In this document: positions 1 through 49,482 of the stretch, one piece after another
Layout of the letters: the number at the start of each line of letters is the position of its first letter
Position numbering within the stretch: position 1 is the first letter of the stretch
NCBI GenBank assembly: GCA_964611695.1
Contig: CAZTAR010000001.1
Coordinates: 1-49,482, forward strand
Source: an uncultured Planctomycetaceae bacterium
GTDB taxonomy: Bacteria > Planctomycetota > Phycisphaerae > UBA1845 > UTPLA1
Direction of reading: 5' to 3'
Length of the DNA: 49,482 bases
The notes under the pieces: model-generated
The model's input: only the letters and a program-made list of their open reading frames with translations
What the model was told of the DNA's origin: nothing
Databases searched by the model: none
Position numbers and translations under genes: made by a program

Positions 1-236
1 CGAGCGTTGTCCTTCTCGATGATGTATTCGAGGGCTTTCTGCATGCAGTAGATCGCCAAGGGGATCTCATTGCGCCCGAAACTTCCGGATGATTTCCAAT
101 TCCCCTCGCTGTCCCGGTACCTTCTTTCCACCGTAGCTTTCAGCATGGTCATTTTCTTGCCATTGACCGTGGCCTCGTTGGGCCATACTGCTGAACTCAC
201 CTGTCCTGCCTTCACCTTATGTATTGGCTGTGCCAT
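1..236 (-). CDS. Small conserved protein, N-terminal part (runs off left edge); paralog of 17791..18075
   Basis: Not in the ORF track because no stop lies in the window. Reverse-strand ATG at 236-234 with GAGG upstream. It translates to MAQPIHKVKAGQVSSAVWPNEATVNGKKMTMLKATVERRYRDSEGNWKSSGSFGRNEIPLAIYCMQKALEYIIEKDNA. This aligns motif for motif with the 17791..18075 product (S-AVW; RY-D--GEW--S; IP/LP; KA-EY). Confidence 0.5.
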   Translation of the reverse strand, partial: MAQPIHKVKAGQVSSAVWPNEATVNGKKMTMLKATVERRYRDSEGNWKSSGSFGRNEIPLAIYCMQKALEYIIEKDNA

Positions 237-416
237 GTTGTTTACCTCGAGAACCATCATCTATCGTGACGGCCCTCTTCCTCGGTCAGGGGGAAGAGGG
301 ACGGCGTTGGTCCAACACGGTTGGAGTGTCGCGCGCATCACCCTGGTCACCGCGGGACTCACTATCTGCGCTGCCCAGACCAACTCAACAGGATCTTCCG
401 GCACCGAGTAACTCGG

Positions 417-3400
417 CTAACCACCGCGTAGTTCAACTGCGAAGACTTGGGTATCGATGTAGCAGTCGGAGGAGAACATACTCTTTCCGATTTGGGAAAT
501 TTGCTCATTCTCCAGGTGTTCGGCAAGCAGGGGGACGGCGACAACAAACGCCAAGCGCAGCCAATCAGGAGGCGCCGAAGCGAACAACTCCAGGAACGAA
601 TACGCCACGTCCAACGCTTCCACCCGTTCCAGTCTCTGCTCAAGGCGCATCGCGGCAAGTAGAGCCTCCCGGGAGGCCTTAAACCGTTCCCGCTCACCCG
701 GGAGTTTCTGACACGCAGCCAGCAATCCCCTCACTTCTGCCAGCGTATCGACCTCGGCGCCCGCCGAGGACATTTCTCGGGCACACTGCACCAAGGCGTC
801 GGCTCGAACGTCGGCCAGTTCCAATTCGTCGATCATCTTGAGGGCTTGCATCGGATCGCGCTTCCACGTCTCCTTGGCGAATGCGGCCCCTATCGTAGCT
901 CGAGCCCAGAACTCTGGAGTTATCCGACGGATGTCCCCTGTCTCCGTGGCGCCGATTCCAGCAAGTGCTGTGCCCAGTGCCTCGGATATCTCGCTGCGGA
1001 ACATCCAATCATCATGGTTATCCATGATCCGCTGAACCGCCTTAACCACGTCTTGAATCGTCCCCGGGGACTCGGCTGCCATTCGAGCCAGCAACTGGCA
1101 CACCCGTTTGCCGATAGCGTCTTTCGTCCCGATGCGTTCCACGTGCGCGAAGACCCATGCGGGATCGTCCACGACAAGTTCATCAAAGAGGCCGAAGTCG
1201 TGGCCTTCGTCATCGTGGGCTGCGGTCGCCTCAACGAACCTCAGCGCACCCTCCCGGTCGACCCTCGCGAGAATGCGGACGAACATCTCCAACTCAAAGC
1301 ACTCATCCACCTTGAACAGGTCACTCTCGTTCTCCAGCTGGGTCACATCAGCCGCGCTGGCCAGCCGACATATGAGCTCGACGATCTCCGGTGTTGCGTG
1401 ACAGTCCTCCAGACCGACCTTCCAAAGACAACCAGCGAGTAGGTAGAGGTAGCGGACGGCCTCCGTTTCTCCTGCGGTGTTGTCTTCATCCCCACCGCCC
1501 AGCTGTGACGGTCGCCGACCGGCGCAATCCGTTGACTTCCACGGGGCACTTCGCAGGGTGTTGAGCAAGTGTTTGATGAGGGCCTGACGTCGTCGTCGCA
1601 GCTTCCGGAGCCGGGAGTGCGCATTGGGATCGGCCCCCATGGCCCTCAATCCATCCAAGTCCTCCACGATGCTGCGACAGGACTTGACGACAACGCGCGT
1701 GAGGCGCTTGCCGGGCGTCGAACGATTCACATCGTACTCAAGCTCGGCCAGACACAGCAAGACCTCCTGTATTGGCCGCCGCAACCTGGCCGAAATCTCC
1801 GGCGGGCATCCTCTGAGAAAGGCCATCTTCCCCAAGACGTATCCTATCCGCGTTAGCGATTGGAATAGCTCTTTGGGCAATTCACCGGCCTCTACATACG
1901 CAATCAACTCGCCCAGGCCTCGGCTCATCCACTGAAGGCAATCATCGAGATAATCGGGAAGGAACAACTCAGAGGCAACAAAAACACGCAGGATCGGCAA
2001 GAACCGTTTGAAATCGTCATCTTCCTCGCCGGCCGACTCCGCGGTTGACTCCACCCAGGGGAGCAGCCACTGACCGAAGTGCAAGCGGACCCGGGGATCG
2101 GCGGCGCGGACTTCCTCCAGCATAGCCAGGGAATCAACAAAGAACTCATCGGGGCCTGGGTACGAGCGCCCCCAGGCAGACAAGAGTTGCTCGACGAGCT
2201 GCGGTATGTTCCCGGGATACTCTGCGCCGCGAAGCAGAAGTTGTTCGACACAATGATGTGCCGCCGACGCCTGCAAGGGAGCAGTGCCGCCCCCGAAAAC
2301 AGGAGGTAAGTCCTGAGATGGATCACCTTTCGTGAGGAGTTGGATGATCGCCTCCGCCTCTTCGGTGCCGCTATCCTCGGGAAGGCCCGCCAGACTCGAC
2401 AGAAGGCCCGCCAGCGCCGTTCCCGCATCATCGGCTTTCATCCCCTCACACGAACCGCTTTTTCTCAGCATGATCGTAGCCAGTGAGTCATCGTGGCCCG
2501 CCGGCGCCAGCACGCGCTGCAGGAGTCTGCAGATCTCCAGGCGGATCCCGTGCCGCGGAGCGGAGGGCAGGCGGCACAAAAGGGGGTAGGCATCGAGAAT
2601 CAACGAAAACAGCTCACTGGCCGTCGCACCCGGCGAAACCGGCTCGGGGATCTCGGCGGCAGGGAAAAGCGATACGCCCAGAGCATCCTCTACCATGCGG
2701 CCGAGCACAGCGGCCGCCCGTCCGGGAGCGGTTCTGGCTCGCATTTCGCCGGCGTCCTGGGCTTTCATAAACTTCTCGAGCCCGTCAGAGGACAATCGCC
2801 GGGCCATTATCGTGCGGCCCAGGGACCGGCCCGCTGTCGATTCCATCATATCGTATAGCCGGAAAAGTAGGTCGATGCTACCCGCCGAGACCTTGTTCAG
2901 CAGCCCAAGTAAGAGCTCGTCACGCCGCCCATTCAGTCCTGGGAGAACTTCGAGCCCGTCGGCCAGAATCGGCGCCGCCGCGTCGGTCGTTTCGACATCC
3001 CATTGCTTAATTCGCTCCTTGAGAAGATCGCGAAACTCATTATACACAAGCAGACGTAGTTCGGCGGACTCGTGCTCTGTCTCTTCCAGGTGTCGTCGAT
3101 AGCCATCCAAGGTATGGGGCAGAAGGGCAACGTGCTCCAGTGTGGAAATATGTTCAAGAAGCCGCATACAGGCTTCAGCCTTCCCCAACACAGTGCGTTT
3201 TGTCAGGATTCGGTCATAGGCGATATCCGGGGCAACACGGGCGATCTCCCCGATGTGTTCGTAATCCAGCGCTTCTCCCGGTGACTGTGCTGAACGGGAC
3301 CATTGCTCAACGATGCCCAGGAGGACGTGCCAGCGCCCTACGGAGGCGTGATCAACGGTTTCAACAGTTTCCAAAACCGTTTTCAGTTGTTCAGCCTGCT

Positions 3401-6400
3401 CAACCGCATCTGAGAGACGCGCGATTCGTTCGATCGTCCCGTCAGGATCCCTTCTTATGGATTCCTTGAAGTGCTCCTCGCGGGCTGATTCAAGACAGCG
3501 ATCTCTCTCGGAATCATCAAGAGTGTCAAAGGCATCAACGAGCTTCTCGGCACGGGTCAGGTTCCTTCTCGCAACTTGTGATATGTAATCTCCCAACAGT
3601 CCGCATTTGTCGAAGTCGTCCAGCCCGACCAAGAGAGAGGTCACATGGTTCACAGTGATATCTGGAACCGACTCCAGAATCTCCGTCGCGACCATTCGCC
3701 GTTCGAAGGAATCCTCGATCTCCTGGATGATCTTGACGCCGGCATCGAACGACAGCCGTGCTGCCAGCTGAGCCCAAGTGCCCAGTGAATAATCAGGAGA
3801 ATCCTCCTCCAGCCCGCGCCCCTGAGCCCCAACGGCCTCGGCGATGATGGCCAACAGTTCATCTTTGTGTTCTCTGCCAAGTCGCCGGATGGCCGCCCCG
3901 AGCGCCTCTTCGCGCGACCCAGGGTTAGGCAGGGCCCTGATGGCCGCGATCGCCTCTTCCGCCGATATCTCCGGTGCCAACGAGATGTAATGGGAGAGCA
4001 GGCGACCTTGAGCCTCGGGAGTCGGCAGATGCCGGAGCAATGGGAGCGGCGAGGGAATCGCCACAGCCCATTCGGCGGCGGGGGATTCCATGAGATCGGC
4101 ATAGACCGCAGCCATCAGCGTCGCCTTCTCCACCCCTTCCGGCAGCGCGGCGATGGCGGCGATCGTCTCCTCCTTGCTCGCGCGCAACGAGACGCTTATC
4201 AGCGGTTTGACGATCCGCTCGGCGCCGTGGTGAAGTGAAAACCACTCCGCGATCGCTCTTCCAGGAGAGGATTTTGCCAAGTGGACAACATGGAAGAGTG
4301 CCGCATTCGTTGGCAAGCCGGCCGACTCAGGTCCGGTCTTTTGCTCCAGGAGCCATGACCAGACGCGGGCCTGCTCATCGGCGTGTGGGATGGCGGCACT
4401 CATGGCCAACCGCTCGAGAAAGTCCTGGAGGGCACTCTCGCGATCCTCTTCTGGAATCGCCGTGAGCATGTCCGGCAGCGGGCGCAGAAGGTCTAACGCG
4501 GCACGGCGATGACCCTGCGAGAGCAGCGCGAGAACCACCTCCGTGACCGACGACAGATCCTCATGCAGATCACCTAAGGCCTGCAGGAGGACGCATGCTG
4601 CGCGGGTGTCCTGCCTGGCCGCGCGCGGTACGACGTAGAGGCGGATGAACCTCTTCGTGCGACGGCCCAGCGATTCCCCGCGTGCGGCACACGAGTTCGT
4701 CAGGACCTTGATGTCAATTGGTTCACCCTCAACGAAGCTCAATGCCGAGACCATAACACCGAGGTTCTTGACCGCATCTGACTCCCGGTTCGCACATCGT
4801 TCCCACTCCCTGCGGGCGATCTCCAAGCCTTGCCTGGGGGAGGTTTCTGCGACCCGAACTGCGCAAATATGCATGGCCAGCGTTCGGCCCGCGTGTTCCT
4901 CCAGCAAGTCAAGGCTGCTTGACAATTGCTCCCAGAAGGCCTGTGGGGGGGCGAATGGATGCAGTCGAGTACATACCTCGCAGATCCGTACTGCCGTTTT
5001 CTCGGAGGCTTGCAAGTGGGCGAGGCGGTCGATGAGGGCGATGCCGACGCCAGGATCGCGCGGCCCCACATGCTCCGCGAAGGCCGCGCCGGCCATGAAG
5101 CGCGAGTCCTTTTGCGGAATCCCCTCCACCACATGCCGGGCGAGATCCACGTCCACGTCGGCCAGAGCGCACGCCACTGCCCCTTCATCGTGCCCGGTCG
5201 AGATGTAACCCGGTCTATTCGGCGCCAGGATCGCTGCGATTTCGCCGAAGGCCGCGAGGCGGTACTCCGCCGGGATATCCTGCAGCGATTTAGCCAAGGT
5301 CGAAGTCAGAGAGGCAATCTGCGACAGCGCGGTTTCGGACGGAGTCTCCTCTCGTCTCCCGGCCATTAAGTCTTGAACATCCTGAAGAATCGCCAGATGC
5401 CCTGACAGTAGCCCGAAAGCGGTTTTGAGGTTACTGTCACCAGCCCGCTCGGACCGCTCCTCATCATCGGAAACGCGCACTGTTTCTTGACACTGGTTGA
5501 GGTGCTCCATCGCGCGCCGCAGTAGAACGCGACCTTGTTCAGGGGCGCCGAGGCGATACCAGTTCGTCGCGAGCTTGATACCGCATTGTGTGGCCTGAAA
5601 CGAGTCCATGTTCTCGCTTGCCACGCGCTCAAGGTCCTGCAGTAATCGCCGACCGGCTGCAGGGGGCAAGGTTGTGGCGAGCTTGTTCAACGTCGTGAGC
5701 AGGCTGCGCACACGCTCGTGTCGCCCATCTGCATCTTCGACGTGCGATATTCTCTGCAGAACACCAGTCGTAAGCCGCGATATGATCTGTTCAATCTCCT
5801 GCTCATTCGAGCATAGCCGAATCGCCTCGCCAACGGCGCGGGCCTCGACCACGCCGATCTCACCGTCGGCTACCGAGCCGACTCCATCGCCCTGATAAGG
5901 CGCAGCCGCATTGTTTACTCTGACAGGTTCGGGATCGAGCAGGGCCTTAATGCAATCCGAAAACCGCTCGTCCGGACAGGCTGCCAGCCAGGCTTCAATG
6001 GCATGGAGGGCCCGCAAAAGCGACTCTTCTCTTGGATCCTCCCAATGAAGCTCAAGCAAGAGTGCAATTACAGTCTTCCATTGTGCTTCCGTCGCCTCCA
6101 GGCGCTCAGCAAGCTCAACCAAGCGCTCGAGACGCTGCCTTCGTTCAATGCTCGGCTCAGTTCCGCGTCCGATGGCGGCAATCGCGAGCAATGCATCTCC
6201 TCCCTCGCCCGCAAAGTATTCTCCGGCGGCACGAACTACCTGACGGGACAGCTGCTCCGCTGTATCCAAGTTCAACGGGGCGACTTGCTGCACAAGCAGC
6301 ACGTAGGCCACCACATGCTGGAACTCATCGGCTATGGAATCGGCCAGATCTGCGCATCGTTGGATCAGCTCTGCGGCACAGCTCTCGCTCACAAGACGGA

Positions 6401-7031
6401 CGGCGTACAGGGCGCGGTGAATGTGGTGGGCTCGCTGACCTTCGTTATCCATCCTCGATACGCAATCCAGAAGAGCGTCGGCGATCTCGCGTAGCGCGTC
6501 TTCATGGTCGCTGGAGACGTGGTGAAGGAGCATCGCCAGGATATCGAATGCCTCCCTCGGACTCCGACCGTAGACCGCGTTCGCAATGGCTTCGGAATAC
6601 AGCCCGCGATGCCCCAGGAGAACGACGAGCCCGACCTCGGCCCGGCGCACGCCCTTTTGCCACAACCTCGCACGAAGCCCCAGGCTCATCCCATACCGTT
6701 CGAGGTCGCCGCGGGCCCTGGCCGCCGTGCTGAGCAGGCGGACGTCTTCGAGCACCGGGAACACGGAGCGCAGGTGGACCGCCTTGGCCTGTAGGAATCG
6801 GCCTTCTACCAAGCGGCATAGTCTTTCGTAGTTGGCGACATCCTCGCGGCCCTCGAATAGGTAGGCGGAGAAGTGGTGGAGGGCCTCAGGGTCCCGGTGA
6901 GTTTCCCATTGTTGGTAGCATGCGATCAAGCCGCCGAGATAACTCCGACCGCTCCCATCTCGGCTGTCTTTTCGAAGGACGTGTGAAAAGTAACTCGCGT
7001 CCGCCGGTGGCGAATCGACTGTGGTGGTCAT
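417..7031 (-). CDS. Giant (2204 aa) all-alpha, Ala/Leu/Glu/Arg-rich solenoid-like protein; no enzymatic motif recognised
   Basis: Uninterrupted 6.6-kb ORF. Its ATG (7031-7029) overlaps the TGA of the upstream NTPase gene (ATGA). Composition is typical of HEAT/ARM/TPR-like helical repeats. No P-loop, signal peptide or TM segment seen. Confidence 0.85.
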   Translation of the reverse strand: MTTTVDSPPADASYFSHVLRKDSRDGSGRSYLGGLIACYQQWETHRDPEALHHFSAYLFEGREDVANYERLCRLVEGRFLQAKAVHLRSVFPVLEDVRLLSTAARARGDLERYGMSLGLRARLWQKGVRRAEVGLVVLLGHRGLYSEAIANAVYGRSPREAFDILAMLLHHVSSDHEDALREIADALLDCVSRMDNEGQRAHHIHRALYAVRLVSESCAAELIQRCADLADSIADEFQHVVAYVLLVQQVAPLNLDTAEQLSRQVVRAAGEYFAGEGGDALLAIAAIGRGTEPSIERRQRLERLVELAERLEATEAQWKTVIALLLELHWEDPREESLLRALHAIEAWLAACPDERFSDCIKALLDPEPVRVNNAAAPYQGDGVGSVADGEIGVVEARAVGEAIRLCSNEQEIEQIISRLTTGVLQRISHVEDADGRHERVRSLLTTLNKLATTLPPAAGRRLLQDLERVASENMDSFQATQCGIKLATNWYRLGAPEQGRVLLRRAMEHLNQCQETVRVSDDEERSERAGDSNLKTAFGLLSGHLAILQDVQDLMAGRREETPSETALSQIASLTSTLAKSLQDIPAEYRLAAFGEIAAILAPNRPGYISTGHDEGAVACALADVDVDLARHVVEGIPQKDSRFMAGAAFAEHVGPRDPGVGIALIDRLAHLQASEKTAVRICEVCTRLHPFAPPQAFWEQLSSSLDLLEEHAGRTLAMHICAVRVAETSPRQGLEIARREWERCANRESDAVKNLGVMVSALSFVEGEPIDIKVLTNSCAARGESLGRRTKRFIRLYVVPRAARQDTRAACVLLQALGDLHEDLSSVTEVVLALLSQGHRRAALDLLRPLPDMLTAIPEEDRESALQDFLERLAMSAAIPHADEQARVWSWLLEQKTGPESAGLPTNAALFHVVHLAKSSPGRAIAEWFSLHHGAERIVKPLISVSLRASKEETIAAIAALPEGVEKATLMAAVYADLMESPAAEWAVAIPSPLPLLRHLPTPEAQGRLLSHYISLAPEISAEEAIAAIRALPNPGSREEALGAAIRRLGREHKDELLAIIAEAVGAQGRGLEEDSPDYSLGTWAQLAARLSFDAGVKIIQEIEDSFERRMVATEILESVPDITVNHVTSLLVGLDDFDKCGLLGDYISQVARRNLTRAEKLVDAFDTLDDSERDRCLESAREEHFKESIRRDPDGTIERIARLSDAVEQAEQLKTVLETVETVDHASVGRWHVLLGIVEQWSRSAQSPGEALDYEHIGEIARVAPDIAYDRILTKRTVLGKAEACMRLLEHISTLEHVALLPHTLDGYRRHLEETEHESAELRLLVYNEFRDLLKERIKQWDVETTDAAAPILADGLEVLPGLNGRRDELLLGLLNKVSAGSIDLLFRLYDMMESTAGRSLGRTIMARRLSSDGLEKFMKAQDAGEMRARTAPGRAAAVLGRMVEDALGVSLFPAAEIPEPVSPGATASELFSLILDAYPLLCRLPSAPRHGIRLEICRLLQRVLAPAGHDDSLATIMLRKSGSCEGMKADDAGTALAGLLSSLAGLPEDSGTEEAEAIIQLLTKGDPSQDLPPVFGGGTAPLQASAAHHCVEQLLLRGAEYPGNIPQLVEQLLSAWGRSYPGPDEFFVDSLAMLEEVRAADPRVRLHFGQWLLPWVESTAESAGEEDDDFKRFLPILRVFVASELFLPDYLDDCLQWMSRGLGELIAYVEAGELPKELFQSLTRIGYVLGKMAFLRGCPPEISARLRRPIQEVLLCLAELEYDVNRSTPGKRLTRVVVKSCRSIVEDLDGLRAMGADPNAHSRLRKLRRRRQALIKHLLNTLRSAPWKSTDCAGRRPSQLGGGDEDNTAGETEAVRYLYLLAGCLWKVGLEDCHATPEIVELICRLASAADVTQLENESDLFKVDECFELEMFVRILARVDREGALRFVEATAAHDDEGHDFGLFDELVVDDPAWVFAHVERIGTKDAIGKRVCQLLARMAAESPGTIQDVVKAVQRIMDNHDDWMFRSEISEALGTALAGIGATETGDIRRITPEFWARATIGAAFAKETWKRDPMQALKMIDELELADVRADALVQCAREMSSAGAEVDTLAEVRGLLAACQKLPGERERFKASREALLAAMRLEQRLERVEALDVAYSFLELFASAPPDWLRLAFVVAVPLLAEHLENEQISQIGKSMFSSDCYIDTQVFAVELRGG

Positions 7032-8740
7032 GAACTTAACCCGGCCTTGTCGAGGAAATACTGCCGGAACCGCTCGTGGCAGAAGGTGAATTCCCCGCGA
7101 TGCTCCAACAGGAAGCGACGTATTCCCTGAATAGTCGCCTCAAAGTTAAGGTGATCAAGCCCCTCTACGCAAGAGATCAATGTTGCCCGACTGATGGGCC
7201 CCTTGGCAGTCAGGATGTAACCGAGGACATCACGCTGTTGCTGCCGTTGCGCGCAGCGACTCAAGATCTCGAACTGGGAATCGAGATAGTCGTAGAGGCC
7301 CTTGGGCGTCTCACCGATGTTCTCCGGGCCTATTCTCCCGGCGCGGATGTCCTCGGCCAGGAATCGCAAATAGAATGGATCTCCATCGGTCGTGGCGAGC
7401 AAGGCTCCCACAAACCGTTCGTTCGCCGACCATTCTACGGCATCCCCGCCCGCCTTCCTCAGCAAGGCGGCGACGCCCCCGGAATCGAAGCGATCCAGGG
7501 TGATGGTCAGGGCGATGTCCGAGGCAGTCAAACCGACGTGGCGAACGAAACTGCGATCGCCGATGGTGCGGGCCGAGAACACGACGAATGTGCGCGCCCC
7601 CAGATCATGAGGGAAGAGGCCCTTAAGGAAATTGCGAGTGGGATCAATCTCGTCCACCGCGTCGATGATGACAATCCGGCATGTCTCCGGTGGAAGGGGC
7701 TCTGCCAGCAAGACGAGGTAGGCTGCACGGGGATCGGCTTCTGGGATTCTTTTCTTGGAGGCGGACTTGCGCAGAATCTGCCCGCAGAGATTGCGCAGGA
7801 AGCAGGTCTCGCGGTTCGGATCGAAAAGGACTGTTGTGCCAGAAAGAGACTGGTTGAAGAAGTGGTATGCTGCATGCGGATAGCGTTCGGTCAGTTGGGC
7901 CAATAGCGCAGTCTTGCCGAATCCGGAGGGGCCTTCGACAAAGACATAGGCACCGTCGGAGCTCGAGAGACGGTCATTGATTGTGGTGAGTTCCCCCACT
8001 CGCCCGGCGAATGCCGCAGAGTGGTAGGCGATCGAATCTGCGAAGTGGATCTCCGTCTCGGCTGTAGATGCCCAATCGTCTCGCGGGAGTGGCGGCCGCG
8101 ACTCCTCTCTGTCGCTTGGCTGCCCTTTCTTGGCTGCGGACTGGTTCGAGTCAAACGTAACCGAGTCTGCTCCAGCCGACGCAGAATGACCCATCGGCTT
8201 CCCGCACTGCAACTCTATCTCAGAAGCCATGTTTTCGAGTTCATCGGCACTCTCCACCGGCGCGCGATCGAGCACAATTTGGATCGCCTCGGGAGGGAGA
8301 GCATCCACGTCCACGCACAGCACAACAGGCTCGCCGGGGAGCGTCTTGAAATCGGGGTTGCTGCGGTTGATCAAGAACACGATATTCGATCGGTCGTTGG
8401 CGTCCGTCCCGAACATACCGCCCAACCAGGACGTTGACTTGCTTATCGCGTAGTTCAGCGAGGCGGCCGGACTCCCGTGCCAGCCTTCAACAACAGGAAT
8501 CTTGTCTTCACGCTCATCAGGACAGCGGCGTCCCCACGCCGCTGAGCGAAGCAGAAGAACGGCAAGGGCCTTCACAGCAGAAGTCCACTTGAAAGACCCA
8601 GCCGCATCGGAGCTCGCCCCCACATCATCCCCCCGCACGGCTCGTAGCTGGCGGTCTTTGCCAAGTACGGGGTGCTCAAATGTTGTCTCCACAAGCTGCG
8701 GTGAGGGATTGCTTGTGAACGAGAGCACGAGTCTTTTCAT
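7028..8740 (-). CDS. STAND (NACHT/AAA_16-like) P-loop NTPase with an unknown ~260-aa N-terminal domain and no C-terminal repeat sensor
   Basis: Walker A is VFVEGPSGFGKTALLAQL and Walker B is RIVIIDAVDEID. FVVFSAR, GDPFYLRFLAED (a GxP-like STAND motif) and a terminal winged-helix-like LGYILTAKGPISRATL...FCHERFRQYFL follow. I prefer the start at 8740 (MKRLVLSF), which has GGAGG 7-8 nt upstream, over the track start at 8773. Confidence 0.85.
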   Translation of the reverse strand: MKRLVLSFTSNPSPQLVETTFEHPVLGKDRQLRAVRGDDVGASSDAAGSFKWTSAVKALAVLLLRSAAWGRRCPDEREDKIPVVEGWHGSPAASLNYAISKSTSWLGGMFGTDANDRSNIVFLINRSNPDFKTLPGEPVVLCVDVDALPPEAIQIVLDRAPVESADELENMASEIELQCGKPMGHSASAGADSVTFDSNQSAAKKGQPSDREESRPPLPRDDWASTAETEIHFADSIAYHSAAFAGRVGELTTINDRLSSSDGAYVFVEGPSGFGKTALLAQLTERYPHAAYHFFNQSLSGTTVLFDPNRETCFLRNLCGQILRKSASKKRIPEADPRAAYLVLLAEPLPPETCRIVIIDAVDEIDPTRNFLKGLFPHDLGARTFVVFSARTIGDRSFVRHVGLTASDIALTITLDRFDSGGVAALLRKAGGDAVEWSANERFVGALLATTDGDPFYLRFLAEDIRAGRIGPENIGETPKGLYDYLDSQFEILSRCAQRQQQRDVLGYILTAKGPISRATLISCVEGLDHLNFEATIQGIRRFLLEHRGEFTFCHERFRQYFLDKAGLSS

Positions 8741-8979
8741 CTTCGGCCTCCAGCCTGACGCCCTTCCAGACACGCGGGGGCTACCTCAACCCGGCTTCTG
8801 AATCCACTTCTGAATCTGAAACCACTTCGGCATCGCTCGGCGACTCATGTCTGGGTGGTTCCTGCTTTACTTGCCGCTAGCGGTTCAGAAACGCCGGTGC
8901 GCAAGACAGCATCAAGGAGTGTCTTGACCATGATCGCCGATGAAATGGCCCAGGCTAGACGAACAAGAGGAACTCGACA

Positions 8980-9540
8980 ATGGGAACTTTGACAGAAGGC
9001 ATCCCTCCTGGAGGGGGCATGCGGTGCGTGAGATTGCAGACAAGGGAAACGGCGCTCCAGCCGACCGAACAGAGGGCACCTCACACGGCTGCGATTGCCG
9101 CCTCCGACTCGCCGGAGTCTGGCTCTGTTGGGGCGCGTAAGCCCATTCGCTGTGGTGGGCACCCAAGCTGGCAGGCCCTGCCATTTGAAGCAGACGAGAG
9201 TGGCGGCGTGAGCCGAGGCTTCGTGTTGACCCGCGCCGGCAAGGCGTACGGGGGCACGCTCACCTGCTGCGTGCACAACCGTCTAGCGCGGTTGGAGGTC
9301 AAAGTGGGGCACGCAAACCCCGTCTCGGAGCAGCAGCTGAACATCCTGCTCCGAATCCAAGAACGGTCCAAGCTGAGCCGAGCAAGGTGGGATCGTGAGG
9401 ACGGGATGGTCACGGTACAGGCCACGACGATCCTCTTTCATTCTGACGAGATCGAGTTCGTCATTGGCGAGCTTGCAGACGACATCAGACAGGCGCTTGA
9501 AGACGACCGTTGGCCGGGCGTGTTCGCTGAACCCCGATGA
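8980..9540 (+). CDS. Hypothetical protein; C-terminal half resembles the YbjN/T3SS-chaperone-like fold
   Basis: ORF with GAGGA about 9 nt upstream. The C-terminal segment LNILLRIQERSKLSRARWDREDGMVTVQATTILFHSDEIEFVIGELADDIRQAL looks like YbjN-family sequences. The N-terminal half is low complexity, so the start is uncertain. Confidence 0.4.
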   Translation: MGTLTEGIPPGGGMRCVRLQTRETALQPTEQRAPHTAAIAASDSPESGSVGARKPIRCGGHPSWQALPFEADESGGVSRGFVLTRAGKAYGGTLTCCVHNRLARLEVKVGHANPVSEQQLNILLRIQERSKLSRARWDREDGMVTVQATTILFHSDEIEFVIGELADDIRQALEDDRWPGVFAEPR

Positions 9541-9580
9541 TTGCCGGCACCGGATCCTATGAAGACAAGGAGATGAGTTC

Positions 9581-9805
9581 ATGGAACGCAATGAGAGCCA
9601 GCAGTTGAGCTTCGAGTTGAAGCATTGGGACGGCCATGCAATGAAGACCCAACCTGTCAGTGCCGAGGAGATTCGAGTCATTGACCGGAACATCGCGGAT
9701 TATTTCATCTCCTCGTGCCTTCGCGTTCTCTCTTTCCTAGTGGCATCCGGGGAGAGTCTCGAGCTTGCGGGCCGATGGCCAGGCATCGGCCGCGTCGGCT
9801 TCTAG
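9581..9805 (+). CDS. Small hypothetical protein (74 aa)
   Basis: AGGAG lies 8 nt upstream of the ATG, and third-position GC is moderately high. No recognisable domain. Confidence 0.3.
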   Translation: MERNESQQLSFELKHWDGHAMKTQPVSAEEIRVIDRNIADYFISSCLRVLSFLVASGESLELAGRWPGIGRVGF

Positions 9806-10407
9806 ATCATTCGGGCAATTCAATCACAGCCGGGTGTGTATCTCGGCCCCATGGAGCTGACTCTCCTGACGGAGGAGGAGAGCCTCCTCGATACGGCCAA
9901 TCTCGCAGCCCGGATCTACACACTGCGCAAGGCACATTGTGAGACGAAAGAGATCGCGCATTTCTTCCTCACGCCTGATACCGGGAGCATCGCGCTGACT
10001 TGGCCCGCACACCTGACGTGGATGTCGCTCGATGTGCTGCCAGTAGCCACCGATGCAGCTTCGCAAGGGCCATGTTCCTCTGTACAACCAGCTTCATGAT
10101 CTGGTCGCGCGGATCGCTGTGGTCGTCCAAGCCAAACGTGGCCGCGAGAGTGTGGCAGCGAACGCATCCCCGGATGACGCAGACAGAGAGCAAGCAGAAG
10201 TTGCTGAGTTGTCATGGCTCCGTCAGTGGACTTTGACGCCTTGTTGGCAGAATAGATGGGCCGGGCGATGTTCCGCAACCGGTTTCGTCGCGCACCCAGG
10301 AGCCCTCCACATGCCCAGAAAAAAAGAGGAAAACAGAAACAGTGCAGGACTGGCCGTCGTGCCGTACCGACCGGTGGTATTCCCTGCGCGTCACATCCAT
10401 CAGCATC

Positions 10408-10692
10408 ATGAAGGACGAAGCGGCGCGGAGGTTTCATGTAACGCTGGAACACCTGGACGAGGCGCAAGCAGGCCGCGTCCATCACGTGGACCTGCCCCTT
10501 CCGATCATGCCCTTAGGCCTGAGCAGTTCCTTCTTCAGAGCATGTGGTTTCGGCGTCACCGTCGGTGCCCGAATCGCGTACGAAGAAGCGGCTGGCATGA
10601 CGGTGCAGACGCAATTGACGCGCGCGTCGGACGGCGATTGGCAAGTGGCCGCCTTCGCGCCCATGAAGAAGGAGCCTTCTGATGGCGAATGA
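10408..10692 (+). CDS. Small hypothetical protein (94 aa), probable first gene of the plus-strand operon
   Basis: Internal ATG (MKDEAARRFHVTLEHLDEAQ...) of the track ORF 10342..10692. Its 3' end overlaps the next ORF by 11 nt. Confidence 0.35.
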   Translation: MKDEAARRFHVTLEHLDEAQAGRVHHVDLPLPIMPLGLSSSFFRACGFGVTVGARIAYEEAAGMTVQTQLTRASDGDWQVAAFAPMKKEPSDGE

Positions 10693-10909
10693 CCCGACGG
10701 CCGATGCAACGACGGACCCCGCCGCCGATCAAAGACCACAGCGTTCCACTCCTCGGAGGATCGCCTTTCTCATCGGCGATTGGGCAAGAGCTGTGATCAT
10801 CATCACGGCCTGGGCCACTGCCTTGGCGGTGGCGGCAACCGTTGCGGTTCTGGTGCTCAAATGCCTGCTCTTCATCATTAATCTTGGCCAACAGGCCCTA
10901 TTTCCCTAG
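10682..10909 (+). CDS. Small membrane protein (one or two TM helices)
   Basis: Hydrophobic stretch IAFLIGDWARAVIIITAWATALAVAATVAVLVLKCLLFII. Tight spacing to both neighbours. Confidence 0.4.
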   Translation: MANDPTADATTDPAADQRPQRSTPRRIAFLIGDWARAVIIITAWATALAVAATVAVLVLKCLLFIINLGQQALFP

Positions 10910-10917
10910 CAAGAACC

Positions 10918-11364
10918 ATGGCACAGCCCAACCTGAATGCAGCGCCGATCACTCGGTCGGTGGAGACCATCATCCGAGGCCCTGACGGGATGGAAATCCT
11001 GCGCGTCTGCGCCAAGCACATCACCATCCGCCATCCCGACGGCCGCATCGAGCAACGAAAACTCAACGAGAACATCGTCCTCGTCGACGGCACCAACTGG
11101 AATGCCGGCATGCTCTACGGCCCGAATCCCATTGAGATTGGTGCGTGTCATCTCTGTCGACGACCGCCGTACGTGTTTCCCCTGCATGATCCGCCATGCG
11201 ACGGACTTCTCCGCCTGTCCAATGCCGAAACCTGCGAATGCGGAGCGCTTTGCTGCGGCAAGCACCGCCGCCTGTGTTCAGATGGCGAGTATCGTTGTAC
11301 TCGATGCGCCCGATGGTGGTTCTGGCTGGAACTGCTCAGCAGGATCTTCTTTTGCAGGTGGTAG
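10918..11364 (+). CDS. Cys-rich (multi Zn-ribbon-like) protein with a Trp/Phe-rich hydrophobic C-terminus
   Basis: C-terminal half reads CHLCRR...PPCDG...CECGALCCGKHRRLCSDGEYRCTRCARWWFWLELLSRIFFCRW. The stop lies 6 nt before the ATPase ATG. Confidence 0.6.
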   Translation: MAQPNLNAAPITRSVETIIRGPDGMEILRVCAKHITIRHPDGRIEQRKLNENIVLVDGTNWNAGMLYGPNPIEIGACHLCRRPPYVFPLHDPPCDGLLRLSNAETCECGALCCGKHRRLCSDGEYRCTRCARWWFWLELLSRIFFCRW

Positions 11365-11370
11365 CCCGCC

Positions 11371-13479
11371 ATGAAAAACACGGCGCAAGCCAGGCAGCTT
11401 TGGCGGGTCATCACGGACCTGAATCTCGATGCCCGCCACTCGGAACTTGCTGATTACAAGTTGCTGATCGAACAGGGCCTCCTCGAAGATGACATCGCAC
11501 AGGACATCATGCTTCAAATCGATCCTCTGATCCGGCACGCGCAGGATCACCCCAATCCACTGAAGCGACCACCGAGCCAGGAAGAGCTGTACGGCGACGA
11601 GAGTCCCTGCCTCGAGCTGGGCTCGATCCTGGATGCCTCCGAGATTCGTTTCGGACTGCGGATCCGGGACCGCCCCAGGAATGTGCTGATTGCCGGGAAC
11701 GCCGGCTCCGGAAAAACAACGACCATGTATAACATCGTGGAAGGCGTCCGTGCCTTCAACCTCGCCAACCCAAACCGATTCGTCAGCCTTGTCATCAAGG
11801 ACACCAAGCTCGACTACCGCCGACTTGCCGAGGCTCTTCGCAGCTCCCTGGTTCATCTCAGTGTGCACGATCCCGGAACTCAGTTGTCACTGGCCGCGCC
11901 CGAAGGTGTGCCAGCGAACGTCTGGATCAATCTCCTGTCAGCGATCTGGTGCTCGCGGAGTGGCATAGTCTCTGGCTGGACCGCCTTTGCGAATTTGATC
12001 CGTTGGGTGCTTGCGCAACTGACCCCGAAACCCGGCACCCAACTGCTGTGGCCGAGCCTGAAGCTGCTCTTGGAGATCATGCAAGCCTCGCCGAAGCAAC
12101 TGTGGGGATCCAAACAGGGCTACGAGGAGACGCTGATCGGCGTACTCGAAGCGGCGGCGCAGGCCACGGAGCTGTTCGACTGTTTCGGCGGTCTGGACCT
12201 CGAGCGGGACATCATCCGGCCCAAGAAACACCTCCTGCTTGAGATGCCCAACGTCGCGCCCGCGTGGCTCCGGCAGTTCATCCTTGATCTTCTCATCGCA
12301 CAGTTGCTCTTCGGCAGGATCCACCGCCGCCAGAAAACCGACCGCACGGAGCTGATGCTCATGCTGGATGAAATGGATCAGGACGCACGCGCAGACGCCG
12401 ATCTCCGTTTTCCGGATCAAATGTCACCGCTGGCCCAATTGCTCCGGCTCGGGCGAGAGTTCGGCATCATGGCGGTCATCGGTCTGGGCAGACTGAATAA
12501 CGCAAGTCACTACGTCCAATCCGAGCCCCTTTACCACTTGATCTTCAATCAATCGGACGCGCACTCGGTTGTGGCAGCGCGGAACACGCTCTGCCTACCG
12601 CCGGAGGCGGATCAGATGTTTCCGTCCTTGACGCCAGGCCATTGCATCGCCCGCGAAGCGCAGGGCCCCTGGTCGCATCCGATGCTGGTGAAGATCGATC
12701 ACCGGCCGCTGGGAGGATCAACACCCGTACCGGCATACGACACCCACCCGATGATTCCCGCGCAGAGCCTGGCCGAACTTCCCGAACTCCGGAAGGCCCT
12801 CGAAGCACTCATTAGCGAAAAACGCAAGACCAACTTGCGACAAAGCAGGAGCAAGTCCGCTGAGCTATCCGAACACGCCCACAATCTCCTGAATACGGCA
12901 TCGCTTCATCCCTGGGCGCCTGCCGCCACACTCTGGAGGCGTTCTGGCAAAACCCCATCTCCGAGGATTCAGAAGGCTGTCCGGCGGGAACTTCTTCAAG
13001 CGGGCCTAGCCGATTCGGAAGAAGTTCGTTTGGGAAGCACAAACGTGCTGCTCTATTCCATCACAACTCAGGGTTGGGCGTATCTCAGGCGACAAGGCCC
13101 GAAGCGCACGGGTCGCGGATCAATCTCCCACCAACACATCAGTCATTGGATTGCCCTGTGCGGAGAAAAGGATGGGCTCACCGCTTCCTGCGAATTCGTG
13201 GTGCCCGACACCAATCACGCAGTCGACTGCGCTGTTGAGATTGAGCCCGGCGTCTGCAACGTATTCGAGGTTGTCGTCACATCGAAGGACAACATCCTGC
13301 AGCATCTCACGACATTGGCCACGTGCGAGTGTGTTCGCACGATCGCCATCGTGTGCCTGCAGAAGCGACAAATGCGGGCCATTCGACGCTCGCTTGAGCC
13401 TGAGCCGGTGGTCAAGAACTTAGGCGACCGGCTGCAATGGCAGCTTGCTGAAACCTACATGCGGAGGTGTTTCTCATGA
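11371..13479 (+). CDS. HerA/FtsK/T4CP-like P-loop ATPase with a C-terminal winged-helix plus possible PD-(D/E)xK-like nuclease module
   Basis: Walker A is RNVLIAGNAGSGKTTTMYNIV and Walker B is ELMLMLDEMDQDA. The GREFGIMAVIGLGRLNN block is typical of HerA/FtsK-type ATPases. The tail has a wHTH-like stretch (KAVRRELLQAGLADSEEVRLGSTNVLLYSITTQGWAYL), then ISHWIALCGEKDGL...VDCAVEIEPGVCNVFEVVVTSKDN. No TM segment. Confidence 0.85.
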   Translation: MKNTAQARQLWRVITDLNLDARHSELADYKLLIEQGLLEDDIAQDIMLQIDPLIRHAQDHPNPLKRPPSQEELYGDESPCLELGSILDASEIRFGLRIRDRPRNVLIAGNAGSGKTTTMYNIVEGVRAFNLANPNRFVSLVIKDTKLDYRRLAEALRSSLVHLSVHDPGTQLSLAAPEGVPANVWINLLSAIWCSRSGIVSGWTAFANLIRWVLAQLTPKPGTQLLWPSLKLLLEIMQASPKQLWGSKQGYEETLIGVLEAAAQATELFDCFGGLDLERDIIRPKKHLLLEMPNVAPAWLRQFILDLLIAQLLFGRIHRRQKTDRTELMLMLDEMDQDARADADLRFPDQMSPLAQLLRLGREFGIMAVIGLGRLNNASHYVQSEPLYHLIFNQSDAHSVVAARNTLCLPPEADQMFPSLTPGHCIAREAQGPWSHPMLVKIDHRPLGGSTPVPAYDTHPMIPAQSLAELPELRKALEALISEKRKTNLRQSRSKSAELSEHAHNLLNTASLHPWAPAATLWRRSGKTPSPRIQKAVRRELLQAGLADSEEVRLGSTNVLLYSITTQGWAYLRRQGPKRTGRGSISHQHISHWIALCGEKDGLTASCEFVVPDTNHAVDCAVEIEPGVCNVFEVVVTSKDNILQHLTTLATCECVRTIAIVCLQKRQMRAIRRSLEPEPVVKNLGDRLQWQLAETYMRRCFS

Positions 13480-13784
13480 ACGTGAAGGCATTGCAGATTG
13501 GCCTCATTCTGATCCTGATGCTTGCCGTGCTCACATGGATGCGGTCGGAGGGCAGGTACGACTTCGATATCCGGTCCGTGATCCCGTTCATGCACGGCGA
13601 GGTGACGCTGTACGACTGGGGCGGATTGGCGATCATTCTCTTCGGCCTCTGGGGACTTGGCCGGCTTCGGGACAACGTGCCGCGGTCCGACAGGGAACGG
13701 GATTCTGACTTCGACGTCGTCGGACGAGGCGAACAAGGGCGTCCCATTGACCCCGAAACGGATGGCCGTGGGTACCGGTTGTAG
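13476..13784 (+). CDS. Small two-TM membrane protein
   Basis: The ATG at 13476 overlaps the ATPase stop (ATGA). Sequence MNVKALQIGLILILMLAVLTW...GGLAIILFGLWGLG, followed by a charged tail. Confidence 0.5.
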   Translation: MNVKALQIGLILILMLAVLTWMRSEGRYDFDIRSVIPFMHGEVTLYDWGGLAIILFGLWGLGRLRDNVPRSDRERDSDFDVVGRGEQGRPIDPETDGRGYRL

Positions 13785-13944
13785 CGTGCGATGCACGGCA
13801 CCCGCCTCTCCGGTCTCCCGAGAGGATTCGTCAGCCTCTTGTCACCGGGATGGTGCCCGGAAGATCACTCCCGAGTCATTGAGAAGGCAACGGGATTCGC
13901 TGGAAGTTGAGTAAGTTGTACGTGGCTTTGAAGGAGATCGACCC

Positions 13945-14247
13945 GTGCGCAACGAACTGAGGCCAGGGCCTCGCTTTCAGATGCAACAAGGGCCCGTCCT
14001 TGAACGACCCAAGCCGCAACGGCGGCGGCCACGACCGTTCCGGTGGTACTTCCTTGCGCTGCCTTTGCTCGTGTTCGCAATCGGCTGGGTCGCTCAGGGC
14101 ATCCATCCAGCCTGCACCTGGGATGAAGTGATGGACCAACTTGACATTAGGGATCGCGAGGCGTTCACGCAGATGGCCGCACTCGGGGTTCTGGTCACGT
14201 CAGGGCTTGCGGTTCTGCGCGTGCTGCGCGGGCCTGGCGAGAGATAG
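13945..14247 (+). CDS. Small membrane protein with an Arg/Pro-rich N-terminus
   Basis: GTG start with AAGGAG 8-9 nt upstream. TM segments are FRWYFLALPLLVFAIGWVAQGI and MAALGVLVTSGLAVLRVL. Confidence 0.45.
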   Translation: MRNELRPGPRFQMQQGPVLERPKPQRRRPRPFRWYFLALPLLVFAIGWVAQGIHPACTWDEVMDQLDIRDREAFTQMAALGVLVTSGLAVLRVLRGPGER

Positions 14248-14336
14248 ATGCTTCCATCTTCCCGCTTGGATTATGCCAGAATCTGAGTGAAACAAAGTAA
14301 TGAACCGTGTCGAACGACGGAGACAAGGAGACAAAC

Positions 14337-15068
14337 ATGAAACATCCAGAGAACACACCATGCCTCCAGTCCGGAACTAGTGAGGAGGATGATCCGTCCG
14401 CAAGAGTTGTTTCCCACGAAAGCGAGGAACCCGAATCGCTACTCACCAAAACTGAGGATCTCTTCGCTGACAACGATCCTGAAGATGGTCTGTTCGGCCA
14501 TATCAGTTCCGTCCTCGGCGATCTTGGCGAGCGACTGACGCAGTGCCAAACCAAGATCGAGTCGATCAGTACGGAAGTGCAGCGCATCAAGACGGACGAT
14601 GAAGTTCTCAACGAGATGAACCACCGCTGTCAGATTTTGTCCGAGCAGTTCCACGAACGAGAAGTACTCAATCCAATCCTACTGATCTTGATCGGCGTGG
14701 CCGATCGTTGTCGCACTCTCGAGTCGGGAATAGAGAGTGTTGTTGCCAAACTGGAGGCCAAGCCGCGCTCATTCAAAAAGACGCTCCTTCGACAGTTGCT
14801 GGACGCCAGACGGGCGGACAGGGTCGAGATCGAGAGCGCACTCGCCGACCTTGGCGTCCAGAGCTACGAGCATCCAGGAGGAGTATTCACATCCTCGCTC
14901 CAGACTTGCAAGGGCAGTATTTCGTGCAGCGATTTTGCTCAGAAAGGGCGAATCGCCAAGCGGCTGCGCCCTGGCTATCGACGAAACGAGCACATCATCC
15001 GGCGTGAATGCGTGGCGGTGTTCGTCACGCGTGAAGCAAAACCTCTATGCGAAGGAGAAGAACAGTGA
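14337..15068 (+). CDS. GrpE-like nucleotide-exchange-factor homolog (divergent)
   Basis: ATG at 14337 with AAGGAG 6 nt upstream. Acidic N-terminus, then a long coiled-coil region. ILLILIGVADRCRTLESG matches the GrpE LLpvlDnleRAl block. C-terminal beta-domain signature is ADLGVQSYEHPGGVF...GRIAKRLRPGYRRNEHIIRRECVAVFV (compare GrpE qkGYklgdRvlRpAmVvV). Confidence 0.65.
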   Translation: MKHPENTPCLQSGTSEEDDPSARVVSHESEEPESLLTKTEDLFADNDPEDGLFGHISSVLGDLGERLTQCQTKIESISTEVQRIKTDDEVLNEMNHRCQILSEQFHEREVLNPILLILIGVADRCRTLESGIESVVAKLEAKPRSFKKTLLRQLLDARRADRVEIESALADLGVQSYEHPGGVFTSSLQTCKGSISCSDFAQKGRIAKRLRPGYRRNEHIIRRECVAVFVTREAKPLCEGEEQ

Positions 15069-16615
15069 TCGCATTCGACATTGGTACTGAGCGTTCAAAG
15101 GCCGCTTGTGTAAACCGGCTTGGCAAGCCAGAGATGATCCCCAACGCCCGAGGTGAGCCCTTTACCCCCAGCGTAGTGTGCCTCTCCGAAGGTGGTCCGC
15201 CGCTGGTGGGAAGGGATGCGCTTGAGCAAGGATACGTCCATCCGGAGAGAACAGCCCGGAACTTCAAGCTCAAGCTGGGAACGACTGAGAACATCCTGAG
15301 GAACGGCAAGACCGTGACCGCCACAGACGCCACGGCAGAACTCGTCGGTCGCTTGAAGGAAAATGTCGAAAGCCATCTGGGTGTTCGGCTTGAAGAACTC
15401 GTAGCCACGTGTCCCGCCAACTTCCGGGACGCGGCCAAACAGGCCCTCCTTGAGGCGTTCGATCGCCATGGCATCAAAGTCTCCCAGCTTGTCCACGAGC
15501 CCACGGCAGCCGGCCTCGCCTACGCTCTTGATAAGTCGGGTAGCACCCTTCACATTGCAGTCTATGACTTTGGAGGGGGAACGTTCGACGTCTCTATCCT
15601 GAAGGTCGAAGGTCCCCAGATAAGCGTTCTCGCAACAGAGGGTGTTGCCCAACTTGGGGGCAACGACATCAACGCCTGCCTGCGTCGCCACATCCTGAAT
15701 GAGATCAAGGTGCGCACCGGCGAAGACATTACCCTGGGACAAGATTCTCTATTCGACATGGATCTTGATACGCGCGTGGAAGCCGCCAAGCTCTCACTCG
15801 GCACAAGGCCACAAGTGCCTGTCGCGATCCACCGCAATGGAAATCAGCTGATCGTGGACATCAGCCAGGATCAACTTCACCGAATGATCGATCCACTCAT
15901 TCGACAAACGCTCGACGCACTCGATCACGCCATCGATGCAGCCGGGCTTAAGGCGGATCAGGTCCAGGACATCCTAATGGTAGGTGGTACTTCTCGCCTC
16001 AAGCACATTCAGGGCCAGGTGGCTAAGCACATCGGTAAGGCGCCGAAAATCGACATCGACCCCGACAAGGCTGTAGCCTACGGCGCCGCCATCGCCAGCC
16101 TCAATGAGTTGTACCGCCAGGGCAAGACTGCCACCATCCGTGGCCAGATCATCCCTTCACCGGACCTGTTCGTACGAGAGGTCACTGCACACGCAGTCGG
16201 TTGCTGTGTCGTGGACACATCCGGCCCCCAGCGGCGCATGCTCAACGCAGCGATCATTGCAAAGAACACACAGATCCCCTGCCGCAAGACCGATCGGTTC
16301 TACCTCGAGCGAGCGGATCAGGCGCACGCCAAGGTTGAGATCCTCCAAGGTGAGCCGGATGCGGACCGAGATGAATGCCTCGTCATCGGCGAGCTTCTCT
16401 TGGAGAACCTACCATCCGAACCCAATCGCTCGGCCCGCATCCAAATCGAGTACTCCATCGACGGCAATGGCATGGTCACGGCCACGGCAACCGACATTGT
16501 GAGCGGACAGATCAGGACTGTCTCCGTGGACTACAAGAGGGATGCCTCTTCACCAGGCGCATCGACGAACACCGGCGGCAAAACAACTGTCACCATCAAT
16601 AAGGAGGTCGCCTGA
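15065..16615 (+). CDS. Hsp70-family ATPase, non-canonical and lacking the helical lid (HscC-like length)
   Basis: Motifs VIAFDIGTERS, VHEPTAAGLAY, YDFGGGTFDVSIL, MVGGTSRLKHIQ and DPDKAVAYGAA. Beta-sandwich SBD motifs are REVTAHAVG, VEILQGE and IEYSIDGNGMVTATATD. The protein ends about 516 aa with a short Ser/Thr/Gly tail. The GTG at 15065 has AAGGAG 7 nt upstream and overlaps the upstream stop (GTGA). An alternative ATG lies at 15047. Confidence 0.9.
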   Translation: MIAFDIGTERSKAACVNRLGKPEMIPNARGEPFTPSVVCLSEGGPPLVGRDALEQGYVHPERTARNFKLKLGTTENILRNGKTVTATDATAELVGRLKENVESHLGVRLEELVATCPANFRDAAKQALLEAFDRHGIKVSQLVHEPTAAGLAYALDKSGSTLHIAVYDFGGGTFDVSILKVEGPQISVLATEGVAQLGGNDINACLRRHILNEIKVRTGEDITLGQDSLFDMDLDTRVEAAKLSLGTRPQVPVAIHRNGNQLIVDISQDQLHRMIDPLIRQTLDALDHAIDAAGLKADQVQDILMVGGTSRLKHIQGQVAKHIGKAPKIDIDPDKAVAYGAAIASLNELYRQGKTATIRGQIIPSPDLFVREVTAHAVGCCVVDTSGPQRRMLNAAIIAKNTQIPCRKTDRFYLERADQAHAKVEILQGEPDADRDECLVIGELLLENLPSEPNRSARIQIEYSIDGNGMVTATATDIVSGQIRTVSVDYKRDASSPGASTNTGGKTTVTINKEVA

Positions 16616-17346
16616 TGTACGACAACGCCGTACGGAGGACACTCACGAGTGTGCAGTCGATGCCTGTAGCTCTGGTGATGATGATCGTCTCAGGTATCAC
16701 GCGCTTCCTCGACGAACTCTTTGGCCAGATCGATGGTTGTGGGGAGGCGGAAGAACTGGGATATCGAGGTCGACCAGACGGCCCCTGCGATTGCGTGGTT
16801 CTTATCGATGCTTCACCTTCGATGATGGAGGCGGATTGGAAGCCGACGCGCTTGCGTGGAGCCAAGGACGCAGCCAAGGCCTATGGCAAGAGGATTGCCC
16901 GGAATGACCCGGAATCTCGCATTGCCATCGTCGCCTATGCGGCATTCGCTCGAAAGGCCATTGGGCTCACGGCCGCCCACCAGTGTGCCAAGCTCTGCGA
17001 CGCGATTGATCAGATTGACACATTCAGTGCCACGAACATCACATCGGCCCTGAAGAAAGCCAATCGCCTCCTCCGGAAAGGACGTGGAAACCACCAGGTC
17101 ATCCTGCTGACGGATGGTCACCACAACTTCGGTGTTTCCCCGCGACGAGCCGCTGCAAAGCTGAGGCGGCACGCGATCCTCGAATGCGTAGGCATCGGCG
17201 GCCGGGAGGGAGTTGACGAGGAGCTTCTCAGGGCCATCGCTTCGACCAGGCGAGATGGGACAAAGCGATACCGCTGGATTGGTGACCCCGAAGACTTGAT
17301 CGAACACTTCGAGAATCTCGCAGAAAGGATTACTAGACAGGCATGA
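16615..17346 (+). CDS. von Willebrand factor A (vWA) domain protein with a complete MIDAS and a hydrophobic N-terminal helix
   Basis: VVLIDASPSMM (DxSxS), SATNITSAL (Thr) and VILLTDGHHN (Asp). N-terminal MPVALVMMIVSGITRFL. AAGGAGG lies 7 nt upstream, and the start overlaps the Hsp70 stop (TGATG). Confidence 0.85.
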   Translation: MYDNAVRRTLTSVQSMPVALVMMIVSGITRFLDELFGQIDGCGEAEELGYRGRPDGPCDCVVLIDASPSMMEADWKPTRLRGAKDAAKAYGKRIARNDPESRIAIVAYAAFARKAIGLTAAHQCAKLCDAIDQIDTFSATNITSALKKANRLLRKGRGNHQVILLTDGHHNFGVSPRRAAAKLRRHAILECVGIGGREGVDEELLRAIASTRRDGTKRYRWIGDPEDLIEHFENLAERITRQA

Positions 17347-17639
17347 TCGTCACAACCAACATTTTGGCCTTTCCGCTTGTTGTCCTGATCTGGCTCGTCG
17401 ACACGTACGTTTGCCTGCTGGGTGCGCGGATGTGCTTGCAGCACTCCTCTGCGGATTGGGCGCGCCGTGTGACGCTGCTTCTGCGGGAAGCCACTGATCC
17501 CGTGATGAAGGGCGTACACCGTCGTCTATCCACTTGGCGTGGCAGGACTGTGCCCTCGTGGGTCACGTGGCTTTCCGTGATCCTGGGAGCACTGCTCCTG
17601 CGTCACCTGCTCATTCTTCTTCTCCTCCGCATGAACTGA
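17343..17639 (+). CDS. YggT/Ycf19-like small integral membrane protein
   Basis: ATGA overlap with the vWA gene. Two TM helices flank REATDPVMKGVHRRLSTW...VPSWVTWLSVIL, which resembles the YggT motif TePlLrPiRr..P...DlSp. Confidence 0.55.
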   Translation: MIVTTNILAFPLVVLIWLVDTYVCLLGARMCLQHSSADWARRVTLLLREATDPVMKGVHRRLSTWRGRTVPSWVTWLSVILGALLLRHLLILLLLRMN

Positions 17640-17790
17640 GGAGCCGAGGAATGAAACGCCCAACCAGACAATGCGACAGCCCCACACGAGCAGCATGTAG
17701 GCCGTGCCTGGTTGGCTCCTGTGTCGCCACGAGAAGACCCACGATGATCAAGCAGTTCCAAATGACCTTCAGCACAAAGGGAGAAATCCA

Positions 17791-18075
17791 ATGTCCGAAG
17801 AGAATACCAAGCAACGCCCTGTACATGAAATAAAGACGGCTGGCGGGATTTCTGTTGCCGTTTGGCAACGCATAGAACTCGAAGGAGATGCCCGCGAGAC
17901 CCGCCGCTTCTCATTCAGTATCCAGAAACGCTACAAGGATGACGCAGGCGAGTGGCGAAATAGCAGCACGTATTTTCCCAACGACTTGCCGCGCCTCCGC
18001 CTCGCGATTGACAAGGCCTTCGAGTATGTCTCACTGAAGGAGAGTCAGACCAAGGGCGACGCGGAAGCCGCATGA
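17791..18075 (+). CDS. Small conserved protein (94 aa), possibly PC4/YdbC-like ssDNA-binding fold; paralog of the left-edge gene
   Basis: ATG with GGGAGA 6 nt upstream. Sequence MSEENTKQRPVHEIKTAGGISVAVWQRIELEGDARETRRFSFSIQKRYKDDAGEWRNSSTYFPNDLPRLRLAIDKAFEYV. The pattern is shared with the 1..236 product. The fold assignment is only pattern-based. Confidence 0.6.
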   Translation: MSEENTKQRPVHEIKTAGGISVAVWQRIELEGDARETRRFSFSIQKRYKDDAGEWRNSSTYFPNDLPRLRLAIDKAFEYVSLKESQTKGDAEAA

Positions 18076-18104
18076 GCCCAACAGCCTTTCCTGTGTTTGT
18101 GGAG

Positions 18105-18136
18105 GCCCGCTGGTTCTCTCGGCCAGCGGGCTTTTT
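18105..18136 (+). terminator. Rho-independent terminator closing the plus-strand operon
   Basis: Stem GCCCGCTGG (18105-18113), 9-nt loop, CCAGCGGGC (18123-18131), then TTTTT. It begins 30 nt after the stop of the small gene. Confidence 0.75.
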
Positions 18137-18503
18137 CATCTCCCGTTCTCCGCCAGAAACTCCAAGCGTGGCCGATGACGTTCCTGTTCTCTATAACGCA
18201 GTTCCTTCTTATCCAGACACCTCAATCACTGCCTCGACAACGATCTTCTCGCACCAACCACACTGGTCACTCAGTTCGTTGTCGTGCATGCCCCGCCCAC
18301 AGCATCGGCAACGCTTCACTGTTCTCGCGCCTCTGCCGGCTTCAACATACGCACCACCTTCGCCTTCCGGCGCTCCCATTGCACATCCCATGGGTACATC
18401 AGTTGCCCTGTCTTTCTTCGTTCTTCTTTCATATTCTTTCCTCAGAGTCCACCTCTTCGGGCAGGCTCAGCCTCGTTCAGAGGGCTGAGCCTTCGATTGG
18501 ACA

Positions 18504-18577
18504 CAGGACATCCCCTCGTCACCCGACACCGCGTTGAAGAATCAAGTAGCCGTTAGGCTGACGGCATCGGTGAGGGC
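18504..18577 (+). repeat. Left copy of a 74-nt imperfect direct repeat; relic of a gene 3' end
   Basis: Ungapped hand alignment with 19582..19655 gives about three quarters identity. In the partner's frame it reads RTSPRHPTPR*RIK*, against KTSPRHYKARLRIR* at the end of the radical-SAM CDS. Confidence 0.6.
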
Positions 18578-18640
18578 AAAAGGATGAGTATTATTCACGG
18601 AGAGATCTGAGGCAGCTGTGATGTAGGAGGAAGGACCAAC

Positions 18641-19627
18641 ATGAGAACTCACGAGTATCGGTTCAAGACCGGAATCACGCGAACGCCCGAGTTCGAGAAG
18701 AAGAAGCTCGCGTCGTTCGCCGTGAATGTCGGTACCAAGTGTGGTCACGGCTGTACATATTGCAGCACCGGATCACTACTCCGCATGCACAAGTCCTTCA
18801 AGGATGCGGGCGAGAATCCTTTCAGTCGAGGTTTCGCCATTGTGGATCCTGAAACGCCCGAGCGTGTGGCACGCGATGCCCGGCGCATCAAGAAACGCGG
18901 CATGATCCAACTCTGCACCACTGTCGACGCGTGGGCACCGGAGGCGCAGCAGCACAACCTTGGCCGCCGATGCCTGGAAACCATTCTCGCCGAGCCCGGC
19001 TGGACCGTGCGCATTCTCACGAAGAACAGCGCTGTTGTCCGTGACTTCGATCTGATCGAGAAGCATCGCGATCGTGTCCTCGTCGGCCTAAGCATTACGG
19101 CACCGCCGGATAAAGAGGATGCCATCTCGATCATCGAGCCGAGCGCTTCGACCATTGGCGATCGCATGGCTGTCTTGCGAGAAGCGTCTGCTCGCGGCCT
19201 CCGCACGTACGCCATGCTCTGTCCGCTGCTGCCTGGCGTTGCCGACGCTCCGGAGCAAATCGATCGGATGGTTCGCTTCGCCGTCGAGTGCGGCTGCGAG
19301 GAGATTTTCGCCGAGCCGTTCAATGCCCGCGGTCCGGGCCTTCGGCTGACGCAGGAGGCGCTCGTGGAGCAGGGACATCACCAGGAAGCGGCGGCCATCG
19401 CAAACATCAGATCGCAGGTCCAATGGTCACCCTACGTTGTGCGTACGATCCAGAACATCCAGCGAGCTGTCCGCCGGCACTCCGACATCTCCAAGCTCCG
19501 CATCTTGCTCTATCCCTCACGCCTTCTCTCCGACGACCTCGGAGCCATCCGCAACAACGACGCCGGCGTCATCTGGCTCGGCAAGACATCCCCCCGTCAC
19601 TACAAAGCCCGTTTAAGAATCAGGTAG
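18641..19627 (+). CDS. Radical SAM protein (SplB/COG1533-like, DNA-photolyase-like subgroup)
   Basis: CX3CX2C cluster in NVGTKCGHGCTYCSTG near the N-terminus. TIM-barrel-like remainder (ILTKNSAV, VGLSIT, AMLCPLLPGV). GGAGGA upstream of the ATG. Confidence 0.85.
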   Translation: MRTHEYRFKTGITRTPEFEKKKLASFAVNVGTKCGHGCTYCSTGSLLRMHKSFKDAGENPFSRGFAIVDPETPERVARDARRIKKRGMIQLCTTVDAWAPEAQQHNLGRRCLETILAEPGWTVRILTKNSAVVRDFDLIEKHRDRVLVGLSITAPPDKEDAISIIEPSASTIGDRMAVLREASARGLRTYAMLCPLLPGVADAPEQIDRMVRFAVECGCEEIFAEPFNARGPGLRLTQEALVEQGHHQEAAAIANIRSQVQWSPYVVRTIQNIQRAVRRHSDISKLRILLYPSRLLSDDLGAIRNNDAGVIWLGKTSPRHYKARLRIR

Positions 19628-19655
19628 CTGTCATGGTGACGGCATCGCTGATGGC
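19582..19655 (+). repeat. Right copy of the 74-nt direct repeat (last 46 nt of the radical-SAM CDS plus 28 nt downstream)
   Basis: See 18504..18577. The two copies lie 1078 bp apart and exactly bracket the radical-SAM gene. Confidence 0.6.
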
Positions 19656-19714
19656 GGTTGATGGGATATCGTTTGCATAGAGGATGGTAGAAGCGTGCAA
19701 GAAGGCGGTGGAGC

Positions 19715-19999
19715 TTGAACTCCGAGGATTCAAATGTACGGACTAACAGCAAGCTGCTTACGCCTGCAGAGGCGGCTCAGCAGCTGCGCGTAACGCCGGA
19801 ACACGTGCGGTCGTTGATCCGGCTGGGGCAACTCGCGGCGGTGAACATCGGCACGGGTGCAAAGCGACCGCTGTACCGAATTGCCCCCGAGACGCTGCGA
19901 GAGTTCATATTGTACCGCGGACGATCAGGACCGCGGGCCCGACCAAGGCGTCCTAAGCAACGACCGTTCGTCCGTGATCATTTCCCGGATCTGAGATGA
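19715..19999 (+). CDS. Excisionase/MerR-type helix-turn-helix DNA-binding protein
   Basis: LLTPAEAAQQLRVTPEHVRSLIRLGQLAAVNIGTGAKRPLYRI is a classic excisionase-family HTH. TTG start, so the exact start is uncertain. It converges on and overlaps the integrase 3' end. Confidence 0.6.
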   Translation: MNSEDSNVRTNSKLLTPAEAAQQLRVTPEHVRSLIRLGQLAAVNIGTGAKRPLYRIAPETLREFILYRGRSGPRARPRRPKQRPFVRDHFPDLR

Positions 20000-21083
20000 T
20001 TTCCTCACCCAGCAGCTTGGTCCTTGCTTTCATCACGGCCGCGTCCACTGCGGCATCCGGCGTGTGCGTGTAGGTCACTTGCTGCTGGAGCTGGCTGTGC
20101 CGCATGAACCGCCTCTGCACGTGCGGATTGGCCACGAGCGAGATTGCTGTGGAGGCACAGTGCCTCAGCCTGTAAAAACCATAGCAAGGCACACCAGCTT
20201 TCGCACACAGCTTACGGAATTGTTCGGCGACCGCATCCTTGCTCCAGGGTCGCCAGAATTTGGTGATGAACAGCCGGCCTCCGTCCGATCGGCTCCAGCC
20301 CCGCCTGGCCATCCGTGCAATCAGCTCACCCCGATGCATCCTCAAGCCATCAATCGCCCGGAGTGTCTCGGGCCAGAGCGCGAAAGTCTGGCAAACACCG
20401 GTTTTGCTTCGCGGCAGCGTCGCACGGCTAGCGTAGAAATCTGTCCATTCTACGTCGTGGATGTCCTTCGGGCCGAAACCACAATTGATGCCGAGGAGGA
20501 CCATCAGTCGCATCTGGATATCGCCACATGCCAAAAGCCTGCCGAGGTGCTTTTCAGTGTAGAGCTTCTTGTTGCCGCGGGTAAGTCCGTGCTTCGGGTC
20601 GTTCCTTACACGCTTCAGCTTGGGGGCGTGATCGATGATGTCGGCGTCCTCCGCAAACGTGAACAGAGCTCTAACCGCACTGAGGTAGTGGTTGATGGAT
20701 TGGGCCGAATAGCCTCGCCTTTTCAAGGACAACTTCCAAGTCGCGAACATCTCGACAGTGAAATCTCCAGCCCGCAAGCGGGGATGGTCCTTGAGGAACC
20801 TACCCAGCCAATCTCTGTAGCCTCGCCGCGTGTCGGCGGGATTTCGCCAATTGGCTTGCTGGGCCTCCAAGAAGCGGTTGGCAAGTTCCTTGCCAGAAAT
20901 CACAGCTGGAACTGCCGAGGGCTTCTCCGAAGCCCCAAGCTTCAAGGACATTCGATGGTATTTCTCAAGGGCATCTTCTCGATTGGCACCCAGGTAAATC
21001 CGCCTTCCGCTGCGGGTCACGTAGTGCTGGCCCGTAGGCTTGTGGAACGAGAGGGGATTCGACGCAGGTCGACTTCGTGGCAT
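19953..21083 (-). CDS. int: Tyrosine recombinase / phage-type integrase
   Basis: SAM-like N-terminal domain (YLSAVRALFTFA). Catalytic region has PRSKTG, YRLRHCASTA and FMRHSQLQQQVTYTH (the Tyr). I take the start at MPRSRPAS (21083). The track ORF start at 21296 would read through the tRNA gene. Confidence 0.9.
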   Translation of the reverse strand: MPRSRPASNPLSFHKPTGQHYVTRSGRRIYLGANREDALEKYHRMSLKLGASEKPSAVPAVISGKELANRFLEAQQANWRNPADTRRGYRDWLGRFLKDHPRLRAGDFTVEMFATWKLSLKRRGYSAQSINHYLSAVRALFTFAEDADIIDHAPKLKRVRNDPKHGLTRGNKKLYTEKHLGRLLACGDIQMRLMVLLGINCGFGPKDIHDVEWTDFYASRATLPRSKTGVCQTFALWPETLRAIDGLRMHRGELIARMARRGWSRSDGGRLFITKFWRPWSKDAVAEQFRKLCAKAGVPCYGFYRLRHCASTAISLVANPHVQRRFMRHSQLQQQVTYTHTPDAAVDAAVMKARTKLLGEEIISDPGNDHGRTVVA

Positions 21084-21187
21084 GGCACTGCCTCCAAAAG
21101 TGTAGTGATAAGTGTAGTGCCGCGCTCGTCGACGCTGATGACGGGAGGATGACGCTCGCAAGTTCTTGTCTTGCGAGGAGATGTGAA

Positions 21188-21263
<76 letters not shown>

Positions 21264-21429
21264 TGGCGCGGTTTCGGGCGGCCTTTGCCGCTGCAACCTT
21301 AGCGCATTAAACGCCTTTATCCCCGTACAGTCAATACCCGCCTTACGTTATCACGAATCGCTGGTCGGCCAGCCATCACTCCTCAGCCGGCTCAGCTCAA
21401 CCGCGCGTGCGGGTATGCTTCCTCTCCGC

Positions 21430-22632
21430 TCAACATAGCCGTAGCCAGACGCCCTTCAAGTATGCCGATTCCGGGCAGCGTGGTGAGACTGGGTGGTCCG
21501 GGGCGGCTCCGGTGATGTCGAGGATTTGGCACTCTCGTCCGGCCTGTCGCGCGGCGCCGGTGGTCAGGCTGACGAAATCGTCTCGTTCCATCGCGCCGCT
21601 GCACGAACATGTCAGCAATATACCACCTGGCCGAACCAGGTTTGCCGCGAGTCGGTTTAGGTCGAAGTATTTGCCGCGCCCTTCGCCTATATCGTTTCGC
21701 CCGAAGATGAGCTTCGGCGGGTCCAGCACGACCAGGTCATACTGTCGCCCGTTCACCTGCATCTGCCGCATATAGGCGAAGGCGTCGGCCTGGGTTGTTT
21801 CCACGCGTGCGTTGTTCAGGTTGGCGTTTCGCCGGGCGAGGTTGATCGCGTCTTCGTCGATGTCCACGCACGTGACGGCCTTTGCATCCCCGACCGTCTT
21901 GGCTGTGACGCCGAACCCGCCTGAGAAGCTGCATACGTCGAGTACCTCGGCTCCCTTCGCAAGGCTCGCCACGCGCCGGCGGTTGTCACGTTGGTCGCAG
22001 AAGAAGCCTGTCTTGTGGCGGGAGTCAAGGCGGACTTCGAACCGGACGCCGTTCTCGACGACCTTCACTGATGTCGGTAGGTCGTCGCTTCGGAGTTGCT
22101 TGGCGATGAAGCCCTCCTGCCGCAGCACACGTTCGTCGACGTTGACAAAGTGATAATGCGTTCCCGCTGCCGCGTGCAGCATCGGCAACAGGTCGCGGAT
22201 TTGCCGCCAGATGCCGAGGCTCATCACCTCGACCGCAAGCACGTCGCCGTAGCGATCGACGATCAAGCCGCTGAGCCCGTCGCCTTCGGCATGGACCAGC
22301 CGATACGCCTCCGTGGTTTCGCCCAGCCGGAGAGTCTTCATGCGAAGTTGCACGGCTCGGTCGATCAATCGTTGCCAGAACGCCGCGTCCACGGGCGTGG
22401 TGTCGAAGTTCAGCATACGAAGGGCGATTTGAGAATTGGGGTTGTACAGGCCGTGGCCGAAGACCTCGCCGTGGCGATCGAAGACCGTCACAACGTCGCC
22501 CTGCGCCGCGTTTGGCGAGGCCCCGTCCACCATTCTGCGGTAGATGAATGTGTGGAATTTCGCCGACCGCAGTTTCACCCACGGCCCCTCTGGTGTTGTG
22601 GAGTCGTCTGTTTGTTTTTCGGAAGATGTCAT
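21430..22632 (-). CDS. Class I SAM-dependent rRNA (m5C) methyltransferase, RlmI/COG1092-like (PUA plus MTase)
   Basis: VLDVCSFSGGFGV (motif I), VTCVDIDEDAI, DLVVLDPPK (motif IV). The start is uncertain: 22632 or 22701. Confidence 0.8.
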   Translation of the reverse strand: MTSSEKQTDDSTTPEGPWVKLRSAKFHTFIYRRMVDGASPNAAQGDVVTVFDRHGEVFGHGLYNPNSQIALRMLNFDTTPVDAAFWQRLIDRAVQLRMKTLRLGETTEAYRLVHAEGDGLSGLIVDRYGDVLAVEVMSLGIWRQIRDLLPMLHAAAGTHYHFVNVDERVLRQEGFIAKQLRSDDLPTSVKVVENGVRFEVRLDSRHKTGFFCDQRDNRRRVASLAKGAEVLDVCSFSGGFGVTAKTVGDAKAVTCVDIDEDAINLARRNANLNNARVETTQADAFAYMRQMQVNGRQYDLVVLDPPKLIFGRNDIGEGRGKYFDLNRLAANLVRPGGILLTCSCSGAMERDDFVSLTTGAARQAGRECQILDITGAAPDHPVSPRCPESAYLKGVWLRLC

Positions 22633-22719
22633 CAGGGGATTATACCGCGATGTGGAGAGGGTGGGTCTGGGGATATCCCCTCGCGTGGTATTGACTCTCA
22701 TTATCGCCCGGTCCGGGTG

Positions 22720-23256
22720 CTACTCTTCGGGCGTCTCGGTAGTCGGCTTGGACTCGTCGTTTGCCCGCGTTGCCTTTATCTCCTCGGAAAGTGGCGTGCC
22801 ACACTCGGAGCAGACGCCGCTGGTATTGCCTCGAAGATTGTAGCCGCAGGATTGACAATGGCCGGAAGGATGGCGCCGCTTCATGCGTGAAACCAGGGAA
22901 TGGCTCACCGAAGCGCCTGTCAGCATCAGTCCGCCAGTGATCATCATGGAGAGAAAAGTTTTCGCGTTCGGCATGTTCGACCCAAAAGGCGGGAGGCCTG
23001 AGGTGATATTTTCCAAGATGCCACCAATCATAATGGCGATAACAAGCGTTGGCGTCCCGACCAAGGTAACACGCCAACTCCTGTGATATCCCCCGATGAA
23101 GCCGCCGATCAAAGAGATAACAAAAACCAAGCCGAAGGCCGCCATCATGGCTCCATACAAACCCAATTTCGCTGTGCTCCAAAACCAAACCAGGAACACC
23201 GTGCTGATCCAGAGGATCGCAAACCATGACCAAGGACGAATGCGCGGCTCATTCAT
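22720..23256 (-). CDS. Multi-pass membrane protein with a C-terminal cytoplasmic Zn-ribbon
   Basis: Four to five hydrophobic helices, followed by CQSCGYNLRGNTSGVCSECGTPL. Confidence 0.7.
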   Translation of the reverse strand: MNEPRIRPWSWFAILWISTVFLVWFWSTAKLGLYGAMMAAFGLVFVISLIGGFIGGYHRSWRVTLVGTPTLVIAIMIGGILENITSGLPPFGSNMPNAKTFLSMMITGGLMLTGASVSHSLVSRMKRRHPSGHCQSCGYNLRGNTSGVCSECGTPLSEEIKATRANDESKPTTETPEE

Positions 23257-23551
23257 AACCGAAAGACCTCGAACATATCATGGGGCTTGGCTCTATGCTA
23301 TCACGCATCGAGGTCCTCTGGTTCAGCATGTTAAATGTCGAGCGAATATGCCTGCCCACTCGGCCCTTTGCTACCCAGCAAAATTAAAAAGTTTTTCCGG
23401 CCAGGGAAAACGAGCTTATGTTTTTCATGTCCCTGATACGCTGAATTTGCACCGGCAAAAAGTGCAAATGCCCGCAAATGCCCGCAAAGTCTTTGGATAC
23501 TTGTGTCGTTTGTTCGGATGCGACCGGATCGTGGCTGCTAGTTAATCGTGC

Positions 23552-24679
23552 TCAGCGCTTCGGGTATTTGGGCGATTTTTTCAAAGGAGAAACGGTGGAG
23601 GAACACTGCTCAAGAGTCAGGTTACGCGGCTGGCTGTATCGTGTTACGATGTCGGCAATGCTACGATACTGTGCGAACCACGCGTGCTTGCTGTATCCGC
23701 CTCCGAGGACCATCACGATCGGGATGAAGCGTTGGTTTGCTTCTTCAAAGACCATGGCGTCGCGCCGGACGACACCGTCTATGGTCATTTCCAAGTTCGC
23801 CAACGGATCGCCGGAGAGCACGTCCACACCGGCTTGGAGAAAAACGATGTCGGGTCGCGCTTGATCAAATGCGCCGGACAGATGTTTTGCCAGGATAGCA
23901 TGGTACTTCGCATCATCCGTTCCCGCAGGCAGCGGCACATCCAAGTCGTTGTGTTCCTTGGGAATCGGGTAGATTCCCGCCTCGTGCATGTCGAACGTAT
24001 AAACTGTTTCATCATTCTCGAAACACAACGCGGTGCCGTTGCCCTGGTGGACGTCGAGGTCGACGACGAGCGCGCGTTGAATCAGACCCTCAGCTTGTAG
24101 CATGCGAATCGCCACTGGCATGTCCGCGTAGATACAGAAGCCGCCGCCTTTACCAGGTTCCGCGTGGTGATACCCTCCGCCGAGGTTGATCGCCATGCCG
24201 TGCTGAAGCGCGAGCCTCGCGGCAAGCAATGTGCCACCGGTGGCCCGGCGAAACGGTTGCAGCACCGCAGCGTCAGTCAAGCCAGCCGGCGTGATCGCGG
24301 CGAGACCGTATTCCAGATACCTTGCGAGCAGGTGCGGTTGTTTGAGGCGTCGATCGAGATATTCCCTCGTATGCACGCGTAAGAGGTCCGCCCTGGCAAT
24401 CTCCTCAGGAACATACACATCCATGGGGCAAATCAAGCCTTCATTTACGAGCTGCAAGTAGATCTTCGCATACTTATGGATGTCAAACGGGTGGAGCTTT
24501 TCCAGCCCTCCAGAACTGATTAGGTACCGGCTGGAATAGACGACGCAGATGCGTTGTTTCAAAGGCCTCCCGGCCCTTGGGTGGTCGCCCTGCTTCATGG
24601 CCGGCGGCGCGATGCAGCCGCCTATCGCCGCCGTGAGAAGCAATGCGGCCAATGTGATTGTCTTGCATCGGTGTGGCAT
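23552..24679 (-). CDS. Histone-deacetylase-family (arginase-fold) Zn deacetylase with a lipoprotein signal peptide
   Basis: GGGYHHAEPGKGGGFCIYADM, DLDVHQGNGT, VLGGGY. I prefer the start at MPHRCKTITLAALLLTAAIGGC (lipobox AIGGC), which has GAGGA upstream, over the track start at 24898. Confidence 0.85.
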   Translation of the reverse strand: MPHRCKTITLAALLLTAAIGGCIAPPAMKQGDHPRAGRPLKQRICVVYSSRYLISSGGLEKLHPFDIHKYAKIYLQLVNEGLICPMDVYVPEEIARADLLRVHTREYLDRRLKQPHLLARYLEYGLAAITPAGLTDAAVLQPFRRATGGTLLAARLALQHGMAINLGGGYHHAEPGKGGGFCIYADMPVAIRMLQAEGLIQRALVVDLDVHQGNGTALCFENDETVYTFDMHEAGIYPIPKEHNDLDVPLPAGTDDAKYHAILAKHLSGAFDQARPDIVFLQAGVDVLSGDPLANLEMTIDGVVRRDAMVFEEANQRFIPIVMVLGGGYSKHAWFAQYRSIADIVTRYSQPRNLTLEQCSSTVSPLKKSPKYPKR

Positions 24680-24906
24680 GGGTGTTCCTCGCAAGCATGT
24701 AACGTTATTTGGTGAGCGATGTCTACATTGGGTGAGCAATGTTGACGCGATCTGCTGAGAGAGGTGATGAATCGGCCTTGCTGGGCGGGGCAATGACATC
24801 GACTTCCAAACCTGAACCGGCCCATCGCCGTGCAGAATTGCAGAATCGTGCCGCGTGAGTGCGGAGTGATGATATCGATTGAACAATTCTTGGGCCAACT
24901 CTCAAG

Positions 24907-26349
24907 CTATGGCGGAGGCCTCGTGCCCTTTCTGTCTGGGAATGCACGGAAGTCCGCATGACACGTTGGATTACCGCCAGAATTGTCTTGGATTACTCCC
25001 AACCCAGCAAAAAGAAAAACGCCGCTTGAACACACGAACGCCTTTCCTTGTTCTAACATGGGCAAGGGAACTTGATTCGTCGAAGGCCGGCGTTCATCGC
25101 TCACTTCTCGGTCGCTTTCTGTCCGCCACCAGATTAGCCAGGCATCTTCATCGAAGCCGTAGTTTTGCCCTGTGATTTCGATTAACGCCTCTTGCACTTC
25201 CGTGCGATAGACTGAAATTGTTTGTATTTCGTAATGCGATTCCGTGCCGATCATTGATCCCCGCCAGTCCAGCACACCAATGGTCCTCGGGGCGTAGCGA
25301 ATCCTGCGCCACTGATAGCGGCACCAGGTCGGCCGGACGAATACGAGTCTGATATCGTCCAGCATCACGGGCCGCGAGACCAAAACACGGCCGCGTGTTT
25401 CCGTCGATAGAACACGGACCAAGTCCCCGACGCTTGTTCGTGCCTTCAAAACGCCCAGCGCCGCCGCCGCATTCCGAATCACTTGTTCCTCGTCACTCTT
25501 CAGCGCGCCGCGCAGCCGGTCGGTGACACGGTCGTCCTTTCGCTCGGCAAGCACCATCGCCGCTTTTTTGCGAACATCCGGCGAGGGATCGAGCAATGTG
25601 ATCACAACGAGATTCAGGGTGGACTCGTCCTGCTCGAAACGAGACAGTGACTCGACCAAGAGTTGCCGACAGGCTTCGTTGCCCGTGCTCAACACCCGTG
25701 TCAGTCCAGGCACGGCCAGCGGGTCGTCGATCGCGAGAATCAGGTCCCTTCCTTTGAGAAACTTTTTCGACCGTGCCTCGCGATTCGCAAGGCGTCCTCG
25801 ATAGATCGCCTTGATCTTCACCGTCCATTCGGCTGTCAACGAACGAATGAACTCCGCCTCCTCACGCTCCCGGCGTTTGGCCTCGACCTCGTTTGGGTCC
25901 GGCACCATTGGCGAGGCCTTGCGCACCCAGTTGCCGGCCTCTTCCACATACCCCAACATTCGACGGGCTTTCAAATGATCCGGATCGAGTTTGATCACCG
26001 CCTCCAACTCCGCCAGGTGCTCTGTGATCAGGCCTCGTCGATGACACCAAGCCGCCAAGTCGAAGTGGGCCTCCGCAGTGTCGGAACAGGCCGCCTGCAT
26101 TTTCTCGTAAAGGCGCCAAGGAGAGGTGCGTTTCTCGATCTCCTCGATCCAATCCTTCGCGATGTCGACGATGCCGAACTTCGTCCGTACCTGATACGAA
26201 TTTCCGAGGTCCGCCAGGATTTCGACCTCGATCTCTTCTCCGCCATTGATGTGGAAGATGTCCCCCCAGGATGCGGTTCCCGTTGCGAACACCATCCCCC
26301 AACACACGGCCCAGAGAAGAACTCCGCGTTGTTTGATGTGTTGCATCAT
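24907..26349 (-). CDS. Secreted HEAT-repeat (PBS-lyase-like)/TPR-like protein
   Basis: Signal-like N-terminus MMQHIKQRGVLLWAVCWGMVFATGTASWG. HEAT-like repeats are LLDPSPDVRKKAAMVLAERKDDRVTDRLRGALKSDEEQVIRNAAAALGVL. Confidence 0.7.
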   Translation of the reverse strand: MMQHIKQRGVLLWAVCWGMVFATGTASWGDIFHINGGEEIEVEILADLGNSYQVRTKFGIVDIAKDWIEEIEKRTSPWRLYEKMQAACSDTAEAHFDLAAWCHRRGLITEHLAELEAVIKLDPDHLKARRMLGYVEEAGNWVRKASPMVPDPNEVEAKRREREEAEFIRSLTAEWTVKIKAIYRGRLANREARSKKFLKGRDLILAIDDPLAVPGLTRVLSTGNEACRQLLVESLSRFEQDESTLNLVVITLLDPSPDVRKKAAMVLAERKDDRVTDRLRGALKSDEEQVIRNAAAALGVLKARTSVGDLVRVLSTETRGRVLVSRPVMLDDIRLVFVRPTWCRYQWRRIRYAPRTIGVLDWRGSMIGTESHYEIQTISVYRTEVQEALIEITGQNYGFDEDAWLIWWRTESDREVSDERRPSTNQVPLPMLEQGKAFVCSSGVFLFAGLGVIQDNSGGNPTCHADFRAFPDRKGTRPPP

Positions 26350-26522
26350 CTTGATTATAGGCCCGGACTTCGGTGCGAGGTCGATCCGAATCCGAAGAAC
26401 TTGTCGAATCGCTGGTAATCCACTACCGTCAAATCTCCGTTTGACAATCGTGAGCCACACCCACCGAGAGGCCCCGCCGCTCGTAGCGGTCGACGCCCCT
26501 GTCGGCCGAGGCATTTGAAATC

Positions 26523-27638
26523 ATGGCTGTTCTGCCGCTGATCGCTCATCCTGAAACCTATACACCCTGCCTTCAGGATCTTCTTGCTGCCGGGCCGGTC
26601 ATTCGCGACTACTGGCTCGACCTCTTCGATAATCACCTCGGGACCCTCGCCGCCCTGCCGCTCGGAGAAGGGACACTCCAGGATCACGAGCGATGGGACG
26701 ACTTTCGCCTTGACTATCTCGCGGGCCTGGCCGCTCTTCGTCGCGATCCGTCACTGCGAGGCTCGCTGAGCGTGTTGGAACTGACCCGTTTCCGCGAGGA
26801 GCAGTTGGCCGCGCAAGGGTTCGGTGACCCGTTCACCGATTTGAAGCGGAGGGAGAATCAAGCGGCACTGCGGATGCTCGAACACGTGCTCGGCGACATC
26901 GATGATTGCGCGCCGTCTGAACAGCTTGAACGTCTCGCTCGGGGCCTATTCGCCGGCAATATCTTCGACATGGGCTCCAAAGCCGTGGCGGGTGCTTTCA
27001 AGGATGGCCGATTCGAGTTCATTGCCTCGCGAGACAAGATTCGGGCCAGGCCGTGGCCTGTTGACCATCTCGACGCGTGGGTTCTTCGCTTGAGGCAACG
27101 TCCGGCCTATCGGCAAGCCCTGTTCTTCGTTGACAACGCGGGACCGGACATCGTGTTGGGCGTGTTGCCGTTGGTTCGCCACTTCGTCAAATCTGGCACT
27201 CGCGTCGTTCTCGCCGCCAATACAAAGCCCGCTCTCAACGACATTACCGCTTCCGAGTTGGTTCCGCTTTTGGAGGAATGCTGCAAGATCGATCCCTTTC
27301 TTGACGCGTGCATTCGGCGAGATGAAATAACCGTTGTCGCATCAGGATGCGGCGAACCACTGATCGATCTGACGGCATTGTCGCCCGAGTGTTGTTCGGC
27401 TGCGGGAGAGAGCGACCTGTTGATTCTTGAAGGCATGGGCCGTGCGATTGAAAGCAACTTTGACACGCACTTTACCGTTGACACGCTCAAGCTCGCCCTG
27501 ATCAAAGATCCGATGGTCGCCGAGATAATCGGCGTGAAACTGTTCGATCCGGTCTTCCGGTTTGATCACGATGTTGACGGCCCTGGCGAGCGAGACCCCG
27601 GCATCGGGGAGTATCGTCGTCCGCATCGAGCGGGATGA
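26523..27638 (+). CDS. DUF89-family metal-dependent phosphatase (At2g17340/PanK4 C-terminal type)
   Basis: GLFAGNIFDMG, RPWPVD, FFVDNAGPDIVLGVLP, VVLAANTKPALNDITASEL, LILEGMGRAIESN. The last roughly 25 codons read into the duplicated cohesin-like segment, so the natural 3' end was probably remodelled. Confidence 0.75.
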   Translation: MAVLPLIAHPETYTPCLQDLLAAGPVIRDYWLDLFDNHLGTLAALPLGEGTLQDHERWDDFRLDYLAGLAALRRDPSLRGSLSVLELTRFREEQLAAQGFGDPFTDLKRRENQAALRMLEHVLGDIDDCAPSEQLERLARGLFAGNIFDMGSKAVAGAFKDGRFEFIASRDKIRARPWPVDHLDAWVLRLRQRPAYRQALFFVDNAGPDIVLGVLPLVRHFVKSGTRVVLAANTKPALNDITASELVPLLEECCKIDPFLDACIRRDEITVVASGCGEPLIDLTALSPECCSAAGESDLLILEGMGRAIESNFDTHFTVDTLKLALIKDPMVAEIIGVKLFDPVFRFDHDVDGPGERDPGIGEYRRPHRAG

Positions 27639-27927
27639 TCCGACCGTCTCGTTGGGCGAGTTCGTCGATGTTGACATCGTCGCGACGTTCGATGATCCGA
27701 TCGTAGCGTGGGGCCTGGACATCACGGTCGACGTGCCGGCCTACACCAGTTGGACGCTTGCGGAAATCGGCTCTGCATGGAATTGGCCGACGAGCGGTTC
27801 GTTGGACGGCGACTGCCTGGCGGAAGGCGTGGTGTTCGAGCCTGCCACGATGACAGTCACCCCGGAGCCAACAACGATGGTACTCCTCTTGGCCTCAAGC
27901 TTACTGGTGCTGCGACGACGGCGGTAA
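27562..27927 (+). CDS. Truncated paralog of the cohesin-like PEP-CTERM protein (possible pseudogene)
   Basis: About 90% identical at the DNA level to 35157..35672. It lacks the signal-peptide n-region (only a TTG, or an internal ATG at 27571) and carries a 147-bp in-frame deletion. It keeps VTPEPTTMVLLLASSLLVLRRRR. Confidence 0.5.
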   Translation: MITMLTALASETPASGSIVVRIERDDPTVSLGEFVDVDIVATFDDPIVAWGLDITVDVPAYTSWTLAEIGSAWNWPTSGSLDGDCLAEGVVFEPATMTVTPEPTTMVLLLASSLLVLRRRR

Positions 27928-28007
27928 GCGTACGTCCGCGATAGCCAAGGATGAGACGGCGGAAGGTCCCCACGTCGGCAGAAGGCAAGAGCAGTTGTCG
28001 AGAGAAA

Positions 28008-28081
28008 GTAGCGTCCGACGCCCGTGTCGGACAAGGAAGACAAACGGTTTGCCTCGGCCTGACAGGGGCGTCGGCCGCTAC
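28008..28081. repeat. REP-like 74-nt imperfect palindrome (GTAGCG family)
   Basis: GTAGCGTCCGACGCCCGTGTCGGACAAGGAAG...CCTCGGCCTGACAGGGGCGTCGGCCGCTAC. The two halves are near reverse complements. Related copies lie at 35711, 41167 and 45778. Confidence 0.7.
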
Positions 28082-28099
28082 AGGGGTGTGCAAAACGCT

Positions 28100-29347
28100 C
28101 TAGCTGTTGTCCGGTGCTTCGGGAAGATCGAAGCGTACAACGACTGATGAAGGCATGACGGGGTACTCGATCCGACAGCGATAGACGTCGAATCGCTCAC
28201 CGTCCCAGCCTGCACGGTCGAAGACATAGCGGCCCATTTGGGCATAGCGAGGAAGATCGGGCGTGTGCAATACCGAGGGGCCTTTGCCGAGGTAGCTGAC
28301 GGTGTGGCGAATCGGAAGCTGATGACGCTCGTGAATGACGCCTTCCCAGAGCATTTCGCCAGTATGCTCAGCATGGACGAGAACCGATGGATCCACAATG
28401 GGGCCAAAAGTGTCCTCACGCACCATGTAGTCCATCAAGACCACTTCGCAGGGCGTGCGAACGGTAACACAGATGCCTGCAAAGCGATCGCCCTCGGTGC
28501 TGTAGCGATGTTGCGCATGCCGCATGATGTGACCTTCCATGCATGTGACGGCTGCGCGATTACCCACGTCTCGGCTTACGATCTCGCCATCCACAAAGCC
28601 GAGCCCGGCTTCAACAGCGCGAAGCTCTGGCAAGGGCTTGCTGCAAAAATCTCGCAGCAGTGCCAGCCCAAATTTGCCACTGACTGGTTCCAGGGGATCC
28701 CTTTGAATGTCTACCGGTGAGCCATCATCGCCGCGAGCACCCGAGTGGGAAATGATCAAGGGTGCACTTCCTCGCAATTGGCGGAGATCCACAAAACCCT
28801 CGACCCGAATACCATCAATCCATCCAAGATCCTTACTAGGCTGAATAACGACTAGCTTCAACTGGGTTTTGGCCTGAACGCCCAGGATGTGGCGCTGTCC
28901 TCGGAAGGCGAGGCGCCGGTGCACCAGATCGAGCTGTTCCGCATTGGCGTCAGGGACCAGCGAACTCATCATTGAGTCGAAAGTGGCGCGATCACCGGCA
29001 TGACGCACGACGACTTCTTCGAAATCGTCTGCGGCGAGAGAAGCCGCTTCGATCAGCCGATTGGGAACTCCCTGCTTAGTCGCAGCCCGAAAGAAGGAAC
29101 GAAGGTTTGCGCGGCTCGGCACATGGGTGCCAGCGGCAACCGGGTCGGTAGAGTTCGCGACTTTAAAGACTCTCCAACTCAGCTTTCGATCGATCCGCAG
29201 GGCCCTGTGGAGATCTGCGCCCTTCCTGACTTCACTCGGAACGGCGGCAATCACCTCTGAGAGCTCGCTTCGCAAGCGCGTGAGGCTTCTCGTGACGTCT
29301 TCCTCGAAAGGCACATCAATCGAGTCTGAGAGATCTTTACGGGACAT
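28100..29347 (-). CDS. Hypothetical protein (415 aa), divergent from the giant secreted protein gene
   Basis: Long ORF with protein-like composition. No motif recognised, and no signal peptide or TM. Confidence 0.65.
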   Translation of the reverse strand: MSRKDLSDSIDVPFEEDVTRSLTRLRSELSEVIAAVPSEVRKGADLHRALRIDRKLSWRVFKVANSTDPVAAGTHVPSRANLRSFFRAATKQGVPNRLIEAASLAADDFEEVVVRHAGDRATFDSMMSSLVPDANAEQLDLVHRRLAFRGQRHILGVQAKTQLKLVVIQPSKDLGWIDGIRVEGFVDLRQLRGSAPLIISHSGARGDDGSPVDIQRDPLEPVSGKFGLALLRDFCSKPLPELRAVEAGLGFVDGEIVSRDVGNRAAVTCMEGHIMRHAQHRYSTEGDRFAGICVTVRTPCEVVLMDYMVREDTFGPIVDPSVLVHAEHTGEMLWEGVIHERHQLPIRHTVSYLGKGPSVLHTPDLPRYAQMGRYVFDRAGWDGERFDVYRCRIEYPVMPSSVVVRFDLPEAPDNS

Positions 29348-29443
29348 ATACTAACCATAACACCGAACCAAAGCAGAATCAAGGAAAAAGATAGGTGTTC
29401 CGCCACAATCCGGAAAAGATTTCTAGAAACATGCCACGCTATA

Positions 29444-29472
29444 TTGACAGTCGTGTTTCCATCTGCTATCCT
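29444..29472 (+). promoter_or_regulatory. Sigma70-like promoter candidate upstream of the giant gene
   Basis: TTGACA (29444-29449), 17-nt spacer, TATCCT (29467-29472), about 280 nt upstream of the ATG at 29754. Applying the E. coli-type consensus to this lineage is an assumption. Confidence 0.3.
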
Positions 29473-29753
29473 CGAAACATGCTGCATCGTTTAGTGGCTG
29501 GTCTGGTTGCGAATTGGCGTATGAGGTCGCCAACAATCCGGGGGGTCAACAACCAAAACGAGTGGATCGAGGATTCATCCCGATCTGCTCTGCATGATGG
29601 ATGGGGAAGGCGTTTCAGTATGACGAATCCGGCAATTGTTTTCAGTTCCAAAACGGGGTCATGTGTGCTCCGGGGTTAGGAACGACCTCCGGAGGCGGAA
29701 GTCGTGTTCGTCTCCGGGCGCGATCATTTTTCTCTTGGTAGGAGGTTGGTAAC

Positions 29754-32700
29754 ATGAGGTGGGCAACGATAGCAGTCGTCTTGTGTATGGCAGCGATGTG
29801 CCTGAACACGGTGACGGCAGATGACACGCCGCGGGTCAATTCTGCGGTGGGTGAAAACGAGGATGCAAGGCATTTCTTCAAGGAGGTTTCGCGTACGCTG
29901 CCTGGATCGGAGGTGGCGACGCCGGGCCAGTTCACTGGCGAACCGAGCATCGGTTCCCAGGCGTCCGACCTCAAGTCGGCCCAACCCGAGTTCGGGGTGA
30001 AGAACCCGACCGGCGCATCGGGCATCGAACGTTCTCCGGACGGGGCGTCATTCCGAAAGATCAGCTCTTTCGACAGCAAGCCGGCAACACCCGCTAACGG
30101 CAAGCCGTCGCGTGGTGACCGTGCTGCCCCGCGAGCACGCGGCTGCGGCGATGAAGAATCCGGCGATTGCTGCGACGCCAACTATACGCCCTATTGCGAT
30201 GATGGGGAGTGCTGCGACATCGTTTGCAACATGCTGGGCATGAGTTGGTGTTGTGACGAAGAGGACGGCGGTTGGGATGAAGACTGTGTGGCGGCTGCCC
30301 GAGATATGTGCGGCATATGTGGACCGCCGACCGCGGCGTGTTGCTTCGGCGACGAGTGCGTCGAGATGGAAGAAATCTCGTGCATTCTGGCGGGCGGCCG
30401 GTGGTACCACAGCGCGCATTGTGGCGAGTTCCAGTGTCCGGGCTGTTCCGCTGAGGACTCGCTTTTCTCTCAAAGCGTCAACAACTGGGGAACTTACGGC
30501 GGCACAACCTGCGATCTCGACTCTGGCTACGGCTTCGCCTACGACAACTTCTCGGGCGTTCAAGGCGATATCTGCGGCGTGAGGTGGGTCAGTGAGCCGA
30601 AAAGCCAGGAGGGCTGGGAATGCTACGAGGATCCGATGACGTTCATCATCGAGTTCCGTGAAGATAATGGTGGGATCCCCGGCGATATCGTGTGCAGCTA
30701 CACGGTGACGGCTTCAGGAAGATGGTTTGGAATCTACTACGACATTTGGGCTGAGTACGAGGTAGAGTTCGATACCTGTTGCACGTTGGAGAGTGGATGG
30801 ATCTCTATCCAGGGCACGGGTGGACCTGATTGCTTCTTCGGTTGGATCCAGGCTGAGGATGGTCAGGGCGACGGAAGGCACTGCTCAAGGCCTGTGGACA
30901 GCGAGGACTGGTCCTGTCAGGAAGCGGGCGAACCCTGGTCATGGGATCAGAACTTCTGCCTGCTTGGTACTCTCTACCCCGGTGCATGTTGTGACGAGGT
31001 CGCCGGTACGTGTGAGAGCAATGTTGAGGCAGCAGACTGTCCGGCGACGAGCCGCTTCTCGCCGCGGATCACCTGTGCCGAGATGGACCCGCCCTGCGGC
31101 GTCTTGGCCGGTGCTTGCTGCATCGACGAGGCCCCGTACTGCTACATCGAGTCTGGCGCCAATTGCGAGGGTTACTACCTTGGGGATGGCACGACGTGTG
31201 ATCTGAACGATTGCAACACCAATGGCGTACCGGACACCTGCGATATTGCCAGCGGCAACAGCGCCGACTGTGATGGAAACGGCATCCCGGACGAGTGCGA
31301 CATTGCCGGCGGCGCGGACGATTACGACGCCAACGGGGTGTTGGATGCCTGTGAGCCGGACTGCAACAACAACGGCCTTGTCGATGCGTGCGACATCAAC
31401 TGTGCGACCGGCAACTGCGCTTCGCATCCGACAGTGACGTGTGGCGGCAGCCTGGATTGCCAGCCGAATGGTATTCCCGATGAGTGCGAATTGGGGACTC
31501 TGGGTAGTTCCACACTCTGGGACAACGGCGCGCCCAATGATGCCTACGTATTGCGAAGTCACTTCGGCGGTTCATTCGAGAATGCCCTGACTGTGGACGA
31601 CTTCAACCTTCCAAGCGGTGGAATCGTCAATGGCCTGCATTGGGAAGCCGAGGAGACAGGCACGTTTCAGTGGCAAGGCTTTGTGCATGTCTTCATCTAT
31701 GGTGACAACGGTGAAGGTGGACCGGACGACGGGAATGAGATTGCGTACTTCACGGTGCCCAACGATACCGGCTCCATTATTAAGACCTGGCTCGGCGCGG
31801 GCACTCAGCTAGAGAATCGCTATCGGTACGACATCTACGGATTGGATATCCCACTCGGCTCCGGCATCTATTGGCTCGGGCTGGCGCCGGATGGCGGTTT
31901 CACCAGCTACGGCAATGGCGAGGATTCGAAGTGGTGCAGCAGTCAGACCGGCGGAGCCGTGATCGGTGGAGAGGCCCACATTCGCGTCCCCATGGTTGGA
32001 TACGATTTCTTCGAGCCGTGGAGCGGTCTTGGCGCGCCCGGACCGCATGATGCGTCGTTCACAGTGACCACGAGCTTCTTCGGCGCTGACTGCAACGGCA
32101 ACGGCATCCCGGATGATTGCGATATCGCCGATTGTGATGGATCCGCATGGTGTCAGGATTGCCAGGGCAACGGCATCCTGGACGGCTGCGAGCCCGACTG
32201 CAACGGAAACGGCATCGCGGATCAGTGCGATATCCTGGATTGCGACGGCAGCACCTGGTGCGGTGATTGCGACGGCAACGAGGTCCCGGACGAGTGTCAG
32301 GTGCCTCCGCTCGGCGGCGAACTGGACTGCAACGAGAACGGATCGCCCGACAGCTGTGATGTTGCCGACGGCGTCAGCCCCGATTGCAATGGCAACGGTG
32401 TTCCCGACGAATGTGACATTTCGGACGAAACCAGCTTCGATTACGACTTGAACGGTGTTCCTGATGAGTGTGATCCTGACTGCAATGGCAACGGTCTGGT
32501 CGATGCGTGCGACCTCAATTGTGCCACCGGCAACTGCGCCTCTCATCCGTCGGTCACGTGCGGTGAGAGCCTCGACTGCCAGCCGGACGGCATTCCCGAT
32601 GAGTGTCAGCTCGTCAGCGATTGGGAGTACGCAATTGACGACGGCACAAGCGACAACTCGGCCGGCCTCTCAGCGGGCGGTTCCATCGCCTGGCTGAATC

Positions 32701-34973
32701 ACTTTGTGGTGCAGGATGGCATCTCAACGATTAGCAAGATCAGCCTGGCCTGGGCCAGCGCTCCAGCCATGTCCAGCTGCACCGTGTACCTCTGGAGCGA
32801 TCCCAACAATGATGGTTTGCCAGACGACGCAGTGGTCTTGGCTTCGGCCAACACAATGGTTACTAACCCAGAGACGGACATCTTCAAGGTTGTCGACATT
32901 GCGGATACCAATGTGGGGCCCAACGGGACCAGCTTCTTCGTGGGCGCCATTATGACCCATCCCTCTGGCGACCGCCCGGCTGCGGTTGATGACAACGGCA
33001 CGGGTACCGGCTGGATTGCCGGCAATACTTCCGGACCCGTGGATCCCAACGACCTCGCGGCTGCACCGATCGCGCCGCAGGCTTATGTGAACGCCTGGCT
33101 AGTTCGGGCAACGGGTCTGGGGATCAACGACTGCAATTCCAACGACATCCCGGACGAGTGCGACATTGCCTCGGGCTACAGTCAGGATTGCGACGCCAAC
33201 GGGATGCCGGACGAGTGCGAGTGGATGGACTGCAACGACAACGGCATCCACGATCCGTGCGACCTGTTGACCTGTGACGGTTCGCCTTGGTGCTCGGACT
33301 GCAACTCCAACAACGTCATCGACGAGTGTGATATCAGCTCTGGGTTCAGCGAGGACTGCCAACCGGACGGCGTGCCGGACGAGTGTCAGCTTGGCGCCCT
33401 CGTCACAGTCCTTGATGAGACCTTCTACACGACCTCGTTCTGGGAGGAGCCCTTGCCCAACGGTTGGGGGTCGGTCACCGTGTCCGGTGCCCCGTGGAAC
33501 GAGTGGATCATGTACGGCGGTTGGGGCTGCGAATACGAGGGCGGCGCCATGATCTTTGGCAATATGGAAGAAGGCAAGAGCGGCGCTAGAGCGGGACTCG
33601 ATGTTTACCTCTTGTCGCCCGAGTTGACTATGACCGACGGCATCCTCAGCTTCTGCACGAACGGTGCTGCTGTTGGTTCTCAACCGTGGTGCGATGAACA
33701 ACTGGATCTCATGGTTGTGATCGGCGAACCCGGCGGCGGTGATGATATCTTCGTCGGCAGCGTGAGTGACTTGTGGTCAGGATACTTCGGCGGTTTCGAT
33801 GAAGGCGTATTCGACTTGTCCGAGTTGCTTCCGGGCGGACCGTTCAAGCTCGGCTTCAGGTACTACGGTGAAGGTACCGAATTCGAGAACGCCTTGATCG
33901 ACCAGATCCTGTTGACTCGAAAGCAGCCGGGCAGCGACTGCAACGACAACGGTATCCCGGATGATTGCGATCTGCGGGATTGCGACGGCAGCGCCTGGTG
34001 CGATGACTGCAACGCTGACGGCGTGCTGGACAGTTGCCAACTTGGCGACGCCGGCGGCCAAACGTACCAATGGGATGACGGCACGATCGAAAGTGGGTTC
34101 GGGTACGGCATTATGGCGGAGAATGTCTGGGTCCAGAGATTCGATGCTCAGCCGGGCTCCGAAACGATTGAAGCGATTGCCACGGCCCTCGGCTCTGTAG
34201 GAGGCGAGGCGGGCGTGGCTCCCGGTGACCTGCTCCGTGTGTACGTGTGGAGTGATCCCATGGGCATGGGTGAACTCAGCGAGGCGGTTCTTCTCGCAGA
34301 GGCCAGTGCGCCTGCGGATGCGGCGGCCATCAATACCGGCCTCCTTCAGACGGTGCCGATCGGACCGGTGACGGTGTCGGGAAGCTTCTTCATTGGTGCT
34401 TCTGTCCTCTCCGAAGCAAACCCGGGACCGGGCGACCGGCAGGAACCGCTGGCCCACGAGTCGTGGATGGCTTTTGTCGAAGGCGGAACGTTCGACCCCA
34501 ATAACCTCGAAGAAGGTGCGGAATTGGTCTTCATGGACTGGTGGGCCGCCACGGACTGGGTCTTGCGAGCCCTCACCGCTTCCGGCTCGCCGGCGAACGA
34601 CTGCAACGGCAACGGCATCCCGGACGAGTGCGACTTGTGCGGCGATCTCAACGGTGACGGCGAGGTTGATTATGACGACTACGTCATCTTCCTCTCGGCG
34701 TTCGGCGGTGAGGCCGATGGTTCGCCGGCCGAGGATTACTGCTGCGACTACGACCATACAGGCGCCGTCGGCATGGCCGACTATCGCGCGTGGTTGCAGT
34801 GCTATCGCGACTTCGTCGGTGATCCGCTGGCCGGTCCGCCGACCAATCGTGGTTTCGAGGAACCTGGCTTCGGGACGGCCGATGGTGACACTGACTCTGG
34901 CACTGGGCGAATCCAGCCTACCCGCACGCAGAGCACCACCAACCCGAGGTCGAAAGTGAGTCCGAGACTGTAA
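29754..34973 (+). CDS. Giant secreted Cys/Asp-rich repeat protein (1739 aa) with a C-terminal dockerin-like module
   Basis: Signal peptide MRWATIAVVLCMAAMCLNTVTADD and a Cys-rich N-terminal region. Well over 20 copies of the D-C-N-x-N-G-[IV]-P-D-E-C-D motif come in five clusters that alternate with beta-rich modules of roughly 170-200 aa. C-terminal pair is DLNGDGEVDYDDYVIFLSAF and DYDHTGAVGMADYRAWLQCY (dockerin/EF-hand-like). Confidence 0.9.
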   Translation: MRWATIAVVLCMAAMCLNTVTADDTPRVNSAVGENEDARHFFKEVSRTLPGSEVATPGQFTGEPSIGSQASDLKSAQPEFGVKNPTGASGIERSPDGASFRKISSFDSKPATPANGKPSRGDRAAPRARGCGDEESGDCCDANYTPYCDDGECCDIVCNMLGMSWCCDEEDGGWDEDCVAAARDMCGICGPPTAACCFGDECVEMEEISCILAGGRWYHSAHCGEFQCPGCSAEDSLFSQSVNNWGTYGGTTCDLDSGYGFAYDNFSGVQGDICGVRWVSEPKSQEGWECYEDPMTFIIEFREDNGGIPGDIVCSYTVTASGRWFGIYYDIWAEYEVEFDTCCTLESGWISIQGTGGPDCFFGWIQAEDGQGDGRHCSRPVDSEDWSCQEAGEPWSWDQNFCLLGTLYPGACCDEVAGTCESNVEAADCPATSRFSPRITCAEMDPPCGVLAGACCIDEAPYCYIESGANCEGYYLGDGTTCDLNDCNTNGVPDTCDIASGNSADCDGNGIPDECDIAGGADDYDANGVLDACEPDCNNNGLVDACDINCATGNCASHPTVTCGGSLDCQPNGIPDECELGTLGSSTLWDNGAPNDAYVLRSHFGGSFENALTVDDFNLPSGGIVNGLHWEAEETGTFQWQGFVHVFIYGDNGEGGPDDGNEIAYFTVPNDTGSIIKTWLGAGTQLENRYRYDIYGLDIPLGSGIYWLGLAPDGGFTSYGNGEDSKWCSSQTGGAVIGGEAHIRVPMVGYDFFEPWSGLGAPGPHDASFTVTTSFFGADCNGNGIPDDCDIADCDGSAWCQDCQGNGILDGCEPDCNGNGIADQCDILDCDGSTWCGDCDGNEVPDECQVPPLGGELDCNENGSPDSCDVADGVSPDCNGNGVPDECDISDETSFDYDLNGVPDECDPDCNGNGLVDACDLNCATGNCASHPSVTCGESLDCQPDGIPDECQLVSDWEYAIDDGTSDNSAGLSAGGSIAWLNHFVVQDGISTISKISLAWASAPAMSSCTVYLWSDPNNDGLPDDAVVLASANTMVTNPETDIFKVVDIADTNVGPNGTSFFVGAIMTHPSGDRPAAVDDNGTGTGWIAGNTSGPVDPNDLAAAPIAPQAYVNAWLVRATGLGINDCNSNDIPDECDIASGYSQDCDANGMPDECEWMDCNDNGIHDPCDLLTCDGSPWCSDCNSNNVIDECDISSGFSEDCQPDGVPDECQLGALVTVLDETFYTTSFWEEPLPNGWGSVTVSGAPWNEWIMYGGWGCEYEGGAMIFGNMEEGKSGARAGLDVYLLSPELTMTDGILSFCTNGAAVGSQPWCDEQLDLMVVIGEPGGGDDIFVGSVSDLWSGYFGGFDEGVFDLSELLPGGPFKLGFRYYGEGTEFENALIDQILLTRKQPGSDCNDNGIPDDCDLRDCDGSAWCDDCNADGVLDSCQLGDAGGQTYQWDDGTIESGFGYGIMAENVWVQRFDAQPGSETIEAIATALGSVGGEAGVAPGDLLRVYVWSDPMGMGELSEAVLLAEASAPADAAAINTGLLQTVPIGPVTVSGSFFIGASVLSEANPGPGDRQEPLAHESWMAFVEGGTFDPNNLEEGAELVFMDWWAATDWVLRALTASGSPANDCNGNGIPDECDLCGDLNGDGEVDYDDYVIFLSAFGGEADGSPAEDYCCDYDHTGAVGMADYRAWLQCYRDFVGDPLAGPPTNRGFEEPGFGTADGDTDSGTGRIQPTRTQSTTNPRSKVSPRL

Positions 34974-35135
34974 AAAAGCCTCCTGGATGGTGACGCCTGG
35001 TTGCGGTCCGTGCCTCCACTGACTGCAACCGGCGTCGCCCTCATACGAGAATATACAAACAACGAGGAAACCAAACACGAACCAGGGAATCACGATCGAA
35101 AACGAATTCGAAAACCCTGAGGAGGATTGAGAATC

Positions 35136-35672
35136 ATGAATCTATCACGAAGTATTGTTTGCATCACGATGTTGATGGTCATGGCGAGCACGACCGCGGC
35201 ATCGGGAAGTATCGTCGTCAGCATCGAGCCGGAGAATCCGACTGTCGCGTTGGGCGAGTTTGTCGATGTTGATATTGTCGCGACGTTTGATGAACCGATC
35301 GTCGCCTGGGGCCTGGACATCACGGTCGACGTGCCGGCCTACACGAGTTGGACGCTTGCGGAAATCGGCTCTGCGTGGAATTGGCCGACGAGCGGTTCCT
35401 TGGACGGCGACGCCCTGGCAGGCCTGCGTTTTCCCACCGGCGTCACCGGAGAAGTTTTGCTGGCGACGTTGACGTTTGAGGGCTTGGCCGAAGGCGCAAC
35501 GCTGTTGAGTTTGAGCAGCGGCCCGGAAGAGGACGAAGGCTTCGAGTATCAAGCCGGCGGCCTGGCGGAAGGTGTGGTGTTCGAGTCTGCCACGTTGACA
35601 GTCACCCCGGAGCCAACGACGATGGCACTGCTCGTGGCCTCAAGCCTGCTGGTGCTGCGACGGCGACGGTAA
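35136..35672 (+). CDS. Cohesin-like domain protein with a PEP-CTERM sorting signal
   Basis: GAGGAGG lies 10 nt upstream of the ATG. Signal peptide MNLSRSIVCITMLMVMASTTAASG. The beta-rich domain SIVVSIEPENPTVALGEFVDVDIVATFDEPIVAWGLDITVDVPAYTSW...GEVLLATLTFEGLAEGATLLSL follows the cohesin pattern. The tail is VTPEPTTMALLVASSLLVLRRRR. Confidence 0.75.
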   Translation: MNLSRSIVCITMLMVMASTTAASGSIVVSIEPENPTVALGEFVDVDIVATFDEPIVAWGLDITVDVPAYTSWTLAEIGSAWNWPTSGSLDGDALAGLRFPTGVTGEVLLATLTFEGLAEGATLLSLSSGPEEDEGFEYQAGGLAEGVVFESATLTVTPEPTTMALLVASSLLVLRRRR

Positions 35673-35786
35673 GCACACGGCGGCAACAAGTAGGAGTAGT
35701 TATCGAGAACGTAGCGTCCAACCCCCGTGCCGAACGAGGAAGACGAACGGTTTGCCTCGGCCGACACGGGGCGTTGGCTGCTACAG
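35157..35786 (+). repeat. Right copy of the ~0.5-kb direct repeat (partner 27560..28083)
   Basis: See the left copy. This copy contains the 147 bp missing from the left copy, between two CCTGGC hexamers at 35414 and 35561. Confidence 0.8.
35711..35784. repeat. REP-like 74-nt imperfect palindrome (GTAGCG family)
   Basis: GTAGCGTCCAACCCCCGTGCCGAACGAGGAAG...CCTCGGCCGACACGGGGCGTTGGCTGCTAC. Confidence 0.7.
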
Positions 35787-35802
35787 AAAAGGTGAGTTAG
35801 CT

Positions 35803-37185
35803 TTAGCGTTTAATGGTGCGAATGAATTCCTGCACTTCGGGAATTTCGCCCTGGAAGATCAGGTAGCCGTTGTACGGCTCTCGCTCGGTGATTTCGTCAA
35901 CAACCGGGCTCAACATGATTCGCCGGAGTTCTTCGCGATCATCAGTCTGGCCAAGCGCCCAGGACAGTTTCATGAAGGCGACCTCCGGGAGCATGTTGGC
36001 GGCCGGCACGACCCCCAACTCCATGATCTCCCGCCCGGTCTCATAGACATACATCTGCACGTAACCCCACAGGGTCTGGACCGTCATATAGATGTGGACG
36101 CCCTTGGCGACCGCGCGATCGAGCGCGGGGTAGAGCGGCTTGTTTACATGGCCCAGCCCGGTGCCGGCAATGACGATGCCGCGATAGCCCATGTCTACGA
36201 TGGCGTCCACGATGTCGGGCGACATGTTCGGATAGTAATAGAGGATGGTGACCTTGTTATCAAACGCCGTGTTGATCCTGACGTTGCGATCGTCGCGCCG
36301 CCGTTTGTAGTCCTGTCTGAGATAGTCGATCTTGTGCGGGTAGATCATGGCCAATGGCGTGTCGCCGATCGTGCGGAAGGTCGAGCGATAACTGGAGTGC
36401 ATCTTGCGGACGCGCGTGCCGCGATGGAGCAGGCAATACTGATCCGAGGTCGGACCGAACATGCACACGGAGACCTCGGCGATGTCACCCTCCGCAGCCG
36501 CTTTAACGGCGTTGATCAGATTGATCGCGGCATCCGAAGAGGGCCGATCGGACGAGCGCTGCGATCCGACCATGACAATCGGGACTGGCGAATCCTGCAC
36601 CATGAAACTCAGAATCGCTGCCGTGTGATGCATGGTATCGGTGCCGTGGCCGATGACAATGCCGTCCACGCCCTCTTCGATCTTCTCGCCGATCCGCTCG
36701 GCAAGCCGGATGTATTGCTCGGGTCCCATGTTTTCGCTGAAAACGCCGAAGAGTTTCTCGGTGGTCAGGTTGCAGACGTCCGCCAGTTCCGGGACTGAGC
36801 CGTACAACTCGCCGGGCGAAAACGCGGGGATGACCGCCCCGGTGCGGTAGTCGAGTCGGCTGGCGATCGTTCCGCCCGTGCCGAACAGCGTGACGTTCGG
36901 TTTCTCCGAGTCGAAGGGAAACTCCTTCTCCGGAATCTTGTAGTGCGCCTCGCGCCGGCCATGCTCCGTCATTCGCGTGATCGAATCCGCCGCGACACCG
37001 ACGTTGTATCCGCTGGCCAGCTTCAAGACGATGTGCTGGTCGTCGGCGGTCTCCGAACGGGGAAGGATAATACCCTTGAAGCCGCCGTTGCCGGTTTCCA
37101 CTTCGACATCACTCCAGACGGAAACATCGAACTTGTCGAGCGTTGTCTTTCCAATCCCGCGATAACCTTGGGTCGTGTCACTCAT
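35803..37185 (-). CDS. gatD: Glu-tRNA(Gln) amidotransferase subunit D (archaeal-type, asparaginase-like)
   Basis: HIVLKLASGYNVGV, TLFGTGGTIASRLDYRTGAV, IGHGTDTMHHTAA, GSQRSSDRPSSDAAINL, HRGTRVRKMHSSYRSTF. These match GatD blocks as I recall them from methanogen GatD. Confidence 0.85.
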   Translation of the reverse strand: MSDTTQGYRGIGKTTLDKFDVSVWSDVEVETGNGGFKGIILPRSETADDQHIVLKLASGYNVGVAADSITRMTEHGRREAHYKIPEKEFPFDSEKPNVTLFGTGGTIASRLDYRTGAVIPAFSPGELYGSVPELADVCNLTTEKLFGVFSENMGPEQYIRLAERIGEKIEEGVDGIVIGHGTDTMHHTAAILSFMVQDSPVPIVMVGSQRSSDRPSSDAAINLINAVKAAAEGDIAEVSVCMFGPTSDQYCLLHRGTRVRKMHSSYRSTFRTIGDTPLAMIYPHKIDYLRQDYKRRRDDRNVRINTAFDNKVTILYYYPNMSPDIVDAIVDMGYRGIVIAGTGLGHVNKPLYPALDRAVAKGVHIYMTVQTLWGYVQMYVYETGREIMELGVVPAANMLPEVAFMKLSWALGQTDDREELRRIMLSPVVDEITEREPYNGYLIFQGEIPEVQEFIRTIKR

Positions 37186-37290
37186 GTTGTCTTCCTGGTC
37201 AGACGCTCCGGTTGCGGATTGCTTTGCGGTTAATCCCCTTTCTTGTTAACCGCAGTGAACGCAAAGTGTGTGTGGTGGTTTGCAGCGAAA

Positions 37291-37494
37291 CAGCCCCTGA
37301 GGGGCGAAAAGTGATAGCCCACAGCGGAAGCTGTGGGTTTCCGTTGCCCCCGACCTCCCTAGCCCCGGAGGGGCGTAAGAACCATCCACACGTTACGTCT
37401 TTCTTCTTTCGCCCCTTCGGGGCTGACCTCCGTGTTGTGTTTCCTTTCCCACGGCTTGCGCCGTGGGCTACAATCTATCGCCCCTTTGGGGCTA
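37291..37494. repeat. Two ~85-90-nt composite hairpin units in inverted orientation
   Basis: Unit 1 (37291-37376) holds GCCCCtgaGGGGC, CCCACAGCggaaGCTGTGGG and GCCCCggaGGGGC. Unit 2 (37409-37494) holds GCCCCttcGGGGC, CCCACGGCttgcGCCGTGGG and GCCCCtttGGGGC. Flanking bases (a..g versus c..t) show the units are mutually inverted. Confidence 0.75.
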
Positions 37495-39466
37495 TCCCAT
37501 CGTTTGCACTCAGGGCTCGGATTGGTTCAATGGCCAAGCTCTGTTCGAGTTGTTGTGCCACTTTTGATCCGTCAACGCGGCCCCGCAGTTTGCCCATCAC
37601 TTGGCCCATGGCATACCGCTGGAGTTGGTCCTCAGTGCCGAAACGGGGGCGATTCAAACCGCGGACGGTTTCGACCACGCATGAGATCAATTCGTCATCC
37701 GTGACCGGCGCGTACTCGATGAGTAGGTCGTTTGGCGTTGTGTGATCCAACTCCGGTTCCGCGCGCTTCGTCAGAAGCTTTTCCAGGACTTCCAGCACGC
37801 CGTTGCGAGCAAGTCGTCCGGTCGTGAAGGCTTTGAATATCTCGAAGATATCGTCGTCCGTGGCGCGTTCAGGCGCCAGGCCACAGCGTCGAAAGGCTTT
37901 GAGACGCTCGCACACCACCACCACGGCAAACGCGGGATCGCACTTGAGTTCGTCCACGAGGCGTAGGAACAAGTCGGCCCTTCGCGACAGGGACAACGCG
38001 GTCACGAGTCCCTCGGACAAACCCATGGCACGATATCGTTTCTCCCGATCCCAAACGTATTCAGGGAGGTTGGCCGCGATACGTTCAATCCGATTGGCCG
38101 GTATCGCCATCGGCGGAAGGTCCGTATCGGGATACATTCGATCGGCACCTGGAAGGACGCGTTCGAAGCCGTTGGTGCCGTCCTTGAGGCCTTGTCGCGT
38201 GTCGCTGGGAACACCGATCGTCGCCTCCAACGCTCGAATGGAGATTTCATCCGCGGCACAACGCGTATCGGCCTCGTCACCCCAGACGAGGATCAATGCG
38301 TCATTGTTGTTCGCTTTCATCTTGCGCCGCAGGGTTTGCCAGTCCTTGCCGTCCAAAGATTCCGAAGCCGTGTCCGAGTGGACGATGTTGGGTTGTTGCG
38401 TCAGGCAGGCAATCACCCGAACACGGTCGGAGAACTCCTTGGCGAACGTCGTGTGCTCCTGGGTGGGCTCGTTCAAGATGCCGGCGAACCCCTTGAGTAC
38501 GACGCACTTGACCCGGTCTCCCAGTTCTAATGCCGCCCGCATCGGTTCGTACTTCGTCTTGGCCACCACCCGTGTCACGTCGCGTATGGAGTGCTTGAAC
38601 GTATCGGGGGTGATGCCTCGGTGGTTCAGTTCGTCACGGATGGCCAGAAGCGAACACTGCCGCCGGGCCTCGTTGTAGACGAGCCGAGGAATCCGCCATA
38701 ACTGGGGAACGCCTTTGATCTCGATCCGGGTTCCGCCCTTGACGCTGACATTCACATCTTGCCGCGCGGCGCCGTAACCCGTGCGGACCTTCCCGGTACT
38801 GCGGCAGAGACGGCGAATGATCTCCCCGACCTCGGCGACCTCCTCCGGCGTGCGCATGTCCGGTTCGGTCACCGGCTCGATCAGAGGCATGCCCAGACGG
38901 TCGGTGAGGTAGACCCGGTCGTGCCCGACATCCGAGACCTCTCGGCAGGCGTCCTCCTCCAGGCCGAGCTGCCTGATCCGGATCTTTCGGCCTTTGAACG
39001 GAATCCAGCCCTCGACGCCGACGATGGTCGTCCGCTGAAAGCCAGCCGGGATCGATCCGTCGAGGTATTGCTTTCTGGCGATGTGCAACTCGTTGACGAT
39101 GTTCAGGCGCAGCAGCATCGCGACTTCCAGGGCATAGTCGAGCGCGTCGTCGGCGATGAAGAATGGCGGTGTGTCGTCGAATTCGTAGGTGCAGACCGTG
39201 TCGTGATGGATGCGGTAGTAGATGTTCTTCCGCGTCTTCTTCTCCATCAGCGCGGTGCCGTCGTATTCACCGAGTTCGGAAAGCGTCGGGCGCATGTGCC
39301 GGAGGATCTCGGCGTCATACAGGTCGCTGTACAGCCCCGTGGGGCAACGGCAAAAAAGCTTGGTTCGGGTCTGTAGCTGCTGATGGACTTCGATGCCACA
39401 GCGCAGCCCGATGTCCGCATAGTTATCGGGCGACATTGTGTGAAACGGCTTGAATGCTAGGGTCAT
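37475..39466 (-). CDS. gatE: Glu-tRNA(Gln) amidotransferase subunit E (archaeal-type, GatB-like)
   Basis: GLRCGIEVHQQLQTRTKLFCRCPT, LRHMRPTLSELGEYD, RKQYLDGSIPAGFQRT, LGLEEDACREV, RLGMPLIEPVTEPD, ARQDVNVSVKGGTRIEIKGV, and the C-terminal GQVMGKLRGRVDG. The last 7 codons (GIAPKGR) are supplied by the hairpin repeat. Confidence 0.85.
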   Translation of the reverse strand: MTLAFKPFHTMSPDNYADIGLRCGIEVHQQLQTRTKLFCRCPTGLYSDLYDAEILRHMRPTLSELGEYDGTALMEKKTRKNIYYRIHHDTVCTYEFDDTPPFFIADDALDYALEVAMLLRLNIVNELHIARKQYLDGSIPAGFQRTTIVGVEGWIPFKGRKIRIRQLGLEEDACREVSDVGHDRVYLTDRLGMPLIEPVTEPDMRTPEEVAEVGEIIRRLCRSTGKVRTGYGAARQDVNVSVKGGTRIEIKGVPQLWRIPRLVYNEARRQCSLLAIRDELNHRGITPDTFKHSIRDVTRVVAKTKYEPMRAALELGDRVKCVVLKGFAGILNEPTQEHTTFAKEFSDRVRVIACLTQQPNIVHSDTASESLDGKDWQTLRRKMKANNNDALILVWGDEADTRCAADEISIRALEATIGVPSDTRQGLKDGTNGFERVLPGADRMYPDTDLPPMAIPANRIERIAANLPEYVWDREKRYRAMGLSEGLVTALSLSRRADLFLRLVDELKCDPAFAVVVVCERLKAFRRCGLAPERATDDDIFEIFKAFTTGRLARNGVLEVLEKLLTKRAEPELDHTTPNDLLIEYAPVTDDELISCVVETVRGLNRPRFGTEDQLQRYAMGQVMGKLRGRVDGSKVAQQLEQSLAIEPIRALSANDGIAPKGR

Positions 39467-39628
39467 CGCCCGGTGGCTCCTGTCTCATACGAAGAAGTCG
39501 GTATTCTATCAAAGTCCCGTGTGACCAGCAAAGCCCCGAGGCACGCATGGCGTTGGAGGCTGGCGATTGACATCCGATTCTGGTAGTGTTTTCGTCAGAT
39601 GTACGGACCTTGTTGGAGTGCGGATTAC

Positions 39629-41047
39629 ATGTTCACGTCTCACCGAGAAGCTCTCAAATACATCGCGGAAGAAGACGTCGCGATGGTTGATCTGAAAATC
39701 GTTGGCGTTGCCGGACAGTGGATGCATATCACCATCCCGGCGAAGAACTTCACACAGAAACATTTTGAAGAAGGTGTTGGTTACGACGGTTCATCGGGCT
39801 CCGGTTATAGCAGCATCGAGGACGGCGACGTGGCGGCCATGCCGGACCCGACCAGCGCTTTTCTGGACCCATTCTGGGCGCACCCGACCCTCAGTTTTAT
39901 CTGCGATACCGTCACGGCGGATGCCAAGACGCCTTTGGCGAGTGATCCGCGCACCATCGCGCGGCGCGCCGAGTCTTACATGAGGAAGTCCGGCATTGCC
40001 GACGAGGCGCTCATGGGGCCGGAGTTCGAGTTCTACGTTTTCGACAGCCTGGAAATGGTGAACGAACCCTATCAGACCTTCATCAAAATCAACTCTTCTG
40101 AGGCCGACCCGGAAGGCGCGGGACCGGCGATTCAGCACAAAAAAGGCTATCTCGCCCTGCCGCCGACAGAGGGCCTGCACGACTTGCGCTCAGAGATCGC
40201 CCTGATGCTGGAGTCGATGAGGATTCCCGTTCGGTACCACCATCACGAAGTCGGCGCGCCAGGGCAGTGTGAAATCGAGATCGACCTGGGGCCGCTCCTC
40301 AAGATCGCCGACCGAACGATGCTCATCAAGTACGTGGTGAAGAACGTTGCCAGGCGGCAGGGGAAGCTGGCGACCTTCATGCCGAAGCCTGTGTATGGTG
40401 AGGCCGGCAACGGCATGCACGTTCACCAGAAACTCGACAAGGGTGGCAAACCGCTCTTCTTTGACACCGAAAAGAAGAACTACGCGAACCTCAGTGATTT
40501 GGCGTTGCACTACATCGGCGGGCTACTCCAACACGGCCGCGCGTTGACAGGCCTGACGAATCCGTCCACGAATTCCTTCAAGCGATTAGAGGCAGGCTAC
40601 GAGGCGCCCGTGAACTTGTTCTTCTCGTTGGCGAATCGCTCCGCGGCGATCCGCGTGCCGAAGTATGCCATCCAGCCGGAAGACAAGCGCATCGAATACC
40701 GTCCGCCGGACTTCACGGGGAACATCTATCTCACCTTGGCAGGCATGTTGATGGCCGGCCTCGATGGAATTCAATCGAAGATCGATGTGGCGGAGAATCA
40801 CTTCGGTCCGTTTGACGTGGATATCGCAAAGCAGGACGAGGCGTTTTCGAGCCAGATCGCCCCGCTGCCAAGGTCACTGTATGACGCCATGGAAGACTTG
40901 GCCAAGGACAACGCATTTCTGACAAAGGGCGAGGTTTTTCAGGAGGTCTTCCTGCATCGTTGGATTGATGTCAAACGGCGTGAAGAAACGGATTTTATCG
41001 CCCCGCGTCCCCATCCGTGCGAGTATGAACTCTATCTCGACGTATGA
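39629..41047 (+). CDS. glnA: Glutamine synthetase, type I
   Basis: DLKIVGVAGQWMHITIP, GPEFEFYVF, HHHEVGAPGQCEI, MPKPVYGEAGNGMHVHQ, NSFKRLEAGYEAPVN, NRSAAIRVP. ATG at 39629 with GGAG upstream. Confidence 0.9.
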   Translation: MFTSHREALKYIAEEDVAMVDLKIVGVAGQWMHITIPAKNFTQKHFEEGVGYDGSSGSGYSSIEDGDVAAMPDPTSAFLDPFWAHPTLSFICDTVTADAKTPLASDPRTIARRAESYMRKSGIADEALMGPEFEFYVFDSLEMVNEPYQTFIKINSSEADPEGAGPAIQHKKGYLALPPTEGLHDLRSEIALMLESMRIPVRYHHHEVGAPGQCEIEIDLGPLLKIADRTMLIKYVVKNVARRQGKLATFMPKPVYGEAGNGMHVHQKLDKGGKPLFFDTEKKNYANLSDLALHYIGGLLQHGRALTGLTNPSTNSFKRLEAGYEAPVNLFFSLANRSAAIRVPKYAIQPEDKRIEYRPPDFTGNIYLTLAGMLMAGLDGIQSKIDVAENHFGPFDVDIAKQDEAFSSQIAPLPRSLYDAMEDLAKDNAFLTKGEVFQEVFLHRWIDVKRREETDFIAPRPHPCEYELYLDV

Positions 41048-41166
41048 TGCCCTCTCGTGCGGTTGAGCACCGGGATCATTGGGTTGCCACGGGCGGCTTG
41101 CTGTCCGCCGGTGTCGGCCGCTACACAAAAACTAAGTTTGCTCCAGCGTGGGTGCTGCCATCTCTC

Positions 41167-41254
41167 GTAGCGTCGCCCCCCCGTGGCCGACGAGGAACGA
41201 TAGTCGGTGCTGACACCCGCGATCTGCGTCGCCCACAGGGGGGCGTCGCAACAC
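41167..41254. repeat. REP-like palindromic element (GTAGCG family), longer variant
   Basis: GTAGCGTCGCCCCCCCGTGGCCGACGAGGAA...CACAGGGGGGCGTCGCAACAC, downstream of glnA. A degenerate half copy (...GTCCGCCGGTGTCGGCCGCTAC) ends at 41124. Confidence 0.55.
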
Positions 41255-41379
41255 GCTAAACAAGTGCAAGCTGCCAGGGGCGACCCTCGACGAAACGATG
41301 CCAGTATCTGGAGTTGACGAGTTTCACCCTTGACGCCCGATGTCGTAAGGCCTATCCTCATAGTGTCTTAGGGGAACAC

Positions 41380-41452
41380 AGCGGCGTAGCTCAGTTGGCA
41401 GAGCAAGGGATTCATAAGCCCTGGGTCGTCGGTTCAAGTCCGACCGCCGCTA
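41380..41452 (+). tRNA. tRNA with CAU anticodon (Met, or Ile2 if lysidinylated)
   Basis: AGCGGCG TA GCTC AGTTGGCA GAGC A AGGGA TTCATAA GCCCT GGGTC GTCGG TTCAAGT CCGAC CGCCGCT A. There is one A-G mismatch at the 31:39 pair. CCA not encoded. Confidence 0.8.
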
Positions 41453-41734
41453 GTTCTGCAAGTCGTTGTCGGAGCTCATCTTGGGGTGTGTGGCCAAGGT
41501 GGGCGTCCCACTTCTACCCAGGTTCTGCGTCAATCTCGTTTGATGTGATACCAGCGATGGCAGCGGTGGTGCGCGGAAGAATCATTGGCAATCCTTGGAA
41601 GAAAAAATGGGAATGAAACGTGGTTGGCTGGGCGATTTCATCCTGTGGGTGAGTGCAAATGATTCGAAACTCGGCGTGGGAGGGCATAGTCGAAGAACCT
41701 TTGAAAGGTGATCGAAGTGTGTTCGAGGATACAT

Positions 41735-41899
41735 TCACCCGTCGAGACCCAGCTTCGTGCCAGTAGTGAATATCCTCTTCACCGTCGGATCGGGTTTGAT
41801 CGATTCCCGCAGTGCAACAGGACCGCCGCCGCAGCCCGTCATCGCCGCGAGGCCCAGAGTCATTACAGCCAACAATACTGGATTGTGATCTCGCCTCAT
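41735..41899 (-). CDS. Small lipoprotein (54 aa)
   Basis: MRRDHNPVLLAVMTLGLAAMTGCGG carries a lipobox (AMTGC). I chose the internal ATG at 41899. Confidence 0.4.
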   Translation of the reverse strand: MRRDHNPVLLAVMTLGLAAMTGCGGGPVALRESIKPDPTVKRIFTTGTKLGLDG

Positions 41900-42375
41900 G
41901 ATCACGCCCTTTCTCCGGGCCCTTTGAGATACTACTTGTGCCTCAAGCGGCATCCTGCCCAAACATCATCATTATAGCGACATCATCGCTACGGGATGCA
42001 ACAGGGATCACCGGCTGCCGTTGGTTTGTTTGTTCGAGGATGGTACACAGGCAATCCTTTGCGTTGGGACCGCCACCCTGTTCTACTGCACCGATGAAGT
42101 CGACCACGTGGTCTATGGAACGACGCAACATCTTTCGAAACCGACGAAACCCAGGCACACCCTTTTTCATCCAGCCATCAACGACTTTTGGTTATAACTC
42201 TTTGAGCTGCGGCAGGGTCGTATCACTCCACCTTAACCACGAGAAACGCCACCGCGTCTTGGGGGCAATTCAGCAGCAGCGGAAGAAGGAACAACCGCAG
42301 GACTGAGGCATGGGGAGGGCCGCTTCGCTGTCGGGACACCTCCGGTCGTTCTCATCGGCCACGGGGGGGGCGATG

Positions 42376-43191
42376 CTACGAGGGGGCGAGGCCACTCTCC
42401 TCCGGCGCTTCCGTGGCGGATTCCTCTGTTGGTTTGAATACGCGCCTTCGTCTGGCGGGGTTGCCGGACCAGTATTCATATTCTCCGACGACGCTGCCTC
42501 CCATGAGGACGGAGCCTGCGCCGATCATCGCGCCGCGTTTGATGTGCGCGCCTGCGATCGCGGAGTGCCCGCCGATCAAGACATCGTCCTCGATAATGGT
42601 CTTGGCGATGTGCACTGCATCGCGTTCTTGGCGGTGCCCGGCGATGGTGCTGCCGAAACCGATGATGACGTTGCGGCCGATCGTCACGTTGTACGGGTCG
42701 ATGATGCAAGGCTCTGCGATGAAGGCGGACTTCGACTTGGGGCCGAAGATGGGGCCCATGATCCACTTGAGGGGGGGCAGGCTGACCAGGTGAAAGACAA
42801 GAAAACCAGGGAAGGGCACGTTGAACCGCGCCTTGGTCAGTGCCGCGAGGAAGGCGGAATACACAAGTTGGCGGCTGAGACGTTTGCCCGGGCCGATCTC
42901 ATAGCGACCCGGCTTGGGCGTCGGGATGATGAGACGGAAGACCAGCAGGTGCGCGATGTAGAAGACGTTGAACAGAAGGACAAGATGGCTGAGCTTCTGA
43001 CCCCAGAGCCAGGCGGTGCTCAGATTGGCGTTGATGATGGTTTGCTTCGGCCAGGCGTCACAAACGGTAAAGAGCGCGACGCTGAGGGCAATCGAGCTGT
43101 ACCAGATGAAAAGACGGAGAAATCCGTCGAGAAACACAAACCATTGAATACCGAATTTTGGGTCGTACGGTTTGGCGGTTACCTCGGTCAT
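42376..43191 (-). CDS. Membrane-anchored left-handed beta-helix (hexapeptide-repeat) acyltransferase
   Basis: N-terminal TM helices, then hexapeptide repeats VTIGRNVIIGFGSTIAGH...IEDDVLIGGHSAIAGAHIKRGAMIGAGSVLMGGSVV. Confidence 0.7.
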   Translation of the reverse strand: MTEVTAKPYDPKFGIQWFVFLDGFLRLFIWYSSIALSVALFTVCDAWPKQTIINANLSTAWLWGQKLSHLVLLFNVFYIAHLLVFRLIIPTPKPGRYEIGPGKRLSRQLVYSAFLAALTKARFNVPFPGFLVFHLVSLPPLKWIMGPIFGPKSKSAFIAEPCIIDPYNVTIGRNVIIGFGSTIAGHRQERDAVHIAKTIIEDDVLIGGHSAIAGAHIKRGAMIGAGSVLMGGSVVGEYEYWSGNPARRRRVFKPTEESATEAPEESGLAPS

Positions 43192-43460
43192 CGTCGGGTC
43201 CTTTGTCTCTGGTCAAGCCTGTCGGTCTGGCAAGCGGGGCATGTCTTCCCGATTCCCGACTATCAGCAGGGGCTGATCGCCAGATAGTGGCGGCTTGAGC
43301 CGAAAAGGTCAAAGGGCCGGGCCGGAAGAATATCACCACGTCTCTGTCGGTGTTGTGTTTTGGTCCTTTTGCCACGACAATGCCAGCCGGTCGGACCGGC
43401 GATTCTGCGTGAGGTCGGCTCCGTCGCAAAGAGAAAACATAGCAACTATTGAGGTACAAC

Positions 43461-44420
43461 ATGAAGGTCCTGATTGCGGACAAATTCGAATCCACCGGTA
43501 TCGCGCAACTCGAGGAAATGGGCTGCGAGGTTACCTTCAATCCTGAATTGAAAGAGGCTGCACTCACCAAAGCGCTCGAAGACGTCAAACCTGCCGTACT
43601 CGTGGTGCGATCTACGAAGGTCTTGCCGGAGCAACTGGCCGCGGCGGATACGTTGAAGTTGGTGCTCCGTGCAGGCAGTGGCTACAACACGATCGATACC
43701 GCGAACGCCAAAGAGCGCGGCATTCGCGTCGCGAACTGCCCAGGCTTGAACGCGACGGCCGTGGCGGAGTTGACGATGGGTCTGATCCTGTCATTGGATC
43801 GGCGGATCGCGGACAACGTCAACGATCTTCGCAAGGGCGTCTGGGACAAGAAGGAATACGGCAAAGCGCGTGGCCTGAAGGGGCGGACGCTGGGACTGAT
43901 CGGCATCGGCCAGATCGGCCGGCTCGTGGCTCGACGGGCGATTGCGTTCGAGATGAACATCCTCTACAGCGACGTCGTTGCGGCCGAGGAATTCGACAAG
44001 ATGGATTGCGCCCAGCGCGTGGAGATGGACGAACTTCTGAAGCGTGCCGACATCGTGACGCTACACGTACCGGAGTTGCCTGCGACGAAGGGTATGATCG
44101 ACGCGCGTCGGATCGCCCTGATGCAGCCGCACGCGTTCTTGATCAACACATGCCGCGGCACCGTGATCGACGAGCCCGCCCTGATCGCCGCGCTGAAGGA
44201 AAAGAAGATCGCCGCCGCCGCGTGTGACGTGTACGCGAGCGAGCCTGCGAGCACCCAGGGCGAATTCACGGGCGCAATCAAAGACCTCCCGAACTTTTAC
44301 GGCACACACCACATCGGGGCCTCCACCGAACAGGCGCAGCTCGCCGTCGCGGATGAAGCCGTGCTGGTTATCGCCGGATTCAAATCGAACGGCAAAGTGC
44401 TGCATTGCGTGAACGAGTAA
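43461..44420 (+). CDS. D-isomer-specific 2-hydroxyacid dehydrogenase (SerA-like, no ACT domain)
   Basis: MKVLIADKF, the Rossmann motif GLIGIGQIGRLVARRA, VTLHVPELPATKGMI, LINTCRGTVIDEPAL, HIGASTEQAQ. GAGG lies 5 nt upstream. Confidence 0.85.
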   Translation: MKVLIADKFESTGIAQLEEMGCEVTFNPELKEAALTKALEDVKPAVLVVRSTKVLPEQLAAADTLKLVLRAGSGYNTIDTANAKERGIRVANCPGLNATAVAELTMGLILSLDRRIADNVNDLRKGVWDKKEYGKARGLKGRTLGLIGIGQIGRLVARRAIAFEMNILYSDVVAAEEFDKMDCAQRVEMDELLKRADIVTLHVPELPATKGMIDARRIALMQPHAFLINTCRGTVIDEPALIAALKEKKIAAAACDVYASEPASTQGEFTGAIKDLPNFYGTHHIGASTEQAQLAVADEAVLVIAGFKSNGKVLHCVNE

Positions 44421-44494
44421 CGCAAGGCAGCGCGATCGGCGCGCGGCGTGCTGGGCCGGCCTCGATGCGCAACAGCGATATGAGGAAAGAACCA

Positions 44495-45751
44495 ATGACA
44501 CATCGGCGTTGTCGGACTTACTGGGCGGTTGTCATGGCGATGGTGTGTGCGGCCGGGGGGGATCCCGCCCTCGCGGTTGACGGGGAACCCGTGTGGACTT
44601 CATCGTTGGTTTATCCAGCAGGTGCCAATCCATACGTCTCCTCGCCGGTTTTGGCATTCGATCATTATGGAACCCCGGCGGTCTCGTGGTCCCTCGTGCA
44701 GACCAGCGGCGGCGACAACTCCGTTTTTTATTCCCGACTGTCCGGACTGGGGTTGTGGATGCACAGCGAACTTGACTCCGGCCCGGGCATTGGCCTGAGA
44801 ACGTCGCTGGCCTTTGACCGTGCCGAGCGACCCTCCGTCGCCTGGTTGAATGACACAGGCGCTCTCAAGGCCAGCCACAACTTCGGCGCAGTGGAGCAGA
44901 TCGCCGGCAACGCGGATTGGCAGTACCCGATCTTGTCCGCGTGCTATGATCTCGCCGGCGAATTCCGCGGCATGTATCGCACAACAACGCCCGGGAAATT
45001 CGACGAAATAACCCGTTCGGAAGGGACGTTTCAGAACGATGACATGGTGACTTTCGACGATGCGGATACGATCGCCGATGCGGCCATGGCGACGGATAAT
45101 CAGGGCGCGCGCCACATCGTTGCCCGCGAGGAGGTGGGAGGTGGAGAGTGGGCGCTGCTGCTGGCGTCGGAGATAATCGGCGCGCCGCCACAGGACGCGT
45201 GGACGTGGGCTCGGCCGGTTCAAGCGGAAGCGGTCAGTGGCGTCGACATCGCAGTTGATCCGACGGACGGGCGACTGGCGATTGCGTACACAACCGAGGA
45301 CAGCGGCGCCTACTCGCTCTTCTATGCCAAGTTCAACGGCTTCGCATTCGAAACCACCACGGTCCTGTCATCGCCGCAAGATGCCTTCGGGGACATATCG
45401 CTTGCGTTCGACTTCTCCGACGGCAGGCCGGGAATCGCCTACGAATGCGACGCATTCTCAGGTTCCGACGAATTACACTTCGCCTATCTCGACGGTTCTT
45501 CGGTGTGGCAGTCCAGCCTCGTGGACGATTCGATCTCGCTGGAGACACCCCAGAGTACCGCATTGCGCCCGTCGCTGGCATTCGACGACTACGGCACAAG
45601 CTGGCCGGCCATCAGCTACGTAGACGAAGACGGCTCTCTCATCGTCGCATTCGACCCGCCCGCGCCAGAGCCGTGGACCGGCGTGCTCCTGTGTGTTGCC
45701 TTTGCTTGTTTTCGCCGACGAGCCAATTCCAGCAACAGGGTTTCCTCCTGA
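44495..45751 (+). CDS. Secreted beta-propeller-like repeat protein with a PEP-CTERM-like tail
   Basis: Signal-like RTYWAVVMAMVCAAGG. The recurring blade motif [S]LAFD..G.P.[IV][AS][WY] appears at least 5 times (PVLAFDHYGTPAVSW, SLAFDRAERPSVAW, IAVDPTDGRLAIAY, SLAFDFSDGRPGIAY, SLAFDDYGTSWPAISY). The tail is PAPEPWTGVLLCVAFACFRRR. Confidence 0.7.
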   Translation: MTHRRCRTYWAVVMAMVCAAGGDPALAVDGEPVWTSSLVYPAGANPYVSSPVLAFDHYGTPAVSWSLVQTSGGDNSVFYSRLSGLGLWMHSELDSGPGIGLRTSLAFDRAERPSVAWLNDTGALKASHNFGAVEQIAGNADWQYPILSACYDLAGEFRGMYRTTTPGKFDEITRSEGTFQNDDMVTFDDADTIADAAMATDNQGARHIVAREEVGGGEWALLLASEIIGAPPQDAWTWARPVQAEAVSGVDIAVDPTDGRLAIAYTTEDSGAYSLFYAKFNGFAFETTTVLSSPQDAFGDISLAFDFSDGRPGIAYECDAFSGSDELHFAYLDGSSVWQSSLVDDSISLETPQSTALRPSLAFDDYGTSWPAISYVDEDGSLIVAFDPPAPEPWTGVLLCVAFACFRRRANSSNRVSS

Positions 45752-45777
45752 GTCTGGCAGCCGGACCGTAGCGTCAG

Positions 45778-45808
45778 CCCCCCGTGGCCGACGTGAACCA
45801 TAAACGGG
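45778..45808. repeat. Half copy of the GTAGCG-family element
   Basis: GTAGCGTCAGCCCCCCGTGGCCGACGTGAAC, 27 nt after the stop of the PEP-CTERM gene. I did not see a clear 3' arm. Confidence 0.45.
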
Positions 45809-46042
45809 CCTGAACTACGAATGAGCCTGAATGACATACGGGTGCCGATTCATAAAGTAGGTCGCTTACGGCTGCCCTCCCGCACCCTGAAAAAAGGTAC
45901 CCTCACAGCTTGATGACACCTCCGCATATCACGGGCGCAGCCCCTCCCGTTGTCGGAAGGAGCGTTTCTGTTATCATGCCGGGGTCCATTGCTGACTTGG
46001 CCTGTCGACACATGCGTCTTTTGCTCTGGAGGAACAACAAGA

Positions 46043-47416
46043 ATGGCTGCTGAAAAAATCACGCTGGTAGGTGAGGGGAAGCTCAATGTTCCGGACAATC
46101 CTATCCTCCCCTTCATCGAGGGCGACGGAACTGGGCCGGATATCTGGCGTGCCTCCGTGCGGGTGTTTGACGCTGCGGTGGAGAAGGCCTACGGCGGCAA
46201 GCGCAAGATTCAGTGGATGGAAGTCCTCGCCGGCGAGAAGGCCTTTCGGGCGACGGGCAACTGGCTACCGGACGAAACCGTCGCGGCGTTTAAGGACCAT
46301 CTCGTCGGGATCAAGGGACCGCTCACCACGCCGGTCGGTGGGGGGATTCGATCGTTGAACGTCGCACTCCGCCAGATCCTCGACCTGTACGTCTGTCTGC
46401 GCCCGGTGCGATATTTCCAGGGTGTGCCCAGTCCGGTGAAGCATCCCGAAAAGGTCGACATGGTCATCTTCCGCGAGAACACCGAGGACATCTACGCCGG
46501 CGTCGAGTGGGCGGCTGGCACGCCGGAACTCAAGAAGGTCCTGGCATTCCTCCAGAACGAAATGGGCGTCGCCAAGATTCGCTTCCCCAACACTTGCGGC
46601 ATCGGCATCAAGCCGATCTCGCGGGAGGGCACTGAGCGACTCGTCGCGGCGGCGATCGAGTATGCCCTGCGCAACGGTCGTAAGAGCGTCACGCTGGTGC
46701 ACAAGGGCAACATCATGAAGTTCACGGAAGGGGCCTTCCGCGATTGGGGCTACGAGATTGCCCGGACGAAGTATCGCGGCAAGTGTGTCACACAAAGGGA
46801 GTCGTGGATCCTCGGCAACAAGGAGGCGAATCCCGACATCAGGGACGAAGACAACGCCAGGCAGGTCGAGCCTGGCTACGACATGCTCATCGACGAGAAG
46901 AAGGCCGTCGTCGTCAAGGAAGTGCGCGACACCCTGGCCGCCATCTGGCCCACGCACGGCGACGGCAAATGGAAGAAGATGTTGATGATCAAGGACGCCA
47001 TCGCGGACATCACACTTCAGCAAGTGCTCACCAGGGCGGAAGAGTTCGACGTCGTCGCGACGATGAACCTCAACGGCGACTACCTGTCGGACGCCCTCGC
47101 CGCCCAGGTCGGCGGCATTGGCATCGCCCCCGGCGGCAACATCAACTACATGAGCGGCCACGCCATCTTCGAAGCCACCCACGGCACCGCCCCGAAGTAT
47201 GCCAACAAGGATCAGGTCAACCCCGGCTCAGTCATCCTCTCCGGCGAAATGATGTTCCGCCACCTGGGCTGGAATGAAGCCGCCGACCGGATCATCCAAG
47301 GCATGGACGGCGCAATCGCCGCCAAGACCGTGACGTACGACTTCCACCGGCAGATGGAGGGGGCGACAAAACTGAAATGCAGCGGATTCGGCGATGCGAT
47401 CATTGAGCATATGTAG
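46043..47416 (+). CDS. icd: NADP-dependent isocitrate dehydrogenase
   Basis: [82 protein letters not shown] at 46043 with GGAGGA upstream. Confidence 0.9.
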
Positions 47417-47501
47417 GATTCTTTTCTGCGCCACAGCAACGTACAATGCTCGATGTTGTCAACGAAGGTGGTGGCATAAACTGGTAATCTGGTGAGTGAC
47501 A

Positions 47502-48800
47502 ATGTCTAAAGGCCGAGAACGCTACCTTGACTATGTGGCTCGTTGTGACCAAGCCTTTCGTCCGTTCGCCCCCATCGAACTGCCGGACTTCTTCAAGGGC
47601 CGAGAGAAGAATGTCGAGTTGCTCTGCAGTGAGCTGAAGACCGCGGGACGCCAAGTCGCGATCTATGGTGAACGCGGCGTTGGCAAGACGTCGCTGGCGG
47701 TGCTCGCGTACTTCTTTGCGGGCTTCAATGACGAAGCTGCGCATTTCGTGCGGTGTGACCGTGACAGCACCTACGACACGATTGTCGAAGAGCTCCTCCT
47801 GCAAGCCAATATCCAGTATCTTCCCAACGGCATTGAAACAGAGACGGCGCACACAGGCGGGATTGACGTCGGGCCGGGTTCGTTGTCAAGGCACAAGACA
47901 ACGCGGTTGAGACAGAGATCAGTAGGCTCGGGGCGTTCGATTGGCCCCGCGTTACTGCTGCGGCACTTTGCGGAACTGGAAGGGTTGTTGATTATCGACG
48001 AATACGACCGCGTCCGCGATGAAGCCACACATTCCCGGCTTGCAGAGACGCTGAAGCACTTCTCAGATGCGGCCAGCAAGACGAAAATCCTGGTTGTTGG
48101 CGTGGCTGAGACGCTTTCGGGACTGATTGGCGAGCACGAATCGCTGATCCGCTGCCTGGCACAGATTAAGCTGGATCGAATGAGTGAAGACGAGCTTGCC
48201 GAAATTGTGGCCACGGGAGAGGATCGCGTTGGCATCGTGTTTCAAGAAGTTGTACGCCGGAAAATAATCGCTCTGTCCGATGGCTTCCCATTCTACACAC
48301 ACCTTCTCTGCAAGTACTGTGCGGAGGATGCCGGGAAACTCCTGCGAGAGAATCCCAGCGCGAAGGTCGTGGTGTCGGAACCTGAATACCAACGGGCTCT
48401 GCAAAGGGCAATCCAAACGGGAGAAGGGACCCTGCGAGACGACTACCAGACCGCCGTGATTACGGTCAAGCGAAAGACCGACATGTTCAGGAACGTGCTG
48501 TGGGCCGTAGCCTATTCGGGGTCGGAAGAAGTCCAGGTACGGCAGATCGCAGACAACATAGGCTTGCTTACCGGTGAGCGGCCCAAGGTGGCTGGCCTGA
48601 ACGCCTACCTCGGCCCCCTGACAAAGCCCAAGAAGAAGAATATCCTTGTGCGAGTCAGACAGGGATACTACAGGTTCGGAAACCCTCTCATGCGCGCCTA
48701 TATCCGCCTAATCCTCGAAAAACACAACATCGTTGAGGCCAGCGGACAAATGCAGTTTCCTTGGATGCGACAACTCGGCCCAGACCGCGATGCACAATAG
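47502..48800 (+). CDS. Orc1/Cdc6-like AAA+ ATPase with a C-terminal winged helix (orphan)
   Basis: Walker A is IYGERGVGKTSLA and Walker B is LLIIDEYDRV. ILVVGVAE is a sensor-1-like strand. C-terminal wH-like stretch is VRQIADNIGLLTGE...ILVRVRQGYYRFGNPLMRAYI. Confidence 0.8.
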   Translation: MSKGRERYLDYVARCDQAFRPFAPIELPDFFKGREKNVELLCSELKTAGRQVAIYGERGVGKTSLAVLAYFFAGFNDEAAHFVRCDRDSTYDTIVEELLLQANIQYLPNGIETETAHTGGIDVGPGSLSRHKTTRLRQRSVGSGRSIGPALLLRHFAELEGLLIIDEYDRVRDEATHSRLAETLKHFSDAASKTKILVVGVAETLSGLIGEHESLIRCLAQIKLDRMSEDELAEIVATGEDRVGIVFQEVVRRKIIALSDGFPFYTHLLCKYCAEDAGKLLRENPSAKVVVSEPEYQRALQRAIQTGEGTLRDDYQTAVITVKRKTDMFRNVLWAVAYSGSEEVQVRQIADNIGLLTGERPKVAGLNAYLGPLTKPKKKNILVRVRQGYYRFGNPLMRAYIRLILEKHNIVEASGQMQFPWMRQLGPDRDAQ

Positions 48801-49299
48801 TCCCAAACTATACCCGATCGCTCGAGTCTTTTGGGACTGAAAGGGTGTTCGGTATTGGTGAGCAGTCTGTCGCCAGAGGGGCGGTCGCGGTCTGAACACG
48901 CTCTGTGCGGCGACGGAATAAACCGGCAAGAAGACCGCGCCACGAAGGAGACACAGGCCATTATGGGCCGTTGTTTGAATTGGGCGGCCTGTTTTGATAG
49001 ACTAGCGGGTGGAAGTCCGATGATAGGAGACAGGGAGGAGAGGGGGATGGAGGGGAGAACACACCCTTTCAGGCCTGACCTTGTCTTGTCGAGATGAGTC
49101 AGTGAGCGGTAGCGGATGCTACTGTGCCCTCCGACCCTCAGCTTCCCGTGGAGTCACAGGTGATTCTCGGGTCGATTCGAGGTGGCATGGATTCCAGCAT
49201 AACCGCAGGTGGTGAGATTCTACCCAGTTGCACCGTCGGAGACGGTGAAACAGGCGGGCTAGAGTTCTGATCTTTATGGAGTCCATAGCAGGAGAAGCG

Positions 49300-49482
49300 A
49301 TGATGAAATGGCATTGTTTAGTGATCGGTTTAATCGCGGTGGGGGCGCTGGCCACAGGGGCCGTGGGAGACGAGGACGGTGCGACGCAGGACGGCACGAT
49401 GTTGTCGACAAGTGCGACGCAACAAGCCGCCCTCACTCAATTCAAGGCGTCGGTGCCGGGTGTTGGGGTTTACAGTGATGCG
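49300..49482 (+). CDS. N-terminus of a secreted protein (runs off right edge)
   Basis: AGGAGA lies 4-5 nt upstream. MMKWHCLVIGLIAVGALATGAVGDEDG is signal-peptide-like. The frame stays open to the end of the window. Confidence 0.4.
   Translation, partial: MMKWHCLVIGLIAVGALATGAVGDEDGATQDGTMLSTSATQQAALTQFKASVPGVGVYSDA

Follow-up and report, generated by a model that had tools for sequence, protein, structure and literature searches.

Can a STAND NTPase work with a sensor that sits on another polypeptide? The question is raised by two adjoining genes on the minus strand of the DNA analysed here (the window, a stretch of 49,482 nucleotides), one for a NTPase of 570 aa (7028..8740) and the other for a helical protein of 2204 aa (417..7031), in the following called the giant. 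An earlier note on this locus had read the two as a STAND machine on two polypeptides. With ATPase and output on one gene and a huge helical half on a second, coupled one, the pair would be a rare bacterial relative of the innate-immune NLR/STAND switches, and a sensor half that is detached from its switch half would be a natural case of signalling without a covalent link. The explanation preferred here, to which a probability of roughly 0.6 is given, is a two-polypeptide, NLR-like STAND signalling module on an integrative island, with the giant as the sensor in trans.

A STAND core that ends at its winged helix

The NTPase gene was assigned from its ORF and translation, Pfam, PADLOC, AlphaFold2 and Foldseek, and it extends from an ATG at 8738-8740 to a TGA at 7028-7030 on the minus strand. 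Six nt upstream of the ATG, a GGAGG Shine-Dalgarno sequence (ribosome-binding site) can be read directly from the sequence (8747..8751, minus strand), which is why the start of the 570-aa form is favoured over an in-frame GTG at 8773; the latter is an unlikely start. From the N-terminus, the protein consists of an orphan domain, a linker, and an NBD-HD1-WHD core. This NOD core (aa 232-570; 7031..8047, minus strand) is defined by motif positions, homolog identity and the AlphaFold2 model, in which the NBD-HD1-WHD order of strands and helices is confidently predicted (pLDDT about 85-94). All three motifs quoted in the earlier note are found there, namely the Walker A motif GPSGFGKT (aa 270-277, 7910-7933), the Walker B motif VIIDAVDE (aa 357-364, 7649-7672) and GDPFYL of HD1 (aa 453-458, 7367-7384), and they are followed by a winged helix with the motif CHERF at aa 554-558 (about 7040-7297, placed by motif position and model), all on the minus strand. 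The last helix of the model covers aa 556-565 and leaves about five residues until the end of the protein. The 570-aa protein is thus a STAND core that terminates at the winged helix, as had been noticed before.

Among the Pfam profiles, AAA_16 passes with 35.1 bits (cut-off 32.6), NACHT (PF05729) just fails with 22.9 bits (gathering cut-off 26.7), as does NPHP3_N with 23.1 bits (cut-off 24.8), and ATPase_2 scores slightly under its cut-off. The Avs1b model of PADLOC aligns with aa 251-567, which is the whole NOD and nothing outside of it (E=1.8e-6), and the NCBIfam model NF041810 (Avs1b) fails with 18.1 bits against a cut-off of 1500. The Walker B residues D360-A-V-D-E364 match D[GAS]hDE, which has been given as the NACHT Walker B signature (bioRxiv 10.1101/2022.07.19.500537). 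The best structural matches in the PDB, as found by Foldseek, are ZAR1, Roq1, Avs3, RPP1, NOD2, CED-4, MalT and Avs4, all of them STAND proteins. The signature, the core ending at the WHD and the structural matches therefore support the assignment of the module to the STAND proteins. The NTPase possesses the P-loop NBD, an HD1 with its GxP motif (GDPFYL) and a winged helix with the conserved histidine (in CHERF); the sensor or repeat region that should follow on the same chain is encoded by the next ORF.

A real and conserved gene split

The NTPase stop codon and the giant's start codon (ATG at 7029-7031, with the ORF extending to 417) overlap in ATGA (7028..7031, minus strand; direct sequence reading). 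The giant thus begins within the NTPase stop, as described in the earlier note, and this overlap implies translational coupling. The split could also be an assembly or frameshift artefact, or the trace of a one-piece STAND protein that decays as a pseudogene. The window is a metagenome-type contig, one adjoining gene carries an in-frame stop, and the giant is broken at some loci (it consists of two ORFs in L001 and runs on into a second ORF in L010), all of which would suit such an explanation. However, two ORFs with the same protein boundary are found in 10 of 10 independent loci with six junction sequences, and both proteins are kept along their full length. The junctions vary by locus (the genes overlap by 4, 1 or 8 nt, or are 10, 1 or 13 nt apart), the two genes are never in the same frame (offsets of +1 or +2, never 0, in the locus comparison), and there is no slippery site ahead of the NTPase stop codon. 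As the junctions differ between loci and the frames are never equal, the split must be old and real, and an artefact or a decaying pseudogene is extremely improbable.

The adjacency that had been described for the window recurs wherever it could be followed: a giant homolog lies directly 3' of the NTPase homolog in all ten loci with downstream sequence whose NTPase homolog has 54% identity or more. These loci come from independent samples, including Aminicenantes and Pirellulales MAGs. In 1.84 billion representative proteins there are only six clusters of the giant family; all six belong to these loci and are linked to the NTPase, none (0/6) is fused to it, and all begin at the giant's own N-terminus. 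NTPase and giant form a genuine module of two genes, which is conserved and very rare. The two proteins diverge together, with a correlation of r=0.95 between pairwise NOD and giant identities. Mean identity is 61% for the NTPase core and 38% for the giant, which is the pattern to be expected of a conserved switch and a diversifying sensor.

The giant protein

No match to the giant was found in Pfam (E up to 1), NCBIfam, PADLOC or PDB sequences. Full-length colinear homologs at 33% identity adjoin NTPase homologs, and the ORFs are therefore not chance ORFs. It is on this ORF and on these homologs that the giant's assignment as a detached arm-plus-solenoid partner is based. The AlphaFold2 model of aa 1-660 (5052..7031, minus strand), about 30% of the protein, is all-alpha with 32 helices (pLDDT 79.7, pTM 0.65), and within this part the helices form a superhelix of stacked antiparallel hairpins, hence a predicted alpha-hairpin solenoid of the TPR/HEAT type. 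Foldseek matches in the PDB, all with low TM-scores, are Ski3, transportin-3 (TNPO3), TTC7B, APC subunits and the TPR of LGN, which are generic solenoids, and no enzyme fold is among them. The modelled solenoid would resemble the sensors that Avs and NLR proteins build from TPR/HEAT repeats, and TPR-like alpha-repeats make up most defence STAND sensors (PMC13581612). The earlier description of 2204 aa of uninterrupted alpha-helical sequence agrees with the model up to residue 660, and the remainder is probably all-alpha as well, judging from its uniform composition. Internal sequence repeats were not detected when seven segments of the family alignment were compared by hhalign (every pair below 10% probability). 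A middle module (aa ~661-1333; 3033..5051, minus strand) is dispensable, as it is lost in the giants of L001 (ORFs of 687 aa and 905 aa) and L009 (1657 aa) with unlike deletion boundaries. The C-terminal region (aa 1334-2204; 420..3032, minus strand) is present in all full-length relatives and is colinear with L001 gB, L009, L004 and L006 at about 30-37% identity (BLASTP).

Conservation along the giant is highest in a part that contains a polar patch, located on consecutive model helices with pLDDT above 90 (6318..6464, minus strand). The residues of this patch, C190, D195-N-E-G198, A201-H-H-x-H-R206, A210-V-R212, C226 and D235-E-F237, do not vary among the six or seven family members that were aligned. 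The earlier statement that the giant has no catalytic motif is thus correct for known motifs, but needs to be qualified by this cluster from C190 to F237. A strictly invariant cluster (C190, DNEG195-198, AHHxHR201-206, C226, DEF235-237) within a fast-evolving protein whose middle third can be lost might even indicate that the roles are reversed or different, in which case the giant would be the effector or an assembly scaffold, the patch a metal or catalytic site, and the variable N-terminal domains of the NTPases would function in sensing or as adaptors. Such an exchange of roles is doubtful, since the matches of aa 1-660 are generic solenoids, the giant has no family or PDB sequence match, and the CHAT and PNP domains found in relatives (see below) are known effector domains and not sensors. 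Moreover, the patch is close to the arm-like N-terminus and would suit a NOD docking surface equally well.

One-piece and distant relatives

That the giant corresponds to the C-terminal half of a STAND protein is suggested by P0018 (1506 aa), a distant single-chain relative with the order HTH-NOD-helical region, whose NOD is 37% identical to that of the window NTPase. Residues 458-590 of P0018, directly after the winged helix, match residues 14-150 of the giant (phmmer E=4.3e-4 for the whole library; hhalign 97%, E=9e-11); the comparison comprises one protein and about 135 matching residues, and aa 590-1506 of P0018 have no detectable similarity to the giant. Because of this homology, the split interrupts what is normally one continuous STAND protein, and aa 14-150 of the giant (6582..6992, minus strand) are arm-like. 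As to the fused versions that the earlier note had considered, there is this one distant one-piece relative, while no close fused form of NTPase and giant was found. A more distant NOD relative, the CHAT-NB-ARC protein P0011 of locus L007 (30% identity), likewise stops behind its core; two WD40 proteins, one of 821 and one of 829 aa, are encoded separately after it, with a 130-aa gene between, which means that detached repeat partners recur in this NTPase clade.

A swappable N-terminal output position

Upstream of the core, the earlier note had assumed an N-terminal domain of about 260 aa. This has to be corrected to an orphan domain of about 175 aa (aa 1-175; 8216..8740, minus strand), which is the site of a swappable output domain, and a low-complexity, probably disordered linker of about 55 aa that is rich in S, A, D, E and P (aa 176-231; 8048..8215, minus strand). 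Both have pLDDT values below 50 in the AlphaFold2 model, and the GC content by codon position over the domain region resembles coding sequence. In accordance with the earlier note, searches of Pfam, PHROGs, PDB sequences, plasmids and phages gave no match to the domain, and no protease or MBL match was found in it or in the adjoining genes.

Ten homologs match the NTPase at 54-60% identity in the core only (NOD region, aa 232-570). At the N-terminal position, relatives carry a CHAT protease, a PNP-type nucleosidase, an XRE-HTH or one of three orphan domains, and in L010 and L012 the cores are 86% identical, yet the N-terminal domains are swapped. Such an exchange is the usual pattern of STAND output domains. 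The CHAT and PNP domains of the relatives match PADLOC defence effector models (E=1e-13 and 1e-18). The idea that the N-terminal domain is an effector or adaptor thus gains support from these swaps between near-identical cores.

A probable integrative island and a divergent operon

The pair is probably located in an integrase/tRNA-Pro island: a tyrosine recombinase adjoins tRNA-Pro at ~21.2 kb with no housekeeping genes between the recombinase and the pair, and the Aminicenantes copy of the pair also adjoins an integrase. Beside the pair, no defence system of a known type was recognised within the window. On the plus strand, a companion gene for a protein of about 150-186 aa (8980..9540), whose homologs are directly 5' of the NTPase on the opposite strand, is arranged head-to-head with the NTPase in seven of nine loci (window, L001, L010, L012, L016, L017 and L018); its product has no family match, and the window protein is only 19-25% identical to the homologs in the other six loci. 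The rest of the divergent operon (9581..13479, plus strand) is common to the window, L001 and L012, as found by tblastn and BLASTP. It includes a gene of the 165-aa type (9581-10099) that is interrupted by a TAG at 9803-9805, a 148-aa gene (10918-11364), and a HerA/DUF87-like ATPase (11371-13479) with weak DUF87, TrwB and AAA_16 matches. Whether these genes at 9581..13479 are part of the NTPase-giant module is uncertain; at the Aminicenantes locus L004 and at locus L009 the pair occurs without the divergent operon. Companion gene and island context are both additions to the earlier note.

This arrangement would also fit a non-immune signalling or transcriptional switch of a mobile element, which senses a cue from the cell or from the element and regulates the divergent operon (the ~150-aa, 165-aa and 151-aa genes and the HerA-like ATPase) in the manner of MalT or AfsR. 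An XRE-HTH takes the N-terminal position in P0002, P0007, P0009 and the one-piece P0018, there are weak matches to the PADLOC 'STAND_TPR' type (XRE-HTH, ATPase and TPR), the ~150-aa gene is head-to-head with the NTPase in most loci, with more of the operon common to three of them, and the combination of an arm with a TPR sensor is well established among STAND regulators (PMC6468293 and PMC4381067). Nevertheless, this alternative is rather unlikely. In other members, whose cores are nearly identical, the N-terminal domain is a CHAT protease or a PNP nucleosidase, which are typical cell-killing or proteolytic outputs and not DNA-binding domains, no DNA-binding domain was detected by Pfam on the 570-aa NTPase of the window, two loci (L004 and L009) do without the operon, and the window copy of the 165-aa gene is disrupted by a stop codon, whereas the pair is intact.

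Proposed mechanism

The two-polypeptide STAND reading is supported by the adjacency of the genes, the diversity of the junctions, the homology to P0018 and the swapping of N-terminal domains. According to this reading, the first gene would provide switch and output, with a NACHT-like NBD-HD1-WHD behind an exchangeable N-terminal domain, which is an orphan in the window, and the second, translationally coupled gene would provide what canonically follows the winged helix, an arm-like segment (aa 14-150) and a very large TPR/HEAT-like solenoid. The giant may dock non-covalently on the NOD via its conserved N-terminal region including the invariant Cys/His/Asp/Glu patch, and could thereby keep the NOD closed and ADP-bound. 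A ligand, most likely a protein that an invading phage or another mobile element brings in, would then bind to the fast-evolving solenoid and lift the inhibition, and the released NOD would swap its nucleotide and oligomerise, so that the clustered N-terminal domains are switched on. The module would then have a role in defence, for which the effector-type N-terminal domains of relatives and the island context give indirect support. What counts against this explanation is the weak match of the NOD to Avs1b (18 bits versus 1500), an N-terminal domain in the window that resembles no recognisable fold or homolog, the lack of a recognised defence system beside the pair, a fused relative that is one protein with about 135 matching residues, a model that covers 30% of the giant, and a giant in which no internal repeats were detected. 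The XRE-HTH in three close relatives and P0018 as well as the divergent operon in 7/9 loci also fit a regulatory role.

Comparison with known systems

Like the Avs proteins, of which Avs1b is nearest by NOD profile, the module combines an NBD-HD1-WHD switch with exchangeable N-terminal effectors (among them proteases and nucleosidases) and a putative sensor of very large alpha-repeat type, and it probably resides on a mobile island; Avs3 and Avs4 are among the top Foldseek matches. In Avs, however, effector, NOD and sensor are on one chain, whereas the sensor-like half of this module is a protein of its own without a relative among known families. In Avs1, the part that works in trans is the effector nuclease (PMC12799240), and the window pair has neither the trypsin-like protease nor the MBL nuclease partner and scores far under the Avs1b cut-off. 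With the bNACHT proteins and the NACHT clade, the NTPase shares a DAVDE that fits D[GAS]hDE, NACHT and NPHP3_N among its best Pfam matches, the WHD and the diversity of N-terminal effectors, but it remains under the Pfam NACHT threshold, and a conserved second gene provides the C-terminal half.

P0018 and the 'STAND_TPR' type, MalT and AfsR resemble the module in the homologous NOD and post-WHD segment (P0018) or in the logic of arm plus TPR (MalT-type), but they are single chains, and the window NTPase has no HTH. At the P0011 locus, a distant NOD relative likewise ends after the core with separate repeat proteins next to it; these partners are beta-propellers and not alpha-solenoids, however, and have no homology to the giant. 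In the sensor/helper NLR pairs of plants and animals and in guard-type recognition, recognition and switching or execution are split over two polypeptides; both partners of such pairs are complete NLRs, and in guard-type recognition the guardee is an unrelated host protein. The window module would also divide recognition from switching or execution, but unlike the NLR pairs it is a single NLR-like unit that is cut between WHD and arm.

An NTPase that ends at its winged helix

The NTPase is encoded on the reverse strand from 8740 to 7028 (570 aa), with a GGAGG at 8747-8751 preceding its ATG, and carries the motifs GPSGFGKT (aa 270-277), VIIDAVDE (357-364), GDPFYL (453-458) and CHERF (554-558), the Walker B sequence DAVDE agreeing with the NACHT signature D[GAS]hDE (bioRxiv 10.1101/2022.07.19.500537). 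Pfam AAA_16 exceeds its gathering score, NACHT, NPHP3_N and ATPase_2 lie marginally under theirs, and a weak match to a TANC1-type winged helix spans aa 501-566. The PADLOC Avs1b model aligned to aa 251-567 (E=1.8e-6), and the NCBIfam model of Avs1b gives 18 bits versus a cut-off of 1500, so that the protein stays below the family thresholds of both Avs1b and Pfam NACHT. A PDB sequence search gave no significant match. In the AF2 model, which was computed from an 11-sequence alignment with the relatives cut down to their cores, residues 232-570 reach a pLDDT of about 85-94: a P-loop domain with its five strands and helices leads into a helical domain and then into a winged helix, and the last helix stops at residue 565. 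The top Foldseek matches of this model in the PDB are STAND proteins (ZAR1, Roq1, Avs3, RPP1, NRC4, NOD2, CED-4, MalT and Avs4), followed by ORC/Cdc6 and RuvB. Profiles and model together thus indicate a complete NBD-HD1-WHD core (NOD) with nothing C-terminal to it, in line with the earlier note, which had the protein stopping at its winged helix.

The N-terminal region was equally correctly described as matching nothing recognisable, but the size of about 260 aa assigned to it was too large: residues 1-231 are an orphan domain of about 175 residues, followed by an acidic, serine-rich linker. For this region there was no match in Pfam, PDB sequences or PHROGs, nor by tblastn in plasmids or phages, and the AF2 model of the domain was unusable (pLDDT <50). 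The GC content by codon position is coding-like throughout both ORFs of the pair, the orphan N-terminal region included.

The gene cut is a conserved feature of the pair

The giant ORF runs on the reverse strand from 7031 to 417 (2204 aa), and its ATG overlaps the stop codon of the NTPase in an ATGA tetranucleotide, which supports a translational coupling by which both proteins are made together. A search with the NTPase returned ten proteins with 54-60% identity that is confined to the NOD, and as these homologs are only 437-616 aa long, they all must likewise stop at the winged helix. A giant homolog lies directly 3' of the NTPase homolog at all ten loci with downstream sequence (the window counted), among them two Aminicenantes MAGs (L004 and L005, 2202 aa) and L006 (2226 aa); at L012, a Pirellulales MAG, and at L016, L017 and L018 the contigs stop within the giant homolog. 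From end to end, the window giant is colinear with the giants of L004 and L006 (33% identity).

The junctions vary by locus (ATGA, TAATG, an 8-nt overlap, gaps of 10, 1 and 13 nt), and the frame offset between the two genes is +1 or +2 but never 0, which rules out an assembly artefact as well as a conserved frameshift. A fusion of the two ORFs by programmed frameshifting or read-through was also rejected, given the inconsistent frame offsets and the lack of a slippery site.

The giant protein

Pfam, NCBIfam and PADLOC hold no match to the giant, and a giant profile gave no significant match among PDB sequences. When the whole giant was used in a word-index homolog search, it retrieved itself alone, and the N-terminal family alignment retrieved nothing in such a search; the family was recovered by exhaustive HMMER search only. 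In the exhaustive phmmer search, for which giant residues 1-660 were compared with 1.84 billion representatives, only six giant-family clusters were found, each matched starting at its own residue 1-14, and pattern scans gave two loci each in the JGI metagenomes and in 185,579 species-representative genomes, namely only the Aminicenantes and Pirellulales loci. The giant family is therefore very rare and has no close fused form.

The claim that the giant consists of 2204 aa of uninterrupted helix is borne out for the first part by structure prediction and is made plausible beyond that by composition. In an AF2 model from a six-sequence alignment, aa 1-660 form an all-helical hairpin solenoid (pLDDT 79.7, pTM 0.65), whose Foldseek matches are all generic solenoids of TPR/HEAT/ARM type, with low TM-scores (Ski3, transportin-3, TTC7B, APC subunits, LGN); past aa 660 the evidence is the composition, which is even along the entire protein, strong helix formers making up about 50%. 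A search for internal sequence repeats found none. Conservation in the family is highest at residues 100-340, where a strictly invariant cluster (C190, D195-N-E-G198, A201-H-H-x-H-R206, A210-V-R212, C226 and D235-E-F237) sits on consecutive helices, and this polar patch could serve for docking or else for metal binding or catalysis. L001 and L009 lack the middle of the giant (about aa 661-1333), with boundaries that are unlike between the two, and L010, which is close to L001, has kept it; the middle is therefore a separable module. In L001 (11604-16407), the giant lacks aa ~661-1333 and is encoded by two ORFs of 687 and 905 aa, a form that is found on 14 contigs, in L009 (2689-7662) it is a single ORF of 1657 aa without aa ~668-1252, and in L010 (2656-8457) an ORF of 1818 aa is followed, after a break near aa 1765-1890, by the remainder in a second ORF.

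A kinship of the giant with the other large orphan ORF of the window (29754-34973, forward strand) was rejected; that ORF encodes 1739 aa with Cys/Asp/Asn-rich 'DACD/DCN' motifs and has no Pfam or PADLOC match.

A one-piece relative places the cut between winged helix and arm

While close fused versions of the pair were not found, the seventh match of the exhaustive search (E=4.3e-4 for the whole library) is a distant one-piece relative, P0018, of 1506 aa. It begins with an XRE-HTH domain, followed by a NOD (aa 141-468) with 37% identity to aa 232-567 of the window NTPase, and residues 458-590, directly past its winged helix, align to giant residues 14-150 (hhalign 97%, E=9e-11); for the remainder of P0018 there is no detectable similarity to the giant. 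The N-terminus of the giant is therefore the counterpart of the post-winged-helix segment of a one-piece STAND protein. Passages of PMC4381067 and PMC6468293 describe this position in MalT-type proteins as the 'arm' that keeps the NOD closed. The evidence as a whole supports a STAND unit that is cut between winged helix and arm. The split pair pointed out in the earlier note is real, and at the level of sequence comparison it is well supported.

The NTPase C-terminus RFRQYFLDKAG (7040-7070, reverse strand) aligns to P0018 aa 458-468, and so do giant residues 14-24, YFSHVLRKDSR (6960-6992, reverse strand); this weak similarity hints at a short duplication at the junction when the gene was split. 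Downstream of a more distant relative with 30% identity, the CHAT-NB-ARC protein P0011, lie a 130-aa gene and genes for two separate WD40 proteins (L007, 5354-16923). This set, which is flanked by AAA_15/AAA_21 ATPase genes, one of them paired with DUF4276, has the look of a further split STAND arrangement in surroundings like those of a defence island.

Co-inheritance and exchange of N-terminal domains

Across 10 loci, the pairwise identity of the NOD is correlated with that of the giant N-terminus (r=0.95), and among the six long pairs the mean identity is 61% for the NOD and 38% for giant residues 1-650. To judge from these identities, the two genes are co-inherited, with the giant diverging much faster. 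The N-terminal domains of the NTPase relatives belong to at least six unrelated classes, these being the window orphan, an XRE-HTH, a helical domain (P0003), a CHAT domain (L004; E=1e-13 to PADLOC 'chat'), an orphan of 190 aa (P0005, P0006 and P0008) and a nucleosidase of PNP type (L009; E=1e-18 to PADLOC 'Effector, PN-superfamily'). L010 and L012 have NODs that are 86% identical and N-terminal domains that are unlike. STAND conflict systems typically combine a constant switch with a shuffled N-terminal domain (PMC7159879; PMC13581612), and the family of the pair resembles them in this respect, contributing three orphan domains in the output position at the N-terminus, as well as a companion gene of about 150 aa.

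Proposed control between two chains

In the usual account of STAND proteins and NLRs, the sensor controls the NOD by a covalent, intramolecular autoinhibition via arm and sensor domains. As the cut between winged helix and arm has been kept through long divergence, the same control must here act between two chains. The first gene would supply the output domain and the switch, and the second the arm and the giant solenoid. By analogy to Avs, NLRs and MalT, the giant would dock on the NOD via its conserved N-terminal region and hold it closed, a ligand binding to the fast-evolving solenoid would free the NOD, and the NOD would then oligomerise and thereby activate the clustered N-terminal domains. 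The module may be likened in its working to Avs/NLR-type STAND proteins, but it differs from them in not being a single polypeptide. In the literature searched, no description was found of a conserved NOD-only STAND protein with a separately encoded giant solenoid, the nearest remark being on 'split proteins' met in another STAND family (methods of PMC13581612). The split NOD plus giant module is rare and mechanistically interesting: it is a natural system for asking which contacts suffice for autoinhibition and release, whether sensors and switch/output halves are interchangeable, and how a solenoid of 2,200 residues recognises its trigger, and the members of this extremely rare family come from poorly studied phyla (Acidobacteriota/Aminicenantes and Planctomycetota).

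Island context and neighbouring genes

A tyrosine recombinase gene (19953 to about 21185, reverse strand) abuts a tRNA-Pro (21188-21263, reverse strand), and together they mark one end of a probable integrative island that spans 21 kb or more. From the tRNA towards the window start there are a radical SAM gene, an operon of GrpE-/Hsp70-like and vWA genes, a HerA/DUF87-like ATPase with small ORFs, and the pair, and housekeeping genes start past the tRNA. As there is no att repeat of the tRNA-Pro 3' end within the window, the island extends beyond position 1, with its far border off the contig. The Aminicenantes pair likewise has as neighbours an integrase and a gene of radical SAM/B12-binding type. 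Scans for promoters and terminators gave no useful information.

Divergent from the NTPase is a gene of about 150 aa, at seven of the nine loci with upstream sequence, and this linkage is new. The window copy (8980-9540, forward strand) has 19-25% identity to the other copies, all on the strand opposite the NTPase (L001 9104-9580, L010 164-673, L012 1142-1603, L016 133-585, L017 115-561 and L018 3-245). The family has no detectable relatives and no significant PDB sequence match; it may resemble YbjN or type III chaperone-like proteins. Its product may belong to the system as a third component. Three further genes of the divergent operon, a 165-aa type, a 151-aa type and an ATPase, are common to the window and L001, and L012 has the 165-aa and 151-aa types. 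These further genes belong to no recognisable family, the small neighbouring proteins have no NCBIfam or Pfam match, and the HerA-like ATPase has only weak P-loop or DUF87-type matches in these collections. The window homolog (9581-10099, forward strand) of the 165-aa protein that L001 and L012 have conserved is broken by an in-frame TAG at 9803-9805, which could point to a pseudogene, an error in the sequence or a site of read-through. A 148-aa gene (10918-11364, forward strand; 32% identity to its L001 counterpart) and the HerA/DUF87/TrwB-like P-loop ATPase of 702 aa (11371-13479, forward strand; 34%) may serve the island as its module for transfer or replication, or may make up a different system. 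L004 and L009 carry the pair but not the divergent operon, which makes the pair the constant part of the arrangement.

The island setting and the variants with a CHAT or PNP domain speak for a role of the module in defence or conflict. The HTH variants among the relatives and the operon lying head-to-head with the NTPase leave room for a regulatory role. A rather improbable reading takes the pair not as a STAND unit simply cut in two but as the centre of an undescribed bigger machine of several proteins, in which the giant would be a hub with a metal- or cofactor-binding or catalytic patch, working with the ~150-aa protein and possibly the HerA-like ATPase operon; if so, the detachable solenoid could be shared or exchanged among switches with different outputs.

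About 180 nt downstream of the giant, a small gene (15-236, reverse strand) is cut by the contig end. It has 69% identity to a 91-aa gene after the L001 giant and is better conserved than the pair, and a second, diverged copy lies in the island at 17815-18063 (forward strand). It has no family match, and the 91-aa protein may resemble PC4-like proteins. The GrpE-like (14307-15068), Hsp70/DnaK-like (15047-16615) and vWA (16615-17346) genes, all on the forward strand with overlapping ends, form a non-housekeeping chaperone-like operon within the island. An Rfam match to the archaeal C/D-box sRNA sR17 (24735-24786, forward strand; 37.7 versus a gathering score of 36 bits) lies inside a bacterial HDAC-like gene and is probably due to chance. 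A host akin to Acidobacteria or Lentisphaerae is suggested by two copies of the Acido-Lenti-1 RNA motif, at 37292-37337 (reverse strand) and 37448-37493 (forward strand), which are opposed and flank the end of the ORF at 37475-39466.

Follow-up and report, generated by a model that had tools for sequence, protein, structure and literature searches.

A GrpE–Hsp70–vWA gene trio fills an exchangeable slot within the conserved backbone of integrative elements and is probably a conflict or regulatory switch

We analyzed a window of 49,482 nucleotides from an uncultured Planctomycetaceae bacterium and found that three consecutive genes, encoding a GrpE-like protein, a lid-less Hsp70 and a stand-alone vWA protein, are one of several alternative occupants of a slot within the conserved backbone of integrative elements, which is a new result. 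The module is probably a chaperone-driven conflict or regulatory switch and not a housekeeping chaperone, because related islands hold kinase/phosphatase or ubiquitin-like modules at the same position. The features on which the analysis draws are the following:

417..8773, minus strand: divergent left arm, the element's second variable slot (Pfam matches, comparison of loci)
417-7031, minus strand: 2204-aa protein of the left arm
7028-8773, minus strand: STAND-like NTPase of the left arm (AAA_16, 35 bits, and a NACHT-like match)
10408-10692, plus strand: conserved 94-aa protein, first operon gene, present in related loci
10682-10909, plus strand: 75-aa transmembrane (TM) protein, second operon gene (hydropathy, related loci); listed jointly with the first as 10408..10909
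10918..11364, plus strand: Cys-rich 148-aa protein, a backbone gene that every type-A element keeps 5' of the ATPase
11371..13479, plus strand: HerA-clade P-loop ATPase, 702 aa, a backbone gene (weak Pfam DUF87, FtsK and TrwB matches)
13476..13784, plus strand: small membrane protein, 102 aa, whose N-terminus holds a TM segment and whose tail is acidic, a backbone gene coupled to the ATPase
13945..14247, plus strand: 100-aa small membrane protein with two TM segments (hydropathy), the constant 5' flank of the slot
14337..15068, plus strand: GrpE-like nucleotide-exchange factor, 243 aa (Pfam, profile, AF2 model, Foldseek)
15065..16615, plus strand: lid-less Hsp70, 516 aa (Pfam HSP70, DnaK alignment, family consensus)
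16615..17346, plus strand: stand-alone vWA protein, 243 aa (Pfam VWA, E = 6.6e-16)
17343..17639, plus strand: YggT-like protein, 98 aa, with two TM segments, the constant 3' flank of the slot
17791..18075, plus strand: conserved soluble 94-aa protein, final operon gene, of a family found 3' of the slot in all variants
~18103-18136, plus strand: hairpin resembling an intrinsic terminator, with a T run 3' of it (seen by reading the sequence)
19715..19999, plus strand: HTH_17 excisionase-like protein (Pfam HTH_17, E = 6.8e-8)
19953..21083, minus strand: tyrosine integrase (Pfam Phage_integrase and SAM-like domain matches)
21188..21263, minus strand: tRNA-Pro(TGG) (ARAGORN), the probable integration target

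The excisionase, the integrase and the adjoining tRNA-Pro form the end of an island on which an 11-gene operon sits, in agreement with the integrase-associated island proposed by the sequence-only reading. The likely true start of the integrase is the Met at ~21083, as the longer listed ORF overruns the tRNA; the protein is 61% identical to the integrase of a related locus (L009) and 82% identical to an integrase fragment of another (L018). A search for an att repeat at the island's other end found none. We also confirmed that all genes between 10408 and 18075 run in one direction, with gaps of at most 160 nt, and that the operon is followed by a hairpin like that of an intrinsic terminator, whose arms (GCCCGCTGG...CCAGCGGGC) precede a T5 run. 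A simple terminator scan with a loop limit of 8 nt did not report this hairpin, probably because its loop exceeds that limit. The Cys-rich protein gave no Pfam match above threshold, and the final 94-aa protein had no match in Pfam or the PDB; an inverted paralogue of the latter lies at 3-260.

Inspection of the gene junctions verified the proposed translational coupling. The GrpE-like and Hsp70 genes each have an AAGGAG 7 nt from their starts (ATG at 14337 and GTG at 15065, respectively), and the GTGA of the second overlaps the stop of the first. The vWA gene has AAGGAGG upstream and a TGATG overlap at 16615, and the YggT-like gene starts within an ATGA overlapping the vWA stop at 17343. The ATPase stop and the first TM gene start also overlap, in an ATGA at 13476.

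After ~50 disordered N-terminal residues, the first protein of the trio forms a long helix and then another one, and a beta domain makes up its C-terminus. Its Pfam GrpE score of 22.1 bits is just below the gathering score of 25.8, but the family profile matched GrpE chains in the PDB at E = 5e-5. In addition, its AF2 model has pLDDT above 90 for residues 60-230, and GrpE accounted for all of the top 11 Foldseek matches in the PDB. The modelling thus gives a true GrpE fold with confidence, as had been proposed for this 243-aa protein, and the family comprises 142 clusters at E<=1e-30.

The Hsp70 has a nucleotide-binding domain, a linker, a beta-sandwich substrate domain and a ~25-aa tail, while the helical lid is absent. 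It matches Pfam HSP70 at E = 1.7e-82, and its alignment to E. coli DnaK covers residues 5-501 only. Its relatives end likewise, at about residue 500-505 in 107 members, and 97 of 120 are 500-509 aa long. Identity to canonical DnaK is about 31-33%, with a maximum of 33%; the DnaK equivalog models gave 280-282 bits, less than half of their cut-offs of 648 and 822; and ~24 residues are deleted relative to DnaK residues 75-106. The catalytic D8, K70 and E171, the GGGTFD motif, the G32 loop that contacts GrpE, and the peptide-binding residues (alignment, family consensus) are all retained. In contrast, R167 and N170, which contact the J domain in DnaK, are not conserved in the clade. No J domain was found by Pfam scans of the window, nor by phmmer with J-domain queries in all six-frame ORFs of the window and of 15 related loci (L001-L015). 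Judged from these alignments, the Hsp70 represents a distinct, lid-less clade of ~500 aa that keeps the ATPase residues and a beta-sandwich for peptide binding. The sequence-only reading had described a lid-less Hsp70 with its nucleotide-binding motifs, no J-domain protein in the cluster and an arrangement other than the housekeeping dnaK one, and all three points hold, the last supported by the equivalog scores, the low identity and the integrase/tRNA island.

In the vWA protein the expected intact MIDAS was recovered, with D65, S67, S69, T140 and D167 invariant among 13 homologues, together with a family-specific C-terminal motif, KRYRWIGD..L..HF..LA. The hydrophobic N-terminal helix noted earlier is present in the window protein but is not a conserved feature of the family, being missing in L005.

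We then consider conservation. Each of the 13 independent loci that we examined keeps the order GrpE–Hsp70–vWA, and every one comes from an uncultured metagenome assembly; the trio always adjoins Xis/Int and usually a HerA-type ATPase, the block of which runs in the opposite orientation to the cassette in L009 and L014 and is missing near it in L012. Loci from ENA, JGI and Logan carry no organism label; the labelled cassette loci and Hsp70 relatives all belong to Phycisphaerae/Planctomycetota, except for one cluster (P0027, Candidatus Woesearchaeota archaeon). To the question raised earlier, whether the cassette is conserved across phyla, the answer in this set is no.

The backbone consists of the HerA-type ATPase, two small TM proteins, the slot and the YggT-like protein, and the slot can be filled in other ways. 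A PP2C-FHA-STK module occupies it in L016, L019 and L027; in L016 this is accompanied by a vWA and the YggT-like protein, whereas the L019 and L027 contigs end before that point. The vWA of L016 and that of the window are members of one family (hhalign 99.5%, E = 3e-23). In L017, L025 and L026 the slot holds TerY-vWA-PP2C-STK-STK, a TerY-P-like module whose vWA, in L017, matches the PADLOC TerY model at E = 4.9e-19, and in L018 and L021 it holds ThiF...JAB, without any vWA. PADLOC models gave no match for the GrpE-like, Hsp70 or vWA proteins of the trio.

Hydropathy confirmed the two small TM proteins 5' of the cassette. The 102-aa protein has a 65% identical homologue in L016, and homologues of the 100-aa protein lie 5' of Hsp70, kinase and ThiF modules. 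At the other side, YggT-like homologues lie 3' of kinase modules (L016, L017) and of a ThiF/JAB module (L021), with a gap of -4 to +13 nt to the preceding module gene in these loci and the window. Because the small membrane proteins also flank kinase and ThiF modules, they are constant backbone together with the ATPase and not, as had been suggested, the cassette's outputs. The cassette proper has three genes. The YggT-like name, given to a protein with helices at residues 1-19 and 77-95, reflects a resemblance that is sub-threshold only (17.7 bits against a Pfam YGGT cut-off of 27; 2 of 10 family members match the model, at E ~1e-3).

The C-terminal part of the ATPase combines a stretch of helices with an alpha-beta-beta-beta-alpha-beta domain of nuclease-like type (residues ~575-702, in which D619 and E633 are invariant), the latter homologous to separate ~150-aa genes of other elements; this may be a nuclease fold, although the assignment is weak. 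The best Foldseek matches of its AF2 model (pLDDT 88.9) were the DndH C-domain, SIR2/HerA, HerA-DUF4297, VirB4 and HerA, while sequence similarity to PADLOC models was marginal (HerA, E = 0.066; mad8, E = 2.6e-6). The position of the left arm is occupied by STAND and repeat proteins (WD40, TPR, HEAT) in L001, L012 and L014, and instead by a WD40-containing kinase with an ECF sigma factor in L016.

Several known systems resemble the trio. The TerY-P triad combines a TerY-type vWA, PP2C and a Ser/Thr kinase in a mobile cassette proposed to act as a phosphorylation switch (PMC11090510, citing Anantharaman 2012 and Gao 2020), and TerY-P-like modules are, according to work cited there, reported stand-alone anti-phage systems. 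Like the trio, TerY-P is a mobile three-gene module with a stand-alone MIDAS vWA and a reversible protein-state switch; three sister elements (L017, L025, L026) carry such a module in precisely the slot that the trio fills here. Unlike it, the trio has no kinase or phosphatase, its switch being Hsp70 and GrpE, and its vWA, missed by the PADLOC TerY model, is of another subfamily, common to the PP2C–FHA–kinase variant. In the predicted GAP1-N2 GTPase-centred conflict systems (Kaur, Burroughs, Iyer, Aravind 2020; PMC7159879), HSP70+GrpE and kinase+PP2C+stand-alone vWA are alternative themes, the former sharing with the trio a dedicated Hsp70 with its own GrpE. However, the window has no GAP1, GTPase, FNIII-repeat protein, DnaJ or TPR fusion, its vWA goes with Hsp70 and not with the kinase theme, and its setting is a Planctomycetota host, an integrase element and a HerA-type partner NTPase.

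MoxR AAA+/vWA pairs of the RavA–ViaA type, proposed in ternary systems to set thresholds of effector activation, likewise join an ATP-driven chaperone to a MIDAS vWA, but the chaperone here is Hsp70 with an exchange factor instead of a MoxR AAA+ ring, and domain scans of the window found no MoxR or VMAP component. Canonical DnaK–GrpE–DnaJ and HscA/HscC share the nucleotide-binding domain, linker, beta-sandwich and GrpE folds; the trio differs from DnaK in the missing lid and J protein, the deletion and the equivalog scores, and from HscA and HscC, which function without GrpE (PMC8215388), in its private GrpE. CnuD of Type III CoCoNuT (PMC11090510) is an Hsp70 nucleotide- and substrate-binding unit in defence-type operons with vWA, TerY-P and HerA/VirB4-like ATPases; its ATPase motifs are described as degenerate, and it is said to come with HEAT repeats and McrBC partners but without a GrpE, whereas the window Hsp70 has intact catalytic motifs, a GrpE and no McrB/McrC. 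Finally, the 702-aa ATPase is structurally closest to the defence-associated HerA ATPases (SIR2–HerA/Nezha, HerA–DUF4297, DndH) and has a nuclease-like domain of its own or nearby, but SIR2 and DUF4297 are absent here.

We hypothesize, with a probability of about one half, that the trio, borne by a mobile element, would do with a chaperone what the TerY-P switch does by phosphorylation, and that its field of action would be biological conflict. The Hsp70/GrpE ATP cycle would act on the vWA protein as reversible phosphorylation does in TerY-P-type modules, holding or resetting it, and the vWA protein would use its MIDAS site to bind a partner through an acidic residue of the latter. Whether the constant neighbours are engaged would depend on the state of the switch; these neighbours are the membrane protein of YggT-like type and perhaps also the HerA/nuclease-like ATPase. 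As a guess, invader proteins might compete for the lid-less Hsp70 and so free the vWA, a titration like that of DnaK–sigma32. The argument is one of location and analogy: slot swapping, the vWA family shared with L016, the YggT-like gene 3' of all module types, the adjacent STAND NTPases and the defence-associated HerA proteins closest in structure to the ATPase speak for it. Against it count the lack of an obviously toxic effector inside the trio, the variable link to the HerA block, the absence of a PADLOC match and a J-domain partner, and the unconserved R167/N170.

A less likely reading places the trio in the service of the integrative element. Its targets might be the proteins with which the element replicates, excises or transfers its DNA, and it might remodel or activate them as host DnaK/DnaJ/GrpE does lambda P and the Rep proteins of P1 or F. 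Another possibility is that it gates a HerA-type apparatus for DNA translocation at the membrane, of which the small TM proteins would be parts and the kinase and ThiF modules alternative regulators. A conserved module that makes up as much as one third of a minimal ~9-kb element of 12 genes (L015) could equally serve that element's life cycle, as would fit its constant place beside Xis/Int, its coupling to the ATPase and TM genes in one operon, the VirB4 match, the ArdC-N and Replic_Relax genes of related elements, and slot occupants that are all regulatory, protein-modifying modules, with no toxins. Yet the backbone also occurs with unrelated modules in its slot, ThiF/JAB without vWA among them, and the trio is therefore dispensable for it. 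TerY-P-type modules are moreover reported as defence systems, scans of the element in the window turned up no genes for a relaxase, a capsid or type IV secretion, a search of IMG/VR returned nothing, and phage and plasmid collections gave canonical DnaK only.

It seems unlikely that the trio is an autonomous defence cassette in a hotspot, functionally unconnected to the HerA-type ATPase and flanking membrane proteins, which would then be core element genes. The inverted or missing HerA block, the STAND-bearing second slot, which marks the element as a cargo platform, and the stand-alone function of TerY-P in the literature cited in PMC11090510 all suit such cargo. Two points do not: the YggT-like gene directly adjoins or overlaps the final gene in each kind of module, and the trio has no recognisable effector. 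Very improbable is an ordinary stress paralogue, one more DnaK/GrpE pair that serves under heat or envelope stress and is on the island by chance. DnaK-derived extra paralogues are common in complex bacteria (PMC13580251), and the catalytic and peptide-binding residues are kept, but the equivalog scores, the missing lid and DnaJ, the altered J-domain contacts, the strict linkage to vWA and mobile-element genes in 13 of 13 loci and the interchangeability with kinase and ThiF modules all stand against it. Nothing pointed to envelope stress, so of the conflict/defence or envelope-stress role first suggested, the former half gains contextual support, from the TerY-P-like and ThiF/JAB modules in the same slot and the STAND NTPases nearby.

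Our literature search found no experiment or publication on a GrpE–Hsp70–vWA module, in keeping with the earlier view of it as uncharacterised. It is not without precedent, because related predicted systems have been published (PMC7159879, PMC11090510); the trio is a new variant of predicted themes. Since the other occupants of its slot are of recognised or predicted defence or conflict kinds, and STAND NTPases fill the second slot, we consider by analogy that the chaperone-driven switch would most likely serve conflict, whether anti-phage, anti-mobile-element or in the exclusion of competing elements.

The GrpE-like, Hsp70 and vWA genes form an apparently non-housekeeping, element-borne trio, in a slot that is otherwise filled by phosphorylation-based or Ubl-type modules. 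In the window they lie among eleven + strand genes that run in one direction from 10408 to 18075, overlapping or with gaps of no more than 160 nt, a layout that the sequence-only reading had described and that our gene listing bears out. Four of these genes had been proposed to be translationally coupled, and the junction overlaps at 15065, 16615 and 17343 were indeed seen:

14337, + strand: ATG start of the GrpE-like gene, with AAGGAG 7 nt upstream
15065, + strand: GTG start of the Hsp70 gene, with AAGGAG 7 nt upstream and a GTGA overlap with the GrpE-like stop
16615, + strand: start of the vWA gene at TGATG, with AAGGAGG upstream
17343, + strand: start of the gene for a 98-aa membrane protein at ATGA

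Coupling also extends upstream, where an ATGA at 13476 holds both the stop of the 702-aa ATPase gene and the start codon for the first of the small TM proteins. At the other end, direct reading of the sequence revealed a GC-rich hairpin followed by T5 at ~18103-18136, in agreement with the intrinsic terminator previously placed at 18105..18136; our terminator scan did not report this hairpin. A sigma-70 consensus scan of positions 8700-20000 returned 0 promoter-like sites, where shuffled sequence would give 3.1. Non-canonical promoters in the lineage would fit this result, which gives no guide to where operons start.

The 516-aa protein plainly belongs to Hsp70 (PF00012; Pfam E = 1.7e-82). It falls below the DnaK equivalog cut-offs (NF001413, 281.7 bits vs 648; TIGR02350, 280.1 bits vs 822.55) and shares only ~31-33% identity with canonical DnaKs. 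Judged by its sequence, it is a member of the Hsp70 family and no DnaK orthologue; no second Hsp70 was found on the 49-kb window contig. Unlike a housekeeping dnaK operon, the window locus has no adjacent or dedicated DnaJ, and these scores and this absence uphold the earlier view that the arrangement is not the housekeeping one. Pfam scans of the operon detected no J domain, and neither did phmmer, run with approximate query J domains against all ORFs of the window and of 15 related loci (L001-L015), so the cluster appears free of J-domain (HPD) proteins, as first noted.

Alignment to E. coli DnaK spans residues 5-501, which cover the nucleotide-binding domain, the linker and the beta-sandwich. 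The actin-like nucleotide-binding domain keeps DnaK D8, K70, E171 and GGGTFD, both in this alignment and in the family consensus, and the substrate-binding beta-sandwich, which follows the hydrophobic linker and corresponds to DnaK 389-501, conserves the F426 equivalent and the ILQGE motif. The alignment also showed that ~24 residues are missing relative to DnaK 75-106, that the G32 loop, a GrpE contact, is kept, and that R167 and N170, the J-domain contacts of DnaK, are replaced by Q and H at positions that vary among family members. Beyond the equivalent of DnaK residue 501 there is just a low-complexity tail of ~25 aa; thus, the protein has no C-terminal helical lid. The description of a lid-less Hsp70 with its nucleotide-binding motifs and beta-sandwich in place therefore stands. 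Lengths of 500-509 aa are seen in 97 of the 120 best-matching relatives; family members stop at about residue 500-505, and their consensus finishes with '...VDYKKGIKP'. The missing lid is a trait of this family.

The 243-aa GrpE-like protein scores 22.1 bits against Pfam PF01025, vs a gathering score of 25.8, and a PF01025 match is precomputed for seven of nine homologues. A profile built from 13 family sequences matched GrpE chains in the PDB (3a6m, E = 5.2e-5; 8gb3, E = 6e-5). Its AlphaFold2 model, with pLDDT >90 over residues 60-230, consists of a long N-terminal helix, a second helix and a C-terminal beta domain, and the best eleven Foldseek matches in the PDB were all GrpE, the next one lying at E = 0.27. 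Modelling had been suggested as a check on this assignment, and the model agrees with it: by profile and predicted fold, the protein is a true, divergent GrpE. The family is sizeable: among 1.84 billion protein representatives, clustered at 50% identity, it has 142 clusters at E<=1e-30, rising to 678 at E<=1e-10.

The vWA protein (PF00092; Pfam E = 6.6e-16) carries a complete MIDAS (DxSxS...T...D), as had been read from the sequence, and its five residues D65, S67, S69, T140 and D167 are invariant in all 13 sequences. The hydrophobic N-terminal helix reported with it is not conserved among homologues, and membrane anchoring through this helix was rejected as a family feature. Residues ~25-45 (window 16615-16770) and the homologues in alignment A2 share a recurring basic-hydrophobic motif, R-F-L/M-x-D-x-hydrophobic, with examples such as RFLDELF, RFLNDPL and RFMADPL, which sits in an otherwise variable extension. 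In the kinase-associated homologue from the sister element L016, a zinc ribbon takes the place of this motif. The motif is a possible Hsp70 client site, a candidate drawn from sequence comparison.

The 98-aa protein encoded downstream has two TM helices and a topology compatible with YggT. It scores 17.7 bits against PF02325, vs a cut-off of 27, and only two of ten family members match this model (E ~1e-3, best E = 0.0012). We ruled it out as a partner of the vWA protein because in the sister element L021 it also stands 3' of a ThiF/JAB module lacking any vWA.

Genes for a GrpE-like protein, a ~500-aa Hsp70 and a ~230-250-aa vWA protein occur in that order in 13/13 independent loci, down to 42% Hsp70 identity. 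The co-occurrence anticipated from the sequence is thus confirmed in the loci examined. Conservation across phyla had also been raised; the trio is conserved, and a spread across phyla was not seen: all genome-derived loci come from Phycisphaerae or Planctomycetota metagenome assemblies, as do the named Hsp70 relatives, except for one cluster labelled Candidatus Woesearchaeota archaeon. A scan of IMG/VR with the GrpE-like profile found nothing, PHROGs gave no meaningful matches, and tblastn against a phage collection and PLSDB plasmids returned only canonical DnaK at <=33% identity. A viral origin is not supported by these searches.

The cassette is carried by small integrative elements that form a family; in the minimal example, L015, ~12 genes fill ~9 kb, with host genes on one side and a tyrosine integrase on the other. 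Two backbone types exist, and the window carries type A:

Type-A backbone, part 1: 94-aa protein, Cys-rich protein, HerA-type ATPase with a fused C-terminal domain
Type-A backbone, part 2: TM protein, 2-TM protein, slot, YggT-like protein, ~90-aa protein
Type-B backbone (L005, L006, L008, L013, L015): ATPase C-terminal domain as a separate ~150-aa gene

When the ATPase was used as the query in place of the Hsp70, sister elements were recovered that have the same type-A backbone and different slot contents:

PP2C–FHA–Ser/Thr kinase: L016, L019, L027
TerY-type vWA–PP2C–kinase–kinase: L017, L025, L026
ThiF–small protein–JAB: L018, L021

The type-A slot holds the Hsp70 module in six cases, PP2C–FHA–kinase in three, TerY–PP2C–kinase in three and ThiF/JAB in two. 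In L016 the kinase module is followed by a vWA of the window's own vWA family (hhalign 99.5%, E = 3e-23), and the L017 vWA matches the PADLOC TerY model (E = 4.9e-19). The ThiF–small protein–JAB content comes with ADP-ribosylglycohydrolase genes. Both upstream TM proteins are found 5' of every slot module type, and the YggT-like protein is found 3' of the Hsp70, kinase and ThiF/JAB modules (hhalign 99.3%, 97.8% and 98.1%). Since the small membrane proteins flank all module types, they are backbone genes, and the earlier idea that they form an output specific to the cassette has to be abandoned.

Among the other backbone genes, the one at 10918-11364 encodes a 148-aa Cys-rich protein that has several CxxC-like pairs and whose C-terminal tail is hydrophobic. 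This protein is kept directly 5' of the ATPase in every type-A element, and its 'HPD' tripeptide comes with no J-domain similarity. The gene at 17791-18075, which closes the operon in all variants, encodes a ~90-aa soluble conserved protein with no Pfam or PDB match; our own impression that it is PC4-like was not supported by the Pfam and PDB profile searches.

The AF2 model of the HerA-type ATPase (pLDDT 88.9) has the DndH C-domain, SIR2–HerA, HerA–DUF4297, VirB4 and HerA as its closest structural neighbours by Foldseek. Its residues ~575-702 (gene at 11371-13479) form an alpha-beta-beta-beta-alpha-beta domain in which D619 and E633 are invariant. Comparison of this C-terminal domain with nucleases gave E = 0.045 for 1y88 and E = 0.11 for CoiA_nuc, and we tentatively assign it a PD-(D/E)xK, or restriction-endonuclease-like, fold.

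On the opposite strand lies a second variable region:

7028-8773, - strand: STAND-like NTPase (AAA_16, NACHT-like)
417-7031, - strand: 2204-aa protein with no Pfam match, its start overlapped by the STAND-like NTPase gene
3-260, - strand: end of the region, with a paralogue of the operon's last gene in inverted orientation

STAND NTPases and repeat proteins occupy this region in the window, L001, L012 and L014, and the pairs at the equivalent place in related elements are NB-ARC with TPR, NPHP3_N-like with WD40, and NACHT with HEAT. The region 417-8773 is the element's second variable slot.

Downstream of the operon are a radical-SAM gene, an HTH_17 excisionase-like gene, a tyrosine integrase and tRNA-Pro. 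The radical-SAM gene (18641-19627), which follows the operon terminator and precedes the excisionase gene, is probably extra cargo, because it is absent from the related loci compared by tblastn; its product shows a sub-threshold likeness to Rv2578c/PA0069 and a weaker one to 'rSAM mobile pair protein B'. As listed, the integrase ORF (19953-21296, - strand, TTG start) crosses the tRNA-Pro at 21188-21263. Its true start is probably the Met at ~21083, which would give 376 aa and so match in length the integrase of the related element L009, to which it is 61% identical. No direct repeat of the tRNA-Pro 3' end was found in the window (exact k-mers >=14; blastn word size 7).

None of the GrpE-like, Hsp70 and vWA proteins matched PADLOC-DB 2.0.0 at E<=0.1, and full-text literature searches turned up no account of either an Hsp70–GrpE–vWA module or the element family. 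According to one study (PMC11090510), vWA, PP2C and kinase (TerY-P) make up a mobile switch cassette, and TerY-P-like modules reportedly act on their own against phages. The window vWA, unlike that of L017, has no PADLOC TerY match, and the PP2C and Ser/Thr kinase present in L016, L017, L025, L026 and L027 are absent from its operon. Among GTPase-centred predicted conflict systems, HSP70 with GrpE and kinase with PP2C and vWA appear as alternative themes, and the core of the GAP1-N2 system is GAP1 plus a TRAFAC GTPase with FNIII-repeat/DnaJ components (PMC7159879); GTPase, FNIII and DnaJ domains are absent from all proteins of the window operon. In contrast to MoxR–vWA ternary systems, the operon has no MoxR or AAA_3/AAA_5 match, its sole P-loop ATPase being HerA-type. 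Truncated DnaK derivates are common in complex bacteria, and a 2026 review poses their functions as an open question (PMC13580251). The nearest described systems are predictions, and the window module lacks at least one defining feature of each. We class this module among the chaperone/vWA and TerY-P-type switch modules of conflict systems, as a variant.

From the location of the trio in these metagenome assemblies, we hypothesize, with a probability of about 0.5, that the Hsp70 ATP cycle controls the vWA protein in a conflict role, either defence or exclusion. The private GrpE would set the pace of the cycle, chaperone control of the vWA would be the counterpart of phosphorylation in the sister modules, and the flanking constant proteins may be the outputs of the switch. 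The main rival takes the same slot, in an element with its own integrase, to hold modules that regulate the element's own replication or transfer, and we regard it as unlikely, though a genuine contender. In a variant, which seems to us slightly less likely still, the trio would be autonomous cargo with no tie to the neighbours that also flank kinase and ThiF/JAB modules. A plain stress-chaperone role for an Hsp70 that has its own GrpE and a vWA gene beside it at 13 loci is very improbable.

Alongside chaperone control of the vWA in a conflict role, we tentatively entertain a broader scheme, in which Hsp70/GrpE, PP2C/FHA/kinase and ThiF/JAB would be exchangeable regulators of one constant output set. 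This set would comprise the HerA-type ATPase with its nuclease-like domain and the three small membrane proteins, and the switch chemistries would be an ATP cycle, Ser/Thr phosphorylation and Ubl-type conjugation. If true, the Hsp70 version would represent the first case of immunity or exclusion in which a dedicated chaperone cycle, working on a MIDAS vWA sensor, is itself the gate, and it would give one family of truncated 'DnaK derivates' a concrete function.

The locus provides one truncated DnaK-derived family with defined partners, a private GrpE and a MIDAS vWA, and with a defined genomic role, in a swappable slot of a mobile element. The kinase/phosphatase and ThiF/JAB modules in the same slot are natural comparators for the Hsp70 version. 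With partners, role and comparators in hand, whether an Hsp70 serves as a switch in place of phosphorylation becomes directly testable, as do the questions of what the vWA senses and which functions the constant HerA-type ATPase and membrane proteins have. These loci also add a new family to the small integrative elements of Planctomycetota, whose mobile elements are, to our knowledge, poorly known. If the conflict role holds, a chaperone-gated mechanism would be added to prokaryotic immunity.
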